Virus record (IMG/VR): IMGVR_UViG_3300032282_001987
Reading direction: 5' to 3' (one strand)
Source of the DNA: an uncultured virus (IMG/VR IMGVR_UViG_3300032282_001987)
Lineage: Duplodnaviria; Heunggongvirae; Uroviricota; Caudoviricetes
Length of the DNA stretch: 64,000 bases
Shown here one piece after another: positions 1-64,000 of this stretch (positions within the stretch are counted from its first letter, which is position 1; every line of letters starts with the position of its first letter). The notes under the pieces were generated by a model. That model was not told where the DNA came from, made no database searches, and saw only the letters and a program-made list of their open reading frames with translations. Position numbers and translations under genes: made by a program.

Positions 1-1265
1 CGTATGTTAGCTGTTGCTGCTGTGAACAATGTATTGGATCTGATCAATCCAGTGTTGGCATAGATGTCTTTTGGTGCGTAGAAATTACCAGTGTTACCGA
101 ATTTCCAGTAGTTGGCACCTACATTGATCTCGATCCCTACATCATCTACTAATAGATTGGCTGAGTATAGAGCATTAGTATAGCTTAACTGTACGTTACC
201 ATTAATACCTGCCGCATAGATTCCCAACGCATTCGCTGTGCCTACAACATAACTGTTGCTGCTATTGAACGAGACGTTAGATACATTCGTGACATTGCTG
301 ACTGATATGTTTCCAGATAATGTTACTAGGTTGCTAGACTTGTTGAATGTCAGACCAGTAGCGGCTTTGATGACATTACCGTCGTTGAACAATACTTCTG
401 TATTATTTCCCGGTGCAGTGAGATTACCTACAACATTACCGTATAGATTACCGTTGAAGTTGTTAGCATTGACATTGCCGATAACGTTGATATTGTTACT
501 TACATTCGCGTTACCAGTGATATCGAGCATGCCAGATTTGATCTGGGCATAGTTAGTACCTAACTTGAACACCCATGCATTAGCACTGTCTGTCCATAAT
601 AACGTAGCGTGGTCGCCGGCGCCACGATCTATCTCGATACCTGATGTATCGTTTGTAACACCCGATCCAGGTTGACCTTTGTTAAGAATTATAGTGTTAT
701 CATTGATCTCAGTATTAGAAGTCTGGATACTAGTCAATGTGCCCTGAACTGTTAAGTTTCCACCTACTGTGACATCAGATGATGTAGAAATCTTGTTTAC
801 GGTCAACGTGTTGGTCAACGAGTTGTATAGTAGATTACCATGATCTACTAGTTGACCGCCGTCACCGACAAACACTACGCGAGATTTCACTAGTGCGTTA
901 GATGTTAATGTATTACCAACTATATTACCAGAAGCATCTATGTTTACTGTGCTGAATTTTCTAGATGTATCATCATATGTTAGATTAGAGCTACCAGCAA
1001 AATCATTTCCTAGATTATATTGAATCTGATTATTGGCACCGGCTGCTTGTTGTAAGTCCCAAGGCAAGCCGTTAGCGTATAACAAGTGATCCGTTTTTAC
1101 ATTACCGGCTAAGACATTACCTGTGACATTCGCATGTAATGAATTTACATTCGCAGTGAACGTACCATTGCTAGTGGTGATATCACCATTAGGTAATATT
1201 ATGATTGTTGGTACTTCACCAACTGAGAAACCACCAACCGAGTTAAATGTTCTTAAACTTGCCAT
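1..1265 (-). CDS. Fibre-like / beta-rich virion structural protein (partial, runs off the left edge; not in the ORF track)
   Basis: Manual translation from ATG at 1265 gives MASLRTFNSVGGFSVGEVPTIIILPNGDITTSN...; later segments read DNTIILNKGQPGSGVTNDTSGIEIDRG and two G-x-N-x-x-(I/V)-x-(Y/F)-N modules. Rich in N/G/T/V. N-terminus is similar to the 1278-1979 product. Confidence 0.75.
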   Translation of the reverse strand, partial: MASLRTFNSVGGFSVGEVPTIIILPNGDITTSNGTFTANVNSLHANVTGNVLAGNVKTDHLLYANGLPWDLQQAAGANNQIQYNLGNDFAGSSNLTYDDTSRKFSTVNIDASGNIVGNTLTSNALVKSRVVFVGDGGQLVDHGNLLYNSLTNTLTVNKISTSSDVTVGGNLTVQGTLTSIQTSNTEINDNTIILNKGQPGSGVTNDTSGIEIDRGAGDHATLLWTDSANAWVFKLGTNYAQIKSGMLDITGNANVSNNINVIGNVNANNFNGNLYGNVVGNLTAPGNNTEVLFNDGNVIKAATGLTFNKSSNLVTLSGNISVSNVTNVSNVSFNSSNSYVVGTANALGIYAAGINGNVQLSYTNALYSANLLVDDVGIEINVGANYWKFGNTGNFYAPKDIYANTGLIRSNTLFTAATANI

Positions 1266-1277
1266 TTATTATGATCC

Positions 1278-1979
1278 TTAGGCTTTAAATTTCGTAACCA
1301 TTATCTTGTATTCTGTGTGATGCGCTGATCCAGGTGTCACTACTAAGACTACATTACCGCTAGGACCACCTGATTCGAATAATACTTTGAAGTCTCCTAC
1401 TTCTGGACTACCATATGGTGTGATCGCAGTTCCGAACTCTGAATACTCTACGTCACTACCTAAAACGATTCCATCTAGTTTGCTTATCTGTCTGATAGTA
1501 GACACGGTATCGGTAGCGATGACAGTGTAATCTACCCCGACGATGCCTCCTGCTACTGTCCTATGCAAGACTTGGTTAGCTGTCGTGCTAGTAGTCGTGG
1601 CTAACAATGAAGATATCTCATAGAATTGATTGACTCCGGAACCTAGTGCGAATGTGTTCGCAGACAATGCACCGTCTACATTCAGGCTGCTGTTTGCATT
1701 GTCAAATGATAGTGTTCCAGTAGCTTCTGCTGTTCCACCATTATTATACAATAGTCCACCGTTAGCACCAGTTATTATGATGTTAGCAGTGATGTTACCG
1801 TGAACGTTGCCGTAGAAGTCATTAGCAGTGATATTACCATAACATAGTATGTCATTAGTCACTGTCAGATCAGCAATGGTGGCACGATTGGAAGTGATGT
1901 TTCCATTAGAGTCAACGATTGTTATCGGTGGTATGTTGACAGTATAGCCACCTACGGAGTTGAATGCTTCTGCTGCCAT
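1278..1979 (-). CDS. Beta-rich virion structural protein (fibre/decoration-like), paralogue of the adjacent gene
   Basis: 233 aa; starts AFNSVGGYTV; GNITAN repeats; preceded by a GATAAATA box at 2009-2016. Confidence 0.65.
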   Translation of the reverse strand: MAAEAFNSVGGYTVNIPPITIVDSNGNITSNRATIADLTVTNDILCYGNITANDFYGNVHGNITANIIITGANGGLLYNNGGTAEATGTLSFDNANSSLNVDGALSANTFALGSGVNQFYEISSLLATTTSTTANQVLHRTVAGGIVGVDYTVIATDTVSTIRQISKLDGIVLGSDVEYSEFGTAITPYGSPEVGDFKVLFESGGPSGNVVLVVTPGSAHHTEYKIMVTKFKA

Positions 1980-2008
1980 TTTGAAGTCCCAAATAGTGTT
2001 TTATATCT

Positions 2009-2016
2009 TATTTATC
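2009..2016 (-). promoter_or_regulatory. Putative late promoter box GATAAATA
   Basis: TATTTATC on the + strand, just downstream of the capsid terminator and upstream of 1979; resembles the T4 late promoter TATAAATA. Confidence 0.6.
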
Positions 2017-2048
2017 AATTTTAGACAATTACATTTATCCATATCCAA

Positions 2049-2071
2049 TAAAAAAGCCCCTTGCGGGGCTT
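2049..2071 (-). terminator. Rho-independent terminator of the major capsid transcript
   Basis: Minus strand reads AAGCCCC-GCAA-GGGGCTT followed by a T run (GNRA tetraloop), about 40 nt after the capsid stop. Confidence 0.9.
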
Positions 2072-2108
2072 CTTTATCTCTTCCCATCCCTGAGTAGAGT
2101 CACTAAGA

Positions 2109-3308
2109 TTACTGGAATGATAGTGTGTTAGCGATAGCAATCTCGCCTAGGTAATCTGCTGCGTTACCGAAGCTGCTTGCTGTGTTTGTCAACTCAACAT
2201 AACCGTAACGAGTCATGAAGCTCACGACTGGTTCGAATGTTGATGGATCTAGGACAACGCCGCTGCTCATCAATGGGATGTATGGGCAGTAGAATGCTGC
2301 TGCGTCTGTCTCGCTAGAACCTTTGTAGCCGACTAGAACTGCTTGTGTGTCGCTTGCATAGCTGTTTACGAACACGCGCATTGCACCGTTCAATGTACCA
2401 ACTAACTTTGTGTTTGTTGGTGCTTCGAATGTACCTTCTGTGGTACGTGCGAATGCTGAAGTGGTTGCTGACTGAAGAACAGTCAATGCTGCTGGGGAAA
2501 CAACTGCCCAGTTACCAGCACCACGACGAGTACGTTGAGCGATCAAGTTAGCAACGCGGTTGATCAACACTGCCAATGCGGCGTGCTCATCACCAACGAA
2601 TGTAGCTGTACCAGAAACAGTTGCTTGATTGTAAGTGTACTCAGTTGTAGCCAATGTTGATAGGCTCAATAGAATCTCTTGGTCAATTTCAGCAGTGATT
2701 TCTTGTGCTAGTGCTGCCATGATTTCTGCTTCAACGTCGATACCATGCTGACTCTGTGCGTCTTGTGCTGCTTCGAAAGTCCAGCGAGCTTGTAGCTTGC
2801 GTGACTTAGCTTCTACAGCTTGACGTAGAATCTGAACGCTGATCTGCTTACCGCCATTACCTTCTAGCAATGCTGTGTTAGCACCAGTGTATGAAGATGA
2901 TGAAGCTGCGTTAGCTTGAACAGTTGAGTAAGCCTGAGCGATCTTGAATGGGCTCAATGCTTCTTCACCTGCGACAACTGCTGTATCATTAGCACCAGAA
3001 GCGCCCAATGAATTAGCATAGCGAACACGTAGAGTATGGATCTGACCAACTGGGCCAGTCATTGGCTGAACGCCAACCAACTCATTAGCAATAACAGTTG
3101 GCATAACACGACGGATCACTGGTAGAATCACACGATTCAATGTTGCGATGTTACCTGCAGTAGTAGTACCTGCGCTACTTTCTGAGAGTAGTGACTTCTT
3201 GGTGTTTTCTAAAATAACACCCATTGTTGAGCGGCGAGTACCTTTAAGACCTTCTAACAGGGCTTCTTTGGTCTCGTCCCAACGGCTTTCTAATAGAACT
3301 TGTGACAT
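2109..3308 (-). CDS. gp23: Major capsid protein (T4 gp23-like)
   Basis: Motifs RRVMPTVIANELVGVQPMTGPVGQI, VEAKSRKLQARWTFEAAQD, EITAEIDQEI, AFYCPYIPL, FMTRYG; strong AGGAG RBS; follows scaffold and protease. Confidence 0.97.
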   Translation of the reverse strand: MSQVLLESRWDETKEALLEGLKGTRRSTMGVILENTKKSLLSESSAGTTTAGNIATLNRVILPVIRRVMPTVIANELVGVQPMTGPVGQIHTLRVRYANSLGASGANDTAVVAGEEALSPFKIAQAYSTVQANAASSSSYTGANTALLEGNGGKQISVQILRQAVEAKSRKLQARWTFEAAQDAQSQHGIDVEAEIMAALAQEITAEIDQEILLSLSTLATTEYTYNQATVSGTATFVGDEHAALAVLINRVANLIAQRTRRGAGNWAVVSPAALTVLQSATTSAFARTTEGTFEAPTNTKLVGTLNGAMRVFVNSYASDTQAVLVGYKGSSETDAAAFYCPYIPLMSSGVVLDPSTFEPVVSFMTRYGYVELTNTASSFGNAADYLGEIAIANTLSFQ

Positions 3309-3339
3309 TTTTATTTTCTCCTAAATTTATGTCGATATA

Positions 3340-4437
3340 TTAAAGCCCTGCCAAACGCTTAAGGTTGATAACGTTATCACGTTGCTCAACTTCAGTTTGT
3401 TTGTTAGCAGACTTATCACCAGTGACCTCATTAACGCTTTCCTTGATTACTTGCTTTACAGCTTTCTTCTCGGTTGTGCTATTGAGTACAGCTGGTAGAT
3501 ATTTATCGAAAGCGGCCTGAAGACGAGGTGTTTGGACGCTCTCTAGTAAATCCTGCATTATCACTGCTTTTTCCTCATTGAGAGTTCCTAGCAGACTAGA
3601 CATAACCTTCTCACGTTGGTTACTCTCTTTGATAATACGGACTTCACGTTCTTTACTTTCAACTAACTTCTGTGCTTCTTTGACTGACTTCATGGACTCA
3701 GCTAGTTGTTCATCTTTCTGGTGTAATGTTGCCATTAGCTTACGTGTCTCAGCCTTATCGTTTAGATAAGTTGTGCTGAACTCGCTTGCGAAAGATTCGA
3801 AAATACGACGGCCAAAATCGTTCTCACGTGAGGCTTTGATATCTTCTTTCAACTGCTGCATTTCACTCTTGAGGTGTTTAGCTACAGATTCGTTCATGCG
3901 TTTGGCACTCTCAGTTACAAACTTAGCTTTGAGAGCTTCCAACTGCTTACGACCTTCAGCAACTAACTTGACCTTTGCTTCAACTACAGCCTTCTTGTCC
4001 TGTGAGAACTCTTTGATCTCACGTGCAAGAGCGTGAACGATGAACTGCTCTAGCTTCTGCTGACTTTCTTTCTGTATTTGGCGCTCACCGCGTAGTTCTT
4101 TGATCTCTTCGGCTAGTTTAGTAACCATAAATTCATTGAACTTAGCTGCGTTTTCCTGCAACTTGCGCTTTGCGTTTACACGGTCTTCGTGCATTGCTTG
4201 TCTTTCAGACTGAAATTCGGAAATCTCAGCTTCTAGACCTTCTGTAACCATATTGTCAAGGGCTTCAACCATTATGTTCTTGTCATGTTCATAACGTTGT
4301 GCGAATTCCTCGCGGAGTTCTGCACGTACTTGTTCACGCGCCTCAACCAACTTTGATTCCCATGCCTCATTGATAGCTTGGCTGGTTTCTTCGTTGATTA
4401 AGCCACTTTCAAGTAATGGCTTGATAGCATCTAACAT
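3340..4437 (-). CDS. gp22: Prohead core scaffold protein (gp22-like)
   Basis: Glu/Lys-rich coiled coil between the protease and capsid genes; many (L/I/V)xE motifs; ends LKRLAGL. Confidence 0.8.
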   Translation of the reverse strand: MLDAIKPLLESGLINEETSQAINEAWESKLVEAREQVRAELREEFAQRYEHDKNIMVEALDNMVTEGLEAEISEFQSERQAMHEDRVNAKRKLQENAAKFNEFMVTKLAEEIKELRGERQIQKESQQKLEQFIVHALAREIKEFSQDKKAVVEAKVKLVAEGRKQLEALKAKFVTESAKRMNESVAKHLKSEMQQLKEDIKASRENDFGRRIFESFASEFSTTYLNDKAETRKLMATLHQKDEQLAESMKSVKEAQKLVESKEREVRIIKESNQREKVMSSLLGTLNEEKAVIMQDLLESVQTPRLQAAFDKYLPAVLNSTTEKKAVKQVIKESVNEVTGDKSANKQTEVEQRDNVINLKRLAGL

Positions 4438-4439
4438 GC

Positions 4440-5081
4440 TTATTCCCCTTTAATCTTGAGGTCCTTGATAAGACGAACCACTTCGTCTTTCAGGTATCTC
4501 TGTACTTTTTTATCGCTTTGTGCATCTTTTGCGATTCCCAACATCTTATGACCATTCTTCATGTTCATAAGCCCTTCATAAATTGCTTTTGGATATGCAT
4601 TAGGTGCACTTGGTTGTGCAACTATATCCACAGTGACGATCTCGAAGTCACTGACACGGCCATCTAGATCATTGACGTTACCGCTACCACGACTAGACAC
4701 GCCTAATTTGACACCGCTCTCCAACATAGTCTTTACTAACAGACCCATTGGAGTTGGTAAAATCTTGAGTTTTCCAAAACCGTTGGCACCGTCCATCCAC
4801 ATGTTAGTTATCATGTGTGATACACGATCTAGATTGATTTTGAGGTCATCTGGGTGATCGACTTCTCCCAGAACACTGTAACCTTCTTGGATTTGCTGAT
4901 TAAGAGTCTCGACGGCTGATTCGATTTCAGAAAGGGGGTAAACACGCTCATTCGCGTTCTTTACCCCACCCTGAATGAAGATGCCTTTCATGTAAAGGCT
5001 CTTCAAATCACCTTCACCTGCACTCTCGACCACCATGTTAGCACGGTCGAAAGTTAGATGCTCCTTAAGATACAAAGCCAT
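4440..5081 (-). CDS. gp21: Prohead core protease (gp21-like)
   Basis: GIFIQGGVKNANERVY, LGEVDHP, VSHMI, GKLKILPTPMG, LGVSSRGSG, DIVAQPSAPNAY motifs. Confidence 0.95.
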   Translation of the reverse strand: MALYLKEHLTFDRANMVVESAGEGDLKSLYMKGIFIQGGVKNANERVYPLSEIESAVETLNQQIQEGYSVLGEVDHPDDLKINLDRVSHMITNMWMDGANGFGKLKILPTPMGLLVKTMLESGVKLGVSSRGSGNVNDLDGRVSDFEIVTVDIVAQPSAPNAYPKAIYEGLMNMKNGHKMLGIAKDAQSDKKVQRYLKDEVVRLIKDLKIKGE

Positions 5082-5094
5082 ATCTCAGGTTTCC

Positions 5095-5931
5095 TTACTT
5101 AACGCTTTTCTTCGACTTCTTGGACTCACCTAAAGGGCTCTTAGTATTTTGACCATCGTCACCATGCTTTGGCTTAGGAGCTGCTGCTAGATCCTGACCT
5201 TTCTGTCCTGGAGCATTTTTGTATGTTCCTGGGATAGTCTTAGGAGCTTGTGCTTTGCCACCTTTCTCATCGCCACCAAATGCATTGACTGCCTTAGCAC
5301 CGTTGCCGGATACTTTTGGTCCGCCGCTTACTGGGCTCTTAGTGTTCTGACCGTTGTCACCGTGAGTCACGGAGACTTTCTGAAGTTGAACAGCTTCCAT
5401 CACGCCTTCTTCTTCACCTTCTTCACCGGCTTCTTCACCTTCTTCGCCGCCCATCTCTTCGGCACCTTCTTCATCACCCATATCTTCTTCACCGGAGTCT
5501 TTGCCCATCATTTCTTCGAACTCGGCCATCAACTCGTCTAGCTTATCTTCTAGCTCGACTACACGGTCTTCTAATTCTTCTTCACCTGCTTCGCCGCCCA
5601 TATCGTCCATATCGTCAGCGGCTTCTTCACCGTCAACATCGATATCAGCAAATTCGTCATCTTCTTCGGTCATGCCTTCTTCTTCGGCACCGATCTCGCT
5701 CATCAAGCCTTCGACTTGATCACCGCTATGACCTGTTTCTTCTACATTGATGGAAAGACCTTCTTCAACTGTCTCTTCCTCATCATCTTCTTCATCTTCT
5801 TCTTCTTCCATCATATTTTCATAGATTTCACGGCTTTTCTCTACTACGATATCATGAAATAAGGCCTTGGCCTTGTCTTCATCTTCGTTAATGATCAAAT
5901 CGATCAACTGTTCAAATTTTTTGTTATCCAT
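5095..5931 (-). CDS. Highly acidic prohead core protein (position of T4 gp67/gp68)
   Basis: 278 aa; E/D-rich middle; basic G/K/P tail with duplicated HGD(N/D)GQNTKSP; AGGAG RBS; lies between portal and protease. Confidence 0.6.
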   Translation of the reverse strand: MDNKKFEQLIDLIINEDEDKAKALFHDIVVEKSREIYENMMEEEEDEEDDEEETVEEGLSINVEETGHSGDQVEGLMSEIGAEEEGMTEEDDEFADIDVDGEEAADDMDDMGGEAGEEELEDRVVELEDKLDELMAEFEEMMGKDSGEEDMGDEEGAEEMGGEEGEEAGEEGEEEGVMEAVQLQKVSVTHGDNGQNTKSPVSGGPKVSGNGAKAVNAFGGDEKGGKAQAPKTIPGTYKNAPGQKGQDLAAAPKPKHGDDGQNTKSPLGESKKSKKSVK

Positions 5932-5968
5932 TGCAGATCTCCTGTAGATAAAATGGCTTTGTAATATC

Positions 5969-5976
5969 TACTTAGC
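5969..5976 (-). promoter_or_regulatory. Putative late promoter variant GCTAAGTA driving the head operon
   Basis: TACTTAGC on the + strand, upstream of the AGGAG RBS of 5931; variant of the recurring box. Confidence 0.45.
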
Positions 5977-6044
5977 ACGTATTCAGGAAAAGTGCTCAAT
6001 AAGTACTGTTTTTTTACGTTTTTGGCAGGAATAGCCGGAATAGA

Positions 6045-6272
6045 TTACAGAGAAGGTTGTTCTTCTGTAGTCACTGGGGTATATTGTTTGCGGATTTTCT
6101 TGAGGTTCTGTGCATGTTCATAGTTACGCACATCATTCATCTTGCGTAATTTACGTATCTGCTTCAATGTCAGTTTCGTTTTTCTAAACTGTTTCCATTT
6201 AGGTTCGCTGTTGTCTGTAGCAACATCTTGGTAACCATCAACGGGTTTATCGAACATCTCAAATAGTTTCAT
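6045..6272 (-). CDS. Small basic head-module protein
   Basis: 75 aa, MKLFEM...RKTKLTLKQIRKLRKM; GATAAATA box at 6280-6287. Confidence 0.75.
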   Translation of the reverse strand: MKLFEMFDKPVDGYQDVATDNSEPKWKQFRKTKLTLKQIRKLRKMNDVRNYEHAQNLKKIRKQYTPVTTEEQPSL

Positions 6273-6289
6273 AGTTTACTATTTATCAA

Positions 6290-8056
6290 TCATAGCGGGG
6301 GAGGAGGGGGAGGTACTCCCGCCGGGGCTGCTTCAGGTCCACCTACTGCTGGGCCTATCTCAGCTGGCATCTGTTCTGGGTTCTCTTCGTCCGGCATGTT
6401 CTCAGCCGTCTCAGAATCTGCTTCTAGATCACCGGAACTGATACCTATACTACGTAGATCGCCACCTGATGCTTCACTATCTTCAGGTTTCTCTCTTTCT
6501 TCGAACCACATACGGCTGTTCTTCTCGATCTCTTCCTCAGACAAGCCCAAGAATCTTTCCATAGCGAAACGTTTACTGACGTATGGGAACGCTTCCATAG
6601 TCTGGAATACTGTGACACGTGCTGAGTCTAGTTCACTCTGGCGATATGCAGCGAAATTTTGCGGTGCATTAAACTTGATATCGAACAGACTGCTATCGAT
6701 ATTGAGGCCGCGCCAGCGCATGAATAGTTTGAACTCATCATTGAGTTTCTGGCTGATATATTTCTGCAATCTCTCACAGTATTGATTGAATCTGAACTCT
6801 TGTATCATAGCCGTTCCTACACGGCCATCGCTCAATGGTGTAGGATTGTCTTCAGGACCTTGCGGTAGATAGCTGCTAGGAACACGTAGACCACGCGCTA
6901 ATCTGTTATTGAAATAGCGCAAGTCATCGATCTCACCTAGATTCTGTCCACCTTGCAGTGTAGTGACATCGCTACCCCTACCATCAGCAGTGACTGGGAA
7001 GAAGTAATCTTCGTTCATGCTCAATGGGTTATATGTAGAATCTAGCACGCTCTGACCACCCTGTATGCTTGGAATCCTGCGCTGATGTATCTCATTCTTT
7101 ACACGGTCTACGAAAGCCATGGCCATATGACTTGGCATGTTACCCACATCGATCTTGAATATCCTGCGCTCTGGGGCGCGTTGTATACGATAGATCAATA
7201 TAGCATCTTCTAACAGTTCTTTCTGCTTGAACACTTTGAAGATGTTCTCTAACACGCTCTGTCCAAAAGGCCAGTAACGATCTAGACCTTCTGTCAAGCT
7301 GAGATGCACAACGTGTTTAGCATCGACAGCCGCTTCGTTCAACCCCATGCTGAATCTGCTTCCTGTAGTAGAAGGCTGATTGGGTACCGTATAAGTATGT
7401 GGTGCGCTATAGCCACCTGCTCCCGTAGGAGTCTGGAAATCTGTGCTGATCTTCTCAGCGATAGTCAAGTTCTGTAGATTAGGGTTGATATCTTTGACAA
7501 CGTATTGCTCAGGTTTCTTTCCCTCTGTCTCATTGACGATGACCTTAGTCAGTTTAGTCATATCTACCCAGTATAGCTTGAAATTCTCTGGATCGCGTAT
7601 GAAAATCTGATCGCCAAACTTGATCGTGTTGCGGAAAATCTTGAACGCCCTAGTCTCGAATTCGTTCAATTTGCACCATTGTTGCAGTTGTTTCTTCACG
7701 ATATCTACTTCGTGTGGGGTAGGATCCTCATTGAAAACTATCTCGAATGGTGTCCTGTTCTGTTCGTTTAACTGTGTGCTGAACTCAGCGATGATGTCTA
7801 AGCATGCATTGACTTCAGCATCTGCATCCATCATCTCATATTGATTATAACGCTCTACGCGATTTGGGTGTCCTGTGTATACTTCAGGTAATCTGTTCTG
7901 ATAGTTCCTGTATGATACATCTGTGTTATTCGTACCAGTACTAGCAGTCACCCCATAACCATCACCATTCCAAGCTCCATTATTGCTATTGGAACCCGAT
8001 ATAGGACTCATCTGACCCGTTAGATTGGGTGCGCGGAAACGTTTTTTGTATGCCAT
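6290..8056 (-). CDS. gp20: Portal vertex protein (gp20-like)
   Basis: LLEDAILIYRIQRAPERRIFKIDVGNMP, EDYFFP, TLQGGQNLGEIDDLRYF, LRVPSS motifs. Confidence 0.96.
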   Translation of the reverse strand: MAYKKRFRAPNLTGQMSPISGSNSNNGAWNGDGYGVTASTGTNNTDVSYRNYQNRLPEVYTGHPNRVERYNQYEMMDADAEVNACLDIIAEFSTQLNEQNRTPFEIVFNEDPTPHEVDIVKKQLQQWCKLNEFETRAFKIFRNTIKFGDQIFIRDPENFKLYWVDMTKLTKVIVNETEGKKPEQYVVKDINPNLQNLTIAEKISTDFQTPTGAGGYSAPHTYTVPNQPSTTGSRFSMGLNEAAVDAKHVVHLSLTEGLDRYWPFGQSVLENIFKVFKQKELLEDAILIYRIQRAPERRIFKIDVGNMPSHMAMAFVDRVKNEIHQRRIPSIQGGQSVLDSTYNPLSMNEDYFFPVTADGRGSDVTTLQGGQNLGEIDDLRYFNNRLARGLRVPSSYLPQGPEDNPTPLSDGRVGTAMIQEFRFNQYCERLQKYISQKLNDEFKLFMRWRGLNIDSSLFDIKFNAPQNFAAYRQSELDSARVTVFQTMEAFPYVSKRFAMERFLGLSEEEIEKNSRMWFEEREKPEDSEASGGDLRSIGISSGDLEADSETAENMPDEENPEQMPAEIGPAVGGPEAAPAGVPPPPPPL

Positions 8057-8093
8057 AGTTATATTTATCGTTCTATATGTAGGTTGTCTTAAA

Positions 8094-10934
8094 TTAAGCT
8101 AGTGCAGTCACAACCTTTTCTTGTATGCGATTTCCCTTACGTATCTCATCGATAGCATCATCGAACTTCTGTGATAACATAGTCACCATAGTCTTGATAT
8201 CATCACTAGGATTCATCATTGATCCAAAAGAACCCTGTCTAGTAGTCAATGAACCTATCTGGGATTCTAGTGTAGACTTCTGCACTGACTCTACCATAGT
8301 GCGTAATTGATCTTCCCTGAACACGAACTCTTTACCCGGACCATGCAGCATGACTGGGTAACCGCTAGAAGGTCCTTCAAACACACCGCCAGTGGCAGCG
8401 GTCTTAGCGACACGTTTAGCAAAATCAGCAATAACAGTGTTGACAGGTTTCATCAAATGCGGATTAGTATCTCTTTCTGGACCTTCTTTTAACCCTAAGA
8501 CATCAGCAGCTTTGTCGGCGCCTTTGCCTTCTTTTTGTGCTTTGATCAATTTTGCAGCGCCCGCTGCACCTACACCATGGGCTAGAGACAGATTTTCTTC
8601 ATTTGGAAATACACCTAGACTCTGTAAGACTTTTGCATTTTCGTCTGTATAGGCGCGCATCATCTTATCTTGAGTCTCTTTGTCAAACTTAGCAGTCATG
8701 TCGATGCCGGCACGTTTCGCAGCGCCTGCAACATCCATAAATTGATATGCTCCTGCAGCTTGCTTGTTTGTTTTTAATCTTTTCTCCTCGGCTTGCCAAG
8801 CTGCTACTTCAGCGATGGTAGACTCAGTTACCTTTTTACCATTGATATCACCTGTACCGGATCTACCAAAAGTAGTGTTGTATTGGCCACCGGATTCTTT
8901 TTTCGCAACCTTCTCCATATAAGACTGAGTGATATTATCAAAGTCTCTAGTATCTTGTTTACCACCTAACTTTGCGGTTTCTTCTTTGAGTTCTAATATC
9001 TTTTTTTCTCTTTCGAGGATTTTCGTTCTTTCTTCTTGTTCGACAGTTTGCTGTTTTTGCATGAAAGTATCGAAGACCTCTTTCTTCCTGTCGACCCCTG
9101 CCATTCTCATAGAGTTAGCTATATCCCAGTACTGGGCTCTCTGCTCATCAGCCGCTAGCTTCTCTTTCATCAATTGTTCTTTTTTGGTAGCGTCAGTCTC
9201 TTTTTTCCATGCCTCTTCTTTCGCTACGCTCAATTTCTCTTGGTCTTGTACTAGCTTGTCTATCGCACGTTGGGCAGCTGCGCCCTGCTCACGTGGAGTA
9301 GCACCTTGTGCTCCAGCTTCAGTCAATGCGGCTGCTATCTCATCTAGTTTAGCTTTTCTTTCCTGTGCTAAGGCTGCTTTCTGATTAGATTCTGCTAATT
9401 CTTGGTTAGCTACTTTTAAATCTTCCGCATTATCAGTGAGGTCTCTGAAATTAGCAGATAGATTAGTCTTTCCTAAACCGACGTATGTACCGAATTTATC
9501 GATCATCTTAGCTAAGAATTTAGCAAAGCTATGGAATATGCTAGTAGCACCTAGCACTGCCGGTAACAATTTGTCTCCTATAGCAAATTTGAAGTCTTCC
9601 ATAGCGTTTCTCACGTTACGTTCTTGCTTCACTATCGCAGTCTCTGTATCTCTACGAGCATTGACACCTTCTTTCTCTATAGCTTCGCGTTCTTCTATGA
9701 ATTTTTTGACATCTATTGTTTTGGCCCTCTGCATTCCAGCATATGCTTCTACGCTCACACCGAGTTCATCCATAGCCCCCATAGCTCCGGCTTTCATCGC
9801 AGGACCTAATCGCTTGAAGTTGCCTTCTAATCTGGGACCAAAATCGTTAGTCATATTTCCCAGGTCTGTGGCTAAATCTCCACTACCTTTGACGACCTTG
9901 TTTATACCTTCAAATCCTGCATTACCCAAAGACATGGCTACGGCTGCTGCTTTGTCACTTGTGATAGCCCCATTATTGAGTATCATGTCGCGCATACCGT
10001 CACCAAACGATTTACCATATACCTTTTCTACGTAGGCTAGACTAGTCTGTATGCGATTAGCTTCTGCTTCACCTTTAGCTCCACTAGCACGTAATTCTTG
10101 TAGATGCAATTGCAATCTAGCATCTTGCAGTTGTGCTTCTCTAGCTTCTTCCATCTCATCTCTGGTGAGACCAGTCAATCTTGCGATATCGCTGAGATTT
10201 CCTATATATCTCACGCTCTCTTGATTCAACTGTTCTGTAGTTTTACCTAACGTTCCACCAGACAATGTTTGTTGCTTTATGTAATTGCCGGTAAACTTGA
10301 AGGCATCTTCCATAGTGACACCGAAACGCCTCAATCTATACTCAGTGTCTCCCTGCAAAGTCTTTTGGAATACATCGACTAATGCTTTACGGCCTACTGC
10401 TGCTGTACCACCAAAAGTTCCTAATTCAGGTCCTACTTTTCGCAAGCCTTCCAGAAAGAACTGTATGTTCTCTGAACTACCACCTACGGCTTTTAGATCA
10501 TCTAGTACGCCCCTGAATCCCCTAGTATCGATAGCTCCGAACTCGCTCAACTGATCGAATGCTTTGCTCAATGCATCGTTCTGTTTCAACGATGCAGTAG
10601 CGACCATGCCAAACAGTTTTACTAATCCACCTATGGCTAGTCCTAGAGGACCCATAGCAGCTAACAACCCATACGTAGTGTTAGTGACGGATCCTACAGC
10701 ACCGCTGTATTTCTCTAGACCTGCAGCACTGCTGGTCATAGCATTACCTAATTCTTTAGCACCACCTAATATACCAGTAGCAGCATTCTTGTACGCAGCC
10801 GCGGCAATCTTGGCTGTCTCTACTGCTTTCTGTTCCGCAGCGGCTCTAGCATTCGTAGCCTTAGAGGCGTCGCCGGTGCTATCGGTAAGGCTCTTTAGTG
10901 CTTTGCTCAGTTCTTCTGGGTTAATTTCTGCCAT
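8094..10934 (-). CDS. Tape-measure-like protein with C-terminal lysozyme/lytic-transglycosylase-like domain
   Basis: 946 aa, Ala/Gly-rich helical protein with coiled coils; KESGGQYN...AAGAYQF...FDKETQD...LAHGVGAAGA; near-terminal GGVFEGPSSGYPVMLHG motif. Confidence 0.7.
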   Translation of the reverse strand: MAEINPEELSKALKSLTDSTGDASKATNARAAAEQKAVETAKIAAAAYKNAATGILGGAKELGNAMTSSAAGLEKYSGAVGSVTNTTYGLLAAMGPLGLAIGGLVKLFGMVATASLKQNDALSKAFDQLSEFGAIDTRGFRGVLDDLKAVGGSSENIQFFLEGLRKVGPELGTFGGTAAVGRKALVDVFQKTLQGDTEYRLRRFGVTMEDAFKFTGNYIKQQTLSGGTLGKTTEQLNQESVRYIGNLSDIARLTGLTRDEMEEAREAQLQDARLQLHLQELRASGAKGEAEANRIQTSLAYVEKVYGKSFGDGMRDMILNNGAITSDKAAAVAMSLGNAGFEGINKVVKGSGDLATDLGNMTNDFGPRLEGNFKRLGPAMKAGAMGAMDELGVSVEAYAGMQRAKTIDVKKFIEEREAIEKEGVNARRDTETAIVKQERNVRNAMEDFKFAIGDKLLPAVLGATSIFHSFAKFLAKMIDKFGTYVGLGKTNLSANFRDLTDNAEDLKVANQELAESNQKAALAQERKAKLDEIAAALTEAGAQGATPREQGAAAQRAIDKLVQDQEKLSVAKEEAWKKETDATKKEQLMKEKLAADEQRAQYWDIANSMRMAGVDRKKEVFDTFMQKQQTVEQEERTKILEREKKILELKEETAKLGGKQDTRDFDNITQSYMEKVAKKESGGQYNTTFGRSGTGDINGKKVTESTIAEVAAWQAEEKRLKTNKQAAGAYQFMDVAGAAKRAGIDMTAKFDKETQDKMMRAYTDENAKVLQSLGVFPNEENLSLAHGVGAAGAAKLIKAQKEGKGADKAADVLGLKEGPERDTNPHLMKPVNTVIADFAKRVAKTAATGGVFEGPSSGYPVMLHGPGKEFVFREDQLRTMVESVQKSTLESQIGSLTTRQGSFGSMMNPSDDIKTMVTMLSQKFDDAIDEIRKGNRIQEKVVTALA

Positions 10935-10945
10935 GTTTTGACCGT

Positions 10946-10953
10946 TATAAATA
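10946..10953 (+). promoter_or_regulatory. Late promoter TATAAATA for the gp26-like gene
   Basis: Exact T4 late consensus in the divergent intergenic region. Confidence 0.65.
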
Positions 10954-10968
10954 TTCAGTACTGTAGTG

Positions 10969-10975
10969 TATTTAG
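10969..10975 (-). promoter_or_regulatory. Putative late promoter variant CTAAATA for the tape-measure-like gene
   Basis: TATTTAG on the + strand, 34 nt upstream of the ATG at 10934. Confidence 0.45.
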
Positions 10976-11006
10976 TACCGTATTTTACTCCAAAATAAGG
11001 ATCTAT

Positions 11007-11834
11007 ATGAATGAAGTAAACCCGTTAAAGCAATATTTCCGCAGGCCTGCATTGTATCTGAAACTACCTAGCGAAGGCTTAGGCTATGCAGAAGGATCGT
11101 TGAATCTGCCTGAGAACGGCGAATTGCCCGTGTATCCTATGACTGCGATAGATGATATCACTACCAAGACTCCGGACGCGTTGTTCAATGGATCAGCGGT
11201 AGTAGAGATCATAAAGAGTTGTGTACCCAATATCATCGATCCTTGGGAAGTCAATGGTTTGGATCTAGACCCTATCCTAGTAGCTATACGTACTGCTAGC
11301 ACAGGTGACAAGATGGAGATCGAGACTGTCTGTCCAGCTTGCAGCGAAGATTCGAAATATGATGTGAATCTGTCTATGATTCTTGCTGGATTCCGTGCAG
11401 GTGATTACGCTACACCTACTAGACTGGGTGATCTAGTGATCAAATTCAGACCACTAAAATACAGAGAGATCAACAAGGCCAACACTGAGCAGTTCAACAT
11501 CCAGCGCATGCTAGGTAACCTAGAAGCTATGCCCGAAGGGGAAGAAAAGATCACTCGGGGCAATGAATTAGTGAAAGTGATAGGTGAGATGACTATGCAA
11601 TTGATCGCCAACACAATCGAATACATCAAGACTCCCGAAGCGACAGTATTAGACAAGAACTACATATATGAATTTCTGTCCAATGTAGATAAGAAAACAT
11701 ATGATGAGATCCAGAGTGTGGCATTCGAGTTACGCAAGTCTACAGAGAACAAACCATTAGATGTCAAGTGTATCCATTGCTCACATGAGTTCCAGCAGAC
11801 CTTCACAGTAAACGTATCTGATTTTTTCGGTTAA
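11007..11834 (+). CDS. Baseplate hub assembly protein / tail chaperone (T4 gp26-like)
   Basis: NPLKQYFRRPALYLKLPS, PMTAIDDI, ILVAIRTAS, two CxxC pairs, ends SDFFG. Start moved to ATG 11007, which has an AAGGA RBS. Confidence 0.75.
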   Translation: MNEVNPLKQYFRRPALYLKLPSEGLGYAEGSLNLPENGELPVYPMTAIDDITTKTPDALFNGSAVVEIIKSCVPNIIDPWEVNGLDLDPILVAIRTASTGDKMEIETVCPACSEDSKYDVNLSMILAGFRAGDYATPTRLGDLVIKFRPLKYREINKANTEQFNIQRMLGNLEAMPEGEEKITRGNELVKVIGEMTMQLIANTIEYIKTPEATVLDKNYIYEFLSNVDKKTYDEIQSVAFELRKSTENKPLDVKCIHCSHEFQQTFTVNVSDFFG

Positions 11835-12058
11835 GGCTTCTCTCCCTTGACTCCGAGGGTGTTAGTAAGCTGATAGAGCAATACGAAAAGGAGGTCAATG
11901 CCATAAAGCATCAAGCATTGAAAATGTCTTGGTACATGCGTGGTGGCATATCCTATACGGATATATTGAATCTATCTTGGCCTGAGAGAGAATCTATCAG
12001 TAAGATAATAGAGGAAAATCTTGAGACTACGAAGAACAGCAAATTACCATTCTTCTAA
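11822..12058 (+). CDS. gp51-like small ORF, probably reached by -1 frameshift from the upstream gene (independent ATG at 11924 also possible)
   Basis: 78 open codons between TGA (11819-11821) and TAA (12056-12058): FFRLRLLSLDSEGVSKLIEQYEKEVNAIKHQALKMSWYMRGGISYTDILNLSWPERESISKIIEENLETTKNSKLPFF. Not in the ORF track. Confidence 0.7.
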   Translation, partial: FFRLRLLSLDSEGVSKLIEQYEKEVNAIKHQALKMSWYMRGGISYTDILNLSWPERESISKIIEENLETTKNSKLPFF

Positions 12059-12552
12059 CCGTAATTATTCATTGTAATAACTTAGGCTTATCTCTGAAGA
12101 TGACCTACGGTCATCTAATACCTCACTTGTATTCGCTTCGCTCACACATCGTTCGGTATTCTTTTTACTGTTATCAATCTATCTGCTTCTAGACATGACT
12201 TGCCGCTTTGAAGCCATGGTAGTGCTATTCAGCACTACCAATGGTGACTTGCCATGCCCGTCATCCTTTGCTATCTATTCCCACTAGATCGGCTATTTGT
12301 GCCACCTAGTGCTACCGGTTGCCCTGTAAAGTTTATGGACTGTAGTGAGGCTGTCAGATATTATTGATTCCTCAGCAACGCATGTATCATGGTGTCAAGA
12401 TAGAGTAACCATGATCTCATTCAGGGTTCGCTTTGACGATTGCCCTGTCGGTATTCCGTGTCTAATGTTCTGACACGCTTGCTCCAGATCTGTCAGCACA
12501 GCACTACCTGTACAAACTCAAGGAGGATTGGGGAACCCCAATCAGACGAATT
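12059..12552. ncRNA. Candidate large structured non-coding RNA or structured cis element (family unknown; - strand slightly favoured)
   Basis: No ORF in the track; at least seven inverted repeats (12098-12116, 12217-12240, 12282-12311, 12386-12415, 12422-12447, 12457-12477, 12526-12543). Confidence 0.55.
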
Positions 12553-13119
12553 TTATTGAATCGTTTCTGTAGCTATTGTTATATGTGAATTTGACTTGGT
12601 GTCTGGATTTGTTGAGCCTGAATATGCTTTGAAAAGTGCTGTGTTGTGTTTGAAGAATGATGTCATCTCCATGATGTACCAATCCCCATATGTCTTGCTG
12701 CCATAGAACACGAAATTATCTGTGATCCATGTCAGTTTTGGTTGTACTGCTACATATCTTCCTATGCGATTGAACTTCATAAAAAGTATGTTGAAATCCC
12801 CTTCATCTTCTACTTCTAGTAACTGATCTAACCAAGAATCGAACTGTTTGCATTCACCTGTCAATAACAAGTGGAATGGAAAATTAGCATAGAATTTGCA
12901 TTCAGTATTCAATCTAGGAAAACTCTGTCCAGGAACGATATCGCCCTTGAAACTACGTATCTGCCCTTCATGCAACACTTGTGTGCGTGATTGATTCTTG
13001 CCGCCCACATATGCGCCACTGCCCGGGGCGCGTATGAAACTCTCCCCGTACAATTCGCTGAGATATTTAGCTATCTCTCGCTCGAATCCTGACCCTTTTG
13101 CTTTCTGTGGACTTGGCAT
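12553..13119 (-). CDS. Holliday junction resolvase-like PD-(D/E)xK nuclease
   Basis: KAKGSGFEREIA...R.PGSGA...GDIV...ECKFY pattern of Hjc-type resolvases; next to gp46/gp47. Confidence 0.8.
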   Translation of the reverse strand: MPSPQKAKGSGFEREIAKYLSELYGESFIRAPGSGAYVGGKNQSRTQVLHEGQIRSFKGDIVPGQSFPRLNTECKFYANFPFHLLLTGECKQFDSWLDQLLEVEDEGDFNILFMKFNRIGRYVAVQPKLTWITDNFVFYGSKTYGDWYIMEMTSFFKHNTALFKAYSGSTNPDTKSNSHITIATETIQ

Positions 13120-13124
13120 GCTAC

Positions 13125-13132
13125 TACTTATC
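13125..13132 (-). promoter_or_regulatory. Putative late promoter GATAAGTA, 5 nt before the resolvase ATG
   Basis: TACTTATC on the + strand; no SD between box and ATG. Confidence 0.5.
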
Positions 13133-13151
13133 AGCTACTTTCTATTTTAAA

Positions 13152-14915
13152 TTATTCTATGTCTACTGCTGTGTTGTATGTGGTGAAACCATTCTCTTTG
13201 ACCACTTTCAACACGCTAGGCACACGTCCGGCTAGTTCTTCTCGGTGACTCACTAGCCATATCGACTTCTGCCTGCGCCTGCTCATCTCTTTCAAGATGG
13301 CTATGCTGTTCTCTACACCCATAGTATCTAACCCGCTATCGATCAATTCATCGATGAACAGTGTATTGATGGGTTGATATAAGTTCTCCCATACATCACG
13401 GAACGCGAAACTCAGTCCCAAGATCAGTCTATTACGCTCACCCCTAGATAGATTGTCGAAATCTAACTCACGACCTAGTTCAGTGATCTCCACAGTCAAG
13501 TCATTGAGGAACACGACCTGATGCGGCAATCCTATACGGTCTAGATAGTGTGTCAATCTAGCATTGAGATAGCTGAGGTTCTGGTCGATGATCTTTTTAC
13601 GGACGAAGCTGTCTTTGCTAGTCAATATGTCTAACAGGAACTTCTGATGATCCATCTTGCGTGTCAGTACATTGATAGTGTCGAAGTTTACCTCTTGCAA
13701 TGCTTGGTTCTCCATGTCTACTATCTGCTCGGCATATGGATCGACTTCTTGTATCTTAGCTTCGATCTGTGTACCTAGATTGTTGAATTTGCTGCGATGC
13801 TCTACAGCCTCTTCTTCAGTATCGTAATAGAGTTTTGGTTGCTTACCTATCTCTCCTATAGCCTCTTTGCTGGCTTTCAATTGATCAGCTTGATCTACAA
13901 GAGCAGTCAACGTCTCGGTAGCGTCTTCTAACGCTTTCTTTTTATCTTCCAATACTTTCTTATGCTTCTCATCGTGGAACTCTTGTCCACAAGTATGGCA
14001 TTTGTGTTCGTTCAATGTCTCTATCTCAGCATTGAGCTTGGTTATAGACTTGATCTCTCTATCCGTATCAGTTCCGTTACGTGTGATAGACTTGTCTATG
14101 TCCTCATGCGCTTTCTTGCGCTGATTATATGCGGCTAAGTCTTTGTGACCCTGCAACTCAGCATTGATATCTAGTTTAGATAACTCATCATATTCTAATT
14201 GCAATTTATTCAGATCATCTTTGTGTTTGTTAGTCCACAATGTCTGGCGACGTTTCAATGCCTCGATCTGTTCTATGATGCGCTTGTTAGCTTCTTCTAC
14301 CGCTTTGATGCGATATTCTTCTGCTTGTATGTTGTCTTTGCTGTCTTTGATCAGGTTCTTGATGATATCAGCCTTCTCGGACAACAATGTGATGCCCAAT
14401 AACTGCTCTATGATGTTCCTCTGATCATTAGACTTCATAGCCAAGAAAGGTTCGCTATACGTGTTCAATGCTATGATATGCTTGAACATATCAGGAGTCA
14501 TGTTTATCACACGCTCGATGGCTTGCTGTGTCTCACGGCTATCGCCCTGCGCATCGTCCTGCACTTTCTGCAAATCATTGTTGACATAGAATCTGAGTAT
14601 GTTTGGTTTGCGACCACGCTCGATCTTATATTCGATGCCGGACACACTGAACTCTAGTGTGACCATCATGCCTTTGCCATTCGTGCGATTGGCTAGGTTA
14701 TCTTTGCGTATGCTGTTGATAGGCAATCCAAACAATGCATAGCTCAGACCTTGTATCAACGAGGTCTTGCCTGTACCATTACGTGCGCCATCACCTCCCA
14801 GATCCAAGTTCTCTCCCAAGATCAATGTGAGGTCTTGCCTGTCGAAGTTGACCGCTTGTGTGACTTGCCCTACGCTCAAGAAATTGCGCAGGGTGATGTT
14901 TTTCAATGAAATCAT
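13152..14915 (-). CDS. gp46: Recombination endonuclease subunit, Rad50/SbcC-like ATPase (gp46)
   Basis: Walker A NGTGKT, zinc hook CHTC in a coiled coil, signature LSRGE, Walker B LFIDE, H-loop VSH. Confidence 0.95.
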   Translation of the reverse strand: MISLKNITLRNFLSVGQVTQAVNFDRQDLTLILGENLDLGGDGARNGTGKTSLIQGLSYALFGLPINSIRKDNLANRTNGKGMMVTLEFSVSGIEYKIERGRKPNILRFYVNNDLQKVQDDAQGDSRETQQAIERVINMTPDMFKHIIALNTYSEPFLAMKSNDQRNIIEQLLGITLLSEKADIIKNLIKDSKDNIQAEEYRIKAVEEANKRIIEQIEALKRRQTLWTNKHKDDLNKLQLEYDELSKLDINAELQGHKDLAAYNQRKKAHEDIDKSITRNGTDTDREIKSITKLNAEIETLNEHKCHTCGQEFHDEKHKKVLEDKKKALEDATETLTALVDQADQLKASKEAIGEIGKQPKLYYDTEEEAVEHRSKFNNLGTQIEAKIQEVDPYAEQIVDMENQALQEVNFDTINVLTRKMDHQKFLLDILTSKDSFVRKKIIDQNLSYLNARLTHYLDRIGLPHQVVFLNDLTVEITELGRELDFDNLSRGERNRLILGLSFAFRDVWENLYQPINTLFIDELIDSGLDTMGVENSIAILKEMSRRRQKSIWLVSHREELAGRVPSVLKVVKENGFTTYNTAVDIE

Positions 14916-15925
14916 AGACTGTTATATATTTCTAAGAGTAATTTCTTATCATAGAACTCGCTCTCGATAGCACCGATCTGATCGATGATGATCTGATCCA
15001 CGCTCTCGAACTTCAGTTCTCCTGGTGCTAAGTCTTGCGTGTGCTGTTCTAGTTTTATAGGTATCAATGCCATCTCACGCAATCTATGTTTAGGAATCAA
15101 TGTCTCACGTATGAAATTGGCTTCTTCATAGCTGATATCTATGTCTAGGTGAACTCTAACATTACTATCAGGTAATAGCAAGCCTTCGTTCTCCAATACC
15201 TCGCTCAATTTATATACACGGAACACGGGCTGCTTGTCCCAGCTATGGAATATCGGGTCTTGTCCCCACTCTAATATCATCATACCGCGGGCATCGTCGC
15301 CTGCGTCAGCATAGTTATGCGGGAAAGCATTGCCTATATACCAGATATTCTTCCTAGCTTGCCGTTTATGGAAGTGACCGCTGAACGCAGTATCGAAACC
15401 ATGGAAATGATCAGCATTGATCTCTCCGTGATCTGGCATCTCTACCATGGCATTCATAAAGAACTGTGGTAACTCTAAGTGACCGAACAGATACTTGCCC
15501 GTCAACTTCTGTACCTTCTTGTAATCGTCTTGTACTAACCATGGTGCTATGACTACATCACCTTCGTTGAACCAATCATTGACGATAGTGACGTTTGGTA
15601 GATGTTTAGCCCACTCTACGCTGTGGATATCACGGCGATCACGATAATATAGATCGTGATTACCTGGGATAAAGAACACACGATCAAAGTTATCGCTGAG
15701 TTTCTCTAAAGCCCTGAGTCCATATTGCATAGTGTGGATATTGATGCTAGCACGATGATGGTTCCAGTCTCCCAGAAACATGCATGTCTCGCAATCTTCT
15801 TCTTTTGCCTTCTTGATGAACCAATCGACAAAATTCTCGCAATCGTTATTATGCTGTAGGCTGTTAGACTTCAATCCAAAATGAATATCAGTAAAAACAG
15901 CAGCCTTCTTGAATAGGTTAGTCAT
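14912..15925 (-). CDS. gp47: Recombination nuclease subunit, Mre11/SbcD-like (gp47)
   Basis: Metallophosphoesterase motifs DIHFG, LGD, GNHD, GH, SGHFH; ATGA overlap with gp46. Confidence 0.95.
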   Translation of the reverse strand: MTNLFKKAAVFTDIHFGLKSNSLQHNNDCENFVDWFIKKAKEEDCETCMFLGDWNHHRASINIHTMQYGLRALEKLSDNFDRVFFIPGNHDLYYRDRRDIHSVEWAKHLPNVTIVNDWFNEGDVVIAPWLVQDDYKKVQKLTGKYLFGHLELPQFFMNAMVEMPDHGEINADHFHGFDTAFSGHFHKRQARKNIWYIGNAFPHNYADAGDDARGMMILEWGQDPIFHSWDKQPVFRVYKLSEVLENEGLLLPDSNVRVHLDIDISYEEANFIRETLIPKHRLREMALIPIKLEQHTQDLAPGELKFESVDQIIIDQIGAIESEFYDKKLLLEIYNSL

Positions 15926-15931
15926 CAGTAT

Positions 15932-15960
15932 ATGATATTGTTTCTATTAGGTAATGTCAA
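15932..15960 (-). promoter_or_regulatory. Sigma70-type promoter for gp47-gp46
   Basis: Minus strand TTGACA-17 nt-TATCAT, then 6 nt, then ATG. Confidence 0.8.
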
Positions 15961-15972
15961 AGTGTTTGGCAA

Positions 15973-16866
15973 TCATTCTTCGTATACGTTATTGCTGCTA
16001 GATTGGCGACTCCAGCTTGGGTTCAATCCATTCATCTCTAAGATATCATCACGTATATTCTGATTGCGTTTCTCGCTGTTCAGTACACGGCAGAAACTAT
16101 TGGTGATAGCCGCAGTATAGTAAGCGAATGGGTTAGCACTCTTGGCTTCGTTGAATCTCAAGCCCACATAAGTCAACTGCAAGATAGCACTATTACGCAT
16201 CTCATCGTTGTATGTGTAACCGCGCCAATTGAACTTCATGGCGTATTTCTCGCACATCATTATATACATTCGGGCTAACTTATTGGTGATGTTCCCATGA
16301 TCTTTAGAGAACTCACCACCGTCTAATGTACCTTTCCAGTGGCTCTTACCGATACACTGGAATGTCTTGTTCTCGTCCATCCTGAAATGCTGGAACGGGG
16401 GAAAATTGACCTTGACATGAACCATGTCATCGACTTCTGCTTTGAAGGTATTGTCTTCTAACTCAGCGAATAATGATTCAGCTGGGTCCTCGAACTCGAA
16501 GATATCTTTAGCGGTCTTCTTTTTATCCGATTTGCGGGCTTGTTTTGGGGCGACCGGGATATGATCCCAAGTCATTATCCTGAATACTAGATCGCTATAA
16601 GGGATGTTCCTAGTTGTTATTTTCTCGCCAGTTTCCTGTAGAATCCTTGCTGCTCTAGCTTCTTTCGCAGCCTTGATACTGCTTGGTTTTGACGCATATT
16701 TGAGGCTCTGCTCTATGGTATTTGTGGGTAAATCTACAATGAAATCATATCTATGATCGTTTTTGGGGTCTAGATATGTGCAATATGTGTTCTTGCTTGC
16801 ATGGATTTCTTTGAGAATATCCTTGTTATTCAAATAATTTATTGGTTTCTTTGATGGGATAGACAT
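15973..16866 (-). CDS. gp55: Late-transcription sigma factor (gp55-like)
   Basis: NYLNNKDIL N-terminus; NWRGYTYNDEM and FNEAKSANPFAYYT motifs; adjacent to gp47 as in T4-like phages. Confidence 0.85.
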   Translation of the reverse strand: MSIPSKKPINYLNNKDILKEIHASKNTYCTYLDPKNDHRYDFIVDLPTNTIEQSLKYASKPSSIKAAKEARAARILQETGEKITTRNIPYSDLVFRIMTWDHIPVAPKQARKSDKKKTAKDIFEFEDPAESLFAELEDNTFKAEVDDMVHVKVNFPPFQHFRMDENKTFQCIGKSHWKGTLDGGEFSKDHGNITNKLARMYIMMCEKYAMKFNWRGYTYNDEMRNSAILQLTYVGLRFNEAKSANPFAYYTAAITNSFCRVLNSEKRNQNIRDDILEMNGLNPSWSRQSSSNNVYEE

Positions 16867-16890
16867 GATTCTCCGTTATTGTTTTGCACT

Positions 16891-16919
16891 ATTATAACAC
16901 CTCAGGTGTCACATTGCAA
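16891..16919 (-). promoter_or_regulatory. Sigma70-type promoter for the late sigma gene
   Basis: Minus strand TTGCAA-17 nt-TATAAT with extended -10 TG; GGAG RBS downstream. Confidence 0.8.
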
Positions 16920-16962
16920 TAGAGTGCAAGTAGAAAGGGTAAAAAACGCACTATTATTTAGC

Positions 16963-16970
16963 GATAAATA
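16963..16970 (+). promoter_or_regulatory. Late promoter box GATAAATA starting the baseplate operon
   Basis: Box followed by AAGGA RBS and ATG 16991. Confidence 0.65.
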
Positions 16971-16990
16971 TGTATAAGGATAATCATACT

Positions 16991-18742
16991 ATGGCATCAT
17001 GGACACCCCAACAACTCACTAACCCTGACTTCATCAAGACATTGAGTCCACAAGACCGTAATGTGGCATTGAAGATGGCTAGGGATAACCAACTCACACA
17101 AGCTAGTATACTAGAGAAGAACAAATCCGATCTGGCTACTGTACAAGAGGAGAAGAATTCCATCACCAGGGCATCGATAGCCGAAGCACGTGCATCGGGT
17201 GATATCGCTAAAGCAGAAGCATTGCAAAAAAGGAAAGACGAATTAGCTATACAAGAAACTAAATTGTTAGCGAATGTGAGTGAGGGTGATAAGGCAGTAG
17301 CAGAGACAACAGTTGGTGCTAGTAACTTAGAGCAAGCAGGAGCGATAGCAGCCAATTCAGTGTATTCAGAAGCTGATGGTACATTGAGCAGACCTGCATA
17401 TGGTCCAGACACAACCAACCCCAATGTACCTACGCCGGCACCAGAGAGTCCTAGTGTCAACACCAGTCCAGCTACACCCACTGTCGAAGCACAACTAGCT
17501 GCCGATCCTAACGCAGTGACACCGGCGTACCCAGGAGATTCACCGGGCGGATCAGAGCCAACTCCTATAGTCAGTGGTCTAGCGTTACGCGACGAGACCG
17601 GAGCAGTCTCTACATTGAGAAAGAATCCAGAGACAGGAGAGTTATACACACCTGTTCCTGGTAGTGTACCCGAAGGTTTCGCAGATGAAAAGACAGTAGA
17701 TACACCCGGTGATGCTGGTGCGACTACTGGTACTGCATACGATGATGAAGGTAATCTCAATCCAGGGTGGTCACTAGATGAGAATAACAATCCTGTATAT
17801 GTGGGTGCAGGTTTCGTAGAACCTGCAACGTCAGCAAGTGCAGCACAGTCCCGCGCAGACGCGGCAGCGGCATCGAAGGCAGCACAAGCTAAAGCAGTCG
17901 CCAAAGCCAAAGCAGAATCTTTCCAAGCCAAAGATGATTGGCGAGTGCGCTTGAGCCTGTCACCCAAAGCAGATTATCTGTATAGGGCAGCTAAACCACA
18001 GGATATACTATATCCCCTACAAGGTACTGACGGTGTCGTATTTCCTTATACGCCAACGATAAACACAAACTATCGCGCCAATTACGAAGCAGCAGATATA
18101 ACACATACCAACTATAAAACACAGTTCTATAAAAATAGTACTGTGGAAGATGTATCGATAACAGCAGAATTCACAGCCCAGGATACGGTAGAAGCGAATT
18201 ACTTATTAGCTGTGATACATTTCTTCAAGTCTGCTACTAAGATGTTTTATGGACGGGATGTCAATCCTAGAGCAGGTACACCTCCCCCATTGTTATATCT
18301 CACAGGGTATGGGGCGTTTCAATTCGATAATCATCCATTAGCACTGTCTAACTTCCAGTACAATCTACCTAACGATGTAGACTATATACGTGCTGGAACT
18401 ACGAATCAATGGGCGGGACAGAATATACAATCATATGCATCGAAAGCTCCTACTACCAGACCTGGATCAGCAGTGTTGAGTGGTCTGACTGACATATTCA
18501 AACCTGGTTCTGGTAAATTGCCTAAAGGGGGAGTGAAGCCTGCTTCTGCATTCAACAATGCTAGTACAGGTGCTAGCCTGAGCAAGCCTGCATATACATA
18601 TGTACCTACAAAAATATCATTGACATTGACATTGATCCCGATAGTGACCAGGAGAGATATCAGCCAGACATTCAGTTTGAAAGAATACGCAACTGGTTCA
18701 TTGCTGAGGGGATCGAAGAGGAATAGCGGAGGAATCTGGTAA
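16991..18742 (+). CDS. Baseplate / tail-tube-initiator-like protein with long low-complexity N-terminal region
   Basis: C-terminal globular domain DWRVRLSL...GVVFPYTP...FTAQ...TKMFYG...GTPPP...DVDY; first gene of the baseplate cluster; start moved to 16991 using the RBS. Confidence 0.6.
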   Translation: MASWTPQQLTNPDFIKTLSPQDRNVALKMARDNQLTQASILEKNKSDLATVQEEKNSITRASIAEARASGDIAKAEALQKRKDELAIQETKLLANVSEGDKAVAETTVGASNLEQAGAIAANSVYSEADGTLSRPAYGPDTTNPNVPTPAPESPSVNTSPATPTVEAQLAADPNAVTPAYPGDSPGGSEPTPIVSGLALRDETGAVSTLRKNPETGELYTPVPGSVPEGFADEKTVDTPGDAGATTGTAYDDEGNLNPGWSLDENNNPVYVGAGFVEPATSASAAQSRADAAAASKAAQAKAVAKAKAESFQAKDDWRVRLSLSPKADYLYRAAKPQDILYPLQGTDGVVFPYTPTINTNYRANYEAADITHTNYKTQFYKNSTVEDVSITAEFTAQDTVEANYLLAVIHFFKSATKMFYGRDVNPRAGTPPPLLYLTGYGAFQFDNHPLALSNFQYNLPNDVDYIRAGTTNQWAGQNIQSYASKAPTTRPGSAVLSGLTDIFKPGSGKLPKGGVKPASAFNNASTGASLSKPAYTYVPTKISLTLTLIPIVTRRDISQTFSLKEYATGSLLRGSKRNSGGIW

Positions 18743-19041
18743 TGGCATACGGTCAGACAAGCCCTTATCATCTAACATCTATCTATAATAATGAATTCTT
18801 AGATGTGATGGTAGATAGAGTGATCCCTATGGATCCATCGGACATCTATTGGGAGATAACACAGACATATCATATGCGCCCGGATCTATTGGCATTCGAC
18901 TTGTATGAAGATAGTAGATTGTGGTGGGTGTTCGCACAGCGCAATCCTAATAGGATAAAAGATCCGTTATTCGATTTCGTTGCCGGCACTGGTATATATA
19001 TCCCACAATTACCTGCGTTGAGACAAGCGTTAGGTATATAA
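18742..19041 (+). CDS. Baseplate wedge protein, LysM-like (gp53-like)
   Basis: RPDLLAFDLYEDSRLWWVFAQRN...DP...G..IYIP. Confidence 0.8.
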   Translation: MAYGQTSPYHLTSIYNNEFLDVMVDRVIPMDPSDIYWEITQTYHMRPDLLAFDLYEDSRLWWVFAQRNPNRIKDPLFDFVAGTGIYIPQLPALRQALGI

Positions 19042-19042
19042 T

Positions 19043-21532
19043 ATGGCAACACCCGGACCAACATTAAGTGGTGCAGATGATGATGGGGGCGGAGCTCCTA
19101 GGGGTACTACACCAACAGGTGCTACCCCAGCCGGTACTGCTACTGCTACTCCTACTACTACCAGTACTTCTAGTCCCGCATCTACTATTGTCACCCCTAA
19201 CGCAGGAACGACATCTTCAGGTGCTGCCGGGACGAGCAAATTAGGTAGCACAGATAACATCATAGGTAGGCGCGTATATAATCCATTATCAGAGTTAAGC
19301 AGCTACACTTATAAGATTGGTCTATATTTCCTAGACCCTGTATATTTCAATGCTTACATGGAAGGTGATCAATCTGCTGTGAAGAATTTCAAATTGATAG
19401 CACAGAGCGGCGGAATAACAAAAGGAGTAGATTCTGAACGAGCGAAGGGATTCGACTTAGATTTTTACATAGACAACCTAGAGATGCATACCAAGACTGG
19501 TGTGGGGTCTAATCAAGCAGTATCGAATACTATAGAATTCAAATTCCAGGTCATAGAACCATATGGATTCACGTTCACTAATAAGATAGTAGAAGCTGCG
19601 ATAGGATTACAGAAAGATAGATTAGCGATGGATCCTTCTGCTGCTAGCGATGCCATCGTTAGCCTGAAAGAACATTTCTTTCTGATGATAAATTTCTTTG
19701 GATATGACAAAGATGGTAAAGTAGTTAGCGGAAAAGATTATCCACAAGCTGATATAAAGAAAACAGATGAACAAGCTATATTCGAGCGAGGATTTCCTAT
19801 AGTCATAACCAAGTTCAATTTTAGGTTAGAGAATAAATCAGTGATCTATAACATAGAAGCTAAACCAGTCAATCTGCAAGCAGGATTGGGAACTAAGTTA
19901 GGCACGATCAAGAGTCCGATAACTATCAAGGGCGAGACAGTGAATGATCTGCTCTTAGGTCCAAATGGTCTATTCACTGCATTGAACAAAGCAGAAGAAT
20001 TAGAACTACAAGCAGAGAATCCTAAGATAGAGATAAAGCAGACTATAACCGCAGAATTCGAAAAAAACTCAGACATAGCAGAGGCACTGATAGTTCCTAA
20101 AGATTATTACACTAAACAGAAAACACCTATGTTCGAAGTATTGAGTTCAGAAGCCAGTAATGTACGTGCGGAATATCTCAACAAACTAGGCTCTATAGAA
20201 AAGACACAGCGCGAGATCGCTATTCCTGCAGGAATGCCCATAGTCCAAGCTATCGATCTTATAATCACACAGAGCAGCTATATCAGGGACGCTTTGAAAG
20301 CCAGCGTGATAGAAGAAAATGATACAGTGAAACCCGGTGATCCTACATATGTACCTAACTCAGATGTAAAAAAATTATCTTGGTTCAATGTATTACCTAG
20401 TGTCAAGATCAATCCCAAGAAAGATACTAAACGAAATGATTATGTGTATGACATAACATATAATATACAGAAATATGAGATACCTTACGTAAGAGCACTG
20501 ACGTATGGTACTACGACCAAATACTATGGACCGCATAAGAGGTATGATTATTGGTATACAGGAGAGAATACAGAGATCACTGGTTATGAGCAAGAGTACA
20601 ATCTAGCTTACTTCAACGCATCAGTCGTTTCCAGTAAAGCAGCAACAGACAACAGAGATCCCGCTCCACAAGCAAGGATGGGTTCAAGTGAAGGTGACTC
20701 TACTATGCGTATACCTGGATCATTAGAGCCTGAGAATAGTATAAAGGCTTTCTTGTATAGCCCCAAAGATCAACTACATGCCAGGATAAAAATATTAGGT
20801 GACCCTGATTATCTCATGGAAGCAGTCAGTGGTCGCTTGAACGATGTCTATAAAAAATGGTACGGTGATAATTTCACGATAAATCCAAATAGTGGTCAAG
20901 TGTTCATAGAGATAGATTTCAAGCAGCCTGTAGATTATGACCTCAAGACCGGTCTATTAGAGACTAATGATAGCATAAAGTTCTGGGATTACCCCAAAGA
21001 CATGGCTAGGCAAGTTAAAGGTATGTGCTATATGTTGATGGAAGTGACTAGCAGATTCTCTAGGGGAAGATTCGAACAAGAATTGAGGGGAGTGTTACCT
21101 CCCCTATTCACTGACATACAGTCAGAAGAAAAACCAAGAGAAGAAACAAAGCCAGCAGAACCTGAGAGAACACCTACAGCTCCGACAGCCCCTGCTGCCT
21201 CTCAAGCTGATGTGAGGAGATCGGATAACGCTATCGAGGAGAGAACTGCTAGACCTGCACCTATACCTATCAGTCCACTGGTGGCGAACAGCATGCCCGG
21301 ATCGACATTATTGAGACAAGCCGGCTTGCCACCTATTGTTGGGGGAACAGTATCAGATGACTCAGCTAGGGCAGGAACGCCTGCACCGGTCAGTACCACG
21401 CCTCCGGCAGACGCAGGGCGCACTGAGACACCCACGACTAACGCACAACCCAGAGTGCTTGAAAATCTATTAGGTGCTGGACGAGTATTGCAGAGCCAGA
21501 ATATAATAGATGTATCTAAATTGAGAAGATAA
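19043..21532 (+). CDS. Baseplate hub protein (gp27-like) with disordered termini
   Basis: Lies between the gp53-like and gp5-like genes; NPL...SYTY, IEPYG, IKILGDPDYL and Y..MEVTSRFSRGRFEQEL motifs. Confidence 0.6.
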   Translation: MATPGPTLSGADDDGGGAPRGTTPTGATPAGTATATPTTTSTSSPASTIVTPNAGTTSSGAAGTSKLGSTDNIIGRRVYNPLSELSSYTYKIGLYFLDPVYFNAYMEGDQSAVKNFKLIAQSGGITKGVDSERAKGFDLDFYIDNLEMHTKTGVGSNQAVSNTIEFKFQVIEPYGFTFTNKIVEAAIGLQKDRLAMDPSAASDAIVSLKEHFFLMINFFGYDKDGKVVSGKDYPQADIKKTDEQAIFERGFPIVITKFNFRLENKSVIYNIEAKPVNLQAGLGTKLGTIKSPITIKGETVNDLLLGPNGLFTALNKAEELELQAENPKIEIKQTITAEFEKNSDIAEALIVPKDYYTKQKTPMFEVLSSEASNVRAEYLNKLGSIEKTQREIAIPAGMPIVQAIDLIITQSSYIRDALKASVIEENDTVKPGDPTYVPNSDVKKLSWFNVLPSVKINPKKDTKRNDYVYDITYNIQKYEIPYVRALTYGTTTKYYGPHKRYDYWYTGENTEITGYEQEYNLAYFNASVVSSKAATDNRDPAPQARMGSSEGDSTMRIPGSLEPENSIKAFLYSPKDQLHARIKILGDPDYLMEAVSGRLNDVYKKWYGDNFTINPNSGQVFIEIDFKQPVDYDLKTGLLETNDSIKFWDYPKDMARQVKGMCYMLMEVTSRFSRGRFEQELRGVLPPLFTDIQSEEKPREETKPAEPERTPTAPTAPAASQADVRRSDNAIEERTARPAPIPISPLVANSMPGSTLLRQAGLPPIVGGTVSDDSARAGTPAPVSTTPPADAGRTETPTTNAQPRVLENLLGAGRVLQSQNIIDVSKLRR

Positions 21533-21533
21533 A

Positions 21534-24500
21534 ATGTCAGCAGAAGATATCATTAAAACTAGAGGAACACTAAAGAGTCAGACAGAAGAAGCTGGCGGAG
21601 CCGTATTAGTACCTTATCCTTGTATAGGAATAGTGAAGAACAACGTAGATAAGACACGTTCGGGTAAGATAAAGGTCTATCTGAAAATAAAAGGAGCCAG
21701 CGGAAATCAAGAGGATCCCAACTCATGGACCGAGGTCAGCTACATGAGTCCTTTCTTTGGAGCTACCCCCAACGACAGCAGTTCGAATGACCTAGGAAAA
21801 TATGCAGGAAATCCGCACAGCTATGGTATATGGGCTACACCTCCTGATCTAGATACCGAAGTAGTATGTGTGTTCTTAAATGGATCATTAGAGTTTGGAT
21901 ATTATATAGGTTGTGTTCCTCCTATCGGAATGACGCACATGGTTCCTGCCATCGCAGCCAGCGATAAGGTCATAGCCAATTCAGGAGAAGCAGAGAGTTA
22001 TGGTGGTGCGACTAGATTGCCTGTCGCAGAGATAAACAATGCGAATAAAAAATTAGATAGCCAACCCACATTTATAGATCAAGCCAGACCTGTGCATAGC
22101 TATCAGGCTGCGATACTGAACAAGCAAGGACTGATACGTGACCCCGACAGGGGCACGATAGGTAGCAGCAGCCTGCGAGAGAGTCCAAGCAGGGTATTTG
22201 GTATAAGCACGCCGGGTAGACCGATCTATCGCGGCGGATATGATGATCAGACTATTGCTGATGCAGTGAAGAACAGTTCTATACCCGACAAGAATTTCGG
22301 CATCATAGGTCGCAGGGGCGGACATAGCATCGTCATGGATGATGGTGACATAGTAGGCAAAGATCAGTTAGTGCGTATCAGGACAGCGCAGGGCCATCAG
22401 ATAATGATGAATGATTCAGCGCAGACATTGTTCATCATACATGCTAATGGTCAGAGTTATGTAGAGTTGGGTAAAGAGGGTACTATCGATATGTACTCTA
22501 CCAATAGCGTCAACATCAGGACGCAAGGTGATCTGAACCTACACGCTGATAATAACATCAATATGCATGCCACAAAAGACTTCAATCTATCAGCAGAGAA
22601 TATCAGAATGGAGAGCGGCAAAGAAACTACCCAACTGATAGGTTCTAATTTCAAACAACACACCAAAGGAGAATTGACTTCTAAGGTAGATGGTAAGATG
22701 AGTTATGCGTCAGGCGCAGATTCTAGTTTCCTGAGCAGTGCTATCACATACATCAATGGTTCTAAGATCAACTTGAACACAGGTGCTAGTGGATTAGTGC
22801 CACAAGCAGTGAAGCCTATACCATTAGTAGCACACACGGACACATTGTTCGATGACAAGAAAGGTTATGCACCAGCGCCAGGCAAACTACAGAGCATCAC
22901 TTCACGTGCGCCTGCACATAGCCCATGGGCGAATGCCAATCAAGGTGTCAATGTACCTTCTAATCTCAGTGCTAGTGCAGCATTCCCACCTGCGCCATCT
23001 CCGGCATTATCTCAAGTCAACAGGGCTATACCTGATGCACCGGAAACCGGGACAACACCGGCAGTAGCAGCTACTGTGACACCGACCGCAGGTGTATCCA
23101 GAAGCCTCACACCTGCCGTGACCAGCTCATTGTTGTCACAGAGCGCAGTGAACGCAGCGACAGGTCCTACAGCCGATGCAGTGAGTGCAGCAGCAGGCGT
23201 GGTAACATCAGGTGGCGCGGCCATGCCAGCAGTGGGTCCTTTCGCGCTGAATGCAGATCAATTAGAAGCATCGGGATTGATAAAACCGGGCGCAGCAGCA
23301 TTAGTCAATGGGGCTATACAATCAGGTACCAGATCACTATCGCAGAGCATTCCTCAGAACGTGCTTACTGGCAAAGACGGTGTGACCTCTATAGATCAAT
23401 TGATCAGGAACATTCCTGCACAAGCAGGCGCTATGATGAATCTATTAGGACAAGGTGAGAAAGCATTGATATCTGCTGGTCTGATAGATCCGTCTGAGAG
23501 TCCCACACAGACTGCGGGCCCAGTGTTAGCCGCCGCTACTGCGGGCATCACACGCACATTAGAATTCGCTAAAGGTGTCATCGGTAATGAAGCTACTGGT
23601 TCAGCGATAGCATCTACGCTAGCAGGTGGCGCTGGTCTAGATGTCGCTAAGTTGACATCAGGTGCCGATCTCACTGCCGGTCTATCGAGTGCCGGTCTGA
23701 AATTGAATGCTACCGGTGAAGGATTGAAGATGCCTGAATCGTTCCCCGATATCAAAGGTTCTGTGAGTGACCTCATGGCAGCAGGTAAACTCGCTGCTAC
23801 TATGGCTGACAAGACGCTGAGTGGATTAGGTGGAGTCACTCCACCAGGAGATCAATTGCAAGGTGCTGTTGCAGGAGTATTTGGTTCGGTCACTGCCGCA
23901 TTCAAGCCATTCGCATCTGGTGAACCAGTAAACTTGACTGAATTGAAAAAAGCCGCAGAAGAATTAAAAGCAGCAACAGAAGCAGCTAATCTGCCTACAG
24001 CTACTCCAGCTGATATCAACGCATCATTGACTAGATCATTGGGCTTGAATTCAGGTGGTTCATTGAGAACTACACTAGAATCGGCAGGAGCAGCCATGAC
24101 TGCTGCTACATCAAATGCAGAGTCTCCCGGCGATGCCATAGCTAGGGGTACTAGTATATTGAGTGGATTAGCCACATCGGCAGTTGGAGCTTTCGGCGGA
24201 GATACCACTGACATGTTGTCTGGTATACCCGGTGGTGCAGCATCTATCAATTCAGTGATGAGTTATGCACCAGAATTAAAGAGATTAGCTGAGAGTGCGA
24301 CTGCGCCTGGCGGTGCAGTAGGTAGCGTAGTAGATAGCGTGAAGAATCTAGGTGGAACATTAGAACAGACATTCAAAACAATGGATGTGCCGGGCGTTCC
24401 TAGCGTACCAGGAATACCTAACGTACCGGGAGGCGCAGACCTGAGCAAAGCTATCGGTGGTGTGTTGAGTGCCGTCAAGACCGGATTGCCACAGATCCAA

Positions 24501-24992
24501 TCTATAGTAGGTGGATTAGAGAGCAAGATGGCATCAGTTGGTGATGGTCTAGAATCATTAGCATCTACAGGATTAGGATCAGCAGATGCCGCTAAATTAG
24601 CCGGCGCGATAAGTTCCGTAGGCACCGGTGGCTCTACTGAAGTCAGACTCCCATCAGTAGGAACACAGACATTCGACTTTGGTCCAATGGCTGCACAAGC
24701 TAAGTTGTTGTTGGGAGATGCTAAGATACCTGCGATCAATTTCGGTGGCATCTCAGCAAATGCAGGAAAACCAGTATCAGCGGACCAGATCAAAGCATAT
24801 GATGAATTGAAAGTTAAATTAGCAGCAAAAGAAGATCAGCAATGGGATCTCAGGAAAGCATACTTAGATGCTAAGGGTAAATATGGTCCAGAAGATCCCA
24901 AGACTATAACAGCGAATGAGGCATGGAAAGCATGCCTAGCAGATATAGAACAGATAAAAGCAGCTATGCAAAAGTCAGTGGGCTACACATAA
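21534..24992 (+). CDS. Baseplate central spike (gp5/VgrG-like) with long Ala/Gly-rich C-terminal extension
   Basis: OB-fold GIVKNNVDKTRSGKIKV...SYGIWATPPDLDTEV; GHSIVMDD, RIRTAQGHQI; beta-helix NIRTQGDLNLHADNNINM; GSKINLN. Confidence 0.8.
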   Translation: MSAEDIIKTRGTLKSQTEEAGGAVLVPYPCIGIVKNNVDKTRSGKIKVYLKIKGASGNQEDPNSWTEVSYMSPFFGATPNDSSSNDLGKYAGNPHSYGIWATPPDLDTEVVCVFLNGSLEFGYYIGCVPPIGMTHMVPAIAASDKVIANSGEAESYGGATRLPVAEINNANKKLDSQPTFIDQARPVHSYQAAILNKQGLIRDPDRGTIGSSSLRESPSRVFGISTPGRPIYRGGYDDQTIADAVKNSSIPDKNFGIIGRRGGHSIVMDDGDIVGKDQLVRIRTAQGHQIMMNDSAQTLFIIHANGQSYVELGKEGTIDMYSTNSVNIRTQGDLNLHADNNINMHATKDFNLSAENIRMESGKETTQLIGSNFKQHTKGELTSKVDGKMSYASGADSSFLSSAITYINGSKINLNTGASGLVPQAVKPIPLVAHTDTLFDDKKGYAPAPGKLQSITSRAPAHSPWANANQGVNVPSNLSASAAFPPAPSPALSQVNRAIPDAPETGTTPAVAATVTPTAGVSRSLTPAVTSSLLSQSAVNAATGPTADAVSAAAGVVTSGGAAMPAVGPFALNADQLEASGLIKPGAAALVNGAIQSGTRSLSQSIPQNVLTGKDGVTSIDQLIRNIPAQAGAMMNLLGQGEKALISAGLIDPSESPTQTAGPVLAAATAGITRTLEFAKGVIGNEATGSAIASTLAGGAGLDVAKLTSGADLTAGLSSAGLKLNATGEGLKMPESFPDIKGSVSDLMAAGKLAATMADKTLSGLGGVTPPGDQLQGAVAGVFGSVTAAFKPFASGEPVNLTELKKAAEELKAATEAANLPTATPADINASLTRSLGLNSGGSLRTTLESAGAAMTAATSNAESPGDAIARGTSILSGLATSAVGAFGGDTTDMLSGIPGGAASINSVMSYAPELKRLAESATAPGGAVGSVVDSVKNLGGTLEQTFKTMDVPGVPSVPGIPNVPGGADLSKAIGGVLSAVKTGLPQIQSIVGGLESKMASVGDGLESLASTGLGSADAAKLAGAISSVGTGGSTEVRLPSVGTQTFDFGPMAAQAKLLLGDAKIPAINFGGISANAGKPVSADQIKAYDELKVKLAAKEDQQWDLRKAYLDAKGKYGPEDPKTITANEAWKACLADIEQIKAAMQKSVGYT

Positions 24993-25014
24993 TAAATAAT
25001 TCATAGGAACTAAA

Positions 25015-25470
25015 ATGTCAACATTTTTTGGATTCAACACACAAAATATCGATCAAGTCCGTACAAATCTCAACCGCGGAGTGGATGGTGGATCCAATCT
25101 GGTAAAGAATTATCCAGTGACTACATCGGGAAAGAAGTTTAGGTTGAGCGATACTGATCTAGTCATTAGAGATTTCATCAATGCATTGAACATTCCCCAA
25201 GGACAGAAGCCCGGAAAACCTGAGTATGGTACTACGTTATGGAGCTTTGTGTTCGAACCTAACGTTCCCGATGTGCGCGGCCAGTTAGAGAGGGAGATAC
25301 AACGTGTAGCATCATTAGATCCTAGGATAGAACTCAATACTGTAACTGCGTATCCACAAGATGAAGGTATATTGATAGAACTTGATATGGCTGTCACTCC
25401 ATTCAATGATCCCATGACACTATCTATCATGTTTGATCAAAAGACTAGCAGCGCATTTGGCATACAATAA
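25015..25470 (+). CDS. Baseplate wedge / sheath initiator (gp25-like)
   Basis: GQKPGKPEYGTTLWSFVFEP...DPRI; AATAAATA box at 24991-24998. Confidence 0.85.
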   Translation: MSTFFGFNTQNIDQVRTNLNRGVDGGSNLVKNYPVTTSGKKFRLSDTDLVIRDFINALNIPQGQKPGKPEYGTTLWSFVFEPNVPDVRGQLEREIQRVASLDPRIELNTVTAYPQDEGILIELDMAVTPFNDPMTLSIMFDQKTSSAFGIQ

Positions 25471-25513
25471 AACGCCATTTTCCCTAGTGATAAATATATA
25501 AAAGAGAGAAGAT

Positions 25514-28500
25514 ATGGCCACAAGTTCAAGACAGTCATCGTTGTTTGGAGTCAATGATTGGAAAACGATCTATAAGACGTACAAACAGGCTGATTTTCAG
25601 AGTTATGATTATGAGACATTGCGTAAGACCTTTGTCGATTACCTTCGCACCTATTACCCAGAAACGTTCAATGACTATGTAGAGAGCAGCGAATATGTCG
25701 CTTTATTGGATGTCATGGCTTTCATGGGGCAAGCACTGAGCTTCCGTGATGATTTGAACACACGTGAGAACTTCATCGATACAGCAGAGCGCCGTGATAG
25801 CGTCATCAAACTAGCTAACTTGGTAGGATATAACCCCAAGAGAAACATCGCAGGTCAAGGCTATCTGAAACTCACAAGCATACAGACTACTGAGCAAGTC
25901 AAAGACATAACTGGGCTGAACCTGAGCAATCTCACTATATTGTGGAATGATCCGGGCAACCCTAACTGGCAAGAACAATTCAACTCTATCATCAATGCTG
26001 CCCTGATCAACGCCCAGCGTGTAGGTCGTCCAGGCAACAGCCAGAACATATTGAATGTCAAGACCGATGAATATAGCATAAGCATCCCGGCTGGCGTGAC
26101 AGCTACTGCCCCGTTCTCCGCTACAGTAGACGGTGTAGGTATGAATTTCGAATGTGTCAGCGTCACTAGCGTGAATTCCAACGATGTATATGAGTTGCCA
26201 CCAGGACCCACTGGTGTGTTCAATATACTGTACAGGAACGACAAACTAGGTTATGGAAGCCCCAACACAGGATTTTTCTTCTACTTCAAGCAAGGAGCAC
26301 TACAACAATATAGTTTCTCTCTGCCTGAACAGATCAGCAGTCAAGTGGTAGATATCGATATCCAAGGTGTCAATAATACTGACACATGGTTATATGCATT
26401 GAACACATCCACTAATGCATTGACACAATGGAATCATGTAGACAGCATATATGACAACAATAATCAAGGTGTCAACAAAGAGAGAAAGATATTCAGCGTA
26501 GTATCACGTTTCAATGATCAAGTCAGCTATGTGTTTGGTGACGGAGTATTCGGTGATATACCTGTAGGAAATTACTTAGCGTATGTGCGTTCGGGAAATG
26601 CTCTCACATATACTATCAATCCAGATGAGATGCAAGGTACTACCATAACATTGAATTATATCAGCCGTGTAGGTAGGATCGAGACATTGACTATGACATT
26701 AGAGTTGACTGTTCCAGTATCGAACGCGCAAGCACGTGAGACATTACAGAACATCAAACAACGTGCTCCACAGAGGTATTACTCACAGAACAGGATGGTG
26801 AATGGTGAGGACTATAATAACTTCCCATATACATTATATGGTTCTATCATAAAGAGCAAAGCACTGAATCGCAGCAGTGTAGGTGTCAGCCGTAGTTTCG
26901 ATCTGATCGATCCTAGCGCCAAATATTCTAGCACTAATGATTTCTCCGACGACGGCGGCTTGTACATCGAAGAAGGTGATGGATATACTACGTTCACAGC
27001 TAATAGCACGAATGATATAGTGAGCTTCCTGACTGATGTGTTGAATAACCAATTAAACAATCATCGTACTCTGCAATATTATTATCAGTATTATGACAGA
27101 TATGATATCAGCCCTGCGTCAGGTGATGGTACTATATATTGGAATCAATCGTCATTCAATACATTAGAGTCTACGGGATATTTCTATAACTATCTAGGTT
27201 CTATCCCAGTAGGTATATACAGCACGGGTCATGTGAAATATATCACCCCTGGCGCATTATTAAAGTTTGTCGCTCCGCCGGGAAAATATTTCGATACTAA
27301 CTATAGACTAGTCGAGGGAATACCAACACCAGCAGATTCTACATTCTTGTGGACTAGCGTAGCAGCAGTGACCGGTGACGGAAATAACAATGGTAATGGT
27401 AATCTAGACAATGGTCTAGGTCCTGTGACATTGAACAACGCATTACCAGATGGCATCATATTGACTACTGTCATCCCTTCATTCACTAATCTGTTACCAA
27501 ACGACATAATACAAGAATGCGTACAGCAGATCGTGTTGAATAAGAGCTTCACATTGATATTCGATAATTCATTGTTAGCTAATCAGACACGCTGGTCATT
27601 GAGCACATATACCGATCCCAATTATTTCGTGAAGTTCGAGAGCCTAGGTTCGAACAGATATAGGGTAGTCTATAAGTCTATCGCTTATTATTTTGGCAGC
27701 GCAAACAATGTGAGATTCACATTTGATACTAATCGTGTAGTCTATGATCCTGCTACAGGTAAACTATTACAGGACTTCGTGAATATACTGAAGATAAACA
27801 GCCAGCCAGATAGCAATTATCCTTTCCCTAACGAATTGAAGTTGAGCGTAGTGGGTCAACTTGTAGAGACCGATGGATATGTAGATGATTACAGTGTAGA
27901 GGTAGCCAGCACTGATCCAAACATATCAGGTGCAGTCAAGGATCCAGATTTCTTCGCTACAGTAACTGGATATGTCACAGGTGCTACTAACTATCGTCAT
28001 TTCGCGTTCTTCGAGCGAATCACAGATGCGAATCTGTTGACTAGATATCGCTTGGTTCCATCTACATCTATCAACTATGCATACACTACTAGGGCAGACA
28101 TAGCATTAGTGAAATATGAATATGCAGCAGGTCAGATATATTACGCTACTAAAGAGAATGTTTTCTATCAATCTGTCAGCGATTCTATATATGAGAACGT
28201 GATTGACCTAGTGCAATTAGATAACTATGTAGCTAAGATAGGTCGCCAGGGTTTGAATTTTCAATATAGACATAACTCTAGCAATACTACTAGGATAGAT
28301 CCTGCTACTACGAACATCATCGATTTATATGTTGTCACACAGAGTTACTACACTGATTATCAGAACTGGATAAAGGATAACACAGACACATTGGTCGAGC
28401 CTACCCCACCAACAATCAATGAATTGAATCTCACTTACTCAAAGATCAATGATTATAAGATGTTGACGGATAGCGTGATATTGAATAGTGTCAAATTCAA

Positions 28501-28870
28501 GCCATTGTTTGGTAATAAAGCAGCACCACAACTGAGAGCTACTATCAAAGTTATCAAGTCTAGTTCTACTACTGCTAGTGATAGCGAGATCAGGAGTGCT
28601 GTATTGAGCGAGATAAACACGTATTTCAATATCGAGAATTGGAACTTCGGGGATACATTCTATTTCAGTGAATTGAGCGCATATCTGCATTCTAGGATAG
28701 GCGATCTAGTCAACTCAGTAGTGTTAGTACCAAACGATCCAAATCTAACATTCGGCGATCTATATGAGATACGTAGTGCTCCTTATGAGATATTTGTGAA
28801 TGGTGCCCAGGCATCTGACATAATGGTAATCGCTGCATTGACCCCAAGCGAATTGCAATCCGGAAGCTAA
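25514..28870 (+). CDS. Baseplate wedge protein (gp6-like)
   Basis: FNDYVESSE..ALLD, ENFIDTAERRDSV..LA..VGY.P, FGDGVFG, QNRMVNGEDY; GATAAATA box at 25489-25496. Confidence 0.88.
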   Translation: MATSSRQSSLFGVNDWKTIYKTYKQADFQSYDYETLRKTFVDYLRTYYPETFNDYVESSEYVALLDVMAFMGQALSFRDDLNTRENFIDTAERRDSVIKLANLVGYNPKRNIAGQGYLKLTSIQTTEQVKDITGLNLSNLTILWNDPGNPNWQEQFNSIINAALINAQRVGRPGNSQNILNVKTDEYSISIPAGVTATAPFSATVDGVGMNFECVSVTSVNSNDVYELPPGPTGVFNILYRNDKLGYGSPNTGFFFYFKQGALQQYSFSLPEQISSQVVDIDIQGVNNTDTWLYALNTSTNALTQWNHVDSIYDNNNQGVNKERKIFSVVSRFNDQVSYVFGDGVFGDIPVGNYLAYVRSGNALTYTINPDEMQGTTITLNYISRVGRIETLTMTLELTVPVSNAQARETLQNIKQRAPQRYYSQNRMVNGEDYNNFPYTLYGSIIKSKALNRSSVGVSRSFDLIDPSAKYSSTNDFSDDGGLYIEEGDGYTTFTANSTNDIVSFLTDVLNNQLNNHRTLQYYYQYYDRYDISPASGDGTIYWNQSSFNTLESTGYFYNYLGSIPVGIYSTGHVKYITPGALLKFVAPPGKYFDTNYRLVEGIPTPADSTFLWTSVAAVTGDGNNNGNGNLDNGLGPVTLNNALPDGIILTTVIPSFTNLLPNDIIQECVQQIVLNKSFTLIFDNSLLANQTRWSLSTYTDPNYFVKFESLGSNRYRVVYKSIAYYFGSANNVRFTFDTNRVVYDPATGKLLQDFVNILKINSQPDSNYPFPNELKLSVVGQLVETDGYVDDYSVEVASTDPNISGAVKDPDFFATVTGYVTGATNYRHFAFFERITDANLLTRYRLVPSTSINYAYTTRADIALVKYEYAAGQIYYATKENVFYQSVSDSIYENVIDLVQLDNYVAKIGRQGLNFQYRHNSSNTTRIDPATTNIIDLYVVTQSYYTDYQNWIKDNTDTLVEPTPPTINELNLTYSKINDYKMLTDSVILNSVKFKPLFGNKAAPQLRATIKVIKSSSTTASDSEIRSAVLSEINTYFNIENWNFGDTFYFSELSAYLHSRIGDLVNSVVLVPNDPNLTFGDLYEIRSAPYEIFVNGAQASDIMVIAALTPSELQSGS

Positions 28871-28887
28871 TTGATAGGTAAACAATA

Positions 28888-31800
28888 ATGGCAACAAGAG
28901 TCAGAACAATCGATTTCTTACCAGAAATCTTTAGGACAAAAACTAACGAACAGTTCTTAAGTGCTACACTAGACCAACTCGTACAACCTCCTGAGTATAA
29001 GAGGATACAGGGTTATATAGGTAGCAAGTTTGGTTATGGAGTCCAAGCAGAAGATACCTATCTAGCAGAATCTACTAAGGCGAGGAGAGATTATCAGTTC
29101 GAACCTGCAGTGGTATTTAAGAAAAAAGATACGACTACAGCTATCGATGCGATCACCTATCCCGGTCTATTAGATTCGTTAGGAATCAATGGAGCACTGA
29201 CAGGTAAAAACGATAGGCTTTTCGAGAACGAATTTTATTCTTGGGATAGTTTTGTCGATCTAGATAAACTTATAAATTATAGCCAGTACTACTGGTTGCC
29301 TATGGGTCCGGATGCTGTCACTGTAGCTCTAGATTCTATCTATACCGGTGATACCTTCACTGTCACATCTAAAGATATATCATATAGTTTTGAAGGTAGA
29401 CTCATCAAATTCAATCAAGATAACCCTATAATAACTTTGGTGCGCGGTGGCACATATGAATTCGATGTGAGCCAGACTACTAATTTCTGGGTACAGACAC
29501 AACCTGGTACTAGTGGTTATGATCCTGTCAATACTAATTTCTCTACTAGAGAAGTATATGGTGTGACGAATAATGGTACTAAAAGCGGCAAGATCATATT
29601 TGATGTTCCTTTATCCACCGCACAAGATGATTATAGCTATGCCGGCAACGGGACAGTAGATATAGTCACTTCTAAATCAGTAGATGAGATACATGGAAAA
29701 AAGTTAAGTGAACTAAAAGACATCGATGGCATCAGCAATCTCAATGGGAAAACATTATTGTTTTACGGTCACACTCCCGCTGAGACTGGATTCTTGGGTA
29801 CGTTTTTTGATGATGCTTCGGGCTTCGACGGTGATCCCAATAATGATGGGTATCCTAACTTCGAAGAAGGTAGCTATACAGTACTAAACAACAATGTGTA
29901 TCTGATACAATATTTTGGAGATCCCACAGATCCCATCATAAAATTATCCGAGTATAGCCTATTACCCAATGATGAGAAAATAACAGCATTATTAGGCAAT
30001 CAATACGCTAATCGAGGATTCGTCAGAAACGCATATGGTGAGATAATCTTATTACCATTCATAACTGCTAACTTAGACACCTTATACTACCAAGATAGTA
30101 GCAATGCAGATAAGTTTGGTATGATCAAATTAGTCGATACTGTCAGCAGCCAATCTATCAACATAGAGACAGATGTGTTAGGTAAAAAGACGTTCACTAG
30201 CTCGAATGGTATAAAATTCACTAATGGATTGAAAGTAAAATTTGTAGGTACGGTGTATCCAGAATCATATAAGCAGGATGAATACTATGTAGAGGGTGTA
30301 GGTACTAGCATCGTATTACTACCGGTGAGCGAACAACAGGTGCCTGAGACGTTTGCAGAAGCGTATTATGCTCCCTATGATATGTCCCCGTATGATTCTG
30401 AGGTATATGGTAGCGCATTGTCTGTACCTAAGATACCAGATTATATACTCATCCACAGGAATAGCATAAACAAGAATGCATGGAGCCGCAGCAATCGTTG
30501 GTTCCATATCGATGTGTTGAATTATACATTAGAAAAGAATTCTAATACTCCTAACATAGATGCAGCATTCAAGAGCACGACCACTAGAGCCAGACGTCCG
30601 ATCATCGAGTTCTATCCTAATATCAAATTGTTTAATTCGGGTACTATGGGTAAAGTGCCAGTCGATTACATAAATTATTCTGTGACCGACGCATTCAATC
30701 AAGTCGAAGGTAAGTCATCTTTCGTCATCGATGGTAATAGTAGCGTCATGTTTGATGGTGCAAGAGTGATATTTGCAGGTGACACCGACCCCGAAGTAAG
30801 GAACAAGATTTATACAGTCGCAGTAGCCAGAGTAGCTACGGGCGGCCCACAAGTCATAACGTTGAGTAAATCATTCGATGGAGATGTTTTATTCAACGAA
30901 CAAGTAGTCGTCACCAAAGGCGAGACTTATCAAGGACGTTCTTTTTATTTTGATGGATCTAATTGGATAGAAGCACAACAAAAAGAGAAGGTCAATCAAC
31001 TACCTAGATTTGATGTATTCAATTCTTCTGGTATAAGTTTTGGAGATCAAGAATACTATCAAGGTAGCGATTTTGATGGATGTACATTATTCCAGTATGC
31101 TGAAGGCACAGGAGCCAATGATCCTGTGTTGGGTTTCCCGATAAAGTATAGTTCTATCACTAATATCGGTGATATCAGTTTCGATGTCAGCATAAACACT
31201 GCTACATTTAATTACGCATACGATAATAAGTCTATCAATACAGTAGTGAACTCTGGTTATGTCCATACTTATGATACTATCGCAGAGTATAAGAGACATA
31301 TTGGTTGGCAGACAGCGGTTGCTCCAAGCGTCCAATATCAGATATTCAATCTGACTTATACAGGAAACGATCTAATCTGCGACATTCCGGTAGACACATC
31401 GATAGAGTGGCCCGCTATCGTGGTCTATGTAGATAATCAACGCACTACGGATTATACATATATCGTAGAAAATGGGGCGACTAAAGTATCATTGACTTCT
31501 CTACCACCACTAGACACGCCAGTAGAGATATTGATCCATAGCGCCAAAGTATCACAGACTGCATATTATCAGATACCATCAAATTTCGATCACAACCCAT
31601 TCAATGAACAATTAAAGACTGTCAACTTGGGTGATCTTCGTGGGCATTTCAAGAGTATCTGCAATAACGTGACTACGTTAGAAGGCTCTGCATTCGGACC
31701 TAATAATTATCGAGATTTAGGAAACATAGTACCATATGGTACTAGGATCATACAGAACAGCGCATCGATGATTGCCCCTTCTATATTCTTGAAGGAATCG

Positions 31801-34800
31801 AATAACAATTTCTTGAATGCACTGCGCTATAACGCTACTGAATATGTTAAATTCAAGACAGTATTGATGGATACTGTCAACAAAACAGACTATAACATAT
31901 TGAGTAAAAACGCAGATATACTAGACGATGCACTAGATCAGATTACTAGTGTCAAAAATGATACTAATCCATTCTTCTGGAGTGATATGATCCCTTCGAA
32001 GGGTGCAGCGATCACCAAGAGTTATACTTTCAAGAGTGGATTGACATCATCATATTTCAATCTATCTAAAGTATATGATTTCAAGAATGCTAATTATGCC
32101 GGACTATTGATATATCTGACTAGAAATGTCGATGGTATATTGCGTACAATCCAATTAGTGAAAGACGTAGATTACAATATCAGTGAGACTGATAAATTTG
32201 TCAAGATAGAGAAAGACTTATTGGTGAATGATGTCATCACTATCAAAGAATATACACAGACTTATGGTAGTTTCGTACCAAACACACCTACTAAACTAGG
32301 TCTTTACCCTTCGTTCATCCCGTCAGTGATCTTAGATAGTTCTTATCTGACACCTACTTATTTCATCCAAGGTCATGATGGTTCATACACTAAGTTGCAT
32401 GGTGCATATAATGATGGATACTTAGAAGATTTCAGAGATAGGGTACTATTAGAGTTTGAGACTAGGATATACAACAACTTGAAAGTCAACGCCACTATAC
32501 CATTAGAGGCTGATGACGTAATTCCTGGTCAATTCAGGACGACTGATTACTCATATGATGAGATAGAGCAGATATACTCTGCACAGTTCTTGAATTGGGT
32601 AGGATTGAATCGCATCGAGTATATTCCACAGACATATTTCAAGACCAATGAATTCACTTGGAACTATAATAAGTCCATCAACAAGTTAGATCAGACCACG
32701 TTGAAGCAAGGCAATTGGCGTGGTGTGTATCTGTGGTTATATGATACTGCTAATCCAGATACTAAGCCATGGGAGATGCTGGGACTATATAACAAACCTA
32801 CATGGTGGGATACTAGATACGGTGATGCACCATATACTAGTGATAACACATTATTGTGGACAGACATAGCCAATGGTAGTGTATGGAATAATGGTTCCCC
32901 ATATATCAATACGAAGAGGGTCCGTCCTGATCTATTGAAAGTATTACCAGTAGGTTCTACGGGAAGATTAGTATCACCTTTCACAAGCATAGTGAATTCA
33001 TATGATGTAGATACGTTCCGTAATGACTGGAGCGTGGGTGATATGGGACCAGCTGAATATAGCTATCGCAAGAGCAGCACATGGCCCTTCGACCTCATGC
33101 ATATCTTTGCATTGACCAAACCAGCAAGATTCTTCGCTTTGGGATTGAACCTCGACACATACAAATACAACGCAGAGTTCGATCAGTATCTTGTTAACGA
33201 TAGATCCAGGACAGAATTCTACAACAATGAAGTCTATGGAAAAGATGATACTACATCCACACATAGCTATCTGAACTGGATCGTAGATTATTTGAATCAA
33301 TATGGAGTCGATGGATACCAGCAAATCTCAGATTTGATATCGAATGTCGATGTCAGATTAGCCTATAGGATGGCTGGCTTCAGCGACAAATCATTATTGA
33401 AATTCTTCGCTGAGAAAGGTTCACCTAACAGCAAGAATAATTCATTGTTGATACCTGATGAGAGTTACAACATAATACTGTACCAGAATGAACCATATGA
33501 GAGCATAATCTATAGTTCACTGATCGTACAGAAAACTGTGAACGGTTACAAAGTCTATGGCAACGGACAAGAGAAAGCATACTTCATAGTCAATGTTCCT
33601 ATGAAGAATGGAGCATATGATGTAGTAGAAGTCAGTGCGAATAAAGTGTTCTTGGCTAAGAATCATTTCACTAAGACCGTCATCGTTCCATATGGCACTG
33701 AGTTCACTTCTATACAAGACTTAGCTGATTTCGTATACGGATATGGATACTATCTAGAACAACAAGGTGTAACTTTTGATGATGTCGAGAGTGCTATCGA
33801 GTTGAACTGGAAGCAGATGGTGGCTGAGATATTATATTGGGTGTCGTCTGGTTGGGAAGTAGGAAGCACAGTGAACGTCAATCCATGTGCTAATCAGATC
33901 ACCATCAAAAATGATAGTGGTGTCATCCAACCATTGACTATGTTCCAAGATAATTTCATATTGAATCAGAACTTAGTTCCTATACAGCCGAAAGACTTAG
34001 CTATCACCAGAGTAGATACGACATTCATTGCTAAAGCATTGAACTCAGGTGACACTATCAGTTTCTTGAAAGCTAAAGTCAATAGCATAGAACACCTAGT
34101 AGTGTTCGATAATTCCACTGTGTTCAATGACACGATGTTTAATCTGATCACTGGTCTGCGCCAGCAGAGGATATATGTCAAGGGAGTAAAGACTGCTAGT
34201 TGGAACGGTACTATGACAGCAGCAGGTTTCATCATCAACCAAGACAATATAGAAGAATGGAAGTCAAACGTCAAGTACAATAAAGGTACTATCGTAAAAT
34301 ACAAGAACGAATACTGGGTCGCTAATAAAGTCACAATCGTACCTAACGTCAAGTTCAATACTGAAGAATGGCATAAAACAGTATATGAAGATATACAGCT
34401 TGGTCTGTTGCCTAACCCAAGCACTAGGGCATATGAATCTACATTATACTATAACACCAATGTAGCTAATCTAAAACAAGACGCAGATTTATTGAGTTTC
34501 TCATTGATAGGATATCGCCCACGAACATATCTAGCTGAAGCTAATCTGGATGACACGACACAAGTGAACATCTATAAGAATCTGTTGAGCAATAAGGGAA
34601 CGAGGCATTCACTAGATGCATTGATCGGCGCTACATTGCAACAGACCAAGATGAATTACACCCTTCACGAGAATTGGGCTATAAAGAAAAGCGAGTTCGG
34701 TGGCATCCTCAATAAGAATTTCATAGAAGTAACATTAGATGAATCTAAACTATTAGGTAACCCAGCAACAATCGCAATAACTCACGCCAACGATGTCGAT

Positions 34801-37800
34801 GGCATAGAACAGCAGATACCATTGCATTCTATAAAGAATTATGCATACACTGTTAACAACACAGATATATTACCTACGATACCGTCTACTACTGCTAGTG
34901 AGTTGCCTACTGCGGGATATGTCAATCTAGATGATGTTCGTCAGACTTCATATTATGTCAGCGGACTCGATGACGCATTGATAGGTGATCTATACAAGAA
35001 TGATTATATATGGGTAGCTGATAAAGTAGGCGAATGGAAAGTATATACTCCATTGCCATTGGGTGTCAATCTAGTGTCTGTGTTGAATAACTTGAACGGC
35101 ACGGCGACATTCACGTTTGACGGACATCATAATCTCAGCGAAGATGATCCTTTCGGAATCATCAACTTCGACACTAGGGTAGATGGTTACTATATCGTGA
35201 CGACGGTCTCTAATCTGACCACAATAGTGGTATCCCTGTCATTACCTACCGCGGTCACTACTATAAAGGGTTCAGGTCTAGGTTTCAGCTTAGTTAACCA
35301 GCGTGTGAGCGTAGCAAAAGACATACTCGGTCTACCAGTCACCAACGCTGAATATGTAAATAATAAAGTCTGGGTAGATAGCGATCCAAACAATGAATGG
35401 TGTGTGTATCGTAAATCTATCAATTACAAACCTGAAGATTTCTTGAAGCCTATATCTACCGAATTCGGTGGCGCAGTAGCAATAACTAAACTGGGATATT
35501 TCGTATCTGACCCTAGCGAAGGTAAGTTATACAATTACCGAGACAATGCTGGATTCTTATATCTATACAATACTATAACAGAAGTTAGCGGCTATGGAAA
35601 AGTCGTAGTACATAACGATGATATCATGGTGGTCTCTAAGCCAGATTCGTTCGGTGACAGCGTGCTATATGTATATCGCATGGTCAAGAATGACAGAGTT
35701 GTAGCACTTGTAGAAGAACAGATAATATTGCTAGGTGGCTATTACGTAGGTGAGGCCATGGCTCTGTCCGGTGATGGTAATTATCTATATGCTAGCTTAT
35801 TCAACGATGTAGATGTAGGAGCAGTAGTCGAGTTCCAACGCAATCAATATTATACACCGAGCAATGTAGGATTAGTATTGAGCGAGGCCACTATCTCTGG
35901 CACTAAAGAATTCGTGTGCTATGGTGATGTGACAGCAGGTGCTACACCTGGAAAATATGTCACCTTCGCACCATCCGGATATGGGATACTGACAAAATTG
36001 GCATATACTATCGTCACTGCCCAGTACAATCCATCTACCGATAATACTAGATTCTATGTCTATGAAGAAATTCCATATTCTTTCCCAGAAGGGACAGAAG
36101 TATTGAGACAGAGCGTCAGCTATACATTATTAGGGGCAGTCACATCCGAAGGTCTATCTATAGGTACTGATAGGTTCGGCTATAGCATGGCTACCAACTA
36201 TGATGGTACTAAGTTGTTTGTTGGGTCCCCACAATCAGATTTTAATTATTCAAATCAAGACACTGGTTATTCTTTCGTGTACGATAGATTAGTGGAGAAT
36301 TGGGAACTACAAGCAGATACTCCACCATATGCATTCAGCTTATTCTTCATGCCATGGTCACCTGCTTATGGATCAGCAGTATATGTGAACGGAGAAAGAT
36401 TAGATGTTGGTTATTATCTGATCGTATCTAACTTGTTGATCATGTCCATGCCATTAAAGTCTGGTGACATCATCACTGTGAGCAGCGGAAACATGGTATT
36501 GAAGCAAGAACTAGCTAGCTATGATGTATTAGAAGATATAGATCCAGGTGAGAAGTTTGGCTTCACTATGGATTGCAACAGTTCAGGTAGCGAATTGATC
36601 GTAGGCAGCCCCTTCAATCTAAACGCACAGCGCAAAGAAGGTGCAGTGTTCCGCTATACCAACGAAGGTAAACGCTTTGGTAGGATTACAGGTATAATAC
36701 AATGTAACCTACTATCAGGTACATATATATTGATCAATGGTTACGGAGTCAACATACCACATGGTGGTAATGCATTGTATGTCGCTAACGTGATCAATCA
36801 GAACATCATCACTAATGTGTTCGCATATGCTACAGAAGATAACAGGCTAGTGATACGCTTGCGTGATATGGATCTGAATCCAGTCAATAACAAGTTGAAT
36901 CTAACTGTATTGAATGGCACTATCTTGGCAGAGTTGGGCATCGCTGATTATCTAAAGACACAAGTCATATTAGACCCACACTCAGAGGGCAGGACGCAGT
37001 TTGGATATACAGTCAAGTTCAACGAGAATAATTCCTTCGTTGTCAGCGCACCAGTAGCTAATCGCTATCTAGGAACTTTCTTCGACAGGATCGAAGATGA
37101 TGATACACACAACGATACTGTGTTCGACAACAACTTCACTACCTGGGAAGATGAATTCACAGATGCAGGTAGCGTGTATATGTATGATTACATAGAATCA
37201 TATGGCGAGACGTTATCTACTTTCGGCAACTATATCTATGCACAGTCATGCAATGACACGATAAGTGATTACGGCAAGCAACCATACTATGGTGAGAAAC
37301 TAGCGTTCCGTGATAATAAACTATTGATCGGTGTGCCTAGATTCAAGCCAGATGACGAGGGCGGTAGGGTAGTATTTTACAAGAATAATCTCGGTAAACC
37401 AGACTGGAGCGTATTCAGGAAATCTTCTGATGTAGTAGATATCTCTAAGATACAGCGCATACAACTTTACAACAATATATCTGATGTGACTATCAGTTCA
37501 TTAGATTATTTCGATCCATTGCAAGGTAAATTATTAGGTCCTGTCAGAGAGAATATCGATTTCATCTCAGGCGCGGATCCTGCAGGTTATAACAATCCAT
37601 CTGAATTCAAAGGTAATCTAGTATGGGGCAAAGAACAGGTCGGTAAGATCTGGTTCGATGTGACTACGACGAAGTTCATCAATTATCACCAAGAAGATAT
37701 CCAATATAACATCAAATACTGGGGTAATGTTTTTCCGGGAAGTACTGTCACAGTATATACTTGGATAGAGAGCAATGTCATCCCTGCATTGTACATAGGT

Positions 37801-40800
37801 AACGGGACACCTTACGATTTCGCTAGATACAGTGCTAGTTTCGAGACTGATGCCAGCGGTAATCTAGTACCTAAATATTACTATTGGGTGAGAAATAGCA
37901 ATATCTTGTTCAGCAACATAGGCAAGACATTGACTGATGCTGTCATAGAACAGTATATCAATGATCCACAGAATTCTGGAATCGCATACTTCTCTCCATT
38001 ATTACCTAATGTGTATGCATTGTATAACTCACGTGATTATATCTACAGCAAAGAGACTAACTTGCATGTAGGCTATAGCACTAACGATATCGATGTTCCT
38101 AATCATATCGAGTTCCAATTGATCAGGACAGATTATCCTGATGATTTCTTGCAGGGATTACCTAGTGCTACATCTACAGAACCTAGTGGTCTGTATAACA
38201 AGATGTTGAGCAGCTTAGCCGGAGTAGATGAATTGGGTGCGATATTACCTAATCCTATGCTGCCTAAGTTATTGCAGACTGGCATAGGAATCAGACCTAA
38301 TCAATCATTATTCCTCGATAGATTCGGGGCATTGAAGAATTATCTAGGTTATGCCAACACGATACTGAAACAATATCCGGTGAGCGAGATCGATAATCTT
38401 ACTTTCCTGAGTGCTAACGGGGATAATTACGACACTAGGAATTACTGGGAGACTATATATTGGTGGGCAGAAGGATATTCTGATACTACTAAGACGGCGT
38501 TCGAAGTAGAATATTATTACGATCTGGCAAAAATAGAGGCCATAGAAAACATGATCGTGGGTGTTCTTTACAATAGTGAGAATAAGAGAGAAGTATACAC
38601 ATACAAAGATTCTTCGTGGACTAGGATTGGTCTAGAGGATGGTACCATACAATTCTTAAGCACCCTATGGGATTACCAAGCAAACAAGATTGGTTACGGA
38701 GACAATTTCTTTGATACAGGTGCATTCGATGCATATCCTACAATAGAAACGAGATATGTAATACGTGCATTGAACGAACAGATTTATGTGGGTCCATTGT
38801 ATGAACATAGAAACAAGAGTTTGATACTATTGTTCGAGTACATCCAGAGTGAGAACATCGCATCGAATAATCATCTGCCGTGGCTAAACAAGACTAGTCT
38901 AGCAGATATAAGCTATAATATCAGAGATTTGTTGCCCTACCAGAAATACCAGAGTGATAATCTGAATCTATTGAGTGGTTATGCTAACGAAGTGAAACCA
39001 TATCATGTAGTATTGAAAGATTTCTATTTCAATTATACCGGAACCGATACATTCGATGCGGATATAACTGACTTCGATCTACCAGCTAGATATGATTCTG
39101 AGGTCAACAAATATGTGACACCTGAGTTGACATACGGTGTACCTAGCAGATATGAACAAAAGGACATAGATGATGCTATATGGACCGGAGAATATAGTCC
39201 TTGGTTCGAGAATCATGGATTGACCCTAACTGCTAAACCAGATTATGTGATAACTACTACCCGCAGATACATCACCGCTACCGCACAAGAGATATATGTT
39301 GTGAATGCTAGGGGAATGCCGGTAGAGGCAGTGATAAAGATCGATGGAGAATTGATCGGTTACAACACGATAGATAGAGATACAGGTAAATTATCGGGGT
39401 TGAGCAGAGGTCTAGATAATACTGTCATCACAGAACACAATCCAAACGTCAATGTCTACATCGACCTCACGGGCGTGACTGTACTAGATTCCGGTTATGG
39501 TTACATCGATCCTCCGGTAGTGACAGCATATCTAGATACTACCAAGTATCCTGCTCCTAAAACAGAAGCTAGATTACAAGCTATCATGTCAGGCGACAGG
39601 GTCATCGGTGTAGAGATTCTAGATGAAGGTGCAGGATATGTAGTAACTCCTGAGATCAGATTCACATCCAGTGTAGAAGTGAATTTCACAGAAACCGAGA
39701 TGAGTTTCGTTGCAGACTTATTAGTATTACCTATAATAGGACTAGAGAATCATTCTGTAGTCTACATAAGTTCAGTGAAGCCCGGTGCGATCCCTGAAGG
39801 ATATTATTATATCTCTCTGATCAATGAATCTGCAACTGAATCCGTGATATCATTGCATACCGAACACAGGAATAGTATATCCGGAGATCATAGACTGATA
39901 TTTAAAAATAGTCTGTCTGATCCAACTAATGTGTACACATTGGGTGTGAGACCTAGGGCTATCTCTAACGCACATCAATCTGTAGTACGTGATTTTGTAT
40001 CCACTATAAAGCTAGATAGAACTAGTTATAACACACAAGTAGAGCAGTGGGAATCAGGTCTTTTCTGGCCTAGCCTATTCAACAGTCTAGGTAACGATGC
40101 CAGTACTGGTGATTCTTTGGCGTATGGTATCCCACACGAAGATCCGGATTATTCTGCAACCACCGTGTTAGGATTAGGTGCTCATTTCACTGTGTATAAC
40201 TTGATATACTCAGGTACGTATGGTGCTACTGTTACTACACCAGGTGTAGGATATGCAGTGGGAGATAGTTTTGTTGTATCAGGTACTGATCTAGGGGGAA
40301 CTAGTCCTGCTAATGATTGCACTATCACTGTAGCCACTATCACTGGATCTAATCCTACTGGCCCTATAGCTACAGTAACAGTAACGGGTAATTCAGCGCA
40401 GATCAGCGCCGCTAGTTTACAGGGTGCAGTCTTGCCAATCACTAATCTAGAAAACGATAGCGATACCGCTGTAGTATCTGTGAATTATACACCTAGCACA
40501 TTGAAGCCAGGTCAAATTAAAGGGTTACGTGCGTACTTCTATACAGATTTGCCGGCGTACACATACGATGATAGTGGTAGTGGTGGTGCCGTGATAGAAA
40601 TACATAGACCACGCTTTACTCCTACAGGCATATCTAATCAATATTTCATCAAGATAACAGATTATGGCTCTATATATTATGATGATTATCCTCCTATCGT
40701 CATTCCTGGTGGATCGTTAGGTGGAATCACTGGTACCAATGATGCTGTGATCAGGATCAAATACGCAGATGCAGGTACAGGTAAGATACTTGTGTGTAGC

Positions 40801-43800
40801 GTATCGGGTATTGCTATAGGAGAATTCACGACTTATTACGTATATCCATTGAGTGCCACACAATTGCGCGTATACGAGGATGTAAATCTCACTGTGCCTG
40901 TTTTATATGATGGATTCGCATACGACGGTTCTGGTGATAACTACATGTACGTCCCAGAACCATTGTTCTCGGGCGGTGGATACAAATATGTCGCTAACGC
41001 TATCGTATCCTATAATAATAGAGTGTGGCGTTGTATAGAAAGTAATAGCGATATTGAGTTTGATTATGCTAAGTGGGAAGAAGTAAAGAGTGATGATAGG
41101 ATATTGAATGCACTAGACAGGATAAAGGGCTATTATCAACCTACACCTGATATGGTTGCTAACGATTTGCGTCAATTAGTCAGTGGTACTTCATATCCTA
41201 ACAATATCTACTATGGTAATGATTTTGCTCCTGAAGATGTATTACCATTAGATTTTGAATTGAGAGATGAAGCGTTCTATCCCCGAGACTCCAATATCAA
41301 GGGTATCACTGCCCGCGTAGTTCGAGATGAAGAACAAAATATATTAAGTGTTCTCTACGTAGCTGTGGGAGATTCTTCTGAAGAATCGTTCGTATTGACT
41401 AGCACAGATGGTGAGAATTGGACCTTCAATTTCTTATCTAAACAAAGTCTAGGCGTGACAGACATAACTTGGTCCGGTGATTATTTCGTCATCTCTACCA
41501 CTAATCTCGATAATCCTATATTCATAAGCACAGACGGTTACAATTGGTATACAACTGGATCGACTCATGCATATGATTTCATCGAAGGGTTCGATGTTTT
41601 AGGATTCGATACGGTACAAGTGACTACACCAAAAGATTCCTTATACTCGGTGATGTATTCTAACGAAAAGTATGTTGCTGTGGGCAAAGATATATTGACT
41701 AGCGACAATGCAGTCACCTGGACGCAGAAATTTAATTTTGGAAGTCGCCTTAGCAACACGATAAAGGCAGTAATTTATGCATCTGTCCCGTTGTATGAAG
41801 GATATATTGCAGTGGGATCCGGAGATCAAGTGGTGTCTGGTGGAGGTACCGCGGCACCTTCGATACAGAATAACACACGCATAATAACTAGTGCTAATGG
41901 AGAAGTATGGGAAGCACGTGCTGTGCCGTTCACTACAAAACAGATGAATGCTATCATGTCATCGACATCACAGGGACGTATAGTGACCGCTGGTGAAGAC
42001 GGTGAGATATGGTATACAGAGACCACTAATAACTGGTTGCAAACTACTAGCATCATAGGAGATCCAGTCACTTCTACATTTAGGGACGGTCTATTTGTAG
42101 AGCGCACATGGACTATGTTGACTCTACAATTGTTCTTCTTGGTAGGAGATGATGGAACCATACTGACATCATCAGATGGTATAACTTGGAATAACTACAC
42201 CAATCCAATACTCACTACAGAGAACTTGAATGGTATATCCCTAGTAGGTGATCATGTATATGTCGTGGGTGAGAACGGTACGATACTCCGTACATATGAT
42301 GGCATTACTTGGGAAAATGTATCATACATAACTAAGACTGATCCTTTCTACACAGTGAAAGGAAGCGATTTCTTATTTGGATATGGTCCAGAAGAAATGG
42401 TACCTGGTGTGGTAACAGACACGTTATCTATGACAGTACACACTACACCCGGTGCTGCATGGGATAAAGAGACTATCAGTCAAGATTTCTTATACGAGCA
42501 CACAGGTTTCAATATGAAATCCAAAGTGTTCGAACTAGGAGTAGGCGAGACTGAGATAGATTTCAGTGGTATCGTACAGAATCCTGCGCAGATATCAGTG
42601 TACACACTCGATGTCGATAATTTCGTCAGGATATATCCAACTACTGGATATGTGATCGATAGCTGGATAGATCAGACTATCGTGTTAGATCCATCTCTAG
42701 CAGGTTCTACTGTATTAGTAGAAGTCTATGAGATAGGTAATGGTCAGCAGATGGTTAGAAGCAACAATCAAGACATGCCTATGACTGTGAATAATGATGG
42801 CAATTCTGAGATATTATTGAATGTACCTAACACTACGTTAGAGATACCTATCGTATATCATAACGGAACTAGATTGGAATATCTGACAGATTATAACATT
42901 TCTGTTGGATCAGACAATAATCTAAAGATAGATTTCGCTACGTTGTATGACGAGTCATTAGACTATATAACATTCGCTATCATAGCTGATAGTACAGATG
43001 ATTTCAATACTAATCATTATGGATATAGTATTCCTGAGACAGAGGTTTTTGTCTATGACGGAAGCACTACCGTGTTTAGTTTGTCTAACTATGTAAGTCC
43101 AGATGAACCTGACAATGCTGTAGTAGAATTGAATGGCGTGCGCTTGATCCCGACAACAGATTACACTGTCGATTACTTGACTAGCGAACTGACAGTGACA
43201 GCATCGTTGTCTATGGATGATGTCATCGCTGTGACTACGTTCAATGATACCCAGCGTCAATATCTGAAAACAGATTATTTCGATTCTGGTAATAGCAGTT
43301 TCTTCAATGCTCAGGTCACATATGTAGATAACACTGTGACTCCTGTAAGGGTGATCACTACTACGGATCTAAGTATCGCTGATACATATTACGAGTTCGG
43401 AGTACACACCGGCGACATGGTGAGGATAGATGGATTATTAGGTTCTACAGAACTCAATGGACTGGGCAATATCTCTGGAGATGAATACCATAAATTCTTC
43501 GCATATTCTGACCCAAGCTACACGGGTTCTGGCTATGCTTATAGATTGAACATAGTAGATCCGGCAGATGATACGAGACAGATTCCATTGAACGGTGATC
43601 TAGTATCCAACTACATCAGCGGTGGATATATGTGCAAGCAGAATGATATGCTAATATTGACCAACACTATAATCAACCTAGAGAATGGTGTGGGAGATCC
43701 TTATACTATAGTACCTAAGACCGCATCTAGGGTCTGGACTACAGTCAATGGTGAGCGTGTCGATCCAGAGAATCTCAGGATATATGACATTCCAGGATAT

Positions 43801-44310
43801 GCGGATACTGCATTCTTTAATATACTGGTACCAGTAGATACTACAGCAAGCGATAAAGTCATCACTACGTCTATGATATCTTCAGCGACACCAAACGAGT
43901 CTACGTTCAATATCCAAGTCAACAAGACCGGAACTATGGACATCTATACATTCAATGTTGCAGACAGGACTTGGTTAGCAGAAGATTTGATCATATCCGA
44001 TGATGTAGTTTATCTGAAAGATGCTGCTAGGGCTATCGAGCCTGGGTCCAATATGTTACAGATCAACGGGGAAAAGATCAGATTCACAGATATAGATTAT
44101 ATTGCCAATACGGTGTCTGGATTGACTAGGGGAATCGAAGGAACAGGTGTCTCGACATTAGTACATCCCAAGAATTCTTATGTCTATGGATTGTCTGCGG
44201 GCAAGAGATTAGCAACGGAATATTACAACAAGACTTGGAATACTGAGATATACACTTCTAAGGGCGACCCACAGCAGTTCAGTGAGACAGTCCCGGCGAG
44301 ATTCCTATAA
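28888..44310 (+). CDS. Giant (5140 aa) multidomain baseplate/fibre protein (position of gp7)
   Basis: Follows the gp6-like gene; starts RTIDFLPEIFRT; late EVKPYH motif; contains FG-GAP-like and Asp-box propeller repeats; one uninterrupted 15.4-kb ORF. Confidence 0.75.
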   Translation: MATRVRTIDFLPEIFRTKTNEQFLSATLDQLVQPPEYKRIQGYIGSKFGYGVQAEDTYLAESTKARRDYQFEPAVVFKKKDTTTAIDAITYPGLLDSLGINGALTGKNDRLFENEFYSWDSFVDLDKLINYSQYYWLPMGPDAVTVALDSIYTGDTFTVTSKDISYSFEGRLIKFNQDNPIITLVRGGTYEFDVSQTTNFWVQTQPGTSGYDPVNTNFSTREVYGVTNNGTKSGKIIFDVPLSTAQDDYSYAGNGTVDIVTSKSVDEIHGKKLSELKDIDGISNLNGKTLLFYGHTPAETGFLGTFFDDASGFDGDPNNDGYPNFEEGSYTVLNNNVYLIQYFGDPTDPIIKLSEYSLLPNDEKITALLGNQYANRGFVRNAYGEIILLPFITANLDTLYYQDSSNADKFGMIKLVDTVSSQSINIETDVLGKKTFTSSNGIKFTNGLKVKFVGTVYPESYKQDEYYVEGVGTSIVLLPVSEQQVPETFAEAYYAPYDMSPYDSEVYGSALSVPKIPDYILIHRNSINKNAWSRSNRWFHIDVLNYTLEKNSNTPNIDAAFKSTTTRARRPIIEFYPNIKLFNSGTMGKVPVDYINYSVTDAFNQVEGKSSFVIDGNSSVMFDGARVIFAGDTDPEVRNKIYTVAVARVATGGPQVITLSKSFDGDVLFNEQVVVTKGETYQGRSFYFDGSNWIEAQQKEKVNQLPRFDVFNSSGISFGDQEYYQGSDFDGCTLFQYAEGTGANDPVLGFPIKYSSITNIGDISFDVSINTATFNYAYDNKSINTVVNSGYVHTYDTIAEYKRHIGWQTAVAPSVQYQIFNLTYTGNDLICDIPVDTSIEWPAIVVYVDNQRTTDYTYIVENGATKVSLTSLPPLDTPVEILIHSAKVSQTAYYQIPSNFDHNPFNEQLKTVNLGDLRGHFKSICNNVTTLEGSAFGPNNYRDLGNIVPYGTRIIQNSASMIAPSIFLKESNNNFLNALRYNATEYVKFKTVLMDTVNKTDYNILSKNADILDDALDQITSVKNDTNPFFWSDMIPSKGAAITKSYTFKSGLTSSYFNLSKVYDFKNANYAGLLIYLTRNVDGILRTIQLVKDVDYNISETDKFVKIEKDLLVNDVITIKEYTQTYGSFVPNTPTKLGLYPSFIPSVILDSSYLTPTYFIQGHDGSYTKLHGAYNDGYLEDFRDRVLLEFETRIYNNLKVNATIPLEADDVIPGQFRTTDYSYDEIEQIYSAQFLNWVGLNRIEYIPQTYFKTNEFTWNYNKSINKLDQTTLKQGNWRGVYLWLYDTANPDTKPWEMLGLYNKPTWWDTRYGDAPYTSDNTLLWTDIANGSVWNNGSPYINTKRVRPDLLKVLPVGSTGRLVSPFTSIVNSYDVDTFRNDWSVGDMGPAEYSYRKSSTWPFDLMHIFALTKPARFFALGLNLDTYKYNAEFDQYLVNDRSRTEFYNNEVYGKDDTTSTHSYLNWIVDYLNQYGVDGYQQISDLISNVDVRLAYRMAGFSDKSLLKFFAEKGSPNSKNNSLLIPDESYNIILYQNEPYESIIYSSLIVQKTVNGYKVYGNGQEKAYFIVNVPMKNGAYDVVEVSANKVFLAKNHFTKTVIVPYGTEFTSIQDLADFVYGYGYYLEQQGVTFDDVESAIELNWKQMVAEILYWVSSGWEVGSTVNVNPCANQITIKNDSGVIQPLTMFQDNFILNQNLVPIQPKDLAITRVDTTFIAKALNSGDTISFLKAKVNSIEHLVVFDNSTVFNDTMFNLITGLRQQRIYVKGVKTASWNGTMTAAGFIINQDNIEEWKSNVKYNKGTIVKYKNEYWVANKVTIVPNVKFNTEEWHKTVYEDIQLGLLPNPSTRAYESTLYYNTNVANLKQDADLLSFSLIGYRPRTYLAEANLDDTTQVNIYKNLLSNKGTRHSLDALIGATLQQTKMNYTLHENWAIKKSEFGGILNKNFIEVTLDESKLLGNPATIAITHANDVDGIEQQIPLHSIKNYAYTVNNTDILPTIPSTTASELPTAGYVNLDDVRQTSYYVSGLDDALIGDLYKNDYIWVADKVGEWKVYTPLPLGVNLVSVLNNLNGTATFTFDGHHNLSEDDPFGIINFDTRVDGYYIVTTVSNLTTIVVSLSLPTAVTTIKGSGLGFSLVNQRVSVAKDILGLPVTNAEYVNNKVWVDSDPNNEWCVYRKSINYKPEDFLKPISTEFGGAVAITKLGYFVSDPSEGKLYNYRDNAGFLYLYNTITEVSGYGKVVVHNDDIMVVSKPDSFGDSVLYVYRMVKNDRVVALVEEQIILLGGYYVGEAMALSGDGNYLYASLFNDVDVGAVVEFQRNQYYTPSNVGLVLSEATISGTKEFVCYGDVTAGATPGKYVTFAPSGYGILTKLAYTIVTAQYNPSTDNTRFYVYEEIPYSFPEGTEVLRQSVSYTLLGAVTSEGLSIGTDRFGYSMATNYDGTKLFVGSPQSDFNYSNQDTGYSFVYDRLVENWELQADTPPYAFSLFFMPWSPAYGSAVYVNGERLDVGYYLIVSNLLIMSMPLKSGDIITVSSGNMVLKQELASYDVLEDIDPGEKFGFTMDCNSSGSELIVGSPFNLNAQRKEGAVFRYTNEGKRFGRITGIIQCNLLSGTYILINGYGVNIPHGGNALYVANVINQNIITNVFAYATEDNRLVIRLRDMDLNPVNNKLNLTVLNGTILAELGIADYLKTQVILDPHSEGRTQFGYTVKFNENNSFVVSAPVANRYLGTFFDRIEDDDTHNDTVFDNNFTTWEDEFTDAGSVYMYDYIESYGETLSTFGNYIYAQSCNDTISDYGKQPYYGEKLAFRDNKLLIGVPRFKPDDEGGRVVFYKNNLGKPDWSVFRKSSDVVDISKIQRIQLYNNISDVTISSLDYFDPLQGKLLGPVRENIDFISGADPAGYNNPSEFKGNLVWGKEQVGKIWFDVTTTKFINYHQEDIQYNIKYWGNVFPGSTVTVYTWIESNVIPALYIGNGTPYDFARYSASFETDASGNLVPKYYYWVRNSNILFSNIGKTLTDAVIEQYINDPQNSGIAYFSPLLPNVYALYNSRDYIYSKETNLHVGYSTNDIDVPNHIEFQLIRTDYPDDFLQGLPSATSTEPSGLYNKMLSSLAGVDELGAILPNPMLPKLLQTGIGIRPNQSLFLDRFGALKNYLGYANTILKQYPVSEIDNLTFLSANGDNYDTRNYWETIYWWAEGYSDTTKTAFEVEYYYDLAKIEAIENMIVGVLYNSENKREVYTYKDSSWTRIGLEDGTIQFLSTLWDYQANKIGYGDNFFDTGAFDAYPTIETRYVIRALNEQIYVGPLYEHRNKSLILLFEYIQSENIASNNHLPWLNKTSLADISYNIRDLLPYQKYQSDNLNLLSGYANEVKPYHVVLKDFYFNYTGTDTFDADITDFDLPARYDSEVNKYVTPELTYGVPSRYEQKDIDDAIWTGEYSPWFENHGLTLTAKPDYVITTTRRYITATAQEIYVVNARGMPVEAVIKIDGELIGYNTIDRDTGKLSGLSRGLDNTVITEHNPNVNVYIDLTGVTVLDSGYGYIDPPVVTAYLDTTKYPAPKTEARLQAIMSGDRVIGVEILDEGAGYVVTPEIRFTSSVEVNFTETEMSFVADLLVLPIIGLENHSVVYISSVKPGAIPEGYYYISLINESATESVISLHTEHRNSISGDHRLIFKNSLSDPTNVYTLGVRPRAISNAHQSVVRDFVSTIKLDRTSYNTQVEQWESGLFWPSLFNSLGNDASTGDSLAYGIPHEDPDYSATTVLGLGAHFTVYNLIYSGTYGATVTTPGVGYAVGDSFVVSGTDLGGTSPANDCTITVATITGSNPTGPIATVTVTGNSAQISAASLQGAVLPITNLENDSDTAVVSVNYTPSTLKPGQIKGLRAYFYTDLPAYTYDDSGSGGAVIEIHRPRFTPTGISNQYFIKITDYGSIYYDDYPPIVIPGGSLGGITGTNDAVIRIKYADAGTGKILVCSVSGIAIGEFTTYYVYPLSATQLRVYEDVNLTVPVLYDGFAYDGSGDNYMYVPEPLFSGGGYKYVANAIVSYNNRVWRCIESNSDIEFDYAKWEEVKSDDRILNALDRIKGYYQPTPDMVANDLRQLVSGTSYPNNIYYGNDFAPEDVLPLDFELRDEAFYPRDSNIKGITARVVRDEEQNILSVLYVAVGDSSEESFVLTSTDGENWTFNFLSKQSLGVTDITWSGDYFVISTTNLDNPIFISTDGYNWYTTGSTHAYDFIEGFDVLGFDTVQVTTPKDSLYSVMYSNEKYVAVGKDILTSDNAVTWTQKFNFGSRLSNTIKAVIYASVPLYEGYIAVGSGDQVVSGGGTAAPSIQNNTRIITSANGEVWEARAVPFTTKQMNAIMSSTSQGRIVTAGEDGEIWYTETTNNWLQTTSIIGDPVTSTFRDGLFVERTWTMLTLQLFFLVGDDGTILTSSDGITWNNYTNPILTTENLNGISLVGDHVYVVGENGTILRTYDGITWENVSYITKTDPFYTVKGSDFLFGYGPEEMVPGVVTDTLSMTVHTTPGAAWDKETISQDFLYEHTGFNMKSKVFELGVGETEIDFSGIVQNPAQISVYTLDVDNFVRIYPTTGYVIDSWIDQTIVLDPSLAGSTVLVEVYEIGNGQQMVRSNNQDMPMTVNNDGNSEILLNVPNTTLEIPIVYHNGTRLEYLTDYNISVGSDNNLKIDFATLYDESLDYITFAIIADSTDDFNTNHYGYSIPETEVFVYDGSTTVFSLSNYVSPDEPDNAVVELNGVRLIPTTDYTVDYLTSELTVTASLSMDDVIAVTTFNDTQRQYLKTDYFDSGNSSFFNAQVTYVDNTVTPVRVITTTDLSIADTYYEFGVHTGDMVRIDGLLGSTELNGLGNISGDEYHKFFAYSDPSYTGSGYAYRLNIVDPADDTRQIPLNGDLVSNYISGGYMCKQNDMLILTNTIINLENGVGDPYTIVPKTASRVWTTVNGERVDPENLRIYDIPGYADTAFFNILVPVDTTASDKVITTSMISSATPNESTFNIQVNKTGTMDIYTFNVADRTWLAEDLIISDDVVYLKDAARAIEPGSNMLQINGEKIRFTDIDYIANTVSGLTRGIEGTGVSTLVHPKNSYVYGLSAGKRLATEYYNKTWNTEIYTSKGDPQQFSETVPARFL

Positions 44311-44338
44311 TCGGGTCTATTTTAAAGATAAATAAATT

Positions 44339-44488
44339 ATGAACCAAGAACCCAACAAGAAAGAGAGTCAAAAAGAGCAAGATGATAAACCTGTCGATGA
44401 GCAGGGAGGGTTCGTTTTCAGTTCTGCTATAAAGATTTTTGACCCAAATACTGATGAAATACTAGTACAAATGCGAGGCGACAACTGA
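44339..44488 (+). CDS. Small protein, 49 aa (not in the ORF track)
   Basis: MNQEPNKKESQKEQDDKPVDEQGGFVFSSAIKIFDPNTDEILVQMRGDN; GATAAATA at 44327-44334; TGATG overlap with the next gene. Confidence 0.7.
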   Translation: MNQEPNKKESQKEQDDKPVDEQGGFVFSSAIKIFDPNTDEILVQMRGDN

Positions 44489-45108
44489 TGTCAAAAGTGA
44501 ATATCCCAATACAAATAGAAGGTTTTCTGAAGGTCTATGATCCTAACAATGGGGAAGTCTTTTATGACGGCCACAATGCTATTCACTATGAAAATATCTC
44601 AGTAGCTATCGCTGATGCACTCAGTAGCCGGGGTTATGGTAGCATCTTAAAGATGGCCTTCGGTAACGGTGGCGCCAGCGTAGACGAGACTGGAGTCATC
44701 ACATATCTACCCACTAACACAACTGGACAAAACGCAGCATTATACAACCAGACCTATACAAAAATCGTAGATGATACCAGCGTATTGAACTCAGATCCAA
44801 CGAGGAACAAGATGCTAGTGAGCCACACTGCGGGTAAAGTCTACACAGACATAATCGTGCAGGCCTTGTTAGATTATGGTGAGCCTGCGGGGCAAGCAGC
44901 ATTCGATAATAGCACACAGATGCAGTCTACTTTCGTATTTGACGAGATAGGACTACTAGCAGATTATGGATCAGATGAGTTTGGTAATGAACTGTCTAAA
45001 TTACTGACCCATGTGATCTTTCACCCAATACAAAAGAGTTTGAATAGACAGATACAGATTGACTATACTGTCAGGATACAGAGCCTGACGAATTTGCTGA
45101 CAGTATAA
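44488..45108 (+). CDS. Virion structural protein (baseplate/fibre attachment-like)
   Basis: HNAIHYEN, MAFGNGG, LDYGEP, FDEIGL, THVIFHPIQKSLNRQIQIDYTVRI. Confidence 0.65.
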   Translation: MSKVNIPIQIEGFLKVYDPNNGEVFYDGHNAIHYENISVAIADALSSRGYGSILKMAFGNGGASVDETGVITYLPTNTTGQNAALYNQTYTKIVDDTSVLNSDPTRNKMLVSHTAGKVYTDIIVQALLDYGEPAGQAAFDNSTQMQSTFVFDEIGLLADYGSDEFGNELSKLLTHVIFHPIQKSLNRQIQIDYTVRIQSLTNLLTV

Positions 45109-45145
45109 GATAAATAGTTGAAATAATCTCGCGGAGCGATAAAGA

Positions 45146-46399
45146 ATGGCCTATACAATCATAAGAAGCAACGGTTCGACACTGACAACGATTCAGGATG
45201 GAACCATCAATACTACTAGCACGTCCCTAGGTTTGCCCGGACGTAACTATGCGGGTTATGGACAGATCCTAGACACTAATATTGTCAGGAGTATGGAGAA
45301 TTTCGCTAATGATACTCCTCCCCCAAACCCAATCAAGGGTCAATTATGGTATAACACATCAGCGAATACACTGAATGTATGTCCCGCAGATGGAGAGACC
45401 AGTGCAGGAAATTGGCTGACATTAGCTAGTACTAATTCAGGCGGAGATGTTGTATTAGGTGAATTGAATGTTACTGGTAATCTTACAGTAGGAAATATCG
45501 TATTATCCTCAGTAGATGATTCTATAATCGCAGATAGTATCACTGTACGAATAGCAACAGTCTCAGACAGTGCCAATATCGGAAATGCTAATCTAACCGT
45601 AGCTACTATCGGTAGCACACATACTAGAGTCATCTGGAGCGATTCGGCTGAGAGCAATAACGCTATCACAGGTAACATTCACGGGTCATGGACTTTCACT
45701 GGAAATTCTTCTGGAAATGCTATCGCTGTGACAAATGGCGCAGGAAACATCGCATTCGCATCAGGAAGCACGAACGGTATACGTTGCGACAACTATATGT
45801 ATGCCAATGGAGCTTCGTTCAATCCAAGCGGTACTTACAATGATGGTAACGTCTATGACTATCTGACAGGTTCAAATGCTGTCACTAGATTTAGCGGTGA
45901 GATCAATCCAAGCGGTTGCAATACAACTATCATCACTACAGGCGCGAACAACGTAGGCGGAACGATCACAGGTAATTGGACATTGAGTGCAGGTAGTAGG
46001 TTGAATGCTACATATGCTGACTTGGCAGAACGTTTCGAGGCAGATATGCCATATGCTCCTGGTACGGTCGTAGAATTGGGCGGAGATAAAGAGATCACTG
46101 CTGTCGTAGAAGAATTAAGTGAGAGTGTATTTGGTGTGATAAGTAATACTGCTGCGCTAATGATGAATAGCGCCTCAGGAAATGACCAAACACATCCTCC
46201 TGTAGCAGTAAGTGGTAGAGTATTGGTAAAAGTTACGGGACCTGTTAAAAAAGGCGAACGTCTTGTAAGTGCAGGAAATGGTACAGCACGTGCAGCTAAA
46301 CCAGGTGAAGTAACGGCATTCAATACTATCGGTAGATCACTAGCATACAAAGAAGATGACGGTCTAGGAACAGTAGAAGCAATAGTGATCATTCGATAA
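45146..46399 (+). CDS. Tail fibre-like protein with C-terminal autocleaving chaperone-like domain
   Basis: N-terminal GRNYAGYG...ENFA...P.NPIKGQLWY; C-terminal YADLAERFEAD..YAPGTVV...GVIS...VAVSGRV.VKV.G.VKKGERLVS; GATAAATA at 45109-45116. Confidence 0.75.
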   Translation: MAYTIIRSNGSTLTTIQDGTINTTSTSLGLPGRNYAGYGQILDTNIVRSMENFANDTPPPNPIKGQLWYNTSANTLNVCPADGETSAGNWLTLASTNSGGDVVLGELNVTGNLTVGNIVLSSVDDSIIADSITVRIATVSDSANIGNANLTVATIGSTHTRVIWSDSAESNNAITGNIHGSWTFTGNSSGNAIAVTNGAGNIAFASGSTNGIRCDNYMYANGASFNPSGTYNDGNVYDYLTGSNAVTRFSGEINPSGCNTTIITTGANNVGGTITGNWTLSAGSRLNATYADLAERFEADMPYAPGTVVELGGDKEITAVVEELSESVFGVISNTAALMMNSASGNDQTHPPVAVSGRVLVKVTGPVKKGERLVSAGNGTARAAKPGEVTAFNTIGRSLAYKEDDGLGTVEAIVIIR

Positions 46400-46409
46400 G
46401 GGATAGATA

Positions 46410-47375
46410 ATGTCTTACGCTCAACACGGTAAAATAGAATATACCGACTACAATACTCTAGTAGGTACTACCACAGATACTACTGCTAACCGATTGAATA
46501 GTGTCTTTGGAGTAGGATCAGGTAGTTATGGTTACGGACAGACTCCTATCTCTCAGGTGGCACAGCACGATAGAGTGACAGCAGCACAATGGGCTAGTCT
46601 GATAAACACTACCGCTGCTTTAGGAAACCATCAGGGTACTCCTTATTCTGTATTGAGTGCTCCTAGTACAGGAACCAAAGTCACTTATCTGGCCGCATTA
46701 CCCACAAACATCACTAACGTATATAATGGTAGATTGAATGCTGTAGCACAAGGTACATCAACACCAAACGTAGCTACTAACGGTAGCACTTGGAGACAAT
46801 ATCTACAATTCACTCATACTGTTAATTTTGCATCTGGAAACGCAGCTAGATATTTCTTCAACGCCGGTGGACAGATCGCTTTGACTTTTTTCCACCCCAC
46901 TAACGGTACTGGTGCTAATCCAATGTTTAGCGCGTTATGTACAGCATGCGGTACGGTAGTGATAAGTTCCGTTTCTACAGGTACAGTCACGATAGGATCT
47001 ACGCTACCTAACATCTATAACGGTGTCACTAAAGTCGGAGGTAGTGGTGCCGCTGCAACATTGGTGGCAACTGCAGGATACTATGGATTGACTAATGTGG
47101 ATACTGAGATATTCAGACAATATCCCACTAGTGGTGTGTTTGCTGGTTATGCGTATTCATATCTATCTGTAAAAGCTAGAACTAACGGAGCACAAGGTTC
47201 TAATGCTGATAACGGAAGTCAGATAACTATAACTACCCTGATAGATGAAGTTCCTGATAATCTAGTGTGTCTATCCGGTGCATCTGTGACAGCAACCATA
47301 AAGCCCCCATCAACAGCGTACCTAACCAATACATGGGGAACAATCACAGTAACCAATAACGTTACTGGTGTATAA
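46410..47375 (+). CDS. Virion structural protein (T/G/N-rich, fibre-associated)
   Basis: GYGQT, V(T)AAQW..L, ARYFFNAGGQI motifs; last gene of the structural block. Confidence 0.6.
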   Translation: MSYAQHGKIEYTDYNTLVGTTTDTTANRLNSVFGVGSGSYGYGQTPISQVAQHDRVTAAQWASLINTTAALGNHQGTPYSVLSAPSTGTKVTYLAALPTNITNVYNGRLNAVAQGTSTPNVATNGSTWRQYLQFTHTVNFASGNAARYFFNAGGQIALTFFHPTNGTGANPMFSALCTACGTVVISSVSTGTVTIGSTLPNIYNGVTKVGGSGAAATLVATAGYYGLTNVDTEIFRQYPTSGVFAGYAYSYLSVKARTNGAQGSNADNGSQITITTLIDEVPDNLVCLSGASVTATIKPPSTAYLTNTWGTITVTNNVTGV

Positions 47376-47405
47376 ATAGAAAATTAACTTACCCGTTTTG
47401 TATCT

Positions 47406-47430
47406 CTAAATACTTGCAGGAGTATTTATG
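47406..47430 (+). promoter_or_regulatory. Late promoter variant CTAAATA embedded in an RBS-sequestering hairpin
   Basis: TAAATACT-TGCAGG-AGTATTTA inverted repeat covers part of the AGGAG SD and the A of ATG 47428. A perfect TATAAATA also lies at 47371-47378. Confidence 0.6.
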
Positions 47431-47739
47431 GATACAAAAAGCCTCATCTCAGAAGCTAGAGCCAGATTCAATCACAACCAAGCCAAAGAATATCTGAGAG
47501 ACAAATACGAGAGTAAACTTACTGCAGCCGATCAAGGAGGCCTGTGGAAAATAACACCAGAACTCATCTCCTTCTTATCAAGCCGGCTACCGAACTCCAC
47601 TCATATAATTCTTGTAGATAGTTATGACAATCCTTGCAAAGTAGATACTGAAAAATTACTCAAAAAGCTACAAAGTGTATATGACGAAGTAATGGAGTCG
47701 TGGTATACTGAATGGAAAGAGTTAGAGAAGAATCGATGA
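47428..47739 (+). CDS. Hypothetical protein
   Basis: 103 aa, AGGAG RBS, ATGA overlap with the next gene. Confidence 0.75.
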   Translation: MDTKSLISEARARFNHNQAKEYLRDKYESKLTAADQGGLWKITPELISFLSSRLPNSTHIILVDSYDNPCKVDTEKLLKKLQSVYDEVMESWYTEWKELEKNR

Positions 47740-48527
47740 ATAGAGGTATCCTTCTCTTTGCATTCAACACAGAGCAAGTAGATTATGTAAAGATGGCTAT
47801 AGCTACTGCGAAAAGAGCCAATCATTTTCTAAATCTGCCGGTGAGTGTAGTCACGAATGTAGATGCTGAACATATAGATTATGCATTCGATACTGTGATA
47901 ATCGAGAATGCAGATAAATCTAACGTCAAAAACAACAAAGTCTGGGCCAACAAAGGTAGATACAGGGCGTTCGAGCTAAGTCCATATGATGAGACCCTAG
48001 TGTTAGATACAGACTATCTAATCAACAGCGATACACTGTTAAAACCATTCGATATGTATCATGATTTTATGTGCCACAACAGGACCAGTTTTTTGATGAC
48101 CCCGGTACAGCCACCGGAAAAACTCAGCGACAATTCATTCGAGACGTTGTGGGCTACTGTGATGTATTTTAAAAAGACAAACAGGGCAAAACATATTTTT
48201 CAGTGTATGGAGATGATACAGAAAAATTATGATCATTATATAAATCTCTACAAATTGATAGGTGGATCATATAGAAATGATCATGCGTTGACCATCGCAT
48301 TAAAGATAGCAAATGGTCAGACAGAAGATATTTCTACCTATATACCTTGGAATCTAGTGCATGCAGGAACTAATGTTAGCGTATATAGAAATAATGAAAC
48401 AGAGTTTAATACAGAGTATACTGTATTAACCGCAGACTATAAAAATAAGAAATCTTATGGTATCGTGAAAGATTTTGATTTTCATGTCATAAACAAAAAT
48501 ATCTTCATGGAGTTAGTTGATGGATAA
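47736..48527 (+). CDS. Glycosyltransferase-like protein (GT-A fold)
   Basis: GILLFAFN..DY, AFELSPYDETLVLDTD (DxD), WATVMYF, RNDHA; start moved to the ATGA overlap. Confidence 0.65.
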   Translation: MNRGILLFAFNTEQVDYVKMAIATAKRANHFLNLPVSVVTNVDAEHIDYAFDTVIIENADKSNVKNNKVWANKGRYRAFELSPYDETLVLDTDYLINSDTLLKPFDMYHDFMCHNRTSFLMTPVQPPEKLSDNSFETLWATVMYFKKTNRAKHIFQCMEMIQKNYDHYINLYKLIGGSYRNDHALTIALKIANGQTEDISTYIPWNLVHAGTNVSVYRNNETEFNTEYTVLTADYKNKKSYGIVKDFDFHVINKNIFMELVDG

Positions 48528-49314
48528 AGGATTCGTCATACTAGCTGAGAATACTAAGACCGTCGACTATGTATCTTGTGCAGAGACACTAGCACATAGT
48601 ATCAAAAAAATCATGCCTGATGAAAAGATCACCTTGATCAGCACATCATTGAGTAATAGCCCATATTTCGATAGTATAGTGACATTACCGCATGGTGATC
48701 TATCCCCGGACAGTGAATGGAAATTGATCAACGATTGGCAGGTATATGACGCTAGTCCATATGAATACACGATAAAACTTGAAGCGGATATGTATATACC
48801 TATAGATATATCATATTGGTGGGATGTCCTAGTAGAACGAGAATTAGTCATCAGCACACATATACGTGATTTCCGCAATCAACTTTCTACAGTCAAGACA
48901 TATCGCCGATTCATCACGGATAATAAATTACCAGATACGTATAATGCTATCACGTATTTCAAGAAGTCTGAATTAGCCAAACGATTCTTTATGATAGTGA
49001 GGGATGTGTTCGAACATTGGGAAGAGTATAAAGCGTTAATGAAATCTGATCCCAAAGAGATAGCCACGACAGATTGGGTATATGCTATCGCAGCGCACAT
49101 CGTGGGAACAGAGAATTGCACATTACCTGATTTCAAGCAGATGAGCATGATACACATGAAAAGATTCGTCAATAGTCTAGTCACTGAAGATTGGACAAAA
49201 GAATTAGTGATAGAAACGCATGATGTATTGAAGATTAATACTATCCCACAGCGTTATCCTTTCCACTATCATGTCAAGTCATTCCATGAAAATTTGAGGA
49301 TCGGTCATGACTGA
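48517..49314 (+). CDS. Glycosyltransferase-like protein, paralogue of the preceding gene
   Basis: GFVILAEN..DY, ASPYEYTIKLEADM (EAD in place of DxD), YNAITYFKKS. Confidence 0.6.
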   Translation: MMDKGFVILAENTKTVDYVSCAETLAHSIKKIMPDEKITLISTSLSNSPYFDSIVTLPHGDLSPDSEWKLINDWQVYDASPYEYTIKLEADMYIPIDISYWWDVLVERELVISTHIRDFRNQLSTVKTYRRFITDNKLPDTYNAITYFKKSELAKRFFMIVRDVFEHWEEYKALMKSDPKEIATTDWVYAIAAHIVGTENCTLPDFKQMSMIHMKRFVNSLVTEDWTKELVIETHDVLKINTIPQRYPFHYHVKSFHENLRIGHD

Positions 49315-49675
49315 ATTAGACATAGATGAATTAGAAAAAGAGCTAGCAGGTATGATCAGAATACCTGAACCTGTCGTACCTGAATTTAGGTTGTATTATG
49401 ATGAGAAAGGTAGTATACTGTTTTATACCTGCGAGAAGCCAGAGGGCGACTATATCGTGATCGATGCTCACACGTATGCATGTGGTAGATATGATATACG
49501 GGTCAAAGATAAGCAGATCGTCTATGACCCTAGATCAGTGATAATACAGACTATGGCTGAATCTAATGCAGGAATACGATGTGCTAGCGAAGATGTGAAC
49601 ATAATAGTTGATGATGATTATACAGGTAATACATTAAAATGGGAAATCAAGACACATGAATTCAGATTTGATTGA
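49307..49675 (+). CDS. Hypothetical protein
   Basis: 122-aa ORF overlapping both neighbours. Confidence 0.65.
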   Translation: MTELDIDELEKELAGMIRIPEPVVPEFRLYYDEKGSILFYTCEKPEGDYIVIDAHTYACGRYDIRVKDKQIVYDPRSVIIQTMAESNAGIRCASEDVNIIVDDDYTGNTLKWEIKTHEFRFD

Positions 49676-50603
49676 TATCGCAGACTTGGATTGCATCTAC
49701 TTGAGCTATGATGAGCCACAGAAAGAAGAATTCTGGGTGAAGATCAAGAACATGGTGCCATGGGTTAGGCGTGTCGATGGAGTGAAAGGTAGCGATGCAG
49801 CACACAAAGCCGCAGCAGAGGAGAGCGATACAGAGCGTTTCATATTGATCGATGGTGACAATATGCCTGATATCAAATTCTTCAACTTGGAACTAGACTT
49901 TCGTGATAAGCATCCTGATTATAAGTTAGCGCAGTTCCGCTGGAAAGCGATAAACAATATCAACGGGTTGCGATATGGTAATGGGGGGATGAGCAGCTGG
50001 ACTAAAACTTATGTGGCTAACATGAGTACGCATGAACAAAGCGGTGGTGATGATAGAACCACAGTAGATTTCTGTTTAGATAGCAGTGATAATCTATATT
50101 GGTCTATGTATGATTGTTATTCTACAACATATCCTAACTATACATCTTTCCAAGCCTGGCGTGCTGGATTCCGAGAAGGAGTCAAGATGTGTCTAGTGGT
50201 AGGGAAGAAGCCACAGATCAATGAATTCAAGATGAGCGTAGCCAGCCGCAATCTCAACAATCTCACTATCTGGCATAATGTAGGCATGGATGTAGAGAAC
50301 GGTGATTGGGCTATAATGGGAGCACGAATGGGTACGTATATGGCCATGCTCACAGACTGGGACACACAGCAAGTACAGTGGTTCGATAACTATCTAGATT
50401 TATGGGAACAAGTCAAAGACAAAGATCCATCACAGTTGTCAGAAGAATATGGCGATGAGTTAAAGACTAAATTAGGGTTGCCCATCTGTACATTGAGCAA
50501 AGAGCAGAGCGCATTTTTCAAGCGCCACTACAATACAGACAAACATAATCTAGGCATCTTGGTAAAAGAGATGGATGTGATCAGAAAAATAGAGGGATGG
50601 TAA
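49656..50603 (+). CDS. Glycosyltransferase-like protein (GT-A fold)
   Basis: DCIYLSYDEP, RVDGVKGSDAAHKAAA, FILIDGDN (DxD), YGNGG, QAWRAGFREGVK. Confidence 0.65.
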   Translation: MNSDLIDIADLDCIYLSYDEPQKEEFWVKIKNMVPWVRRVDGVKGSDAAHKAAAEESDTERFILIDGDNMPDIKFFNLELDFRDKHPDYKLAQFRWKAINNINGLRYGNGGMSSWTKTYVANMSTHEQSGGDDRTTVDFCLDSSDNLYWSMYDCYSTTYPNYTSFQAWRAGFREGVKMCLVVGKKPQINEFKMSVASRNLNNLTIWHNVGMDVENGDWAIMGARMGTYMAMLTDWDTQQVQWFDNYLDLWEQVKDKDPSQLSEEYGDELKTKLGLPICTLSKEQSAFFKRHYNTDKHNLGILVKEMDVIRKIEGW

Positions 50604-50606
50604 ACA

Positions 50607-52004
50607 ATGTCAGATATCAAACAGCATTTAAAATTAGTTAAGCAAAAATTAGATACGATTAGCCCCACCTTTTGTGCGGCTAAATGGAAACAAGTAACTA
50701 TGCATCTACAAACGGGGCACACCCATAGTTGTCATCACCCGCAGACACATAAGATTCCATTGTCTGAACTAGTAGTCAATCCCTCTGCATTACATAATAC
50801 TATGTTTAAGAAAGAACAGAGGAAGATGATGCTAGAAGGAGAGCGTCCACCGGAATGCGATTACTGCTGGAAAGTAGAAGATACAGCGGCACCCGATAGC
50901 TATAGTGATAGAGTATATAAGAGTTCAGATAATTGGGCTATGCCTTATATCGATGATATCGCTAGCAAACCATGGGATGATGATGTCGTACCTAGCTATG
51001 TAGAAGTTAGCTTTAGTAGCGTCTGTAATTTTAAATGTAGCTATTGCTCACCGCATGTAAGTTCTAGATGGATGGAAGAGATCATAGCACTGGGCCCATA
51101 CCCTACACTAGATCATTTCAATAGCCTCAACCCTAATCAGATTCCTATCCCGCACAGGGAAGAAAATCCTTATATTGATGCGTTCTGGAAATGGTGGCCT
51201 ACTGCATATGGACAACTAGAACATTTTAGGATCACGGGCGGGGAACCGCTGTTGAGCAAAGAGACATTTAAGATTCTCGATTATGTCATCGAGAACCCAA
51301 ACAAAAAACTGGACATCAGTATCAATTCCAACATGTGTCCACCAGACGAGATTCTAGAAAAATTCATCGAAAAAATTAAAATCATCGTGCGTGAGGGTAA
51401 AGCCGGTTCTGTAAAAATATTTACTAGTGCAGAAGCATATGGTGCTCAAGCAGAATATATCAGGAATGGTATGAGTTATTCCTTATGGATCTCTAACATA
51501 GAACGAATGCTCACGGAGATTCCTGGACTATCGTTCACCATCATGAGCACTTATAATGCATTGAGCGTGACTAGCTATTCTAGATTTTTAGAAGATATCG
51601 TGATGCTCAAGAAAAAATATTTCAAACCACAATTCAAATTCTCTCCGGTCACATTAGACATCCCGTATCTCAGATATCCACAACATCAGTCTATTTTTAT
51701 ATTGACTGATGATTTTGTGCAGACGATACATGACCATGTGACTTTCATGTATTCTCATCTCGAAAGCAAAGAATGGGAAGGTAGTGTATACCGTGGGTTC
51801 CATTCTCATGAGGCAGAACGTATGAAAAGAATCTATGAGATGGTATTAAATCATCCCAAAGGTGTAAATGAAGCATATAATGATGTAAAAAGGAAAGATT
51901 TCGTTGCATTCGTTGATGAGCATGATAAGAGACGCGGTACTAACTTCTTGGAGACATTTCCTGAGATGGCTGATTTCTATAAACATTGCAAGGAAATTCA
52001 ATGA
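50607..52004 (+). CDS. Radical SAM protein with N-terminal Cys/His (twitch-like) domain
   Basis: CNFKCSYC (CxxxCxxC), ITGGEPLL; N-terminal FCAAKW...HSCHH...ECDYCW. Confidence 0.88.
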   Translation: MSDIKQHLKLVKQKLDTISPTFCAAKWKQVTMHLQTGHTHSCHHPQTHKIPLSELVVNPSALHNTMFKKEQRKMMLEGERPPECDYCWKVEDTAAPDSYSDRVYKSSDNWAMPYIDDIASKPWDDDVVPSYVEVSFSSVCNFKCSYCSPHVSSRWMEEIIALGPYPTLDHFNSLNPNQIPIPHREENPYIDAFWKWWPTAYGQLEHFRITGGEPLLSKETFKILDYVIENPNKKLDISINSNMCPPDEILEKFIEKIKIIVREGKAGSVKIFTSAEAYGAQAEYIRNGMSYSLWISNIERMLTEIPGLSFTIMSTYNALSVTSYSRFLEDIVMLKKKYFKPQFKFSPVTLDIPYLRYPQHQSIFILTDDFVQTIHDHVTFMYSHLESKEWEGSVYRGFHSHEAERMKRIYEMVLNHPKGVNEAYNDVKRKDFVAFVDEHDKRRGTNFLETFPEMADFYKHCKEIQ

Positions 52005-53416
52005 TTTACCGTTATCGTATACATTTTTTGTATGACTATGTATTCGCACACATGGTATTACCTAATGCGTTGATAACTGAATATGGTATAATAAATTATC
52101 TACACAGCCTATATTCTAACAAACTACGGAACGACTGTTTCACAGATCCGAAGCACATCAACTCATCGCAACTATTGTTCGATAACAATCTAGGGAGATG
52201 GCCCAACAGTCTCCGGCAGAATGGGTCCCATCTCAAATCGCACTTCTATTCGGAATATCTAGATTATTGCGAAGATTCTTTGTATTTTGGAAAAAAGAAA
52301 ACAAACAAATATGTGTATCCTATAAAGATAACACCGTTCATGGATGAATTTTCTGCTTGTAATCTTTCCCCGGCTAATAAATTGACAGGAGAGTATTTCT
52401 GGAAACATATGTCTATGGAAGCATTGCAAGATGCACGCCATGGCAAAGCCTTGATCTTCTTAGATTACGCCCAAGAAAATTTCATAGAGCGAGAAGTGTA
52501 TCTCAATTTACATGAGAGTCTACGGAATAGTGGTATACCTAAAGAACAGATATTATTGGCATTCAATAGCCTCAATGCACAAGAAGTATATGAATCTTGG
52601 TTCTCGCCAGACGAGAGGAGATTGGAAGTTAGAAATTGGCCTTATGTCATGATGGCATCTTCGTTTCATTATGTCTCTAACCAACAGAGCAGGATGACTG
52701 AGCAGACATTCTTATCTACGTCCTCTACCTTAAGAAAAAATCATTTTTTATTTAAAATACGCAACACTAGACCCCATCGATTAGCATTATTATTCAAGTT
52801 GGCTAGTGATGGTCTGTTAGAGAAGGGAGACTGGTCTTGTTTGACCCAGATACATTATGACAATTCTCATATATCACATATAGCCAATCGTTATAAGTTC
52901 GATTTGAATCTGCCTATTATAGAGCAACTGCATAGAAAATTACCACACGTATTACAGTCTGAGACAAATATAAAACACAGCGATGTCAGTGCATGGACAG
53001 ATGCTGGCCCCGTAGCACATCTGAACTCATATTTCTATATATGTACCGAGACATATGTACACGGAGAGTACCAGTCATTGACTGAGAAGGTATTCAAACC
53101 TATCATAAATTTCCAACCATTTTTATTTGTCGCATATCCGAATGCGTTGCGCGTGATACGTGATCTAGGATTCAAGACCTTCGATCCTTATATAGATGAG
53201 AGTTATGATGATGAAAAAGATGAAGCAACTAGGATAAACCTGATATACAGGGAGATATCTAGGTTATGCTCTATGGACTTAAATGAATTACATGAATGGT
53301 ATTGGTCTATGCAGGATATATTGATACACAATCATAGGCATATGTTAGAGTTATATAAACATGATGTGAAGGGACCCGAATTGATAAAATATTTGTACGA
53401 GAAGACCATTTCATAA
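52001..53416 (+). CDS. Putative glycosyltransferase (GT-B-like C-terminal domain)
   Basis: RPHR..L, YICTET...LTEKVFKPIINFQPF...LGFKTF.PYIDESYD; paralogue of 54591-55970. Confidence 0.5.
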   Translation: MIYRYRIHFLYDYVFAHMVLPNALITEYGIINYLHSLYSNKLRNDCFTDPKHINSSQLLFDNNLGRWPNSLRQNGSHLKSHFYSEYLDYCEDSLYFGKKKTNKYVYPIKITPFMDEFSACNLSPANKLTGEYFWKHMSMEALQDARHGKALIFLDYAQENFIEREVYLNLHESLRNSGIPKEQILLAFNSLNAQEVYESWFSPDERRLEVRNWPYVMMASSFHYVSNQQSRMTEQTFLSTSSTLRKNHFLFKIRNTRPHRLALLFKLASDGLLEKGDWSCLTQIHYDNSHISHIANRYKFDLNLPIIEQLHRKLPHVLQSETNIKHSDVSAWTDAGPVAHLNSYFYICTETYVHGEYQSLTEKVFKPIINFQPFLFVAYPNALRVIRDLGFKTFDPYIDESYDDEKDEATRINLIYREISRLCSMDLNELHEWYWSMQDILIHNHRHMLELYKHDVKGPELIKYLYEKTIS

Positions 53417-53434
53417 ATATCAAGGCGAGGTTAG

Positions 53435-53980
53435 ATGAATTATAAAACTGTTAAATGGGACCGCACTGATATCTCATTCCTTACTACTTTTGGAACAGAT
53501 GTTCCTATCTACTCTCCTTCGGTTTATCGTGAGTTTCGAGGGGAGATATTCACTACATATCATTCAATAACACATCCGGCTAATCTAGATATACCTGATA
53601 ACACCGTCACCCATAATAGATTTTCTAAATCATATGCGGGAGTATTGCGCGGGTTGCACTATGACAATAAGACATGGAAAGTAGTACAAGCTATCGTGGG
53701 TGATATCTATCTAGTGATACTGGATATGCGTGACGATTCACCCACTTACGGTAAATGGGAATCATATATCATCTCAGACAAAACACGGCAACAGGTATTG
53801 ATACCACCGGGGTTCGCTAATGGACATTATGCATTGACTGACTGCATATTCCATTACACGATGTTTTATGAAGGTGATTATGTAGACGAGACTAAACAGA
53901 ATGTAGTCAAGTGGAACGACCAGCAATTCAACATAGACTGGCCCACTGACTCACCTATATTACAAGCGAGAGATCGATGA
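53435..53980 (+). CDS. rmlC: NDP-4-keto-6-deoxyhexose 3,5-epimerase (RmlC cupin)
   Basis: RG.IF, S..GVLRGLHY, D.R.DSPTYGKW, QVLIPPGFANGH, WND....IDWP; CATAAATA box at 53412-53419. Confidence 0.9.
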   Translation: MNYKTVKWDRTDISFLTTFGTDVPIYSPSVYREFRGEIFTTYHSITHPANLDIPDNTVTHNRFSKSYAGVLRGLHYDNKTWKVVQAIVGDIYLVILDMRDDSPTYGKWESYIISDKTRQQVLIPPGFANGHYALTDCIFHYTMFYEGDYVDETKQNVVKWNDQQFNIDWPTDSPILQARDR

Positions 53981-54606
53981 TATATTCTTTAGAACAATAT
54001 CCAAGACAGAGAGAGATCACCATAACCAAAGAAGATTTGATCGCATTCGAGGAATCGATCATCTCTCATTGGGAGAATGCGAAAATACGAGGTCCCATAC
54101 ACTTATCCAATGGTAACGAAGAACCTTTGATAGATATATTCAGCAGGATAAAGACTAGCGATTGGGTATTCTCTACTTGGAGATCACACTATCACGCATT
54201 GCTGAAGGGTATAGACCCTAAATTCATAGAGAATGAAATACTTGCAGGTAAATCTATCAGCATATGCAACATCGATGAGAAGTTCTATTCATCCGCGATT
54301 GTAGGTGGAACACTATCTATCGCACTGGGTGTTGCTATGGGATTAAAGAGAGATAGATCATCAGATAAAGCATGGTGTTTCTTGGGAGACATGAGTTTCG
54401 AGAGCGGTATATTTTACGAAGCGCATAGGTATGCTAGAAATTTCGATCTTCCATTATATTTTATTGTAGAGGATAATGGATTATCTACTTATACCCCCAC
54501 TGTAGATGCTTGGAACATACTGAAAGACATCCCTCTCGATGTGATACACTATGAATACAAATCTAAATATCCCCATTACGGTACAGGAAAATGGATCGTA
54601 TTCTAA
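53977..54606 (+). CDS. ThDP-dependent enzyme, E1-alpha-like subunit (short)
   Basis: GPIHLSNGNE, STWRSHYHAL, SAIVGG, ThDP motif GDMSFESG...FIVEDN. Confidence 0.85.
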   Translation: MIYSLEQYPRQREITITKEDLIAFEESIISHWENAKIRGPIHLSNGNEEPLIDIFSRIKTSDWVFSTWRSHYHALLKGIDPKFIENEILAGKSISICNIDEKFYSSAIVGGTLSIALGVAMGLKRDRSSDKAWCFLGDMSFESGIFYEAHRYARNFDLPLYFIVEDNGLSTYTPTVDAWNILKDIPLDVIHYEYKSKYPHYGTGKWIVF

Positions 54607-55970
54607 AACTGGTCTATGATAATTGGTATGTGAATGGTGACATCGAATTTCCTATAGCTAACGGGATGCATCCTGACGCCATTGCTAGTGCGAGGCAGAT
54701 GTTAGATTATAAATCTATATCTAATCTCGATGCAGCACGTAATGAATTTACACAACGAATGCTAAGTAGCAAACCAGAAGCTAAATTCCGTAATCATGAT
54801 AATTTTCTAAATTATTACCGCAGAAATAATCTACAACAACATCTAATCAGGGTGGAACAGATAGTCGATGATGGGTCTGCCTACATATATCTATTGGAGA
54901 TAATGACTGATTTACAGAGCTTATACAAAAAGCATGAAACAGGTAGTCATACTTTTTATCTACATGATATGATATCACCGGCTGCGCTAGAACATATGAA
55001 GAATGGAAAATTAAAGATCGTGATAAGTTTCGCGCATGATCCAGTGACACAGGCGGTCGAGATAGTGAATATAGAAAAATATTTTCATGATCTAGGAATA
55101 AAAGGTAGCAATGTGATCATCATCGCGGGTAATGATTTTAAAGAAAATCCCACTAAGATAAGAATTATTAGAGGTGATCTATTCACACAGCAGGCGGCAG
55201 AAAAGATGCTAAATTATCCCCATGCGGGAAATCTAGGATACGTGTCGGATAACGTCAAAGAATCAGATTTAGACAGTAGTATCGTCAGAAAAAACAAATT
55301 CATCTGTTTTAATCGTCAGATGAATTACAGATATCATAGACCGGTGCTAGCATACTTCGCATTGAAGCATGATCTACTGCAAGAAGGTATCTTCAGTTTC
55401 ATAGGAAAAATAGATGATCCGTTAGATTCTCTGTTGCGATTATGTGATGATGATCCTAGAATTTTAGGTGAGTTCGCAACTAGAATACGAGATATGATCC
55501 CTTATGAGATAGATACTCAGATACTCGATTCTTCTTCGAAAACTAATTTTAACACAGATAATAATAGAAAAGATTTATACTTAGATACATATCTTCATAT
55601 AGTGTCTGAGACTAGATTCGAAGAAGGATCATCACCCTTTATGTCTGAAAAAACATTCAGACCCATCGTGAATCTACAGCCATTTTTGTATTTCGGAAAT
55701 CATCATTCGTTAGCACACTTGCGGGATCTAGGATTCAAGACCTTTCACCCCTTCATCGATGAAAGCTATGATGATGAAATAAATCCAAAAAACAGAATGT
55801 TGATGTTAGAGAGGGAGTTAGTGAAGTTTCATGCAATGTCTATAAATGATATACATGATTGGTACTATTCTATCACTGATACATTGATACATAATCAGCG
55901 TCATCTAGCAACATTCAAAGATACGAATCCCTACAACTCTGTTGTAGAAAAACTTACGAGAGAGAAATAA
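54591..55970 (+). CDS. Putative glycosyltransferase, paralogue of 52001-53416
   Basis: KFICFNR...HR, HIVSET...MSEKTFRPIVNLQPF...LGFKTFHPFIDESYD. Confidence 0.5.
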   Translation: MDRILKLVYDNWYVNGDIEFPIANGMHPDAIASARQMLDYKSISNLDAARNEFTQRMLSSKPEAKFRNHDNFLNYYRRNNLQQHLIRVEQIVDDGSAYIYLLEIMTDLQSLYKKHETGSHTFYLHDMISPAALEHMKNGKLKIVISFAHDPVTQAVEIVNIEKYFHDLGIKGSNVIIIAGNDFKENPTKIRIIRGDLFTQQAAEKMLNYPHAGNLGYVSDNVKESDLDSSIVRKNKFICFNRQMNYRYHRPVLAYFALKHDLLQEGIFSFIGKIDDPLDSLLRLCDDDPRILGEFATRIRDMIPYEIDTQILDSSSKTNFNTDNNRKDLYLDTYLHIVSETRFEEGSSPFMSEKTFRPIVNLQPFLYFGNHHSLAHLRDLGFKTFHPFIDESYDDEINPKNRMLMLERELVKFHAMSINDIHDWYYSITDTLIHNQRHLATFKDTNPYNSVVEKLTREK

Positions 55971-55971
55971 T

Positions 55972-56955
55972 ATGGAGTTGAAGAATAAAAATGTTTTGAT
56001 AACTGGCGCCAGCGGACTAGTTGGTTTGCCCACTGTGCGTAAATGTATAGAAGAAGGGGCCAATAAAGTCTATGCGGTAGATATCAACATCAGTGACAAA
56101 CTATTAGAATTACAGAAGATGTATCCTAATATCGATCTAGTGCAGACAGATTTGACATATCTTAACAACTGTGAAGAATTATTCCGAGACACTGATATCG
56201 ATATCGTATTGCATATTGCCGGAGTGAAGGGCTCTCCTGCTAGATCATCGAAGCAACCATGTGATTATCTATTTCCTATGTTGATGTTCAATACTAATAT
56301 GATCAAAGCGGCGTTCGATGCTAGAGTACATTGGTTCGTATATCTATCTTCTGTGGGAGTATATCAGCCGGCTGAATTGATGATAGAAGATGAAGTATGG
56401 AACTCTCATCCATCTAAGAATGACTGGCATCCAGGATGGACGAAACGCATGGGCGAGGTCACATTGGATGCGATAAAAGTACAGTATGGTTGGGATAACT
56501 GGACAGTTATCCGGCCATCAAATATTTATGGACTGAACGATAACTATGCACCCGATGCTACTGTGATCAGTACTAATATCTGGAAATTGTTCAACGTAGA
56601 AGGAGATGATATAGTATGCTGGGGCAATGGATCTGCCCGCAGAGATTTTGTCTTTGGTGATGACGTAGCTCAAGCAACTATCGATGTAGTCAAGAAAGAA
56701 GTCAAGGATATCATCAACTTTGGATGCGGTGAGGCAGTATCTATAAAGGATACCATAGAGACGATCATCGAAGCATATAACGAGATAACAGGCTTGACTA
56801 AGAATATAGTATGGGACGAGACAAAGATGAATGGTGATCCAGTGAGATGTCTCGATGCAGGAAAACAAAAGAAATATGGTATACTACCGAGAACTACATT
56901 GAAAGATGGTATCAAGCAATCTATCATGGCATATAAAGAAAGATTAGGTAAATGA
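55972..56955 (+). CDS. NAD(P)-dependent NDP-sugar epimerase/reductase (extended SDR, GDP-fucose-synthase-like)
   Basis: LITGASGLVG, YLSSVGVY, IRPSNIYG, WGNGSARRDF. Confidence 0.85.
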   Translation: MELKNKNVLITGASGLVGLPTVRKCIEEGANKVYAVDINISDKLLELQKMYPNIDLVQTDLTYLNNCEELFRDTDIDIVLHIAGVKGSPARSSKQPCDYLFPMLMFNTNMIKAAFDARVHWFVYLSSVGVYQPAELMIEDEVWNSHPSKNDWHPGWTKRMGEVTLDAIKVQYGWDNWTVIRPSNIYGLNDNYAPDATVISTNIWKLFNVEGDDIVCWGNGSARRDFVFGDDVAQATIDVVKKEVKDIINFGCGEAVSIKDTIETIIEAYNEITGLTKNIVWDETKMNGDPVRCLDAGKQKKYGILPRTTLKDGIKQSIMAYKERLGK

Positions 56956-57944
56956 AAAAAACAGATAAGATTTTAGTGACGGGTGCATCAGGATTCATAG
57001 GATCGCATATATTGCGAGTCCTATATCAGAAAGGATTCACTAATCTACGTGCATCTTCATGGTCGCGTGATCTACGCAATGATTTTCTTGGGTGCGAGAA
57101 TATAGAATTGATCAAAGGTGATTTACGAAGTATACAGTTCTGTAAAGAATTAACTACCGGAATAGATGTGGTCATACATTGTGCCGCTAACACATCGAAT
57201 GCACTAGATACTAAATTCAATCCAATGTTGCATGTGACACCCAATGTCATCATGAATACCATATTGATGGAAGAATCTTGGAAGAATAAAGTTAGAAAAT
57301 TTGTATTCTTGTCTACCGGGAATGTCAATGGAGATCTGGGAGACGAATACGCGACCGAAGATATGAATGTTCATTCTTATCCACTAGTCCCGGTATACAA
57401 AGCAGTAGGTGCGATGAAGCGGTTCGGTGAGATGATGTGTGATTTTTTCAGCAACCAGATAAATTATCCTATGCAATGCATAATCATACGTCCTAGCAAT
57501 GCATTTGGTCCCAACGACAAATTCGATTTCGAGAAATGTCATGTGACTCCTGCTAACATCCGTAAAGTAGCAGATGGATTGAATCCTATCCCACTATGGG
57601 GAGATGGTACAGAGATACGCGATCTATTACATGCTGACGATATGGCTGAGGGTATCGTCTATGTAGCAGAACACGTAGATACATACGACATATATAATGT
57701 ATGCTACGGTGAAGGATTCAGTGTGAATCAAGTCCTCGCTTGGCTCAAAGAGATAGATAATAATACTAATCCCATAGTGAATGTACATAACAAAGCTCCC
57801 ATGATAACTCTAAGATTGATGTCTAGCAAAAAAATAAACGATCTAGGTTGGAGACCCAGACGGGATCTGAAGCAAGCATTGAGAGAGACGTTAGAGTGGT
57901 ATAGAGCCAACAAAGATCAATTCGATCCCAATTCAAAACCATGA
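56952..57944 (+). CDS. NAD(P)-dependent NDP-sugar epimerase/reductase (GDP-fucose-synthase-like)
   Basis: LVTGASGFIG, RPSNAFGPNDKF...HVTPA, WGDGTEIRD. Confidence 0.85.
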   Translation: MKKTDKILVTGASGFIGSHILRVLYQKGFTNLRASSWSRDLRNDFLGCENIELIKGDLRSIQFCKELTTGIDVVIHCAANTSNALDTKFNPMLHVTPNVIMNTILMEESWKNKVRKFVFLSTGNVNGDLGDEYATEDMNVHSYPLVPVYKAVGAMKRFGEMMCDFFSNQINYPMQCIIIRPSNAFGPNDKFDFEKCHVTPANIRKVADGLNPIPLWGDGTEIRDLLHADDMAEGIVYVAEHVDTYDIYNVCYGEGFSVNQVLAWLKEIDNNTNPIVNVHNKAPMITLRLMSSKKINDLGWRPRRDLKQALRETLEWYRANKDQFDPNSKP

Positions 57945-58879
57945 TTAATGTACTGATCACCGGTGGTGCTGGTTATCTAGGTTCTACACTAGCGGAATAT
58001 CTATTGACACGTGACTATGCTGTCACTGTATTCGATAATCTGTCGTATAAACAATTGTCCCTATTACATCTATTCAAGTATTCTAGATTCGAATTCGTGT
58101 TAAGTGATGTGCGAGACGATGACAGTCTATTAGCGCAGGTTAAAAAGCATGATGTGATCATACCGCTAGCAGCAATCGTGGGCATGCCTGCTTGCAAGGC
58201 CAATCCTCAGTTAGCCATCGATGTGAATTACAAGCAGATAGAATCTATCGTCAGTGTGTTATCTACAGAGCAACAACTCATATTACCCAATACCAATAGT
58301 CAATATGGGTCCTCTGACACGATCATCACCGAAGATAGTCCCTTCAAACCCTTATCATTATATTCTCAGACCAAATGCGATGCCGAAGATACGGTATTGC
58401 AAAAAGGTAATGGGATAGCGTTGAGATTGGCCACAGTATTTGGTGTCAGTCCTAGGATGAGACAAGACTTGCTAGTCAATGATTTTGTTTACAAGAGTTT
58501 GGTAGATGGGTATCTAGTATTATTTGAAGCCCACTTTAAACGTAACTATATACATGTGCAGGATATAGCACGTACTTTCGCATTCATGATGGATAATTAT
58601 GATATATGTAAAGGACAAGCATTCAATGTTGGATTATCTACTGCTAATCTCAGCAAGATGGAACTAGCGTTAAAGATAAAAGAGCATATACCGAAATTAG
58701 TTATCAAGCAGGATGAGTTTCAGGAAGATTTCGACAAACGTAACTACATCGTCTCTAATGAGAAGATAGAGAGATTGGGTTGGAAACCTGAGTTCGATCT
58801 TGATTATGGTATCAAGCAATTGATAGCAGCATATCAGATGACAGTAGTACATAATAATAGGAACTTCACAAATCTATGA
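57941..58879 (+). CDS. NAD-dependent epimerase/dehydratase
   Basis: LITGGAGYLG, LAAIVG.PAC, YSQTK (YxxxK), LRLATVFGVSPRMR.DL.VN. Confidence 0.88.
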   Translation: MINVLITGGAGYLGSTLAEYLLTRDYAVTVFDNLSYKQLSLLHLFKYSRFEFVLSDVRDDDSLLAQVKKHDVIIPLAAIVGMPACKANPQLAIDVNYKQIESIVSVLSTEQQLILPNTNSQYGSSDTIITEDSPFKPLSLYSQTKCDAEDTVLQKGNGIALRLATVFGVSPRMRQDLLVNDFVYKSLVDGYLVLFEAHFKRNYIHVQDIARTFAFMMDNYDICKGQAFNVGLSTANLSKMELALKIKEHIPKLVIKQDEFQEDFDKRNYIVSNEKIERLGWKPEFDLDYGIKQLIAAYQMTVVHNNRNFTNL

Positions 58880-59319
58880 GCCAGCGCAGATACTTACAGA
58901 CATTATCGGAATTGATCGACAGACTCAGTATCGTTCAATTAAAAGAGGTATTCATTCCTGAGCACAAAGAAGAATATGCTAAAGAGATATCAGATATCGT
59001 GCATGATATACAGTTGATACTAGATGAACAGAACGGTAACGTGACAGCAGAGACTATCCGAGCCATCGTTGTAGTATCACAGATGAATCTACATATATGG
59101 CATAACGAATCTAATTATCGCCGTGGGATCAAAGACGGTAATAATCTAGAACTAACGCATGGATTGAACGGTATCAGAAATACTGCCAAGAATATAATCC
59201 AAGAGGCCATAGGTGGTAGAAAAGATTACAAGGTAGATTGTCTAGCTGCTGACTTCAAAGACTGGGAGATAAGCTGGGATAGAGATGTCACGGAAGATAA
59301 CAAACCTTCAGTGCCTTGA
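58876..59319 (+). CDS. Small helical protein (DUF4254-like), unknown function
   Basis: TLSELIDRLSIVQLK, N..IWH.E, N..RN..K motifs. Confidence 0.55.
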   Translation: MSQRRYLQTLSELIDRLSIVQLKEVFIPEHKEEYAKEISDIVHDIQLILDEQNGNVTAETIRAIVVVSQMNLHIWHNESNYRRGIKDGNNLELTHGLNGIRNTAKNIIQEAIGGRKDYKVDCLAADFKDWEISWDRDVTEDNKPSVP

Positions 59320-59327
59320 GAATAACT

Positions 59328-59924
59328 ATGCCATACGATGATTCTATTCCAGGTTGGATGACTTCTGATGATCTAGATGTTATCACTCAGCTAGCTAACA
59401 TGGTTCCTGCCAATGGCACTGTAGTAGAGATAGGTAGTTTGTTTGGTAGGAGCACAGTTGCATGGGCTATGACATGCGATCCTTCAGTTAAAATATATTG
59501 TGGCGATATCTTTTATGAACAATACATAGAGAATCACAATCTAGATACCCCCACAGCACCTATCAGTGGTCACATGTATAATGCCTGGCAAGAATTTCAA
59601 AACAATACACGTAAATTTAATAATGTGATCCCGATGAGGGGCCGGGCCCCCAGAGAATCTAATTATAATGGTGGACCTATCGATATATTATTCGTGGATG
59701 CCTTACACAAAAATCCAGATGATTGGGAAATAATAAAATATTTCGCTCCGTATGTCAAAGTAGGAGGATTGATCGCAGGGCACGATTATAGAGATGATTT
59801 TATCGATGTGAAAGAAAATGCTGATAAATTATCTGCGATATACAATACACCGATCAAATTCTTTACCTCACAGTTCCCTAACACTATATGGAGCGTACAA
59901 GTTACCTCTATTGTAAATTTTTAG
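59328..59924 (+). CDS. Class I SAM-dependent methyltransferase (Methyltransf_24-like)
   Basis: IPGWM, VVEIGSLFGRST, IDILFVDALH, VKVGGLIAGHDY; start moved to ATG 59328. Confidence 0.85.
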   Translation: MPYDDSIPGWMTSDDLDVITQLANMVPANGTVVEIGSLFGRSTVAWAMTCDPSVKIYCGDIFYEQYIENHNLDTPTAPISGHMYNAWQEFQNNTRKFNNVIPMRGRAPRESNYNGGPIDILFVDALHKNPDDWEIIKYFAPYVKVGGLIAGHDYRDDFIDVKENADKLSAIYNTPIKFFTSQFPNTIWSVQVTSIVNF

Positions 59925-59934
59925 AAAGAAACAG

Positions 59935-60477
59935 ATGAGTAAACCACAAATGTCTCCATACAAAGATGCACTGACTGACGCTATGACATATCTCGGGCAA
60001 CAAGATAATACTGTGTTCATAGGGCAACAAGTCGCTTATCCCGGAAATCCCATGAGTTCGACATTAGTCAATGTAGCTAAAGATAAGTTGATCGAAGTCC
60101 CTGTCATGGAAGAGACACAGATGGGTATGAGTTTGGGTATGGCTATGACAGGTAAAACAGTCGTGACATTCTATCCTAGATGGAACTTCTTGATCTGTGC
60201 AACTAATCAACTCATAAATCACGTGGATACATATGAACTGATGACCGGCAAACAGGCTAATATATTGATCCGTGTGGGCAAAGGAGCTGACACTCCCCTA
60301 GATCCAGGACCCCAGCACAAAGCCAATTTCTTTTCAGAGTTCAAGTCTATGTGTCCCCATATCACTTTTCATGACCTTAAAGAATATGATAGAATCATAG
60401 ATACGTATAAAAAGGCTTTCGACATGGGCGGTGTCCATGTGTTAGCTGAATATCCAGAATTGTACTTCACATCATAG
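59935..60477 (+). CDS. ThDP-dependent enzyme, E1-beta / transketolase pyrimidine-binding subunit (short)
   Basis: LTDAM, VFIGQ, IEVPVMEETQMGMSLGMAMTG, F...A.NQLINH, GPQH. Confidence 0.85.
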   Translation: MSKPQMSPYKDALTDAMTYLGQQDNTVFIGQQVAYPGNPMSSTLVNVAKDKLIEVPVMEETQMGMSLGMAMTGKTVVTFYPRWNFLICATNQLINHVDTYELMTGKQANILIRVGKGADTPLDPGPQHKANFFSEFKSMCPHITFHDLKEYDRIIDTYKKAFDMGGVHVLAEYPELYFTS

Positions 60478-60482
60478 GCTAT

Positions 60483-60602
60483 ATGATCAACGAGTTATTA
60501 CAGAAACTTTATGAGCGAACCATATTTAAATTAGTTCGGGAATATAGATATCGTAAGCGCCTAAAAGAATTACGGAAACGAGATCCGTTCATATATAAGT
60601 GA
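60483..60602 (+). CDS. Small basic peptide, 39 aa, ending RDPFIYK (not in the ORF track)
   Basis: MINELLQKLYERTIFKLVREYRYRKRLKELRKRDPFIYK; fills the gap directly before the carbamoyltransferase. Confidence 0.7.
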   Translation: MINELLQKLYERTIFKLVREYRYRKRLKELRKRDPFIYK

Positions 60603-60604
60603 CT

Positions 60605-62089
60605 ATGCATTATATCGGACTCAGTTGCGGGTTTCACGATGCTAGCATGTCAGTCATAGATGACAGTGGTAACATACTATTTGCTGGTCATAGTGAACGC
60701 TACACCAAAAGAAAACATGACAAAGATTTGTCTCTGGCATTGATCCAAGACGGATTGTCTCATGTCAAGGGCGACTATCAGATACATTACTATGAGAAGC
60801 CATTATTGAAATATCTGCGCCAGCTACGTGCAGGGCAGAGACCTAGTATAATGTCTATGTTCATGTCTGACATGATAGAACCTAATATACGTCAGGCTCT
60901 TGGGTATCGAAGTATCAAAACGCATGGACATCATCTTAGTCATGCAGCGGCGGGATTCCAGACTAGCCCTTTTGATGAAGCCACTGTAGTCATAATAGAC
61001 GCTATGGGAGAATTCGATACCATAAGCATCTATGATGCACATTATGATGACAAGGGTATAGCTAGATATAATAGACTATGGAGCAAGAAATATCCTGATA
61101 GCATAGGATTATTCTACAGTGCCATGACGAAGCGTCTAGGACTACAACCATTAGATGAAGAATACATAATGATGGGCATGGCTGGTTACGGGGAACCTAA
61201 ACACTACGCCAAGATGCATTGTGATTTCATAAAAGACGGCATGGAGATAGACTTCGCACAGAATCTGCATACAGGCATAGATGATGATTATCTAGCAGGT
61301 GCAGATGACATGGATATCGCTAGCAGCGGTCAAGAATTATTAGAGCAGTTGGTCATGAACGTCATGCAACGTGCTAGGATGATAGGCAAGAGCCGCAATC
61401 TAGTATACGGTGGTGGTGTCGCATTGAACTGCCTAGCAAACAGACATTTGGGAGAGTACTTTGAGAAAATTTGGATCATGCCTAATCCAGGGGATGCTGG
61501 CAGCAGTTTGGGTGCCTGTGCTCTTGGTCACGGTCGTAGTCTTCGGTGGGATTCGCCTTATCTTGGATATGACATCAAAGGTAAATATCCCGTCAATCGT
61601 CTATTGGGTCATCTTCGCCGTGGCGATGTTGTGGGTGTCGCTAATGGTCGTAGTGAATTTGGACCTAGGGCCCTAGGTAATCGTAGCTTATTAGCAGATC
61701 CTAGGGGATCAGATATAAAGGATAGAGTCAATGAGATCAAACGCAGACAGAAATTCAGACCATTCGCTCCGGCGATATTATCTGAGATGGCTGATCATTA
61801 TTTTGATATGCCCCGTGGTTGGGTTGACAGCCCTTATATGCAGTCAGTCGCTAAGTGTAAGTATCCTAACGATTATCCTGCTATATGCCATGTTGATGGG
61901 ACCAGCAGAGTACAGACTGTATCGAAAGATTGTAGATCGGGACTGAGACAGTTATTAGAGAAGTGGTATATTTTAACAGGATGTCCTATGTTATTAAATA
62001 CTAGTCTAAACATTCGCGGCGAACCTATGGTCAATGACCATTTTGATGCCAAGAGGTTTCAAAATCTATATAATATAAAGGTGCTGTAA
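60605..62089 (+). CDS. O-carbamoyltransferase (NodU/CmcH/TobZ family)
   Basis: GFHDAS, ERYTKRKHD, HHLSHAA, DAMGE, MGMAGYG, GGVALNC, GDAGSSLG, EFGPRALGNRS, FRPFAP, HVDGTSRVQTV, LLNTSLN.RGEP. Confidence 0.95.
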   Translation: MHYIGLSCGFHDASMSVIDDSGNILFAGHSERYTKRKHDKDLSLALIQDGLSHVKGDYQIHYYEKPLLKYLRQLRAGQRPSIMSMFMSDMIEPNIRQALGYRSIKTHGHHLSHAAAGFQTSPFDEATVVIIDAMGEFDTISIYDAHYDDKGIARYNRLWSKKYPDSIGLFYSAMTKRLGLQPLDEEYIMMGMAGYGEPKHYAKMHCDFIKDGMEIDFAQNLHTGIDDDYLAGADDMDIASSGQELLEQLVMNVMQRARMIGKSRNLVYGGGVALNCLANRHLGEYFEKIWIMPNPGDAGSSLGACALGHGRSLRWDSPYLGYDIKGKYPVNRLLGHLRRGDVVGVANGRSEFGPRALGNRSLLADPRGSDIKDRVNEIKRRQKFRPFAPAILSEMADHYFDMPRGWVDSPYMQSVAKCKYPNDYPAICHVDGTSRVQTVSKDCRSGLRQLLEKWYILTGCPMLLNTSLNIRGEPMVNDHFDAKRFQNLYNIKVL

Positions 62090-64000
62090 TGGATATTTCT
62101 ACGGAAGAATTGGAAAAAAGAGTGGAATCTTGGAAACAAGGTTATTGGGAGATTCCTGACAACTTAGACACTACTGGTTTCGATTTTGATTGGAAACCTG
62201 CTCCTCAGGATAAACCCTACATACATCAATTCGGTACACAGTGGCAGAAGACAGGTGGACCTAGATTCGTGATACCAAATCATGAAGGTATCAAATATCA
62301 AAGTTTCCAACACGCGATCAGGAAACCAAATACTGACGATAGAAGCTGGAGACCTCTAGTAGCCGACGCCACTATAGATTTTAGCTGGCATCCTGATGAT
62401 ACTGATCCGCCACTCATATACGTATTTGGTAATCAATGGTACGATGCAGAGATCATGCCTACATATCAGTATCGTGTCACTGGCGCTACTGAGAAGAAAT
62501 ATGTGAACGTATTGAAGGCACAATTACAACCTAACAAAACTAATTGGGAGATACCTGAAGATATCGAGGATGACTTCGACTATAGCTGGGTACCTAACCC
62601 ACATGAACCGTTGTTTATCTGGCAGTTCGGTACACAGTGGCAGAAGACAGGTGGACCTAGATATATTCCTTCCGCGACATCAACTATCGTAAAATACATC
62701 GATGTTCAAAAAGCAATAAAAAAGAGTGATCCAGAAAAACGCAATTGGAGACCGCTAAAAGCAGGAATCGAATTCGACTGGTCATGGCACCCAGACCCTG
62801 ATGAACCTCCCTTCATATATGTGTTCGGTAATCAGTGGCATAGTGCTGAGAAGATGCCAACGCTACTGTATAGGGTAGAAGGAGCAACAGAAAAGAAATA
62901 CATCAATGATGTGTTTGCTATCTTACCACAACAAAAAGAAAATTTTAAAGCATTGATCGATTTAGATTTTGGCTTTGACTATAGCTGGTGTCCTGATCCC
63001 GGCGATCCTCCTTATACATACGTCTTTGGAAATCAGTGGTATACGGGTGAAGTCATGCCTACATTGATGTATGTGACAGAAAAATCTATCGCTACAAAAT
63101 ACATAGATGATGCATGGGCAGTATTATTTCCTAACAAAACTAAATGGGAGATACCTGACGATATCAAGGACGATTTTGATTATAGCTGGGTACCTAACCC
63201 ACATGAGCCTCCCTACATATATCAGTTCGGTACACAGTGGCAGAAGACAGGTGGACCTAAATATAAAACTGAGGGAGCGATAGATATAAAATTTGTAGAT
63301 ATCATCAAGGCAGCTAAACAGCCTAACATGCGTAACTGGAGGATCATCGAACCTATCATCGCCGATACTTTCGATTTTAGTTGGCATCCAGACGAGACAG
63401 ACGGAAATTATTCTTATGTGTTTGGTAATAAATTCCATACTCCGGAGATAATGCCTACGGTCATGTATAAAGGCAAGAGTGCTACAGATAACAAATATTC
63501 TGACGAGATGACCGCAGATATCAAGATAGAGACTATCGAATATACTGATAGCATCTTTGATAGATTTATGGAAGTAGATTTCGACTCTGCTTATGCTAGA
63601 TTCACTAACAACAATGCTCCAATGGATTTCAGCGTCCTCAAGCAGGATAAACTGAACGTGCATGTTTTCAACAACGAAGCTATCATACCTAGGGAAGCAA
63701 AAACTCACCTCTATGACAATATAATGGATTATCCATACATAGATCATCGGAATCAAGTCAATAATGCACGCCCATTAGATATAATCTTTTTGAGCAACGG
63801 CGAAGAGATAGCAGACGAGAATTACGAGCATCTATTGTCTATCACTAAGGACATACCTAATCGAGTGATACGTGTTGACGGGGTGAAAGGTCGTGTAGAT
63901 AGCCAGCATGCTGCTGCTAATGCTAGCGAGACAGCATGGTATTTCTTGGTCAACGGTAAACTGAGAGTCAACGAGAAGTTTGACTTCAGTTGGCAACCAA
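62089..64000 (+). CDS. Trp/Pro repeat protein with C-terminal glycosyltransferase-like domain (partial, runs off the right edge; not in the ORF track)
   Basis: TAATG overlap with the carbamoyltransferase; open frame MDISTEELEKRVESWKQGYWEIPD... with seven (F/I)D(F/Y/W)(S/D)WxP...FGxxW-type repeats, then LDIIFLSNGE...RVDGVKG. Confidence 0.8.
   Translation, partial: MDISTEELEKRVESWKQGYWEIPDNLDTTGFDFDWKPAPQDKPYIHQFGTQWQKTGGPRFVIPNHEGIKYQSFQHAIRKPNTDDRSWRPLVADATIDFSWHPDDTDPPLIYVFGNQWYDAEIMPTYQYRVTGATEKKYVNVLKAQLQPNKTNWEIPEDIEDDFDYSWVPNPHEPLFIWQFGTQWQKTGGPRYIPSATSTIVKYIDVQKAIKKSDPEKRNWRPLKAGIEFDWSWHPDPDEPPFIYVFGNQWHSAEKMPTLLYRVEGATEKKYINDVFAILPQQKENFKALIDLDFGFDYSWCPDPGDPPYTYVFGNQWYTGEVMPTLMYVTEKSIATKYIDDAWAVLFPNKTKWEIPDDIKDDFDYSWVPNPHEPPYIYQFGTQWQKTGGPKYKTEGAIDIKFVDIIKAAKQPNMRNWRIIEPIIADTFDFSWHPDETDGNYSYVFGNKFHTPEIMPTVMYKGKSATDNKYSDEMTADIKIETIEYTDSIFDRFMEVDFDSAYARFTNNNAPMDFSVLKQDKLNVHVFNNEAIIPREAKTHLYDNIMDYPYIDHRNQVNNARPLDIIFLSNGEEIADENYEHLLSITKDIPNRVIRVDGVKGRVDSQHAAANASETAWYFLVNGKLRVNEKFDFSWQP
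62146..63500 (+). repeat. Seven intragenic ~200-bp (~66-aa) repeats of two subtypes
   Basis: Identical 34-mer TTCGGTACACAGTGGCAGAAGACAGGTGGACCTA at 62230, 62626 and 63226; identical 26-mer TATAGCTGGGTACCTAACCCACATGA at 62581 and 63181. Confidence 0.9.

What the first reader, a model, noticed from the sequence alone, without database searches (positions are those of the whole stretch)
12059..12552. ~490-nt hairpin-dense non-coding region: candidate undescribed large phage ncRNA
Seen: the only long ORF-free gap in a window where genes otherwise abut or overlap. Stems include AGATGACC/GGTCATCT (12098-12116), AATACC/GGTATT (12117-12160), TGGTAGTGCT-ATTC-AGCACTACCA (perfect 10 bp, 12217-12240), CACTAG/CTAGTG with an inner GGC/GCC (12282-12311), ATCATGGT/ACCATGAT (12386-12415), CAGGG/CCCTG (12422-12447), CGTGTC/GACACG (12457-12477) and GATTGGGG/CCCCAATC (12526-12543). 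This is much more structure than a bidirectional terminator needs, and I do not recognise it as tRNA, tmRNA or RNase P. Inference: a multi-domain RNA co-transcribed behind the resolvase, or a structured DNA element (origin or packaging site) next to the recombination genes.
Basis: partly seen in the sequence, partly recalled or inferred. Interest (0 to 1): 0.85.

Follow-up and report, generated by a model that had tools for sequence, protein, structure and literature searches.

The report
Large pseudoknotted RNA of jumbo phages
The gap holds the gene for a roughly 450-base, intricately folded non-coding RNA that is kept in hundreds of uncultured giant T4-type phages and resembles no described RNA family, so it is a new large phage RNA whose job is still unknown.

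Summary

The gap encodes a non-coding RNA of about 446 nt (12543 down to 12098) on the MINUS strand. It starts at, or overlaps, the stop codon of a PD-(D/E)XK "resolvase-like" nuclease gene.

- **Structure:** On 76 non-redundant relatives, a model of 17 helices and 96 pairs, including two pseudoknots and a four-way junction, is 95% paired (32-45% in slid controls). Of the 96 pairs, 75 show compensatory changes.
- **Strand:** G-U cells outnumber A-C cells 310 to 50, which fixes the strand and argues against a double-stranded DNA element.
- **Linkage:** The RNA follows the nuclease gene in every relative with enough sequence. It is single-copy in 4 of 4 complete 352-367 kb genomes.
- **Not found elsewhere:** It is absent from Rfam, from 50,697 cultured-phage records, from one genome for each of 185,579 prokaryote species, and from PA5oct, SCTP-2 and Phosso.

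Function is not shown. I favour a folded RNA acting on its own, as a ribonucleoprotein part or self-assembling "ornate" RNA tied to the recombination module. No expression data could be found.

This scan already noted the same RNA class on another genome (e1-5367875). This report adds the strand, both pseudoknots, a non-Watson-Crick covarying pair and the wider distribution.

The parts
12098..12543 (-). Whole RNA element as defined by conserved structure (P1 to P12), about 446 nt. The true 5' and 3' ends are unknown.
   Evidence: The gap is conserved at 70-78% identity in all 80 protein-seeded loci. A structure of 96 pairs is supported.
12526..12543 (-). P1, the 5' hairpin. In some relatives it overlaps the stop codon of the nuclease gene.
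   Evidence: 5 of 6 pairs changed on both sides, 91.7% of cells paired. In 10 of 54 rows of A1 the gap starts inside P1.
12517..12525 (-). CUCCUUGAG. CUCCUUGA is invariant and the final G is kept in 97 of 109. Its CUCC is predicted to pair with GGAG at 12482-12485 (helix Px).
   Evidence: CUCCUUGA is invariant in 109 of 109 sequences and the last G in 97 of 109; Px pairs are CG/UA/CG/CG in 109 of 109. Alignment pair probability is about 1.0. No variation, so covariation cannot test it.
12493..12516 (-). P2, a variable hairpin enclosed by Px.
   Evidence: 5 of 8 pairs changed on both sides. In 109 sequences the base pairs 48-67 and 49-66 change compensatorily.
12479..12492 (-). J2/3, a conserved joining segment (consensus CGGAUCUGGAGUA) that contains the GGAG strand of Px.
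   Evidence: Positions are kept in 79-109 of 109 sequences.
12457..12478 (-). P3 hairpin. It carries about 40-nt insertions in a few relatives.
   Evidence: 3 of 3 alignable pairs changed on both sides. Insertions are seen in L007, L011, L014 and L079.
12313..12453 (-). Core four-way junction: P4 (12449-12453 with 12313-12317) closes P5 (12422-12447), P6 (12382-12420) and P7 (12374-12379 with 12318-12323). P7 encloses the variable hairpin P8 (12347-12373) and the invariant ACUACAG (12340-12346).
   Evidence: Pairs changed on both sides: P4 3 of 5, P5 4 of 5, P5a 2 of 3, P6 10 of 11, P7 4 of 6. 97-100% of cells are paired. ACUAC is invariant in 109 of 109.
12271..12403 (-). Pseudoknot PK1: the loop of P6 (12399-12403) pairs with 12271-12275.
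   Evidence: 5 of 5 pairs changed on both sides, 95.8% of cells paired. Found without prior assumption. Holds in 109 sequences.
12279..12339 (-). Pseudoknot PK2: UCC(C) at 12337-12339 pairs with GGGA at 12279-12282. P9 (12282-12311) lies between the two strands.
   Evidence: PK2: 4 of 4 pairs changed on both sides, 97.9% paired. P9: 9 of 11.
12198..12317 (-). 3' core: P9, the pseudoknot 3' strands, the conserved GGAUGACGGGCAUGGCAA segment, P10 (12217-12240) and GCGGCAA (12200-12206).
   Evidence: Covariance model R1 gives one hit in the 64-kb window: 129.6 bits, E 2.2e-27, minus strand. The P10 stem is unchanged in 107-109 of 109 sequences at 7 of its 8 stem pairs and in 101 of 109 at the outer U-A pair.
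12098..12147 (-). 3' module behind a variable A/U-rich linker: P11 (12119-12147) with a conserved GAGCGAAGCGA-type loop, and P12 (12098-12116).
   Evidence: P12: 7 of 8 pairs changed on both sides, 99.5% paired. P11: 4 of 4 and 2 of 2, but raggedly aligned. No terminator-like site was found.
12553..13119 (-). PD-(D/E)XK nuclease gene (188 aa) directly upstream of the RNA on the same strand.
   Evidence: Pfam PF24608 PDDEXK_15, E 5.1e-23. PHROG 244 'RusA-like Holliday junction resolvase', E 2.1e-17. D60 and E73-x-K75 are invariant.

Best explanation
The gap is the gene of a large non-coding RNA, about 446 nt, read from the minus strand. It is made either as the 3' extension of the transcript that carries the late-sigma (gp55-like), SbcD/gp47-like, SbcC/gp46-like and PD-(D/E)XK nuclease genes, or from a start just inside the end of the nuclease gene.

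**Fold.** The RNA has three parts.
- A 5' domain: P1, then the invariant Px helix enclosing P2, then P3.
- A compact core: a four-way junction (P4/P5/P6/P7) locked by two pseudoknots (PK1, PK2), a sequence-invariant hairpin (P10), and 49 invariant unpaired positions.
- A 3' module of two hairpins behind a floppy A/U-rich linker.

**How it most likely works.** I think it acts through this fold as a free RNA in trans, not as a DNA site or a mere terminator. It would be a protein-binding scaffold or a self-associating 'ornate' RNA, most plausibly serving the recombination and late DNA-processing module it is always attached to.

**Shown:** conservation, structure, strand, non-coding nature, fixed linkage to the nuclease gene, single copy per genome.

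**Inferred:** that it is transcribed, where its ends lie, that it acts in trans, and any partner.

My odds: it is an RNA gene, about 0.9; it acts as a stand-alone folded RNA rather than in cis, about 0.6; the whole statement, 0.55.
For: **Conservation.**
- The gap is 70-78% identical in all 80 loci found through the neighbouring protein, which is itself only 70-83% identical.
- A gap of 377-609 nt persists in 73 of 76 loci that have both flanking genes. The other 3 are longer (917, 1422 and 1422 nt).

**Structure on 76 sequences under 96% identical (mean pairwise identity 70%).**
- 96 pairs in 17 helices.
- 95.1% of 7186 cells paired, against 32.4-45.3% with partners slid by 1-3 columns.
- 75 of 96 pairs changed on both sides, against 29-35.
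- Covariation score 0.442, against at most 0.076.
- 0 of 500 shuffles reach any of these measures.
- Both pseudoknots also emerged from structure-blind scans.

**Strand.** 310 G-U/U-G cells against 50 A-C/C-A cells. Folding z is -4.69 on the minus strand and -2.85 on the plus strand.

**Not coding.**
- 704 of 818 indel runs are not multiples of 3.
- Column entropy is flat over codon positions (0.61, 0.65, 0.66).
- The median longest stop-free run is 66 codons.

**Linkage.**
- Among loci found through an RNA motif alone, 73 of 73 with enough upstream sequence carry the nuclease gene (72 on the same strand). Only 74 of 78 carry the usual downstream gene.
- In a second set seeded with a divergent nuclease, model R1 hits 78 of 80 loci on the nuclease strand. 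The other 2 loci are cut short.
- The RNA is single-copy in 4 of 4 genomes rated 100% complete, 352-367 kb.

**Core.** There are 49 invariant unpaired and 32 invariant paired columns among 337 core columns. This is a pattern seen in RNAs with tertiary cores or fixed partners, which I state from general knowledge of RNase P, group I introns and OLE/GOLLD/ROOL.
Against: - No expression evidence exists. No RNA run holds the region.
- No promoter or terminator could be assigned. The scan found 0 terminator-like sites, and 7 sigma-70-like sites against 3.6 expected, none convincing. The conserved TA(A/C)AAT-like motif before P1 is only a guess.
- The RNA could therefore be just the structured 3' UTR of the nuclease mRNA and act in cis.
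- Cultured relatives carry the nuclease without the RNA: PA5oct, SCTP-2 and Phosso (R1 best E 1.03). So the nuclease family does not need it.
- The shuffle control does not correct for shared ancestry. I rely mainly on the slid-partner control and on repeated independent changes.
- A2 was made by MAFFT and I chose the structure on it, which favours the observed values somewhat.
Confidence: 0.55

Rival explanations
1. The RNA is a partner of the adjacent PD-(D/E)XK nuclease. It would be a cofactor, guide, decoy or inhibitor. One form of this idea is that its four-way junction mimics the branched DNA that a junction-resolving enzyme binds, holding the nuclease in check or targeting it.
For: - The RNA follows the nuclease gene in 73 of 73 motif-seeded loci and 78 of 80 protein-seeded loci.
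- The downstream neighbour changes in 4 of 78 loci.
- P1 overlaps the nuclease stop codon in 10 of 54 relatives.
- Nucleases linked to the RNA carry a C-terminal tail of about 20 aa that the RNA-less homologues of SCTP-2, PA5oct and Phosso lack.
- The RNA core is a four-way junction.
- The catalytic D...ExK motif is intact.
Against: - All loci come from one phage clade, so constant adjacency may be plain synteny.
- Homologous nucleases work without the RNA in cultured phages.
- No variable 'guide-like' segment with an identifiable target was found.
- Nothing shows that this nuclease binds RNA. Its structure model was too poor to use (pLDDT 54.5).
- The extra tail may simply be translation running into the RNA's upstream region.
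Confidence: 0.2
2. The element acts in cis as a 3' UTR. It would be a structured cap that protects the recombination-gene mRNA from 3' exonucleases, or that insulates the two convergent transcription units, with no function as a free RNA.
For: - It lies exactly between convergent genes.
- It starts at the stop codon of the upstream gene.
- It ends in two hairpins, P11 and P12.
- No separate promoter could be identified.
Against: - A protective or terminating element needs one or two hairpins, not about 330 nt of pseudoknotted core with 49 invariant unpaired positions.
- The core is the most conserved part, while the 3' hairpin region and linker vary most.
- No U-tract terminator is present.
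Confidence: 0.12
3. The RNA is a self-associating RNA, in the manner of the phi29 packaging RNA or of ROOL/GOLLD cages. One or both 'pseudoknots' would really be contacts between copies, building a ring or cage used in virion assembly or DNA handling.
For: - Covariation cannot tell intra- from intermolecular pairing, and PK1 is a loop-to-single-strand contact of 5 pairs.
- The gene sits at the border of the structural module, near the portal and baseplate genes.
- Large ornate RNAs of phages and bacteria were shown to form homo-oligomers (Kretsch et al. 2025, PMC12286853; abstract seen in the listing).
- The invariant CCAUGG after P10 is self-complementary.
- Recalled, not from a call: the phi29 pRNA loop-loop pairing was first read as a pseudoknot.
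Against: - No direct evidence exists.
- Both pseudoknots are sterically plausible within one molecule, because their 3' strands are adjacent and follow P9.
- T4-type packaging motors are not known to use an RNA (established knowledge, not tested here).
Confidence: 0.08
4. The RNA is a ribozyme. It would either cut itself out of the operon transcript or catalyse another reaction.
For: - The core is compact and double-pseudoknotted, with many invariant unpaired nucleotides.
- The RNA must be separated from the mRNA if it acts alone.
- One covarying pair keeps identical bases (G/G 72, U/U 22, C/C 6 of 109), as precise tertiary contacts do.
Against: - No Rfam ribozyme family matches, even at E up to 10.
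- By eye I saw no hammerhead or twister core. This was a check from recalled consensus sequences only.
- The large orphan RNAs named above (OLE, GOLLD, ROOL, raiA) have no shown catalysis (recalled).
Confidence: 0.08
5. It is a DNA element, such as a replication origin, packaging site or recombination hotspot, that works as structured single- or double-stranded DNA next to the recombination genes.
For: - It lies beside the gp46/47-like and resolvase-like genes.
- It is hairpin-dense.
- Recalled: T4 origins depend on transcripts that form R-loops.
Against: - 310 G-U cells against 50 A-C cells mean that the opposite strand cannot keep the helices. This rules out cruciforms.
- Pseudoknots and a non-canonical covarying pair are RNA-type constraints.
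- No iterons or direct repeats were seen in the alignments. I did not run the repeat finder.
Confidence: 0.04

Closest known systems
GOLLD, ROOL and OLE: large 'ornate' bacterial and phage non-coding RNAs (Rfam families; cryo-EM in Kretsch et al. 2025, PMC12286853)
   Same: They are several hundred nucleotides long, multi-domain and pseudoknotted. They have many invariant unpaired nucleotides. They were found by comparative analysis of metagenomes, GOLLD partly from lake water. They are often carried by phages or prophages, and their function is unknown.
   Different: There is no sequence or model similarity: 0 Rfam matches at gathering scores in 64 kb, and only 2 chance-level matches at E up to 10. 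This RNA is smaller than GOLLD (recalled: about 800 nt). It sits in virulent T4-type jumbo phages only. It is not next to tRNA genes (0 tRNAs). It is always behind one particular nuclease gene. Oligomerisation is untested.
TnpB/IS605 omega (re)RNA, Rfam RF03065 IS605-orfB-I
   Same: It is an RNA that begins in or at the 3' end of a nuclease gene and extends downstream on the same strand. The only sub-threshold Rfam match in the gap is to this family.
   Different: The match is at chance level: 18 bits against a gathering score of 94.2, E 0.26, and it covers the variable 3' module, not the core. The nuclease here is a 188-aa PD-(D/E)XK enzyme, not a RuvC-type TnpB. No transposon ends or guide segment were identified.
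phi29 packaging RNA (pRNA)
   Same: It is a phage-encoded structured RNA whose covarying loop contacts could be intermolecular, and it lies near structural and packaging genes.
   Different: pRNA is about 170 nt (recalled). Rfam holds a pRNA family (recalled) and nothing matched here. T4-type terminase motors are not known to need RNA.
RNase P RNA and group I introns (large pseudoknotted catalytic cores)
   Same: They have a multi-helix junction closed by long-range helices and pseudoknots, and invariant joining segments.
   Different: No Rfam match to any RNase P, group I or group II model. There are no flanking exons, because the next gene is on the other strand. No reverse transcriptase is found in 4 of 4 complete genomes.
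Candidate structured RNAs of IMG/VR (Fremin, Bhatt, Kyrpides 2023, PMC10690425)
   Same: That study used the same data source (IMG/VR intergenic regions) and the same logic (covariation). It reports candidates next to resolvase and RusA genes.
   Different: Its candidates are 29-151 nt long and are described as upstream of genes (passages read). This RNA is about 450 nt and lies downstream. Fragments of it may be in that catalogue, but the alignment archives could not be opened.

Membership tests
Any Rfam 15 family (4227 models) | Score at or above the family's gathering threshold | tested here: not met
   0 matches in the whole window. With E up to 10 on 11800-12800 there are only RF03065 (18 bits against 94.2) and RF01724 (14.9 bits against 35).
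tRNA / tmRNA | Cloverleaf, or tRNA-like domain with a tag reading frame | tested here: not met
   ARAGORN finds 0 genes in the window and 0 in four relatives' loci.
Intrinsic (bidirectional) terminator | G+C-rich hairpin followed by a U tract | tested here: not met
   0 terminator-like sites in 11700-13300. P12 is followed by UUCAGAG in the window and by UUUA or UCUC in relatives.
Group I / group II intron | Interrupts a gene, with exons on the same strand; conserved catalytic core (P3-P7 or domain V) | tested here: not met
   The downstream gene is on the opposite strand. There are no Rfam intron matches. No reverse transcriptase in 4 of 4 complete genomes.
TnpB omega RNA (IS605-orfB-I) | Covariance-model match; adjacent RuvC-type TnpB gene | tested here: not met
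   18 bits against a gathering score of 94.2. The adjacent gene is PF24608 PD-(D/E)XK.
GOLLD / ROOL / OLE (as families) | Homology to the family model | tested here: not met
   No match at any threshold used. The resemblance is one of kind, not of descent.
Large ornate non-coding RNA (as a kind) | Over 300 nt, non-coding, multi-domain structure supported by covariation, including pseudoknots | tested here: met
   About 446 nt. 96 pairs, 75 with compensatory changes, two pseudoknots. Not coding.
Large ornate non-coding RNA (as a kind) | Exists as a transcript | not testable with these tools
   No RNA run was available for the region, so transcription could not be examined.
Protein-coding gene missed by ORF calling | Conserved open frame, indels in multiples of 3, third-position variability | tested here: not met
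   704 of 818 indel runs are not multiples of 3. Entropy by codon position is 0.61/0.65/0.66. The median longest open run is 66 codons in any of 6 frames.
Duplex-DNA cruciform element (origin or packaging site) | Helices kept on both strands (Watson-Crick only) | tested here: not met
   310 G-U/U-G cells against 50 A-C/C-A cells in the paired columns.

The most novel reading that the evidence does not exclude
The RNA and the PD-(D/E)XK nuclease in front of it form a ribonucleoprotein in which the RNA controls or directs a DNA-junction nuclease. That would be an RNA-regulated or RNA-guided enzyme of a fold not known to use RNA. Alternatively, the RNA is a self-assembling ring or cage used by a T4-type phage in DNA processing or packaging. 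Either would be a new role for RNA in tailed-phage biology.
Probability: 0.15. Interest if true: 0.95.

Novelty: new variant of a known kind. Interest (0 to 1): 0.78.

Why it matters
Only about a dozen classes of large, intricately folded bacterial or phage non-coding RNAs are known (my recollection). Each has exposed unexpected biology or architecture, most recently RNA-only cages.

This class offers several advantages:
- It has unusually clean comparative support.
- It has a defined genomic partner, a junction-type nuclease in the recombination module.
- It is single-copy.
- It is widespread in giant freshwater phages that have no cultured member.

It therefore gives a concrete target for structure work, since a roughly 450-nt RNA with two pseudoknots suits cryo-EM, and for asking what giant phages use structured RNA for.

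For annotation, it shows that the 'empty' interval behind this nuclease gene in hundreds of IMG/VR contigs is a gene.

Tried and rejected
- **Long-range helix GCUG/CGGC.** The first RNAalifold run predicted it. I rejected it. With 109 sequences the 5' strand changes without compensation (69-452: UC 14, AC 7; 66-455: AC 10), while the competing base of P2 changes compensatorily (49-66: UG 70, CG 29, UA 10).
- **Anti-Shine-Dalgarno decoy.** CUCCUUGA is invariant and matches the 16S 3' end, a resemblance I recalled. I downgraded this idea. CUCC is predicted to pair with an equally invariant GGAG at probability about 1.0. The window holds no mRNA site with extended complementarity beyond chance: 4 matches with at most 1 mismatch, 2.6 expected, one of them the element's own opposite strand.
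- **Promoter.** No sigma-70-type or T4-late-type promoter could be assigned. GATAAATA-like motifs precede several late genes, but the RNA is preceded by TA(A/C)AAT-like motifs of unclear meaning.
- **Expression.** No RNA holder was listed for window 11000-14000, and I did not lay reads.
- **Structure of the nuclease.** AlphaFold2 on a 19-row alignment gave pLDDT 54.5, so I ran no fold search. There is no PDB sequence relative at E up to 1.
- **Cultured relatives.**
  - blastn of the gap against 50,697 phage records: no match.
  - Model R1 over the whole genomes of SCTP-2, PA5oct and Phosso: best E 1.03.
  - An exact P10 pattern in one genome for each of 185,579 prokaryote species: 0 matches.
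- **Other gaps in the window.** The 358-nt and 300-nt gaps hold ORFs and are not structured.
- **Fremin et al. 2023 supplements.**
  - The two zip archives could not be read.
  - Files 3, 5 and 6, searched, held no occurrence of the four nucleotide motifs.
  - File 4, searched, held no occurrence of the two P10 motifs, 'PDDEXK' or 'T4_baseplate'.
Full report
**What is there**

The window is part of a T4-core jumbo phage. Around the finding lie:
- a T4-type portal gene (6290-8056, minus strand);
- a gp26/gp51-like baseplate-hub chaperone gene (10938-11834, plus strand) with a conserved extension frame to 12058;
- on the minus strand, a late sigma factor (gp55-like, 15973-16866), SbcD/gp47-like (14912-15925), SbcC/gp46-like (13152-14915) and a 188-aa PD-(D/E)XK nuclease that PHROGs calls 'RusA-like Holliday junction resolvase' (12553-13119).

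The closest cultured phages by major head protein are the PA5oct group (67.6% identity) and Vibrio phage 2.275.O. The interval 12059-12552 therefore lies between the 3' ends of two convergent gene sets.

**Observation check**

The other apparent gaps of the window hold ORFs of 75 and 99 aa and do not fold better than shuffles. So this is the only real ORF-free stretch.

The gap folds better than dinucleotide shuffles on both strands, and more so on the minus strand (z -4.69 against -2.85; 0 of 100 shuffles as stable in each case).

**Conservation**

A search of IMG/VR with the nuclease protein found 352 relatives, and the best 80 loci were fetched.
- The gap sequence matches all 80 at 70-78% nucleotide identity. 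That is as much as the flanking proteins, which are 70-83% and 54-79% identical at the amino-acid level.
- A gap of 377-609 nt persists in 73 of the 76 loci where both flanking genes were found. The other 3 are longer.
- From 201 loci I obtained 87 distinct elements and 76 representatives under 96% identical, with mean pairwise identity 70%.

**Structure**

RNAalifold on a first alignment gave 76 pairs, 45 of them with compensatory changes. Structure-blind scans for stacked covarying columns and for mutual information recovered the hairpins. They also recovered two long-range helices and two pseudoknots.

The final model has 17 helices and 96 pairs. Counted on alignment A2:
- 95.1% of 7186 cells form standard pairs, against 32.4-45.3% when the 3' partners are slid by 1-3 columns.
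- 75 of 96 pairs have changes on both sides, against 29-35.
- The covariation score is 0.442, against at most 0.076.
- 0 of 500 shuffles reach the observed values.

The architecture, read 5' to 3' on the minus strand (window coordinates):
- P1, 12543-12526.
- The invariant CUCCUUGAG, 12525-12517. Its CUCC is predicted to pair with an invariant GGAG at 12485-12482 (helix Px, probability about 1.0). Px never varies, so it is untestable by covariation.
- P2, 12516-12493.
- P3, 12478-12457.
- A four-way junction: P4 (12453-12449 with 12317-12313) closes P5 (12447-12422), P6 (12420-12382) and P7 (12379-12374 with 12323-12318).
- Inside P7, the variable hairpin P8 and the invariant ACUACAG.
- P9, 12311-12282.
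- Pseudoknot PK2: 12339-12337 with 12282-12279.
- Pseudoknot PK1: the P6 loop 12403-12399 with 12275-12271.
- A long conserved single-stranded stretch.
- P10, 12240-12217. Its stem is essentially invariant in 109 sequences although it is a simple hairpin.
- The invariant GCGGCAA.
- A variable A/U-rich linker.
- P11 and P12, 12147-12098.

One column pair covaries by keeping identical bases: G/G 72, U/U 22 and C/C 6 of 109. This points to a specific non-Watson-Crick tertiary contact.

Of 337 core columns, 49 are invariant and unpaired.

**Strand and nature**

In the paired columns there are 310 G-U/U-G cells against 50 A-C/C-A cells. The helices therefore hold only on the minus strand, the strand of the nuclease gene. 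This excludes a cruciform or duplex-DNA reading and fits RNA.

The element is not coding. 704 of 818 indel runs are not multiples of three, there is no codon-position periodicity, and no frame is conserved.

**Not a known family**

- Rfam 15 gives no match at gathering scores in the whole window. There are only two chance-level matches at E up to 10 in the region.
- ARAGORN finds nothing.
- blastn against 50,697 phage records finds nothing.
- A covariance model of the 3' core (R1) finds one hit in the window (129.6 bits, minus strand).
- R1 finds exactly one hit in each of 4 genomes rated complete, 352-367 kb.
- R1 finds nothing in the whole genomes of SCTP-2, PA5oct and Phosso (best E 1.03). 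There the homologous nuclease gene is followed directly by other genes.
- The exact hairpin pattern is absent from one genome for each of 185,579 prokaryote species.
- The four complete phage genomes encode no reverse transcriptase.

**Linkage**

- Among loci found through the RNA motif alone, 73 of 73 with enough upstream sequence have the nuclease gene. It is on the same strand in 72. The usual downstream gene is missing in 4 of 78.
- A second protein-seeded set, built from a divergent nuclease, gave R1 hits on the nuclease strand in 78 of 80 loci. The other two are truncated.
- In 10 of 54 relatives the stop codon of the nuclease lies inside P1.
- The RNA-linked nucleases carry a C-terminal tail of about 20 aa (…YSGS-TDT(T/K)S…) that the RNA-less homologues lack.
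- The DNA encoding that tail contains a GACAC-N3-GTC word. This word also occurs as a second, non-coding copy in some relatives. I cannot say whether it is a peptide motif or a nucleic-acid signal.

**How it most likely works**

Shown: a conserved, single-copy, non-coding element whose minus-strand transcript would fold into a compact, doubly pseudoknotted core.

Inferred:
- It is transcribed with, or just behind, the nuclease gene.
- It acts through its fold as a free RNA.

The density of invariant unpaired nucleotides, the invariant P10 and Px, and the base-identity covariation suggest either a precise tertiary core or fixed partners. I rank the readings as follows:
- a stand-alone scaffold or self-associating RNA serving the recombination/late DNA-processing module, 0.55 for the whole statement;
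- a direct partner of the nuclease, 0.2;
- a cis-acting 3' UTR, 0.12;
- an oligomeric pRNA/ROOL-like assembly, 0.08;
- a ribozyme, 0.08;
- a DNA element, 0.04.

These readings overlap and are not exclusive.

**Comparison and novelty**

In kind, this RNA resembles GOLLD, ROOL and OLE, which are large ornate RNAs, partly phage-borne and of unknown function. It is not homologous to any of them.

Three literature searches found no description of such an RNA in jumbo or T4-like phages (titles and abstract starts seen).

The IMG/VR-wide screen of Fremin et al. 2023 reports candidates of 29-151 nt only (PMC10690425; passages read). Its alignment archives could not be opened, so fragments of this RNA may be catalogued there.

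An earlier finding of this scan (e1-5367875) described the same RNA class, at about 350 nt, on another genome and also found no known family. My analysis agrees with it. It adds the strand, both pseudoknots, the four-way junction, the rejected long-range helix, the non-canonical pair, the 3' module and the distribution tests.

**Limits**

- No transcript evidence could be obtained.
- The RNA's ends, promoter and terminator are unknown.
- The shuffle control ignores phylogeny.
- The alignment and the structure were refined on the same data.
- All relatives belong to one phage clade, so the linkage to the nuclease may be synteny alone.

Noticed in passing
window 11820-12058 (+): The gp26/gp51-like gene ends with gaT TTT TTC ggt taa, and the -1 frame is open from 11822 to 12058 (78 codons). 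The TTTTTTC run lies just before the stop codon in 74 of 76 relatives, and the extension peptide is conserved at 54-79% identity. This is very probably a programmed -1 frameshift that makes a short and a long hub-chaperone form. Earlier findings of this scan report the same on other genomes and cite Vladimirov, Gautam and Davidson 2022, which I did not read.
   Followed up: partly
window 12590-12610 (-); relatives: A word GACAC-N3-GTC (AGACACCAAGTCA in the window) is kept near the 3' end of the nuclease gene in nearly all relatives, at a variable distance (about 35-75 nt) from P1. In some clades it is duplicated, and one copy lies beyond the stop codon (for example L060). It is either the codons of a conserved DT(T/K)S peptide or a nucleic-acid signal. 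Unresolved.
   Followed up: partly
A2 columns 386 and 451 (window about 12259 and 12206, -): Two unpaired positions covary by staying identical: G/G 72, U/U 22 and C/C 6 of 109. The switches occur in several separate clades. This suggests a homo-base tertiary pair.
   Followed up: partly
window upstream regions listed: GATAAATA or close variants precede several structural genes, for example before 1278-1979, the portal gene, 25514 and 45146. This may be the clade's version of the T4 late promoter TATAAATA. It was not tested statistically.
   Followed up: no
window 28888-44310 (+): A single 5140-aa ORF lies inside the tail/baseplate module. It was not examined.
   Followed up: no
L204 1487-2500 (Sinorhizobium phage Phosso) and L203 979-1641 (PA5oct): Unannotated intervals of about 1.0 kb and 0.66 kb lie near the homologous nuclease genes of cultured jumbo phages. 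Model R1 does not match them. Their content is unknown.
   Followed up: partly
window 50607-62089 (+): A block of sugar-modification genes sits in a virulent jumbo phage: radical SAM, dTDP-4-dehydrorhamnose epimerase-like, three nucleotide-sugar epimerases and a carbamoyltransferase. It may serve DNA or virion glycan modification.
   Followed up: no
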